Of a stretch of 41,756 nt of DNA, positions 1-41,756 are shown in pieces. Below the pieces are notes generated by a model. That model had not been told where the DNA came from and ran no database searches. It saw only the letters and a list, made by a program, of their open reading frames with translations. Every line of letters begins with the position of its first letter. The stretch's first letter is position 1. Origin of the DNA: Candidatus Heimdallarchaeota archaeon (GTDB taxonomy: Archaea; Asgardarchaeota; Heimdallarchaeia; JABLTI01); contig DXJV01000015.1 in NCBI GenBank assembly GCA_019056785.1, positions 1-41,756 of the forward strand, in the 5' to 3' direction. The translations under genes were made by a program, and so were the position numbers.

Positions 1-755
1 GAAATAAAGTGTTAACAAAAGACAGAATGTTTATTGATGTTGGCTGCAAAAATGACAAAGAAGTCAAAGCTCTCGGAGTTAAGATTGGTGATCCCATCGT
101 TCCTGACGCTAAATTCGAGCTCTGGAAACGCAAACGGATAGAAAAGGATGAAGAAACCGGCAAAGAGATTGAGCGAGATGTCACATTAGGTGTTGCGAAA
201 GCTTTCGATGACCGGGTTGGTATGTTTATCGTTTCTGAAGTGATGCGTCGGCTTAAAGAAGAAAAGATCAAACATCCAAACCAAGTTTTTGGCGTTGCAA
301 CTGTACAGGAAGAAGTCGGCTTGCGAGGAGCACGCACCGCAGCACAAGTCATAAAACCTGATGTCGGTTTTGCCATAGAGGTTGATATTGCTGGAGATGT
401 TCCTGGTGTCGAGAAGAGCCAATCACCAGCAGAGATGTCAAAAGGCCCCTCAATTCTCACTGCGGACGGTTCTATGCTGCCAAATCCCAATTTGAAGCAT
501 TTCGTTATAGACATTGCTGAAGAATTGGGCATAGACTACCAATTATCTATTCTAGCCCGAGGAGGGACAGATGCAGGAATCATCCACCTCACCGGCGCAG
601 GCTGCCCAAGTTTAGTCATAAGCATCCCTACCCGACACATCCACTCACATTATGGCATTCTCGATCTTGAAGATGTAGAAAAAGCTGTGAATTTATTACT
701 GGAAGTCATTAAACGATTAAACGAAAAGACAGTAGAATCCTTTACAGCACTCTAA
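1..755 (+). CDS. M42 family aminopeptidase (TET/FrvX-like), 5'-truncated by window edge
   Basis: Motifs FIDVG, KAFDDRVG, TVQEEVGLRGA, GGTDAG, PTRHIHS. The frame is open upstream of position 9 to the window start. Confidence 0.92.
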   Translation, partial: NKVLTKDRMFIDVGCKNDKEVKALGVKIGDPIVPDAKFELWKRKRIEKDEETGKEIERDVTLGVAKAFDDRVGMFIVSEVMRRLKEEKIKHPNQVFGVATVQEEVGLRGARTAAQVIKPDVGFAIEVDIAGDVPGVEKSQSPAEMSKGPSILTADGSMLPNPNLKHFVIDIAEELGIDYQLSILARGGTDAGIIHLTGAGCPSLVISIPTRHIHSHYGILDLEDVEKAVNLLLEVIKRLNEKTVESFTAL

Positions 756-830
756 TTGCAGTGCTGCTACTTTTTCCTTTTTTTCATAGGGAAAAGACCC
801 TTTTTGAATAGTTTTAACTGAGAATGAAAA

Positions 831-2180
831 ATGTCCATAGGAAGTCCTACCAATCAGACCAGCCGTTCCGGTGACCATTTAGGCATATTGCGAAATATCA
901 TTATAGTGAATTTTTTCTTCCGGATCTTTAGTGAAGGCTTCCGAACACTTTTTATTCCCTTTTCTTATGACATTTTGGGCCTTTCAAGTGCTCAGTATGG
1001 TTTAATACAATCCATTGGCGGTTTTGCTGCTATGGGAGTAGTTTTCCTTCTGGGAATAATTGTTGATATCCAATTTAAGAAAGTAACAATGATCATTGGA
1101 ATAATCTCTTCTTTGCTCTCAGCACTTCTTTTTCCCAGAGTTAGGCTCTATGGCCTTTCAATCTTCTTTTGGTGCTTATTCTCTATTGGGCAGTTGCTTA
1201 TGATGATATCAACAAATGCTTTCATTGCAAATGAAACGAAGAAGGGAGAACAACGAACAGCAGGTTTTTCTTGGAACATGATTGCAAGAGGATTGGCAAG
1301 CATTATTGCGCCCATCTCATTTACGGCCCTTTATGACATCACAACTTTGAACTATAACTGGATTTACTTGATAATGGGAAGTTTCGGGCTTATCGCCGGG
1401 GTACTGGTAATCTTTTTGAAACTTAAAGCAGAAGAGACACCAAAAGAAGAGATTCGCTATGCACAAAAGTTATCAGAAAAAAGTGGCGACGACTTTACGA
1501 AATTTGACGACGAGAAGAAAAAGCGTTCAGTATGGTTTGTTCAGCTAAGTTTCGGCGCGGGCAGGATGTTAATGGGATTTGCCAGTGGTATTGCTATTCC
1601 TTTTGTTGGGCTCTATATGTACAGCCGGTTTAATCTCACAGAAATTGGTTGGGGGTTACTGAACTCAGTTAATTGGGTGGTGCTGACCCTAGGGTATTTA
1701 TTCATGTCCTTTATTGCTGAAAGAATTGGTAAAGGATTAATAGTAGTTATTTATTGGACACTTGTTATCCCTGCTGCAGTTGGGATAATGCTCGCCGGAC
1801 AAGCAGGACTATTTTACCTCACAGCAACATTCTTTATTGTAAGATATCTCTTCGCAATGACACCATCAGCAGCTTGGAATAGCTTCTTATTTGAATGGAT
1901 TCCACCAAAACATCGAGGAAAGATTCTAGGGATGATTCAAACAGGTCAAAGGGGTTTGAGGGCAACAGGCACACTAGTCGGAGGATATGTTTTTGATGCA
2001 ATCGGAGCAGTTATTTTTCCAGTTGCAATGATAGCCTATCCCATTGCTGGATTGATGCCATTAATCATTAGTAGAGTTGTGAAGAAAAAAGAGAAGAAAA
2101 AAGAAGAGATTAAACCCTTAAAAGAACAGTTTATAGAAACTGAACTCATAATCAATGAATCAGATCAAATAGCTAAGTGA
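831..2180 (+). CDS. MFS transporter
   Basis: 449 aa, about 12 hydrophobic segments in two halves with a central hydrophilic loop. MFS-like loops GIIVDIQFKK and FIAERIGK, plus PPKHRGKILG. Confidence 0.85.
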   Translation: MSIGSPTNQTSRSGDHLGILRNIIIVNFFFRIFSEGFRTLFIPFSYDILGLSSAQYGLIQSIGGFAAMGVVFLLGIIVDIQFKKVTMIIGIISSLLSALLFPRVRLYGLSIFFWCLFSIGQLLMMISTNAFIANETKKGEQRTAGFSWNMIARGLASIIAPISFTALYDITTLNYNWIYLIMGSFGLIAGVLVIFLKLKAEETPKEEIRYAQKLSEKSGDDFTKFDDEKKKRSVWFVQLSFGAGRMLMGFASGIAIPFVGLYMYSRFNLTEIGWGLLNSVNWVVLTLGYLFMSFIAERIGKGLIVVIYWTLVIPAAVGIMLAGQAGLFYLTATFFIVRYLFAMTPSAAWNSFLFEWIPPKHRGKILGMIQTGQRGLRATGTLVGGYVFDAIGAVIFPVAMIAYPIAGLMPLIISRVVKKKEKKKEEIKPLKEQFIETELIINESDQIAK

Positions 2181-2486
2181 GTTTGAAAGAAAAGAGGAAA
2201 GAAAAAGAGAGTAAATTACCCCTTCGTTCTCTAGTTTCGTTAGTTCTTTACTACTTAACAGCTGAATGATTCCAATTGATTTATATGTGAGAACAACCTT
2301 TGTTTGTACTGCGTGTTATTGCCATTAACACGCCTTTTAGAAAAAAGACTATCTCCTGTTTTGCGTGGGGCAGCGAAAAACTGCTTCCACGCTCTAATTT
2401 TCACTTCAATTTGCAACTAAGAGAAACAGTTTTAATTAACTATCAGCTATTTGTTTTTTCATTAATAATTTGGAGCCGTTAAAATT

Positions 2487-3224
2487 TTGCCTTTCTGGTT
2501 TAAAGTTAAAAAATTGATGTTCTTACTCACCGGTGTGAGTTGTCTTCTGTTCATTCTTTTTTTGACTTTAGCAATTATTTATTATCCTGGTGGAACACGA
2601 TTTAATAAATTTTTTATTGGCTATAATTTTCTCGAGACTTTTCCAAGCGATCTCGGTAGAAGCATTGCTATCAACGATCAGGTCAACACTATTTCTAGGC
2701 TCTTTTTCCAGATTGGTATAACACTTATGAGTGTCTTTCAGATTTATTATTACATTCTTTTTCCCTTTCTTCTGAAAAAGAAAAGGCCTTCATTGATATT
2801 AGCCATTGTTGGTTCGCTAGCAGGTTTTGTCTCGTCTATTCTATATATTGGAATTGCTTTCAATCCCATTGATGTGCATGCGAAGTTACACAATCGCTTA
2901 ATCTATTCATCCGCGCCACTCGTCTTTGTAGCAACAATCTTCCTCATTGCTGCCATTTTCACTCACAAAGAATTCCCGAGATTTTTTGGCTATTTGTACA
3001 TATCTTTGGCATCAGCATTTTTTCTCTTTGCAATTGCCACCCTCGTAGGTTCGTTACAAGAAGACAATTATATTAATTGGGTGATTAGAATCCTAGGTCA
3101 TAACATATTAATCTACCTTGAAGGAGCTATTTTCGCCGCTCTGGGTTTTGGAGTCTACAGGTATCTCCAAAGAAAAGAGCTATCAGCAACTGAACTACCT
3201 GTTACACAAATAACAATGACTTAA
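2487..3224 (+). CDS. DUF998-like multi-pass membrane protein (paralogue 1)
   Basis: YYPGG...YNF..TFPSDLGR and P.D...LH motifs with multiple TM helices. TTG start is uncertain. Confidence 0.65.
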   Translation: MPFWFKVKKLMFLLTGVSCLLFILFLTLAIIYYPGGTRFNKFFIGYNFLETFPSDLGRSIAINDQVNTISRLFFQIGITLMSVFQIYYYILFPFLLKKKRPSLILAIVGSLAGFVSSILYIGIAFNPIDVHAKLHNRLIYSSAPLVFVATIFLIAAIFTHKEFPRFFGYLYISLASAFFLFAIATLVGSLQEDNYINWVIRILGHNILIYLEGAIFAALGFGVYRYLQRKELSATELPVTQITMT

Positions 3225-3249
3225 CTACCGGAAAGTAAGGTGACATTTT

Positions 3250-3987
3250 GTGACGATTACTCAAGAGAAAAAGTTGTTCCACTTTCAAAGAATAGCCTTT
3301 CTTTTCACTTTTTTCAGCTCTTTTTTCTTCTTTCTTCTTACCACTTTGGCGATGGTTTTTTATCCCGGTGGGACAGAAGAAGATCCCTCCAAAACACACT
3401 ATCTCTTCTTTAGCAATTTTTTTAGTGATCTTGGTCGAACAACCGTTTTTGATGGCGCAACCAATTTTATTAGCCGAACACTCTTTATAATCGCCTTAAG
3501 TTTCATTTCGCTAAGTCTATTAGCGCTATTCTTTGCAATTGTACCTTTCTTTAAAGCCAATAAAACAGAAAGAGCATTAAGTGCTCTTGGAACGCTGGGG
3601 GGCACTGTTAGTGCTCTTGGATATTTTTTCCTGGCAATAATTCCGGTTGATAAAAAACCAATTGCACACGGAACATTTACTTTCATTGCCTTTATTGCCA
3701 CTTTTTTTGCGTTATTATTTTATGCCATTGCCATTCTCAAAGCAAAATACTACCCGAAAAGTATGACTTGGATAATTATTCCCACAATTCTCATTTCTCT
3801 TGGTTATTTAATCATTCTCTTTAATGGTGGAAGTGAAGGCATGCTAGCCAATCTTACCCTTCAAGCCATAAGCCAAAAGATTATTGTATACTGCCAAATT
3901 CTTGCTTTTCTACTTTTTTCACTCATTTCTTATCGCTTTCTTCTCCAAAGAAAGGAAACCGCAACTGCTATTATAGAAGAGAAATAA
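3250..3987 (+). CDS. DUF998-like multi-pass membrane protein (paralogue 2)
   Basis: FYPGG...YLFFSNFFSDLGR and PVD...AH motifs. Colinear with the upstream paralogue. GGTGA RBS before the GTG start. Confidence 0.65.
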   Translation: MTITQEKKLFHFQRIAFLFTFFSSFFFFLLTTLAMVFYPGGTEEDPSKTHYLFFSNFFSDLGRTTVFDGATNFISRTLFIIALSFISLSLLALFFAIVPFFKANKTERALSALGTLGGTVSALGYFFLAIIPVDKKPIAHGTFTFIAFIATFFALLFYAIAILKAKYYPKSMTWIIIPTILISLGYLIILFNGGSEGMLANLTLQAISQKIIVYCQILAFLLFSLISYRFLLQRKETATAIIEEK

Positions 3988-4107
3988 CTCCGAGTAACTT
4001 CCTAAATCAAGCAATTTCTTTTCTTATCATAAATTTAAAACATACAAAGATTTAAAGAAGAAGTTAAAATAAACCAACAATTAATTCCAAAAAAAGAGGT
4101 CAACCTG

Positions 4108-5715
4108 TTGCGAGTTCATTCTGATTTTCTTGTTATCGGGAGCGGTATTAGTGGATTAATTTTTGCATTAAAAGCAGCAGACTATGGAACTGTTTCACTC
4201 ATTACAAAAAGCAAATTAGACGAGTGTTCGACAAGATATGCACAGGGAGGAATTGCTGCAGTTTTTAATGACAAAGATTCAATTGAGGCACATATAAGAG
4301 ACACTCTCTCAGCCGGAGATGGCTTATGCAATAAGCATGTCGTCGAGGAAATATGCTCGAAAGGGCCTGCTCTGGTTCAGGAATTGATTGATAATTATGG
4401 CGTGAAGTTTTCTTTAGATACCCAAGGAGAAATCGATCTCGGCCTTGAAGGGGGGCACTCTAAAAGAAGAGTGCTACATACTGATGATCACACAGGGTTA
4501 GAAATTGAGTCAAAATTAATTGAAGCTGTAAAACACGAGTCAAATATTAACATCTTTGAGGACCATGTTGCCATCAACCTTTTTGTAGACAATAATGTTT
4601 GCATCGGTGCATATGTCTATGACAAGAAAACGACAAACATCCTAAACTTTCAATCTACAGTCACAACACTTGCAACGGGGGGGGCAGGAAAGGTCTTCCT
4701 TGTTACCAGCAATCCCGATGTAAACACCGGAGATGGGATTGCAATGGCCTATCGTGCAGGTGCTAAAATAATTAACATGGAAATGATTCAATTCCACCCC
4801 ACATGTCTTTATCACCCACATGCAAAAACATTCTTAATTACAGAGGCAATGCGAGGTGAAGGAGCAAAACTTGTCGATAGCCAAGGAAGACGATTCATGA
4901 AGAAATATCACCCAAAAAAAGAATTGGCCCCTCGTGATGTTGTCTCACGATCAATTGATGCCGAATTGAAAGCTTCAGGCGAAGATTGTGTTTATTTAGA
5001 CATCACCGATAAAGACCCCAGCTTTATTAAAGAACGTTTTCCGATGATCTATAAGAAATGCCTGGATTTGGGGATTGATATCACAACTGAACCAATTCCT
5101 GTTGTCCCGGCAGCTCATTACACTATTGGTGGCGTAAAAGCAAAAACAAATGGTGAGACAAGTGTTAAAAATTTGCTGGCAATTGGCGAAGTTTCTTGTA
5201 CAGGCTTTCATGGGGCAAACCGGTTAGCAAGCAATTCTCTTTTAGAAGGACTAGTGGTGGGGAACAAAGCAGCTAAGCATGCAATAACATTAAGTATTGA
5301 TTCTAACATTTCAACAAAGCAGCCATTCCCCTTCTGGGATCCCGGCATGGCAGAAGACCCCGACGAAATGGTTATTGTGAAACAGAACTGGGATGAAATT
5401 CGCAGGTTCATGTGGAACTATGTTGGTATTTTACGGTCTAATTTACGGCTTGTTCGAGCAGCAAATCGTTTGGAGCTAGTCATGAAGGAAATAAATCAAT
5501 TCTATTGGGACTTCAAGATTCATCCTAATTTACTCGACCTACGGAATCTCGCGCAAGTAGCAGAATTAATTATCCGCTGTGCAAAAGGACGAAAAGAAAG
5601 TCGGGGTGTGCATTATTCAATTGATTATCCTAAGAAGTCTGATAAACTCTATAATACAGAACTACAGATTTCAATGGTGGACCGCGTTCCGATAAATGAG
5701 GCAATCGATGAGTAA
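4108..5715 (+). CDS. nadB: L-aspartate oxidase
   Basis: FAD motif VIGSGISG, YAQGGIA, EGGHSKRR, QFHPT, LITEAMRGEG, ELAPRDVV, PAAHYTIGG, HGANRLASNSLLE and ESRGVHY. GAGGT RBS. Confidence 0.95.
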   Translation: MRVHSDFLVIGSGISGLIFALKAADYGTVSLITKSKLDECSTRYAQGGIAAVFNDKDSIEAHIRDTLSAGDGLCNKHVVEEICSKGPALVQELIDNYGVKFSLDTQGEIDLGLEGGHSKRRVLHTDDHTGLEIESKLIEAVKHESNINIFEDHVAINLFVDNNVCIGAYVYDKKTTNILNFQSTVTTLATGGAGKVFLVTSNPDVNTGDGIAMAYRAGAKIINMEMIQFHPTCLYHPHAKTFLITEAMRGEGAKLVDSQGRRFMKKYHPKKELAPRDVVSRSIDAELKASGEDCVYLDITDKDPSFIKERFPMIYKKCLDLGIDITTEPIPVVPAAHYTIGGVKAKTNGETSVKNLLAIGEVSCTGFHGANRLASNSLLEGLVVGNKAAKHAITLSIDSNISTKQPFPFWDPGMAEDPDEMVIVKQNWDEIRRFMWNYVGILRSNLRLVRAANRLELVMKEINQFYWDFKIHPNLLDLRNLAQVAELIIRCAKGRKESRGVHYSIDYPKKSDKLYNTELQISMVDRVPINEAIDE

Positions 5716-5807
5716 TTTTTCCTAGAAAAAAGAGCAAATTGATAGCGTTTCACAAAAAAAAGAAATGGCACAAAGATTTCAAAAGAAAAGGAAAAAGAAG
5801 AATAGAA

Positions 5808-6641
5808 CTAACTCCTTCCAGTGATAACCTGATACCAACGTTTCAAGGAAAGTTCTTTGTGTTGTTCATTTTTTGGAGGATAATACTCGAGTTCATTTAA
5901 TTTCTTAATGATATCCTTTTCCGAGAAGCCTTGAGTGTTCATCTTTCGGATTAATATCACAGCTTTTTCAAGATAATCAAGCCATTTTTGCAACTCAACT
6001 TTCGAACAAACTTTGCCGTGGCCAGGAATTACAAACTCAACATCTAATGCAAGATATTCTTTTATCGCAGCAATCCATGCTTCTGGATCAGCAGTCTCAT
6101 CACCTGCCCATGGAAAAACGCCTTCAAAGAAGTTATCACCACAAGCAATTGCTTTTGCTTTGGGATAATAAACAAACGAAGAACCAGTAGTGTGCCCGCC
6201 GGTATTTCTCACCAAGATTTTAATGTCAAAATCCTCGATTGTTAATTTCGTCTCAAAAGTCTCTTTCGGGATAATAATCTCAAAACCATCATAAACACTG
6301 GAATCTACAGCATTCTTTTTTAGCTCATTTAAACGCTCTTCAGTCCAACGTTCTTTTTCTTCGATCATACGCTGTTTGGTATCTCTATGAGAGATTATTC
6401 TGCAATCTTTGAAAGCCTGGTTACCAAAAACATGGTCCGCGTGCTTATGGGTTATAATTAATGTTGTGGTCTTTTTACCGGTCTGTTTTTCTAAATCGCT
6501 CCGAAAAGATTCCACGATTTTAGGATTCATACCCGAATCAACAAAAAGTAATTGTGTTGGTAGCTCAAATGCACAAACATTTCCCACTGTTGATCCATCA
6601 GTAATGGCATATACGTTTTCAGTGACTTTTATATAAGACAT
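5808..6641 (-). CDS. Metallo-beta-lactamase fold hydrolase (cyclase-like)
   Basis: THKHADHVFGN, GGHT, CGD and IPGHG motifs. Confidence 0.9.
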   Translation of the reverse strand: MSYIKVTENVYAITDGSTVGNVCAFELPTQLLFVDSGMNPKIVESFRSDLEKQTGKKTTTLIITHKHADHVFGNQAFKDCRIISHRDTKQRMIEEKERWTEERLNELKKNAVDSSVYDGFEIIIPKETFETKLTIEDFDIKILVRNTGGHTTGSSFVYYPKAKAIACGDNFFEGVFPWAGDETADPEAWIAAIKEYLALDVEFVIPGHGKVCSKVELQKWLDYLEKAVILIRKMNTQGFSEKDIIKKLNELEYYPPKNEQHKELSLKRWYQVITGRS

Positions 6642-6861
6642 TTTTTCCTCTAACCTTACTGGTTCTTTGCATCATAATTGAACGAGAAACTCTTTGATTA
6701 ATTTTTTTATTTTCAATTGCTTTTTTGACACACCCATCTTTCCACGCTTTTCCGGTCGAAAATCCCCTTTGGTCTCGAAAAAATGAGAATACTTTCAGTC
6801 ATCTCTCCCATGTTAAGCTTCTTTTAATTGAAAGACAACATAAGAGATTGGTGAAAATATT

Positions 6862-7026
6862 ATGACACTTGTCTATTCACAATTCGAATGCCCAAATTGC
6901 CACAAAAAGACCCTGACGAAAATTGGCAAAATGATCCGATGCACCTGTGGGTGGTGGCTACGAATTGATGAAATGGAAGATCTTGCAACAAAAACAATGG
7001 AATATGCAAGTATTGTTGCAAGCTAA
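6862..7026 (+). CDS. Small zinc-ribbon protein, 54 aa (below the ORF-track cutoff)
   Basis: Hand translation MTLVYSQFECPNCHKKTLTKIGKMIRCTCGWWLRIDEMEDLATKTMEYASIVAS. It has CPxC...CxCG, a GGTGA RBS at 6850-6854 and a T-rich tract after the stop. Confidence 0.7.
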   Translation: MTLVYSQFECPNCHKKTLTKIGKMIRCTCGWWLRIDEMEDLATKTMEYASIVAS

Positions 7027-7242
7027 ACAAAGCTTTTTACTCGCTTTATAATACCTCGAGTAGTGCAAACACCTCATTTTACCCTTTTCAAACGCCTACT
7101 TTTGTTCTTCCGATAAGTTTAAGTGTAAGAAGGGTAGTTTATAATAGCTTTAAAGAATAATGAATATTGATTTAACCAAAAGATATAATAAGCAAGGCAA
7201 TTGCCAAATCGGTGCTTGAAAATATATCTCAGAGGTGAAAAA

Positions 7243-7509
7243 ATGGAATTTTGCGATAAATGTGGCAGTCTCATGAAACCAGTGAAAGAAGAGAAAGGTG
7301 CTTTTCTTGTCTGTGGCTCTTGTGGTAAAAAGATCAAACTAACGAAATCGAAATCACAATCCTACAAACTAACACAAAGGATTCCTCATACTGAAAAAGA
7401 AAAATTAGAGGTAACAGAAATCAGAAAAATCCCACAATTATCTGAGGAAGAGCGTGAGGAACTCGAGGACTATTATGGGGACATGTTAGAACAGATGGAT
7501 TATGACTAA
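7243..7509 (+). CDS. TFS/RpoM (RPB9/RPA12-like) N-terminal zinc-ribbon protein lacking the C-terminal ribbon
   Basis: MEFCDKCGSLM...LVCGSCG followed by an acidic tail. GAGGTGA RBS before ATG 7243 (88 aa). Confidence 0.8.
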   Translation: MEFCDKCGSLMKPVKEEKGAFLVCGSCGKKIKLTKSKSQSYKLTQRIPHTEKEKLEVTEIRKIPQLSEEEREELEDYYGDMLEQMDYD

Positions 7510-7598
7510 CATCTTTCTCACAAGCCTTACTCACTCGAGCTTACTTTCTTTTTTAAAGCGCAAAAGGATTTATATTTAAAGGACTTGTGATTAAGACC

Positions 7599-8765
7599 AT
7601 GGATTACAGCGAAATTTTCGTTCGTTTTGGTGAAATTGCTTTGAAAAGTCCCTCCGTACGACATCGTATGGAGAAACGATTAGCAAGAAACATAAGAAAA
7701 TTCCTTAAAAAAATTGATCTACCAAATAGCCTTGTTTCAATTAAACGTTCTTGGGGGCGACTTGTTATCACCCTTGAAGCAGAGGAACTCCAAAAAACAG
7801 GGTTGACTAGTACAAAAGTTGCACAGCTACTAGCAGAGAATGTTTGTGGGATCGTCTCAACAAGCCCAGTCTACAGAGCCCCATTAACAGAACTCGAGAA
7901 AGTTGCGCTTTCCTTAGCAGAGGAAAAATTGCAGCAAAATAGCTCTTTCGCGGTCCGTGTAAGACGTTTTGGCACACATAACTTTACCTCAAAGGATGTC
8001 GAAGCAAAAATTGGAGGGATAATACATGAAAAATTCAAAGACAGAGGAATATCAGTTAATTTAACCCGACCAGACTACCTTTTACAAATTGAGATTAAAA
8101 ACGAGCTTGCTTTTGTTTTTGATACAACATTTAGGGGATACGGCGGTTTCCCACAAGGAGGGCAAGGAACAATTGCTGCCATCCTTAGAGGCTCTCTCGA
8201 AGACGCCATCGCAGCGTTCCTTCTGTGTAAAAGAGGAGCAATAATTATTCCTCTTACTTTTGAGGTAGAAAATTTCGCCGGAAAGTTTTCTAATGTAGAA
8301 GAGCTTCAAAAACAATTAACTTTTTTTGCGAGGATACAACCAACGAAAGGGCATTACTTTAAAGTTAATTTTGATAATTTACTCGAGAAGATTGGGATTG
8401 AAAACATCACATGTAGCATTTGTGACAAGGTCTGTTTAGGAATTGCAAATAGAATAATTGAGGGGCAACACAAAAAAGGGATCGTCCTCGGAAATGCCGA
8501 AGATGCAATTCTTCATCGCAACCCTGAAACTGCAAAACCACCTCAACCACCAATTTATTATCCACTCATCGCACTTGATAAGGAAACCATTAAACATCCT
8601 TTCAACGAAAGAAAGTTTCAGAGTGGTTTTTGTTTAAACGATTGCCCCGGCTATCAAAAGCAAAAAAGGAAAAAGGGGAAGCAACTATCGGATGCGAAGA
8701 TTGCTAAGATAGTCGCTTCAGCGGAATTTGAATTAGTGATTCCTGCTCTGGAAAGTCCTAGGTAG
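7599..8765 (+). CDS. THUMP-domain ThiI-like tRNA modification protein with degenerate PP-loop
   Basis: VRFGEIALKS, SFAVRVRR..HNFTS, VNLTRPD and GGFPQG. RGSLED stands where ThiI has SGGIDS. CxxC is retained. TATA-like TTTATAT lies about 25 nt upstream of ATG 7599. Confidence 0.8.
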   Translation: MDYSEIFVRFGEIALKSPSVRHRMEKRLARNIRKFLKKIDLPNSLVSIKRSWGRLVITLEAEELQKTGLTSTKVAQLLAENVCGIVSTSPVYRAPLTELEKVALSLAEEKLQQNSSFAVRVRRFGTHNFTSKDVEAKIGGIIHEKFKDRGISVNLTRPDYLLQIEIKNELAFVFDTTFRGYGGFPQGGQGTIAAILRGSLEDAIAAFLLCKRGAIIIPLTFEVENFAGKFSNVEELQKQLTFFARIQPTKGHYFKVNFDNLLEKIGIENITCSICDKVCLGIANRIIEGQHKKGIVLGNAEDAILHRNPETAKPPQPPIYYPLIALDKETIKHPFNERKFQSGFCLNDCPGYQKQKRKKGKQLSDAKIAKIVASAEFELVIPALESPR

Positions 8766-8994
8766 TGATCTTTGGCTGAACAATCGCATAAAGCCTGATC
8801 CTTGCATCTTTTGAATCTAGCATTCTAATAACTAAGCCTTTTTCCAATAGAAGTTCAAGAGCATATCCGAGTGTTCTATCAGGAAGATTTGTCTCTAATA
8901 AAAGGCGGTAACGTGGCATGGGTCCTTGTTGCTGTAAGACATAAAAAACATAGTTTGCACTAGGAGGCATTGTTCTTAGAATGCTAGCAAACAT
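8758..8994 (-). CDS. Small archaeal winged-helix (MarR-like) DNA-binding protein
   Basis: PPSA..V..VL...GP......ETNLPDRT..YAL..L...GLV......DARIRLY pattern typical of archaeal wHTH proteins. Confidence 0.8.
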   Translation of the reverse strand: MFASILRTMPPSANYVFYVLQQQGPMPRYRLLLETNLPDRTLGYALELLLEKGLVIRMLDSKDARIRLYAIVQPKITT

Positions 8995-9088
8995 GATTCC
9001 TCATTTTCAGTTTTACTCCTAGTTAAGTATGATAAATTTTCGCCCGCTAATTTAAAAAAGTTCTCGTCAGAAAAGAAAATGAAGATTA

Positions 9089-10939
9089 TTATTGATCCGA
9101 AAGCAATTTCTGGAAGAGATTATCAAATGTTGAAAATTCTTTGCTGAAAAGTGATGGATGGTATTTTTCTTTAATCTCGGTAGTTTGTTTTTCACTTATA
9201 ATACAAATCGGTTTCTTGGAAAAGTTCTCGAAATTAATGATTGTCTCCGGTAAAATCGTGAACGACTCCCCCAGCAACACCGGTGAGATCTTTTTTAGCT
9301 CCAATGTTTCTACGTAGTCCTTAATTTCGGGATGAAGGTCAAAATTAGATTTTTTAAGGAAAAAGCAAACAACAGCAGAGCGTTCCGCCAACAATTTACT
9401 GTTTTCCAAAAAGATATGACTCAGCATATCAGACATTTCTTGTGTAAAGAGATAGTTAACATTACCAAATGAGATGAAAGAATATTTCACCTCTTCTTGC
9501 GTTAAAGCAACATGTAATTCTGCCAACCGAGTCATACAAAACAATTTTGCAATATTTTGTCCTACGATTTTTAGGTAATCAAAGGATGAAGAAATCTCTT
9601 GTATTGCCGCGGCAATTTTCCCTTGCTTCCGGTTTAACTCTGCTTTTGTATTATAGTAAATGACATTCAATTTTGCCGGGACAGGCGCGACCAATCGTTT
9701 TGTTGCTTTGTTTAATAATTGTTCAGAACGCTTCAAATTCCCAAGAAGAGCGTGTATCCATGCACTTAGCAAAATAATCTCAGTAATTTTCAATTCATTG
9801 TTGCTAATTTTATAATATCTTATCGCATCTTCACTAAACTTCAGCGCCTTAAATAATGCGGAACGATAATCTTCATCTTTAAAAATATAGGAAGGAAATG
9901 CCATCATTAAATAAAGCTCTGCTTTTGCCAGTGCTAAGCGACCACGCAAATTATCAGTCGGCTCTGCTGTTTGAAATTCTTCAGCAATAATGTGTTCAAT
10001 GTTCTCGAAAACACCCAATGCCTTGTAAAACCAGCCTTGTTGAGAATAAATGAAACCAAGATCAAACAACCCATCAACATGAAACTTTCGCATCAAGATT
10101 GTCTGACGTTTACAGAACCGGAGGTATTTAATTCCGCGATTAAGATATTCTTTAGCAAGCGAGAGTTTGCTCAAGGCCACTAAATAACGACCTGAAATCA
10201 AGAGAGTGATACTCATTAAATTCATAATATCTGTACGAGATTTCTCACTTGCAAGTTTAATGCATTCTTTTAAAAAGCGCTTGAGGTCAGCAATACTTAT
10301 TTCTGGAATGGTCTCAAGCTCTATCATGCTGGCGATTTCCATCAATTCGGTATCGATCTTGTATTTGCTATTATAACCGTGTTTTTTCTCATTCTTCTTT
10401 AAAACGTCAATTATTCGCAAAGAAATTACCGGGTCAATATTAAGCCAAAACCAGCCGAATCGAAGAAGGACCATAAATAATGACTTGTTTCCACTTGCTT
10501 TCTCTTTAGTCGAGTTTAAACGATTTATCGCATCATTTGTTATGATTTCCAAGATAACAGGCTCTATTATGGAAATTGGTTTAAGGTTTGCTTTTTGACA
10601 AACAGTAACAATCTTCTCTTCTATAGCAGGTTCAAATGGCTCAGTGCCTACGATAATAAATCTTTGAGCAGAAACCTTCTCATTTATTGTGTTTAAAAAT
10701 TCCTCGCGAAAAAGAACTCGATTCTTGTCGTTCATCTCAAGAGCAGAAGCAAAAGAGGCAATCCATCCTTTTTCTTCAGCAATGCGTACATGATAGAGAA
10801 TATTTTGGCGGCTCATTTCTGTAGGGAGGATTTTTTCAGCAATATAACGAATCTGCTGGGTATTGGCAACTCCCAAATATTTAACACACGTTGCAATAAA
10901 TCTCGACCAAAAATATTTGGAACGTGTAGCAAATGCCAT
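9089..10939 (-). CDS. Hypothetical protein: putative N-terminal wHTH plus TPR-like helical repeats
   Basis: MSRQNILYHVRIAEEKGWI is an HTH-like segment. LGFIYSQQGWFYKALGVF and AWIHALLGNLKRSEQLL are TPR-like. GAGGT RBS. Confidence 0.6.
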   Translation of the reverse strand: MAFATRSKYFWSRFIATCVKYLGVANTQQIRYIAEKILPTEMSRQNILYHVRIAEEKGWIASFASALEMNDKNRVLFREEFLNTINEKVSAQRFIIVGTEPFEPAIEEKIVTVCQKANLKPISIIEPVILEIITNDAINRLNSTKEKASGNKSLFMVLLRFGWFWLNIDPVISLRIIDVLKKNEKKHGYNSKYKIDTELMEIASMIELETIPEISIADLKRFLKECIKLASEKSRTDIMNLMSITLLISGRYLVALSKLSLAKEYLNRGIKYLRFCKRQTILMRKFHVDGLFDLGFIYSQQGWFYKALGVFENIEHIIAEEFQTAEPTDNLRGRLALAKAELYLMMAFPSYIFKDEDYRSALFKALKFSEDAIRYYKISNNELKITEIILLSAWIHALLGNLKRSEQLLNKATKRLVAPVPAKLNVIYYNTKAELNRKQGKIAAAIQEISSSFDYLKIVGQNIAKLFCMTRLAELHVALTQEEVKYSFISFGNVNYLFTQEMSDMLSHIFLENSKLLAERSAVVCFFLKKSNFDLHPEIKDYVETLELKKISPVLLGESFTILPETIINFENFSKKPICIISEKQTTEIKEKYHPSLFSKEFSTFDNLFQKLLSDQ

Positions 10940-11075
10940 TCTTGACTACCTCACAGTTTCTCTTATTGCTTTTGAACTGACCACAAAAGAAACTTTCGAT
11001 TGCTTCTTTTAGGTCACTTTTGGAGAAGAGTGGCTCTTAAATACTTTTTTTATGATGTTACTTTTTGCGTTAGAA

Positions 11076-14000
11076 CTATTTTACACGCTCCATTTGACAA
11101 ACAGAGGCAACAAAGTCTTTGTTAGCAGTGGACCGAACGTTTAGAGTTAAACGGCTGTTTTTCTCGGGATGTTTTTCGCTGTTACGTACTTGTTCAGGAA
11201 GTTTCTCAATAGGGATTTGTAAGCTAATTTGCTTTTCTGTTAAATGTGTAATTGCCAAGTCGTGAAGATCAATATTTAATCCCACACCCAGCACTTTTGA
11301 AGCGGCTTCTTTTGCGCTCCAAATCTTCGCAAGCAGCGTATCGGAGATCTCAGCTTTTAATTTCTGAAGGAGAGCAAGTTCTTGTTTACTTAGCAATTCT
11401 TCGATCAAAATATTCGAACGTTTTTCTATTGCTTCAAGATCGATGCCGGTCATTTTCTCTGGGTGGACAATTCCGGCGGCAAAACCATTGCTATGAGTAA
11501 TAGATATTGAGATTGGTATTGCCTTTTTCCCTTGCTTAACATAAGGTTTGCCAAGAGAATCCTTTTCAATAAATAATTGATTAGGAATAAGTTTAGGATT
11601 TAATTGTTGCAATGCTTTCTTAATAGCAATAACTCCTGCGACCCACTCAAGCCTTCTCTTTTCAACGGAATAATTATGGAAGCGTGTCATTTCTACCTCA
11701 TGTAGAAAGTTTTGAAGGAATGACTCATCTTTTTCGATTTCTTTTTTTATGGTCTCAACAGAAACAACCTCAATTAATGCCTTTTTTGGCAAAGGAAAAA
11801 GCTGTTTCACTCGAGTGAGATGGACTTCATTCAGGGGGGCTATATTCGCGCCGAAATTAACTTGAGCGGTCTCATAATTTGCTGCTTGAAGAAGTAATTC
11901 CCCGCTCTTGCTTAGCACTTCAAATTGATAAACACTTCCGAAATTATTGTCAGCGTTTTTTCGTCCAACAACATAGGCTGGCTCTTCCGTCGCATCATAG
12001 AATTCCAGCAGCTTTATCTTATAGGGAAGGCCCATTTGCCGGCTGAGAACGAGGTCGTAGAACCCCATCGCTTGGAAACCTGCTTCAATGCTAAGTGGGT
12101 TTGCCAAAAGTTTTGTGAGCCCCCAGCTAAATTGCTTTTTCTCTGGGAGAGGGGCAATTTTACCGATAATTGCGTCACTCTTTTCAGCAACAGCTTCAAG
12201 GACTTGGAAGCGCTCTCCATGGGGGAGAATCTTATAAAGAAGGGATTTTTTCGCAAGATAAGGCAAAGTGGTTTTTGGCTTTGTTCGGCTACCTTTTTGA
12301 CGTTTGCCCAAAACTGCTTTTGCACTAAAGCGCTTTACTGGCAAACTAACCTTTTTTCCGTCTTTTATTTTGACAGTTTCAATTACAATTGCTGGCTCTG
12401 GCAAGGTTGTGAAGATTCGTGAAAAAATCGTTTGCTTTTCATTGTCTTTGAATTTAATTGCAGAACTAAATTCGACATTTTTTAACGCAGTAAGTTTCTT
12501 TTTGGGAAATGCAATGTCTGTTAATTCTGCAAATAACTCGATACCCATCACTCCCGGCAGATAAGGTATATTGTCAAACCGATGGTGGTCCAAATACAGA
12601 TCCGTTTCTAAACTGAACTCTCTTCTCGCACTAATTGAGCCATCGAAATTCCGTTTAATGCTACCAAGAAGAGGATAAATTTTTGGATTGACTTTAATAA
12701 ACGGCCCGGGTGATTCCAGCAATTCCCCAAGAACCCCAGAATAGATTACCTCGGGGTCTTGGCCGTATTCTAATTCATCAATAAATGCTTGAACGCCTTC
12801 CTCAACCTTTATTGGTGTGAGACCTTTTTGAAGGAGGATCTGCATAACTGACCCACGTGTCGCCATGCCGATTTCCGCCCAAGCTGACCAGCAAATTGCT
12901 GTTGCGCGCAATCCTTTCTTTCGCAATTGCCAGCAACTCTTTGAAAGATAATCATTGGCTGCAGCATAGTCCACTTGGCCAGCATTGCCATATCGCGCTG
13001 CTACAGATGAGAAACAAATGATAAATTTCAAACTTCGAAGATCAAGCGTTTCAATAAGGGTATCAAAACCCTTAACCTTGACATTATAAACATACTCGAA
13101 ATCTTCAAGACGCTTATCTTTGACTAACCGTGAGATTTCAATTCCGGCTGCGTGAACAACACCAGTGATTTTTTGGTGGAAGTCATTTTCAACCTTTTGA
13201 AGGACAGCAGCAAAAGCTTCAGATTGGCTCACATCAACTGAATAATATCTGACTTGCGAGCCTAAAGCAGTAAGTTCTTTCAGTGCCTTAAAGACCGCAA
13301 TTGCTTTCAAGGTTTTTGACCATTCACGTTGAATTTGGACAGGAGTGACTTTAATACCTTGTTCTTTCAAATGTGCGATATAACGATTCTTTTTCTCTTC
13401 TAACTCCTCTGCTGATAGTTGTGCAAGTTCTTCAATATTAGCTGGCAATTTGGTGCGACCAACAAGAGCGAGTTTCACAGCATATTTTTCAGCGAGTTTT
13501 TTAGTTATTTCAAAAGTTATTCCTTGAGCACCACCGGTGATTATAAGGAGGTCCTCTGAAGTCAATTGAAGTACTGGAGTCGCAGTTTTCTTGAGTGGCA
13601 TCTCAGGGGTGAGAAGAATTTGCCGTTCACCAGTTTCGGTATAAGCAACCTCTACTGCACCATCGCCGGTCATAAGTTCCTTCAAGACGTTTTTTGGTTC
13701 AGAAGTGGCTAAAACTCTAACAGCAAGGTCCTCTCGTTCTCTGGCGAAGGCTTTAGCAAAGCCTGATAGAGAGCCAAAAGTAGGTGAAGCTTTCGCCTTC
13801 CAGCCAAAGAATGTTGATGTTGGTTGAATGACAAGGAAGTAACCTCCTTCCTTAATAGTAATTTGTTTCGTTAGTTGAAAGAGAGCAGATGCAGTGTAAA
13901 GATGTCTTGTCTTTTTCGTTGACTTTGGTTCGATGAAAATCACGCCATCAACTTCTTCTGAGGACAGTTGCTCTGGCGAATGAAGAACTGTTTTAGCATC

Positions 14001-17000
14001 AACAGTTTGAAGAACAATTGATCTTTTTTCTGTCAGTAAACTTTCTAATTGACTTGCAAAGGGTGTTTGATCGCCTACAATAATGAATTTCTTTTTAGCA
14101 AGTTTAGTTTTAACGACTTTTGGGCATGGAACAGGTTGGAATTGTAATATTCTTCGGGTAATTGGCTGATGCGTTATTTGGCTTGTGACCGTCGGTTCAC
14201 TTTCTAGGGGGCCACCCTTACTTTCTTGTTGAGATGCTAAACGAGAAAGTATATAATCAGTTATTTTATTTACTGTGGAATAGTCCTGGATACGAATTCC
14301 TTCTTCCCGAGGAAGCGACCATTTGCTGCGAATAAGACCAAATATTTCAGCTTGTTTGACAGTATCTATACCCAAGTCTTCTTCAAGCTCCATATCAGGT
14401 TCTATCATATCAAGTGGATAGCCGGTCTTTTCAGAAATAAGCTGAAGAACTTCCTTTAGTATTGTCTCACGTGGAATTGTTTCCGAAGCACTTGCAGCGC
14501 TAGCGGTGATTTCTCCCCTTTTCTCCGCTACAGCACCTGCACCTAATCTGGAGCTTAGATATTCAGCGATTTTATTGACAGAATAATAATCTTGGATTCT
14601 TACGCCTTCTTCTCGTGGAAGGTTAAACTGGTTTCGAAGAAGGCCAAAGAGTTCTGCTTGTTTCACAGTATCTATGCCCAAATCTTCCTCGAGATGCATG
14701 TTTGGTTCAATCATCTCAACAGGATAGCCCGTCTTTTCTGAAATTAATTGAATAATGCTTTGTACGAGTTCTTTATTGGTCGTCGCAGTAACTGCTTGTT
14801 GTTTGGGGGGAGCATTAACAGGCAGGGTTGTTTGAGAAACCACGGAGGGATCCTCCCTAAGCAAGAGTGTCTTATTAACAACCTCGAGAGTAGCAAGCGA
14901 GCCACCTAACGACTTGAGCCAATTTTCATATTTCACACCTTCAAAGCGATTTGAAGAAGTATTTAACCGATAGAGCGCCATAGTTAACTGAGAGCCAAAC
15001 CCTGCAGCAAAACGCAAAGCATATTTTACAGGATAATGCCCTCCTTTTGAAAGATTTAAAGGTCCAAGCTCGGGGTCTTCCTCTTTCCAATTGGCAACCG
15101 GCGGAACAATTCCTTTCTGAAGAATTTTAACAGCAACCACATCCTCTATTCCAGCACCCATCGCATGCCCGGTAAAGCCTTTCGTGTTAGCAATAACAAT
15201 TTTTTCAATCATGTCTTTGAAGGTCTTCCTAAGAGCAGCAACTTCAGCAGAAGCACTCCCCCCTCGAGCGGGGGTGTATGTTTCATGGCTAACAAAAACC
15301 AGTTCTTTAGCGATCTCATCTCTTGAGATGTCATATCGATGCTCAATTATTGAAAGGAACTGATCCATTTGTGAGGAAATATGCTCTCTATCAAGACGCG
15401 TACCATGGAATGCAGAATTAACAATATGTGTTCCCAGAAGATCAACAATTGGTTTAACACCTCGAGTTCTCATTGCTGATTCCGATTCCAGCACCAATCC
15501 GACAGCCCCCATCCCAATGATCATGCCATGTCGCCGTTTATCGAAGGGGAGAGCAGCCTCTTTTACATTTTCTTTAGTTGTTGCTGCACCAATTGCAAGG
15601 AACCCTGAACCAATCCATTCAAATATTTGCTCATTTGTCACATCATCTGCAGCTATGACAATAACGCGTTTACACCTACCAGTTCGAATCCAATCCTCAC
15701 CAATAGCTATTGCTTGAGTCGTTGAAGAACAAGCAGCGTTTACTTGGGTGTTTGGCCCTCGGGCGCGGATGAATTGAGCAAACTGAGAGTGCCCCATTGA
15801 GAGGATTTCAAACAAAAACTTACGACTGAATTGAAATCTCGAATCTTTGTCATCTTGCAATTTCTCAATATTTTGGTGATAGAAGCTAGTAATCTGTTCC
15901 TTGGTTTGTGGATCCTTGATCTTGCTGATAAGCTCCTCGAAAAATGCCTTGAATTCATCAAGTTTTTGCTGAGCAAATTTGTCGGAAAGATAAGCAGAAA
16001 TAGTCGAAATCAAGTTGTTATAAGCCGGAAAAGCAGATGCAAACACAATACCAGTTTCATCTCTTAATGGTTCTGGGAGTGCCCATCCTTTGGCTATATC
16101 TTTCCCAACGGAAGTCTTAACTTTTAAGGGCATTAAGGGGATTCCTGCATCTCGCAAAGCCTCGATTCCTGCTGCAAAGGCCAATTGGAATGTGATATCC
16201 AAGACTTCTGTAAACTCTGCTTTTACGCCATATTCTTTTCTGAGATCAAATTCTCCTTTTTGTGCTGCAAGCTTGATGACTTCGTTGACATCCTTAATTG
16301 CTTGAAACTGGGCACCTTTAATGGCATCTTTGACAAGCCGGACAATGTTTTTATCCAGCATCTTTTCACGCAGCTTGTCAGGAATGGGATCAATGAAATT
16401 CTCGCCGGCTAAAATCGCATCAAAATTATCTTCAGCAAAGACTTTACGCTTTCTCCCCGGAAGCCCAATTGAAACGCCGGTAATACCAATGGCCTCTGTT
16501 GAGATGTTCAATTTTTCAGTCCGTCTTTTTTCCTCTAAAGCAGAAGCAATGGTGGTCTTATAAGTTTCATAGCCGGCTTTTAGAAACGCATTGATAGCCG
16601 GTGCTTGCAAAGTTAAATAGTCTTTAAATTGCTCATCTGTTGTAATTTTTGCCAGTTCTGGATCGGTTAAGAGGACATCAAACGGTGTTAGTTGGGAAAC
16701 AATTTTTTCTGCGGCTCGAATGGTTTTTGGTTTGGTAATGTAAAATTTCTCGAGAGGATACTTAAATTCTTGAGTATAAAAGTCACTCTCGAGTGAGGGG
16801 TAACGTATATTATAACCATAAACACTTAAGGCCGTTAAAAGTTCTGAGAAGTGCTTAGCTTCTCCTTTCTTTGGATGAATACTCGGCAGAGCAATGACAT
16901 TTTCTTTTTCTTCACAGATAGCACGAGCAAAGGTAGTGAGTACCCATTTTGGACCGACTTCAATGAAGGTCCGAACACCATTATCATACATCCAGTTAAT

Positions 17001-20000
17001 TTGCTTAATCCATTCAACCGGAGAACAAATCTGATGGCACAAAAGATCAATGATTTCCTTCCGTGTTTTAGGATACAATTCTCCAGTGACATTACTCGTA
17101 AGAGGGATTTTTGGCTTATTAAACGTCAATTTTTGCAACGCTTGACGGAAATCAGTGATTGCGGGTTCGACAATCTTTGAATGAAACGCTCCTGAAACCG
17201 AGAGGGGAATGGCCGTTATACCTTTTGCAGAGAATAATTCAATAGCTTTTTTCACGCCGGTAGTTGAACCGGAGATAACTGTCTGATTTGGAGCATTCTT
17301 ATTCGCAGCAATAACATAACTATCAATTTCTTTGAGAACTTTTTCCACTTCTTTAAAGCCTGCACCGATAGAAGCCATCATGCCTTTGTCTTTAGTGTCA
17401 AATTTTGCCATGGCTTTTCCTCGAGGAACAACAGCTAAAAAGCCATCACGCAAACTCAGAATTCCAGCCGCAACAAGGGCAGCATATTCGCCTAAACTAT
17501 GCCCAGCAACAAAGTCAGGTTTAATGCCGTAAGATTCCAAGAGCCGGAAAATTGCAATATCAAGCGTGAAAATTGCTGGTTGTGTAATTTCGGTTTGACG
17601 CAACAACTCTTTGCTTTCGGCTGTACTCTTCCCAATGCTAAAGATAATTTCAGAGATAGGAAAGCCAAGCAATTCTTTTGTGATTTCATCTGCTTCTCTA
17701 AAGGTCTCACGGACAACTTCAAATTTCTCCCAAAGCTCTTTACCCATACCAACATACTGACTGCCTTGACCCGGAAAGATAAAAGCAATCTTCCCGAGAG
17801 AATGATCGGTACTAAAGAACAACCCTTTGTTTCGCAAGAGTCTTCGTTTTTGTTTATTCTGCAATCCTTCTCGGGCTAAAGCGATTTTATTTGCAAGTTC
17901 GTTAAAACTTGTACATGAGATGCCTACTCGAACTTGTTTGGCTAGAGCAGAATGAGTCTTCATAGAAAAGTCTCGAACACGGGGGCCAACACCATCTTTC
18001 CCGAATGTGCTTTTTGGTATGTTTGCTCGAAATGCTGCAAGCGCCTTTTCCAATTGCTCCACAGAATCTGCACCTATAAAGAGCGGCTCCGTTTCGAGGG
18101 ATTCATGCTTTTCAAAATAAGCAGACCAGCCCTTAGTGTCTAAAACCCGCTCAATTTCAGTTGCCCCTAAGCGGTGAGCGAGTTTTGCACCTGCTAAAGC
18201 CTTTTTAAACTCAACGGCATCTAAGAGAGTTGGAAGATGTCCTTTAGTTCTTCCGGGAATAAATTCCTCTAATACAACATGATAATTTGTCCCACCGAAG
18301 CCAAATGACGAAACGCCTGCCAGCCGGGTACCAGACGGTGGCGTGGGCCAGGGTTGCTGTTCGACTGGAACAAAAAAGGGCGATTTTTCCCAATTAATTT
18401 TAGGATTGGGAATATCAAAATTAATCGAAGGTGGGATGACTTTATGATGAAGGGCTAAGGCAGTTTTAATTAGGGCAGCAATGCCGGCAGCACTTTTTAG
18501 GTGCCCAATTTGGCTTTTGACAGAACCAATAGCAATGGTTGCTGGCTTGCTCTTTTCAGCCAGCTCTTGCAACACCTGTAATTCAACAACATCACCAACT
18601 TTTGTGCTAGTTCCATGAGCTTCAATTAGCTGAATATCTTTCAAAGCAACATCTGCTCGAATTAAAGCCCGCTCAATTGCTAACCGCTGGCCAAGAGGAT
18701 TAGGAGCAGTAATACCTTTCCCTTTACCATCGGAAGAAGCACCCAAACCACGTATAACAGCATAAATGGTGTTGCCATCCTTAATAGCATCAGATAATCG
18801 TTTCAACACAACGAATCCTGCACCTTCACCCATCACAAAACCATCTGCTCGAGCGTCAAAAGGATATGAACCCTTTGCAGAAAGTGCACCAATCTTTGAG
18901 AATTTAACAAAGGTTGTTGGATCAAGTGAGCAGTCCGCGCCACCACAAAGAACAGCATCACATTCTTTGTCAAGAAGAACCTTTACAGCAACATTTAAAG
19001 CCGCGAGACTCGAGGCGCAAGCAGCATCAGTCGTCATGCTTTTACCGCGAAGATTGAAAATGTTGGCGATCCTTCCAGCAATGATATTAGAAAGCTCGCC
19101 CGGCATAGAATCTTCATTAATGACCGGCAATTCTTTTTCATATTTTTCGAGGAGGCTCTTCTCCAATGCTTGCCAATTTTTAGAGTCAATATGTGAGAAA
19201 TAAGGGGAGGAAGTTATAGATGACAACACTTCTGGAAGAAATACTTTTCGGGTATAATTTACTCTAATTTCATCCCCCATGGCATTTCCCACGATAACCG
19301 CTGTTTTGGAGTTGTCGACACCCTTCTTTAACAGACCGGCATCTGTCAATGCTTCCTTTGCCGCAAGCAAAGCAAGCTTTTGCGCACGGCCCATATTTTG
19401 AGCAACTTTTGGAGGGATCTTAAATTCCAAAGAATTGAATTTGAAATCGCTTATTGTTGCAGCAATCTTAGTGTAGGATTTATTAGGAGCATCTTTGTCA
19501 GGGTCAAAGAAAATATCTATTTTCCCTGCCCAACGTTCTGCGGGGATTTCTCTTATGGAATAAACTTTCTTGAGAATATTGTTCCAATACTCTTTGATAT
19601 TATGAGCATCCGGAAAGACACAACCCAAACCGACGATGGCAATACCTTCCAAATCGTCAAAGAGGAAAGTGCTTTCTTCAACTTGCTCTTCTGTGGTTTC
19701 TACCAGCCCTTGCACTGGTAGTGTCGCTTCACGGGGGGTGATTTTCTTAGCCAATAAACTGCTTAAATGTGGAAGTAAGGTTTGCGTCTTTTGAATGATT
19801 GTTTCTTTTGCGTTACTTGTTAATTCTTGATGTAACTGACTGACGGTTCGCACACAACGCAAACTTGCAACAATTTGTCCGATTAAATAATTCCCCTTTT
19901 GATATTGGCCCTCTTCATTAATGGGCATAAACCTGTTGGGCTTATCATCTTCTCCCTCGGGATTCCAAATCTCACCTCGCGCAGCAATCCTTGTTGCTCC

Positions 20001-21848
20001 TAAATTATCCCGTTCGTATTGGTGTTTTCGCTCTTTCAAACTTAAGCCTTGTCGTAAGCGCTCTAATTCACGTTTGATAATTTCTTTGGCAAAAGGAGTG
20101 GGAATAGACCGTGCTCGGGTATTGACGGTCTCACCCAGCACCATCGTTTCTTTGGCATTTAAAGCAAGACGTTGATATAATGGTTTGAGGGTGCCTGTAC
20201 CGACAATTTCTTTGGTGAGTAAATAAGCTGTTCCAACCCAGAAGACACCATGCATTAATGCCGGTAAAGCACCACAAAGAACAGCGGCTTGAGCAGCTGA
20301 GAAGCGGTCGCCAATGCCACCGGCAAAAGCAACAGTAATCTTTCGTCGACTTTCTTTGAGCTTTTTTTCGAATGCTTGTAGCCTATGTAATGACAATTCC
20401 CAGAGGACAAAGCTGGTTAGAATGCCAATATGTCCTCCGCATTCCATCCCTTCTAAAACCAGGTAATTCACCCCAGCTTCGATTGCCTCTGCAAAAATTG
20501 CTGGCGAAGGCGTATGTAAAAAGGTGGTAATGCCATAGGACTGCACTTCTTTTGCTTGCTGGATGGTTCCTGCAGCGACTACAACGAAGGGGGGTTTTTC
20601 TTCTCGCAGAATCTCGAGGTGTTTGTCTCGCGCCGTTTTGTTTGCTTCAAGACCAATTATACCGCACCCAAATGGTTTTTCACGCAATAATTGTTTCGTT
20701 CCTTTAATTAAGGTTCGAGTTTGATTGGGGAAAAGCGAACCTAAAGCTAAAAAGGGTAACGCCCCTTCATCTGCCAATATTTTTGCAAACTCTGGCGATT
20801 CTGAAACGTTTGCCATAGGTCCTTGAATGATGGGAAATCTTGTTCCTAATTGCTTTGTAACTTCAACACCTTCCCTAATTGGAAAATTATCAACAACACC
20901 AGCGATCTGATTTTTTGCTTGTGAAAGTAAACCGTCAATGATCCCCGCTGTTGTTCTAAATTTATCGACGAGAATTTTTGCGAAGGGAATGTCTTGTCCC
21001 ACAGGCAATAAGGAATTTGCAATATCTTTTGAATCAAACATCGGACGCTCAGCAAGAATGTCTTTTTGAAAAGCAATTGAACGTTCTTTCAATGACAATT
21101 CTAAAAGGCTCTTTTCTTTTTTGACAAACTCTTTGACAATTTTCGTTCCCAAACGAGCATAAACGCGATATTTTTTCGCAGTCGTCTTCCCCAGCACCTG
21201 AGTGTCAGTTGCATCCAATTTTGCCAGGAAGGACTTTACCTCTGCTGACAGCGGTGATTCAGGAGTTAAGAATAACTGGGTGTCAAGAATAACGCCCTTT
21301 GCACCGACAGAAAAAATGCCGCCAATCGTATAAAAACCAATACCACCTTGCACGAGAAACGTAAGGCCGGCATTAGCAAATTGCTGTGTTAAAATGAAGG
21401 ATGTTTCATCTCCAACCCTGCCTGCAGCCTCATTTCCTTTAACAACATATGCTTCCGCCCATTTTTTATTGTAGGCTTCATTTAGTGACACGACTTCAGC
21501 AAGGAGGACCAGCTGCTTTGCTTGAGCCTTTGTGAGTTCTTTTTCAGTGAGATCAAAATCGCCAATAATAACAATTAATGGAAAAGTATCAGAATGTAAA
21601 GCTAATACTTGTTCGAATTGTTTTTTAGTAGTAACTCGCACACCCCATGAAGGAGCCAATTGTTGGTAACAGCTTTTCAACTGTTCTAACGACTCCTCCA
21701 GAGACAACCGCTCAAGATCTATTAATCCAACACCTCCAGCATCTATGACACTTTTTAGAAGGCTAATATTAGAAACACCTTGAGGGTTGTAGGCGAAAAT
21801 TGGTTTTCTGTTCTTGCAATAGGTTTCAAAATCAATTTTACTACACAT
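11076..21848 (-). CDS. Single-chain iterative type I FAS/PKS megasynthase (pseudoER-ER-KS-AT-KS-ACP-ACP-KR-DH-PPTase), 3590 aa
   Basis: ER: PIIQGPM and EGMECGGH (H473). KS1: DAAC944, EAHGTST, KSQIGH. AT: FPGQGSQ, GHS1451LGE, GAFHS. KS2: NAAC2040, SHETYT, KGFTGH. Two ACPs: EKTGYP...DLGIDTVKQ. KR: TGGAQGI, HAAG, Y2961AAAN. DH: H3089RFDNIPYLP. PPTase: ISITHS, GIDLE, WSAKEA. AGGAG RBS. Confidence 0.95.
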   Translation of the reverse strand: MCSKIDFETYCKNRKPIFAYNPQGVSNISLLKSVIDAGGVGLIDLERLSLEESLEQLKSCYQQLAPSWGVRVTTKKQFEQVLALHSDTFPLIVIIGDFDLTEKELTKAQAKQLVLLAEVVSLNEAYNKKWAEAYVVKGNEAAGRVGDETSFILTQQFANAGLTFLVQGGIGFYTIGGIFSVGAKGVILDTQLFLTPESPLSAEVKSFLAKLDATDTQVLGKTTAKKYRVYARLGTKIVKEFVKKEKSLLELSLKERSIAFQKDILAERPMFDSKDIANSLLPVGQDIPFAKILVDKFRTTAGIIDGLLSQAKNQIAGVVDNFPIREGVEVTKQLGTRFPIIQGPMANVSESPEFAKILADEGALPFLALGSLFPNQTRTLIKGTKQLLREKPFGCGIIGLEANKTARDKHLEILREEKPPFVVVAAGTIQQAKEVQSYGITTFLHTPSPAIFAEAIEAGVNYLVLEGMECGGHIGILTSFVLWELSLHRLQAFEKKLKESRRKITVAFAGGIGDRFSAAQAAVLCGALPALMHGVFWVGTAYLLTKEIVGTGTLKPLYQRLALNAKETMVLGETVNTRARSIPTPFAKEIIKRELERLRQGLSLKERKHQYERDNLGATRIAARGEIWNPEGEDDKPNRFMPINEEGQYQKGNYLIGQIVASLRCVRTVSQLHQELTSNAKETIIQKTQTLLPHLSSLLAKKITPREATLPVQGLVETTEEQVEESTFLFDDLEGIAIVGLGCVFPDAHNIKEYWNNILKKVYSIREIPAERWAGKIDIFFDPDKDAPNKSYTKIAATISDFKFNSLEFKIPPKVAQNMGRAQKLALLAAKEALTDAGLLKKGVDNSKTAVIVGNAMGDEIRVNYTRKVFLPEVLSSITSSPYFSHIDSKNWQALEKSLLEKYEKELPVINEDSMPGELSNIIAGRIANIFNLRGKSMTTDAACASSLAALNVAVKVLLDKECDAVLCGGADCSLDPTTFVKFSKIGALSAKGSYPFDARADGFVMGEGAGFVVLKRLSDAIKDGNTIYAVIRGLGASSDGKGKGITAPNPLGQRLAIERALIRADVALKDIQLIEAHGTSTKVGDVVELQVLQELAEKSKPATIAIGSVKSQIGHLKSAAGIAALIKTALALHHKVIPPSINFDIPNPKINWEKSPFFVPVEQQPWPTPPSGTRLAGVSSFGFGGTNYHVVLEEFIPGRTKGHLPTLLDAVEFKKALAGAKLAHRLGATEIERVLDTKGWSAYFEKHESLETEPLFIGADSVEQLEKALAAFRANIPKSTFGKDGVGPRVRDFSMKTHSALAKQVRVGISCTSFNELANKIALAREGLQNKQKRRLLRNKGLFFSTDHSLGKIAFIFPGQGSQYVGMGKELWEKFEVVRETFREADEITKELLGFPISEIIFSIGKSTAESKELLRQTEITQPAIFTLDIAIFRLLESYGIKPDFVAGHSLGEYAALVAAGILSLRDGFLAVVPRGKAMAKFDTKDKGMMASIGAGFKEVEKVLKEIDSYVIAANKNAPNQTVISGSTTGVKKAIELFSAKGITAIPLSVSGAFHSKIVEPAITDFRQALQKLTFNKPKIPLTSNVTGELYPKTRKEIIDLLCHQICSPVEWIKQINWMYDNGVRTFIEVGPKWVLTTFARAICEEKENVIALPSIHPKKGEAKHFSELLTALSVYGYNIRYPSLESDFYTQEFKYPLEKFYITKPKTIRAAEKIVSQLTPFDVLLTDPELAKITTDEQFKDYLTLQAPAINAFLKAGYETYKTTIASALEEKRRTEKLNISTEAIGITGVSIGLPGRKRKVFAEDNFDAILAGENFIDPIPDKLREKMLDKNIVRLVKDAIKGAQFQAIKDVNEVIKLAAQKGEFDLRKEYGVKAEFTEVLDITFQLAFAAGIEALRDAGIPLMPLKVKTSVGKDIAKGWALPEPLRDETGIVFASAFPAYNNLISTISAYLSDKFAQQKLDEFKAFFEELISKIKDPQTKEQITSFYHQNIEKLQDDKDSRFQFSRKFLFEILSMGHSQFAQFIRARGPNTQVNAACSSTTQAIAIGEDWIRTGRCKRVIVIAADDVTNEQIFEWIGSGFLAIGAATTKENVKEAALPFDKRRHGMIIGMGAVGLVLESESAMRTRGVKPIVDLLGTHIVNSAFHGTRLDREHISSQMDQFLSIIEHRYDISRDEIAKELVFVSHETYTPARGGSASAEVAALRKTFKDMIEKIVIANTKGFTGHAMGAGIEDVVAVKILQKGIVPPVANWKEEDPELGPLNLSKGGHYPVKYALRFAAGFGSQLTMALYRLNTSSNRFEGVKYENWLKSLGGSLATLEVVNKTLLLREDPSVVSQTTLPVNAPPKQQAVTATTNKELVQSIIQLISEKTGYPVEMIEPNMHLEEDLGIDTVKQAELFGLLRNQFNLPREEGVRIQDYYSVNKIAEYLSSRLGAGAVAEKRGEITASAASASETIPRETILKEVLQLISEKTGYPLDMIEPDMELEEDLGIDTVKQAEIFGLIRSKWSLPREEGIRIQDYSTVNKITDYILSRLASQQESKGGPLESEPTVTSQITHQPITRRILQFQPVPCPKVVKTKLAKKKFIIVGDQTPFASQLESLLTEKRSIVLQTVDAKTVLHSPEQLSSEEVDGVIFIEPKSTKKTRHLYTASALFQLTKQITIKEGGYFLVIQPTSTFFGWKAKASPTFGSLSGFAKAFAREREDLAVRVLATSEPKNVLKELMTGDGAVEVAYTETGERQILLTPEMPLKKTATPVLQLTSEDLLIITGGAQGITFEITKKLAEKYAVKLALVGRTKLPANIEELAQLSAEELEEKKNRYIAHLKEQGIKVTPVQIQREWSKTLKAIAVFKALKELTALGSQVRYYSVDVSQSEAFAAVLQKVENDFHQKITGVVHAAGIEISRLVKDKRLEDFEYVYNVKVKGFDTLIETLDLRSLKFIICFSSVAARYGNAGQVDYAAANDYLSKSCWQLRKKGLRATAICWSAWAEIGMATRGSVMQILLQKGLTPIKVEEGVQAFIDELEYGQDPEVIYSGVLGELLESPGPFIKVNPKIYPLLGSIKRNFDGSISARREFSLETDLYLDHHRFDNIPYLPGVMGIELFAELTDIAFPKKKLTALKNVEFSSAIKFKDNEKQTIFSRIFTTLPEPAIVIETVKIKDGKKVSLPVKRFSAKAVLGKRQKGSRTKPKTTLPYLAKKSLLYKILPHGERFQVLEAVAEKSDAIIGKIAPLPEKKQFSWGLTKLLANPLSIEAGFQAMGFYDLVLSRQMGLPYKIKLLEFYDATEEPAYVVGRKNADNNFGSVYQFEVLSKSGELLLQAANYETAQVNFGANIAPLNEVHLTRVKQLFPLPKKALIEVVSVETIKKEIEKDESFLQNFLHEVEMTRFHNYSVEKRRLEWVAGVIAIKKALQQLNPKLIPNQLFIEKDSLGKPYVKQGKKAIPISISITHSNGFAAGIVHPEKMTGIDLEAIEKRSNILIEELLSKQELALLQKLKAEISDTLLAKIWSAKEAASKVLGVGLNIDLHDLAITHLTEKQISLQIPIEKLPEQVRNSEKHPEKNSRLTLNVRSTANKDFVASVCQMERVK
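14235..14780 (-). repeat. Tandem duplicated ACP-coding segments inside the megasynthase (approximate bounds)
   Basis: Two near-identical copies of QLISEKTGYP.(E/D)MIEP.M.LEEDLGIDTVKQAE.FGL.R....LPREEG.RIQDY..VNKI..Y..SRL, spaced 306 nt apart. Confidence 0.9.
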
Positions 21849-21889
21849 CGTTTCTTTTCTCCTGTTTGTTATTTTTTTTTGAGAAAGTC

Positions 21890-23491
21890 TTAAAGTGGCA
21901 TGTTGCCGTGTTTCTTATTAAACCGACGCTCTCTTTTTCGGAGCAATGGCCACAGTGCGTTGATCAATTTCTTTCTCGTTTCAGATGGAAGAATGACATC
22001 ATCGATGTAGCCTTTTTCAGCTGCTAGATAAGGATTATTGAATTCCTCTGCATACTTTGTCTTTAATTTCTCGAGCAACTCTTCAGGATATTCCGTCTTT
22101 GCGAGTTCCCGCCGATAAAGAATTTGGACCGCCCCTTCTGCACCCATAACAGCAATCTCAGCACTTGGCCAAGCAAAATTAATGTCACAGGCAAGATGCT
22201 TGGAGCCCATAACAATGTATGCACCACCATATGCCTTACGGGTAATCACAGTGAGTTTTGGCACCGTTGCTTCAGCGTAAGCATAAATAAGTTTGGCACC
22301 ATGTTTTATGATACCATTGTGTTCTTGGTCTAAGCCAGGGAGAAAGCCTGGAACATCAACAAAAGTAATTATTGGGATATTAAATGAGTCACAAAATCGG
22401 ATGAAACGAGCGGCCTTGATAGAGGCGTTAATATCAAGTGCACCAGCCAAAATAGATGGTTGATTTGCCACAACTCCAACAGGGTAGCCATTTAATCGCC
22501 CAAAACCAATGATGATGTTCTGAGCCCACTTTTTCTGGAGTTCCAAGAAATTTCCTCGATCTACTACTTGCAGGATGATTTCTCTCATATCATAAGGTTC
22601 TTGCGGGTCTTCCGGGATGATAGTGTTAAGTTCTTGCAGGCCCACAGTATTTGTTGTGGTAATCTCTTTTATTGGTGGATCCTCGAGATTATTAGAAGGT
22701 AGGTAGGAGAGGAGCACTTTGATGAGCTCTATTGATTCGAGCTCGTCCGAGCCAACGAGATGGGCAATTCCGGAGTTCACACTATGTGTAGATGCCCCAC
22801 CAAGCTCCTCAAAAGTTGCTTCCTCTCCTGTGACAGCTTTCACAACTGCAGGACCAGTTACGAACATGTAAGAGGTATCTTCGGTCATTACAATAAAATC
22901 AGTAAGTGCAGGAGAATAGACCGCCCCACCTGCCGATGGTCCCACAATACAGGAAATTTGAGGGATGATCCCTGAAGCACGAACATTTCTTAAGAAAAGA
23001 TCGCCATACCCTGCCAGCGAGTTTGCACCTTCTTGAATTCTTGCGCCACCAGAGTCGTTGAAACCAATCACAGGTGCACCGTTCTGGATTGCTTGATCCA
23101 ACAAGTCAACAATTTTCTTGGCATGAGCTTCGCCCAAACTGCCACCGAGGATGGTAAAATCCTGGCTATAAACATAAACAAGTTTGCCATTCACCTGCCC
23201 GAAGCCGGTAATCACACCGTCAGTATAATATTTCTTGTTTTCTAAGCCAAAATTCCGGCAATGATGACGAACAAACATTTTTGTCTCAGTAAAGGTTCCC
23301 GGATCCAAAAGCAATTCAATTCTTTGCCTAGCAGTTAACTTTCCTTTTGCCAGTTGTTTTTGGATTGCCTGCTCCCCTCCACCCTCGAGTGCAACTACAC
23401 GCTTTTCTAAGAGCTCGTCGTTTTTCTGCTCCACACGACTTTTTGTGGTCAGAACTCTTTTTCCTTTCACTGTTTCGGGTTTCAAATTCAT
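21890..23491 (-). CDS. pccB: Acyl-CoA (acetyl/propionyl-CoA) carboxylase carboxyltransferase subunit, PccB-type
   Basis: GKLTARQRI, DSGGARIQEG, GGAVYSPALTD, DVPGFLPG, RKAYGGAY, AVMGAEGA and KKHGNMPL. Ends 41 nt before the megasynthase start on the same strand. Confidence 0.95.
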   Translation of the reverse strand: MNLKPETVKGKRVLTTKSRVEQKNDELLEKRVVALEGGGEQAIQKQLAKGKLTARQRIELLLDPGTFTETKMFVRHHCRNFGLENKKYYTDGVITGFGQVNGKLVYVYSQDFTILGGSLGEAHAKKIVDLLDQAIQNGAPVIGFNDSGGARIQEGANSLAGYGDLFLRNVRASGIIPQISCIVGPSAGGAVYSPALTDFIVMTEDTSYMFVTGPAVVKAVTGEEATFEELGGASTHSVNSGIAHLVGSDELESIELIKVLLSYLPSNNLEDPPIKEITTTNTVGLQELNTIIPEDPQEPYDMREIILQVVDRGNFLELQKKWAQNIIIGFGRLNGYPVGVVANQPSILAGALDINASIKAARFIRFCDSFNIPIITFVDVPGFLPGLDQEHNGIIKHGAKLIYAYAEATVPKLTVITRKAYGGAYIVMGSKHLACDINFAWPSAEIAVMGAEGAVQILYRRELAKTEYPEELLEKLKTKYAEEFNNPYLAAEKGYIDDVILPSETRKKLINALWPLLRKRERRFNKKHGNMPL

Positions 23492-23585
23492 ATACTATTT
23501 CTCCTGTTTCAAAGCTTTCTTAACGGAAATTAATGCCAAACCGTCAATATTTTACGAGGAAAACACTAACAAAAGGGTATCGTAT

Positions 23586-23627
23586 TTTAACGGTAAAAAA
23601 GTCATTTTTGTCAGTTTTACAGTAAAA
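23586..23627. promoter_or_regulatory. Pair of palindromic operator-like boxes in the divergent pccB/accC promoter
   Basis: TTTAAC-G-GTAAAA (23586-23598) and the perfect palindrome TTTTAC-A-GTAAAA (23615-23627), just upstream of the accC TATA-like box. Confidence 0.45.
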
Positions 23628-23639
23628 AATCGGATAGTC

Positions 23640-23646
23640 TTTATAA
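23640..23646 (+). promoter_or_regulatory. TATA-like box for probably leaderless accC transcript
   Basis: TTTATAA lies 25-31 nt upstream of ATG 23671, and no RBS is visible. Confidence 0.5.
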
Positions 23647-23670
23647 CTTGACCCAAGAAACACTTGTATA

Positions 23671-25146
23671 ATGTTGTTCAACTCTCTCCTAGTAGCAAAC
23701 AGAGGTGAGATTGCTATCCGGATAATCCGTGCAGCACGCGAGCTGGGGATATATACGTATGCAATTTACACGCCTGTGGATAAAAATGCACTTCACGTGA
23801 AATTGGCAAACGAAGCCTTTGAACTTATTGAAGATGGCAAAACACCCGGCTATTTGGACATTGAGCAAATCATTGCCATCTGCAACCGTGAAGGAATAGA
23901 AAGCATCCATCCAGGCTATGGGTTTTTATCTGAGAGTGAAGAATTCGCCCGCCGAGTTCAAGAAATCGGAATCAATTTTATTGGGCCTCCTCCTGAGGTA
24001 ATCAAATTACTGGGGAATAAAGTAAAAAGCCGGCAAGAAGCAATGAAAGCTGGCTTAACCGTTCCTGAAGGCTCGGACATTATTTCATCAACGAAATATG
24101 CTCTAAAAGAAGCCCAAAGGATCGGTTTCCCAGTAATCGTGAAGGCAGTTTTCGGTGGAGGTGGAATGGGGATCCGCGTTGCACGCACTAATCGAGAGCT
24201 CCGTCTCGCGATTAAAAGCGCAAGTGCTCAAGCACAGGCGGCTTTTGGCAGAGGACAAGTCTTTCTGGAAAAGTTCATAGAACAACCACGCCATATCGAA
24301 TTTCAAATTCTGGCGGATTCCTACGGGAATGTTGTCCATCTCGGAGAACGAGAATGCTCAATTCAGCGACGGAACCAAAAACTGCTAGAAGAAGCACCCT
24401 CAAAAGCCCTTTCCCCTGAAAAACGGAAAGAGATTGGAGAAATGGTCTGCGAACTTGCACGAAACTTGAACTATGTCAGTGCAGGTACAGTTGAATTTCT
24501 GTATAAAAACAATCAAGTAATGTTTAACGAGATCAATCCCCGCATACAAGTCGAACATCCAGTAACTGAAATGTTGACCGGAAAAGACATCGTGAAAGAA
24601 CAGATTAAGATCGCATTAGGACAGGAACTTTCCTTTAAACAAGAAGAAATCAATTTTCGCGGGCACGCCATGGAATTACGAATTAACGCTGAGGATCCTT
24701 TAAAGGATTTTTATCCCTCTCCCGGTAAAATTAAGAAATTTATTGCCCCTGGAGGGCCACAAATCAGGTTTGATACTGCAATGTATGAAGGATTTGAAAT
24801 TCCTAATTGCTATGATTCTCTTATTGGGAAATTGATAGTTGGAGGTGAAACTCGAGAAGAAGCCATTACCCGGGCCCTTAATGCTTTGAAAGAATTGATT
24901 GTCACAGGTTTTCCAACAAATATCGGCTTTTTCGAAGTTTTACTAAAAGACCCCAAATTCAAGAAAGGAGACATTAGCATTAATTTCATTCAAGACCAAA
25001 AAATCCTCGAGAAACTCGAAGCAGAAATTTACATCAAAGCTGCAGCACTCTTCGCTGTAGGCTTAAAAAAGAACGAAGTGAACCTTCCTTCTGTCTCGAA
25101 GAATTGGCAGATAAAGGGAAGACTAGATGCTATTGGGAGGGAATGA
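23671..25146 (+). CDS. accC: Biotin carboxylase subunit
   Basis: LVANRGEIAIRI, IHPGYGFLSE, KAVFGGGGMG, ERECSIQRRNQK, NPRIQVEHPVTE, RINAEDP and YDSLIGKL. Confidence 0.95.
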   Translation: MLFNSLLVANRGEIAIRIIRAARELGIYTYAIYTPVDKNALHVKLANEAFELIEDGKTPGYLDIEQIIAICNREGIESIHPGYGFLSESEEFARRVQEIGINFIGPPPEVIKLLGNKVKSRQEAMKAGLTVPEGSDIISSTKYALKEAQRIGFPVIVKAVFGGGGMGIRVARTNRELRLAIKSASAQAQAAFGRGQVFLEKFIEQPRHIEFQILADSYGNVVHLGERECSIQRRNQKLLEEAPSKALSPEKRKEIGEMVCELARNLNYVSAGTVEFLYKNNQVMFNEINPRIQVEHPVTEMLTGKDIVKEQIKIALGQELSFKQEEINFRGHAMELRINAEDPLKDFYPSPGKIKKFIAPGGPQIRFDTAMYEGFEIPNCYDSLIGKLIVGGETREEAITRALNALKELIVTGFPTNIGFFEVLLKDPKFKKGDISINFIQDQKILEKLEAEIYIKAAALFAVGLKKNEVNLPSVSKNWQIKGRLDAIGRE

Positions 25147-25628
25147 CCATGGAGAAAAAATATCTAGTGAATATAGATGGCATGGAATTGGAGCTACAAC
25201 AAATAAAAGATAGCATAAAAATTGGCAAAAAAACAGTAAAACCAGAGGTCATTTTTAATGGAAAGTATTATCGAGTCTATTTGGACGGAAAAGAGTTCAA
25301 AGTGGAATTCAAAGAAGATGCTGTTTTTCTTGATGGAAAAGAGGTTGACTTTAACTTCCGGCTTGCACCCCAAATTATGGGTAAAAAAGAGTCTATGGCG
25401 TCGAAAAAGAAAGCAGCAATTCGCGCGGCTATTCCCGGCAAAATTGTGGAAGTTAAATGTTCGGTTGGAGAAATTGTCAAAGATCAACAATGTCTACTCG
25501 TCCTAGAATCAATGAAAATGCGGAATGAAATTTTAGCTCCTATTGCTGGCACTGTTGAAAAAATTCTCGTAAATGTTGGCGACCAAGTAAAAACACGGCA
25601 GTTATTACTGTCCATCCTAAAAAAGTAA
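25143..25628 (+). CDS. accB: Biotin carboxyl carrier protein
   Basis: AAIPGKIV...LESMKMRNEI.AP biotinylation motif. ATGA overlap with the accC stop (alternative ATG at 25149). Confidence 0.92.
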   Translation: MTMEKKYLVNIDGMELELQQIKDSIKIGKKTVKPEVIFNGKYYRVYLDGKEFKVEFKEDAVFLDGKEVDFNFRLAPQIMGKKESMASKKKAAIRAAIPGKIVEVKCSVGEIVKDQQCLLVLESMKMRNEILAPIAGTVEKILVNVGDQVKTRQLLLSILKK

Positions 25629-25650
25629 CGGAAGCAGGTGTAAGGAAAGA

Positions 25651-26454
25651 GTGATTGTTGAAGATGTAAAGATACCCTACTATCAAAGTTATTTAGGGGG
25701 GAGATTTTTCATCCCTTCAAACGGGAAAACAAGATACCCGGTAGTATGTAAAGTTCATGGCTTGATTTCGAATTCTTTTGTTGCCGAAGAAAAACTTGCC
25801 TCCCTTCTAACGAGGAGTAATATTGGTTATTTTGTCTTTCATTTTACAGGCTATCATGGCAGCCCAGGCGAAACATCCATTCATTCAGAATTGCTCAATT
25901 TAGATTCTGTTATAACTTTTTTGACAAACCATCCCCGTGTGGACCCGCTAAATATTGGCTTGTATGCAGTGAGTCTGGGAGCAGCAGTTGCAATTTGCCA
26001 CACAGCAAGAGACTCGAGAGTAATGGCACTAGCGCTTCAAACACCTCTTTTCGACTTTTCATTCATGGTTAATTATCCGGAGTTTTCCAATCTCTGGCAA
26101 GGGCTGGCACTGGCAGGAGAAATTGTTTTACCAAAAGAAGGGGTAAAAGAAAAGCTGCTGGAAGATATTCAAGGAAATAATCCCCTTGAAGACATTAAAC
26201 TTATTGCGCCGAGAGAAATACTAATCATTGCCGGTGGGAAAGATACCTTTATTCCTTTTGCGGGCATACAAAAACTCTTCCAAAAAGCAAAGGAACCAAA
26301 GAAATTAGTGGTCATCCCTGCTGCGGATCATAATACTAACGATAAAAAAGCTCTTGATGAAGTCAATAATCTTCTCTTGGACTTTTTCTTGAAACAATTC
26401 CAAAATACAACAAATAAAATGTTCTCAAATTATAAGAATAAAATTGAAGCATGA
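25651..26454 (+). CDS. Alpha/beta hydrolase (candidate thioesterase/release enzyme)
   Basis: VHG oxyanion motif, G.HGSPG, nucleophile elbow YAVSLGAA, GGKD acid and ADH histidine. Directly downstream of accB. Confidence 0.85.
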   Translation: MIVEDVKIPYYQSYLGGRFFIPSNGKTRYPVVCKVHGLISNSFVAEEKLASLLTRSNIGYFVFHFTGYHGSPGETSIHSELLNLDSVITFLTNHPRVDPLNIGLYAVSLGAAVAICHTARDSRVMALALQTPLFDFSFMVNYPEFSNLWQGLALAGEIVLPKEGVKEKLLEDIQGNNPLEDIKLIAPREILIIAGGKDTFIPFAGIQKLFQKAKEPKKLVVIPAADHNTNDKKALDEVNNLLLDFFLKQFQNTTNKMFSNYKNKIEA

Positions 26455-26456
26455 TT

Positions 26457-41756: not shown

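What the first reader, a model, noticed from the sequence alone, without database searches (positions are those of the whole stretch)
14361..14669. Both ACP domains have Thr instead of the phosphopantetheine-accepting Ser (LGIDTVK)
Seen: ACP1 T2394 (codon ACT, 14667-14669) and ACP2 T2496 (ACT, 14361-14363) read DLGID-T-VKQAE. Neighbouring synonymous sites differ between the copies (GGC/GGT, GTG/GTC), so a single sequencing error cannot explain it. Established: carrier proteins are modified on the Ser of (G)xDS, for example LGIDSIK in PfaA. No Ser-type ACP is visible in the window, yet the other catalytic residues are intact and a PPTase is fused in cis. Inference: threonine-linked phosphopantetheinylation by a specialised cis PPTase, or else a trans-acting ACP or a CoA-based cycle.
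Basis: partly seen in the sequence, partly recalled or inferred. Interest (0 to 1): 0.85.

Follow-up and report, generated by a model that had tools for sequence, protein, structure and literature searches.

The report
Carrier domains with threonine attachment site
Both acyl-carrier domains of a giant fatty-acid/polyketide-type synthase in this Heimdall (Asgard) archaeon have threonine where every studied carrier protein has the serine that holds the phosphopantetheine arm. The same swap is fixed in a very large, uncharacterised enzyme family, which points to a threonine-linked form of a textbook cofactor attachment that I found no description of.

Summary
Residues T2394 and T2496 (both ACT) of a 3590-aa ER-KS-AT-KS-ACP-ACP-KR-DH-PPTase protein sit exactly on the phosphopantetheinyl-serine position, at the N-terminus of helix II. 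This is not an error: three or four independent metagenome assemblies reproduce both codons.

The feature is family-wide. In an index-free search of 1.84 billion proteins, 89 of the best 150 tandem-ACP proteins are all-Thr and 47 all-Ser. Apart from a few degenerate copies, mostly at array ends, only Thr or Ser occupies the site.

- Orthologues in closed genomes of the same archaeal class carry a mixed Ser-Thr-Ser array, served by one fused PPTase that is the only PPTase in the genome.
- An all-Ser relative nests beside the Thr clade.
- All four Thr codons are used.
- A complex model puts the Thr against the PPTase catalytic glutamate.
- This genome (82.5% complete) has no other carrier domain and no other PPTase.

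Best reading, about 0.65: the Thr hydroxyl carries phosphopantetheine, put on by the cis Sfp-type PPTase. This is not shown biochemically. E. coli ACP S36T is the standard non-modifiable control.

This scan has reported the same feature at least eight times on other genomes. I found no published description.

The parts
11076..21848 (-). Megasynthase gene, 3590 aa: ER(NMO x2)-KS-AT-KS'-ACP-ACP-KR-DH-PPTase
   Evidence: ORF list and translation; Pfam domains; TIGR02813 PfaA 935 bits, below its 1010 cut-off. pN 0.28 against saturated pS 0.73-0.75 versus same-genus or same-family orthologues.
19809..21848 (-). N-terminal enoyl-reductase region (two NMO/FabK-like stretches, residues 1-680)
   Evidence: PF03060 with 2 stretches; TIGR03151 FabK-like.
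18261..19649 (-). Ketosynthase 1 (residues 734-1196)
   Evidence: PF00109/PF02801/PF16197; the DAACASS active-site Cys is visible in the translation.
16827..17783 (-). Acyltransferase (residues 1356-1674), GHSLG motif
   Evidence: PF00698; TIGR00128 FabD-like 257 bits.
14859..16151 (-). Second KS-like domain in the CLF position (about residues 1900-2330); keeps a Cys (NAACSST)
   Evidence: Second PF00109 stretch, PF08545 and PF00108 hits; translation.
14529..14786 (-). ACP1 (residues 2355-2440)
   Evidence: PF00550 27.8 bits; genome search hit; AlphaFold model with pLDDT 90.8.
14667..14669 (-). Codon ACT = T2394, at the phosphopantetheine-serine position of ACP1
   Evidence: Sequence; alignment to DS serines of solved ACPs; first residue of helix II; touches the PPTase catalytic Glu in the complex model.
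14223..14480 (-). ACP2 (residues 2457-2542)
   Evidence: PF00550 23.8 bits; genome search hit.
14361..14363 (-). Codon ACT = T2496, at the phosphopantetheine-serine position of ACP2
   Evidence: Sequence; alignment to PigH second ACP and other ACPs.
12873..13544 (-). Ketoreductase (residues 2769-2992)
   Evidence: PF08659, PF00106.
11859..12674 (-). PKS-type dehydratase (residues 3059-3330)
   Evidence: PF21089 and PF14765, both below the curated cut-off.
11079..11831 (-). Fused Sfp-type PPTase (residues 3340-3590). Catalytic residues: H3452, D3470, E3472, K3513, E3514, K3518.
   Evidence: PF01648 64.6 bits plus weak N-lobe hits PF17837/PF22624. Alignment to Sfp 1qr0/4mrt matches GIDxE and WSxKExxxK. 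These residues are invariant or nearly so in 34 fused PPTases. It is the only PPTase found in the genome.
21890..23491 (-). Acyl-CoA carboxylase carboxyltransferase, directly upstream (malonyl-CoA supply)
   Evidence: PF01039 646 bits. The same neighbour lies upstream of the G022 orthologue and next to the Elusimicrobium synthase.
23671..25628 (+). Biotin carboxylase (23671-25146) and biotin carboxyl carrier protein (25104-25628)
   Evidence: PF02786/PF00289/PF02785 and PF00364.
25651..26454 (+). Alpha/beta hydrolase, candidate chain-releasing thioesterase (inferred)
   Evidence: PF12146. It is 28% identical, E 3e-37, to the hydrolase directly downstream of the G022 orthologue.
26457..27194 (-). 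Biotin protein ligase
   Evidence: PF03099.

Best explanation
The two domains are working acyl carrier domains of an iterative, self-contained type I fatty-acid/polyketide-like synthase. Their 4'-phosphopantetheine arm is attached to the side-chain oxygen of Thr2394 and Thr2496 instead of a serine. Proposed mechanism (inferred): the C-terminal Sfp-type PPTase domain binds CoA and Mg2+ through H3452, D3470 and E3472. Its Glu3514 (equivalent to Sfp Glu151) deprotonates the Thr hydroxyl at the N-terminus of ACP helix II. That hydroxyl attacks the beta-phosphate of CoA to give O-(4'-phosphopantetheinyl)-threonine and 3',5'-ADP. The thiol arm is then loaded with malonyl by the AT and cycles through KS, KR, DH and ER. 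The neighbouring acyl-CoA carboxylase supplies malonyl-CoA. Shown here: positional homology, fold, family-wide conservation, Ser/Thr interchange, an intact and selected PPTase, and the absence of any other carrier or PPTase in the genome. Inferred: the modification itself, its site and the product.
For: 1. The Thr aligns with the DS serine of solved ACPs and is the first residue of helix II in a pLDDT 90.8 model.
2. The site needs a hydroxyl. It is T 605, S 28, gap 1 and nothing else in 634 domains. In the index-free search, 660 domains give T 395 and S 251, plus 7 gaps and 6 other residues, mostly in single copies at array ends. Other good helix N-cap residues (Asp, Asn) are essentially absent, so capping alone does not explain the pattern.
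3. Ser and Thr interchange at this exact position between orthologues and within one array. Closed genomes G007 and G022 of the same class have Ser-Thr-Ser in an orthologous 3515-aa synthase with the same synteny. Several Thermoplasmatota proteins have a Ser first copy and Thr in the rest. All-Ser P0140 (Heimdallarchaeota, fused PPTase) nests beside the window's clade on a KS tree. That tree needs 4 Ser/Thr changes in all, at least 2 of them forced by well-supported branches.
4. Purifying selection for Thr. All four ACN codons are used: 15/15/14/5 within the class and 211 Thr against 2 Ser in 80 other loci. This holds although Ser is one base away and synonymous sites are saturated (pS 0.68-0.79 against pN 0.18-0.38 in every domain, ACP and PPTase included).
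5. The fused PPTase keeps every catalytic residue. It is the only PPTase, and the two Thr-ACPs are the only carrier domains, found in this genome. G022, a closed genome, likewise has a single PPTase. Across 81 genomes of the class, PPTase and carrier domain are both present in 55 and both absent in 15.
6. Complex model of PPTase domain + ACP1 + CoA + Mg: ipSAE 0.87 in all three runs, best of 3 controls 0.00. That mark was reached by 58 of 80 solved complexes and 2 of 110 mismatched pairs. Runs agree in at least 92% of contacts and partner pLDDT is at least 86. PPTase residue 175 of the domain (E3514) touches ACP residue 40 (T2394).
7. In 2 of 3 bacterial Thr-type synthases checked, a PPTase gene lies directly downstream.
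Against: There is no biochemical precedent. I found no paper on Thr-linked phosphopantetheine. E. coli ACP S36T is used as the standard mutant that cannot be modified and does not complement (PMC3340395; also used as a non-interacting variant in PMC13343975). I found no Thr-specific feature in the PPTase, so nothing in the sequence explains acceptance of a secondary alcohol. The complex model may pass by likeness to solved Sfp-PCP and AcpS-ACP complexes, and it cannot tell Thr from Ser. The genome is only 82.5% complete. Same-genus relatives carry a separate small Ser-type ACP with its own AcpS-type PPTase, which could lie in the missing part. Relatives are not independent, so the counts overstate the number of evolutionary events.
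Confidence: 0.65

Rival explanations
1. The Thr domains are never phosphopantetheinylated. They act as non-covalent docking or scaffold domains, the synthase works on CoA thioesters, and the PPTase domain has another or no substrate.
For: E. coli AcpS cannot use S36T ACP. Archaea are generally thought to make fatty acids without ACP (general knowledge). No modification has been demonstrated.
Against: A scaffold role does not explain why only Ser or Thr is tolerated at the site in more than 1200 domains. It does not explain why Ser and Thr swap within orthologous arrays. It does not explain why PPTase catalytic residues are invariant and under purifying selection in genomes with no other carrier. 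The AT is FabD-like, a class that transfers malonyl to a carrier thiol.
Confidence: 0.12
2. Phosphopantetheine sits elsewhere: on another hydroxyl of the same domain (Thr19 of KTGYP, or Ser/Thr69), or on a separate Ser-type ACP acting in trans that is missing from this incomplete assembly.
For: Thr19 is 99% and position 69 is 94% Thr in the family. The genome is 82.5% complete. Same-genus genomes G009, G024, G027 and G033 carry an 81-98 aa Ser-type ACP (motif WDSM) beside a 162-aa AcpS-type PPTase.
Against: KTGYP occurs equally in the Ser-type arrays of this superfamily, so it is not a Thr-type speciality. The DS serine is the established site in PfaA-type ACPs (general knowledge). Positions 19 and 69 are not in the modelled PPTase interface, while 39-41 are. 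The small Ser-ACP of relatives sits in its own cluster with an FkbH-like enzyme and a deacetylase-like gene. That cluster gives no tblastn hit in this genome and is not found in closed genome G022, which still keeps the synthase and its PPTase.
Confidence: 0.1
3. The Thr carries a different group (for example phosphate or a sugar) or is a regulatory 'off' variant, so that the Thr copies are silent spacers and only Ser copies work.
For: Mixed Ser/Thr arrays exist. Tandem ACP arrays are known to tolerate inactive copies (general knowledge of PUFA synthases).
Against: Most arrays, including this one, have no Ser copy at all (89 of 150 representatives), yet all catalytic domains are under strong purifying selection. 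The Thr copies are the best-conserved part of the array, with 9 invariant columns in 48 sequences.
Confidence: 0.08
4. Sequencing or assembly artefact, or a decaying pseudogene.
For: None beyond the unusual residue.
Against: Two codons with different synonymous neighbours. Identical in contigs of other runs. A 3590-aa intact frame. Family-wide conservation.
Confidence: 0.01

Closest known systems
Tandem ACP domains of PfaA-type PUFA synthases with their PPTase PfaE (NCBIfam TIGR02813)
   Same: Same superfamily: 112 bits for the ACP pair and 935 bits for the whole protein. Shared features are tandem ACPs, the KTGYP...DLGID motif frame, and KS-AT...ACPn-KR order with a dedicated Sfp-type PPTase.
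   Different: The PfaA type reads DLGIDSIKRVE with Ser, as seen in the Aurantiochytrium hits P0002 and P0082. Here it is DLGIDTVKQAE with Thr. The whole protein scores below the family cut-off (935 against 1010). ER, DH and PPTase are fused into one chain and there are only two ACPs.
'Type R' secondary-lipid synthase cluster (Shulse & Allen 2011, PMC3098273)
   Same: A pfaA homologue with KS-MAT-CLF-ACP(3-6)-KR followed by a PPTase gene, sometimes with an acetyl-CoA carboxylase gene; product unknown. Elusimicrobium, a Type R host, carries Thr-type arrays with a PPTase and carboxyltransferase downstream.
   Different: That paper mentions neither threonine nor serine (0 occurrences). Here the PPTase, ER and DH are fused in cis, there are two ACPs, and the host is an archaeon.
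Megasynthases with a PPTase fused in cis: enediyne PKSE (KS-AT-ACP-KR-DH-PPTase) and fungal FAS alpha subunit (recalled from general knowledge; not tested here)
   Same: C-terminal PPTase domain in the same chain as its carrier domain; the ...ACP-KR-DH-PPTase order matches PKSE.
   Different: Those carriers use serine. No ER, second KS or tandem ACPs in PKSE. Relationship not tested phylogenetically here.
E. coli ACP S36T mutant
   Same: The same Ser-to-Thr change at the same position of the same fold.
   Different: It is an artificial mutant that AcpS cannot modify and that cannot support growth (PMC3340395). Here Thr is the selected natural state and is paired with an Sfp-type, not an AcpS-type, enzyme.

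Membership tests
Acyl/peptidyl carrier protein (Pfam PP-binding, PF00550) | Sequence match above the curated cut-off | tested here: met
   27.8 and 23.8 bits against a cut-off of 20.8; both found again by genome search.
Acyl/peptidyl carrier protein (Pfam PP-binding, PF00550) | Small helical-bundle fold with the attachment residue at the N-terminus of helix II | tested here: met
   AlphaFold pLDDT 90.8, helices 4-19, 40-53 and 70-83, with residue 40 the Thr. Foldseek top hits are all ACPs with TM 0.73-0.85.
Acyl/peptidyl carrier protein (Pfam PP-binding, PF00550) | Conserved serine in the (D/x)S(L/I) motif as phosphopantetheine acceptor | tested here: not met
   Thr in both domains; Thr in 605 of 634 domains of the nearest relatives.
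Acyl/peptidyl carrier protein (Pfam PP-binding, PF00550) | Is actually converted to the holo form by a PPTase | not testable with these tools
   Only indirect support: complex model 0.87 against 0.00 for controls, with Thr touching the catalytic Glu.
Sfp-type (group II) 4'-phosphopantetheinyl transferase | Two-lobed pseudo-dimer of about 230 aa with an ACPS-family C-lobe | tested here: met
   PF01648 64.6 bits. N-lobe PF17837 22.7 and PF22624 16.2 bits, both below cut-off. Residues 20-127 of the domain align to AcpS monomers and 85-222 to Sfp.
Sfp-type (group II) 4'-phosphopantetheinyl transferase | Catalytic motifs: His for CoA, Asp-x-Glu for Mg2+, (W/F)(S/T/C)xKE(A/S)xxK with the catalytic Glu | tested here: met
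   ITHS, GIDLE and WSAKEAASK align to Sfp GIDIE and WSMKESFIK. H113, D131, K174, E175 and K179 are invariant, and E133 at least 90% conserved, in 34 fused PPTases.
PfaA, polyketide-type PUFA synthase (TIGR02813) | Whole-protein score above the curated cut-off | tested here: not met
   935.3 bits against 1010.1.
PfaA, polyketide-type PUFA synthase (TIGR02813) | Companion genes pfaB, pfaC (KS-CLF-DH2) and pfaD as separate subunits | tested here: not met
   The window holds one all-in-one chain. Its neighbours are acyl-CoA carboxylase subunits, a hydrolase and a biotin ligase.
Type R secondary-lipid synthase cluster (PMC3098273) | pfaA homologue KS-MAT-CLF-ACP(3-6)-KR plus a separate downstream PPTase gene | tested here: inconclusive
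   The core order KS-AT-KS'-ACP-KR is present. However, there are 2 ACPs, the PPTase is fused, and ER and DH are added. The KS tree places it with Thr-type relatives, but no Type R reference sequence was in the tree.

The most novel reading that the evidence does not exclude
O-(4'-phosphopantetheinyl)-threonine is a natural and widespread protein modification. A whole branch of PfaA-like lipid/polyketide synthases, found in a dozen or more bacterial and archaeal phyla and including the only carrier-protein system of many Heimdall archaea, uses Thr as the acceptor. Its Sfp-type PPTases accept both Ser and Thr, while AcpS-type enzymes do not. On this reading the Thr insulates these carriers from the housekeeping AcpS/ACP pair.
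Probability: 0.55. Interest if true: 0.85.

Novelty: new variant of a known kind. Interest (0 to 1): 0.78.

Why it matters
Attachment of phosphopantetheine to a conserved serine is stated as a rule for carrier proteins in fatty-acid, polyketide and non-ribosomal peptide synthesis, for example in the abstract of PMC9769936. Serine-based motif rules, if applied strictly, would score these domains as inactive. If Thr is a true acceptor, several things follow:
- The rule has a large natural exception.
- Thousands of synthases in uncultured bacteria and archaea are probably active rather than crippled.
- A Thr-accepting PPTase/ACP pair would offer an orthogonal labelling and engineering handle beside AcpS, which does not use S36T.
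- Asgard archaea, otherwise without ACP, would have a complete ACP-dependent fatty-acid-type machine with its own malonyl-CoA supply. That bears on the origin of eukaryotic and bacterial-type lipids.

The claim can be tested with one co-expression and a mass spectrum.

Tried and rejected
- Literature: six text searches for Thr-linked phosphopantetheine, the motif strings, Asgard PKS/FAS and Type R follow-ups found nothing relevant. The DSL-motif preprint 10.1101/2025.01.28.635281 does not treat Ser-to-Thr.
- Thr-specific PPTase signature: I compared 33 Thr-associated fused PPTases with the one all-Ser relative (P0140) and with Sfp. No discriminating column was seen near the active site, but with one Ser-type member the power is very low.
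- Selection on the Thr copy against the Ser copies in the mixed array: G007 and G022 are too close (1-3 non-synonymous and 3-5 synonymous differences per domain) to say anything.
- dN/dS proper: synonymous sites are saturated between the available orthologues, so only pN against pS is meaningful.
- Expression: no RNA holder was listed for this stretch. This says nothing either way.
- Relatives' small Ser-ACP/AcpS/FkbH cluster: no tblastn hit in this genome. Absence in an 82.5% complete MAG is not proof.
- The 616-aa ORF downstream (9089-10939) has no Pfam hit and only a weak TPR-like lead in the Atlas, score 0.84, below the useful range.
- A sequencing-error explanation is rejected.
Full report
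**What is there.** The window holds one intact minus-strand ORF, 11076-21848, of 3590 aa. Pfam and NCBIfam give the following order:
- two NMO/FabK-like enoyl-reductase stretches
- KS
- a FabD-like AT
- a second KS-like domain in the CLF position, which keeps its Cys
- two PP-binding domains
- KR
- a PKS-type DH
- a C-terminal Sfp-type PPTase

Codon 14669..14667 is ACT (T2394) and codon 14363..14361 is ACT (T2496), each within EEDLGIDTVKQAE. The Gly and Val codons beside them differ between the two copies. HMMER alignments to solved carrier proteins place both Thr on the DS serine. An AlphaFold model of ACP1 (pLDDT 90.8) starts helix II at the Thr, and its best PDB matches are all ACPs. Contigs of three to four other metagenome runs, from hydrothermal-vent and sediment samples, reproduce both codons.

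**It is a family trait.** A word-seeded search with the ACP pair returned 2993 proteins. In the best 120, plus the query, 634 ACP domains have T 605, S 28 and one gap at the site. The Ser cases are two Ser-type thraustochytrid-like PUFA synthases (13 and 10 copies) and five single copies, four of them the first copy of an array, in otherwise Thr-type arrays.

That search is biased towards shared words, so I repeated it without an index against 1.84 billion representatives. This gave 5309 hits at E <= 1e-3. Among the best 150 proteins, 89 arrays are all-Thr, 47 all-Ser, 2 mixed, and a few Thr arrays have one degenerate copy, mostly at an array end. Thr goes with Val, Gln and Ala at +1, +3 and +4 (T-V-K-Q-A), and Ser mostly with I-K-R-V.

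Hosts include Thermoplasmatota, Heimdallarchaeota, Chloroflexota, Elusimicrobiota (including E. minutum), Spirochaetota, Myxococcota, Actinomycetota (including the cultured Planobispora takensis), Acidobacteriota, Thermodesulfobacteriota and Bacillota. In the 80 loci kept, the site is T 211 and S 2, with all four Thr codons in use.

**Ser and Thr are interchangeable here, and nothing else is.** On a KS tree of 100 proteins the Ser/Thr label needs only 4 changes, against 24.5 for shuffled labels, and at least 2 of them are forced by well-supported branches. The nearest Ser-type protein, P0140, comes from a Heimdallarchaeota MAG. It has a fused PPTase and reads DLGIDSVKVAE.

I fetched the ACP regions of 20 orthologues from the same archaeal class. 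They hold 49 Thr codons (ACT 15, ACC 15, ACA 14, ACG 5) and 6 Ser codons. The two closed genomes G007 and G022 have a Ser-Thr-Ser array in an orthologous 3515-aa ER-KS-AT-KS-ACP3-KR-DH-PPTase. Synteny is the same, with a carboxyltransferase upstream and an orthologous alpha/beta hydrolase beside it. G022 has one PPTase in its whole closed genome, the fused one. So one enzyme faces both Ser and Thr acceptors. Good helix N-cap residues other than Ser and Thr (Asp, Asn) are essentially absent, so capping does not explain the restriction.

**The system is under selection and self-contained.** Against three same-genus or same-family orthologues (57-59% identity), every domain shows pN 0.17-0.40 against saturated pS 0.68-0.79. 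This includes the ACP pair (0.22-0.23) and the PPTase (0.34-0.38). In 34 fused PPTases (33 with Thr arrays, 1 with Ser) the CoA-binding His, the Mg2+-binding Asp and the Lys-Glu...Lys of WSxKExxxK are invariant, and the Mg2+-binding Glu is at least 90% conserved. They align to Sfp D107, E109, E151 and K155 (Sfp numbering from general knowledge).

In this genome (82.5% complete, 102 contigs) the only PP-binding domains are the two Thr domains, and the only PPTase is the fused one. Across 81 genomes of the class, the counts are as follows:

| PPTase | Carrier domain | Genomes |
|---|---|---|
| present | present | 55 |
| absent | absent | 15 |
| one present, one absent | | 11, mostly fragmented MAGs |

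The flanking genes encode acyl-CoA carboxylase carboxyltransferase, biotin carboxylase, BCCP, a biotin ligase and an alpha/beta hydrolase. Together these provide a malonyl-CoA supply and a likely release enzyme.

**Modelled enzyme-substrate geometry.** I folded the PPTase domain and ACP1, each with its own alignment, together with CoA and Mg:
- ipSAE was 0.87 in three runs, and the best of three controls was 0.00.
- That mark was reached by 58 of 80 solved complexes and 2 of 110 mismatched pairs.
- The runs agree in at least 92% of contacts, and partner pLDDT is at least 86.
- The confident contacts include PPTase residue 175 (E3514, the Sfp E151 equivalent) with ACP residue 40 (T2394).

This is the canonical geometry. 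However, solved Sfp-PCP and AcpS-ACP complexes exist, so the pass may reflect likeness, and the model cannot tell Thr from Ser.

**What argues against.** No paper in the library describes Thr-linked phosphopantetheine. E. coli ACP S36T is the routine control that cannot be modified and fails to complement (PMC3340395). I could find no Thr-specific residue in the PPTases, though the comparison has low power. Same-genus genomes carry an extra small cluster: a deacetylase-like gene, a 162-aa AcpS-type PPTase, a 618-aa FkbH-like enzyme and an 81-aa ACP with a normal WDSM serine. That cluster is not detected in this genome or in closed G022, so it is not needed for the megasynthase. It does show that a Ser-ACP/AcpS pair and a Thr-ACP/Sfp-type pair can coexist, each with its own transferase.

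**Comparison with known systems.** The closest characterised relatives are the tandem ACPs of PfaA with PfaE. The closest described gene cluster is 'Type R' of Shulse & Allen (PMC3098273). That paper lists Elusimicrobium among its hosts and mentions neither serine nor threonine. The cis PPTase recalls enediyne PKSE and fungal FAS (general knowledge, not tested). The domains meet the fold and profile criteria of carrier proteins but fail the defining serine. I therefore file them as a Thr variant of the carrier-protein/PPTase system, not as ordinary members.

**Verdict.** The most likely explanation (about 0.65) is genuine O-phosphopantetheinyl-threonine, installed by a dual-specific Sfp-type PPTase in cis. 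The rivals are unmodified scaffold domains (0.12), another site or a trans Ser-ACP (0.10), another modification or silent copies (0.08), and artefact (0.01).

This scan has already reported the same feature on at least eight other genomes.

Noticed in passing
window 11076-27194: A Heimdall archaeon carries a complete, self-contained ACP-dependent fatty-acid/polyketide-type machine: an all-in-one ER-KS-AT-KS-ACP2-KR-DH-PPTase, acyl-CoA carboxylase subunits, a biotin ligase and a hydrolase. Fifty-five of 81 genomes of the class have both a PPTase and a carrier domain, mostly inside 3200-3600-aa frames. The product is unknown. This is relevant to the archaeal/bacterial lipid divide.
   Followed up: partly
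L004 1879-5328 (G027), L006 839-4283 (G047); not found in the window's genome: Same-genus and same-class genomes hold a second small cluster: a deacetylase-like gene (287-291 aa), an AcpS-type PPTase (162-163 aa), an FkbH-like enzyme (618-626 aa) and a Ser-type ACP (81-82 aa, motif WDSMTHL). This is a separate carrier/transferase pair that can coexist with the Thr-type synthase.
   Followed up: partly
window 14859-16151 (-): The second KS-like domain, in the position usually called chain-length factor, keeps an active-site Cys (NAACSST) and two His-containing motifs. It may therefore be a second working ketosynthase rather than a Gln-type CLF.
   Followed up: no
L029 (G022:C1) 890-11437, and L015 (G007): Orthologous synthases in two closed genomes have three ACPs in the order Ser-Thr-Ser. 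G007 also shows a second PPTase match in a 208-aa frame about 2.7 kb after the fused one, which may be a duplication or a frameshift.
   Followed up: partly
window 3250-3987, 31617-33152, 33698-34783, 34965-35948: Domains typical of eukaryotic membrane and trafficking proteins lie in the same window: Frag1/DRAM/Sfk1 (below cut-off), TRAP-beta with BatD, ArsA/Get3-type ATPase and a VTT (VMP1/TMEM41-like) domain. This is consistent with an Asgard genome.
   Followed up: no
window 9089-10939 (-): A 616-aa ORF directly downstream of the synthase on the same strand has no Pfam family and only a weak TPR-like lead. Whether it belongs to the pathway is unknown.
   Followed up: partly
window 27793-28971 (+): A winged-helix/MarR-like N-terminus is fused to a branched-chain polyamine synthase BpsA C-terminal domain.
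   Followed up: no
P0016, P0026, P0040 (Thermoplasmatota; P0008 similar, source unnamed): In these PPTase-fused megasynthases the first ACP of the array has Ser (LGIDSVKQVE) and all later copies have Thr. This positional pattern suggests the first copy may have a distinct role.
   Followed up: no
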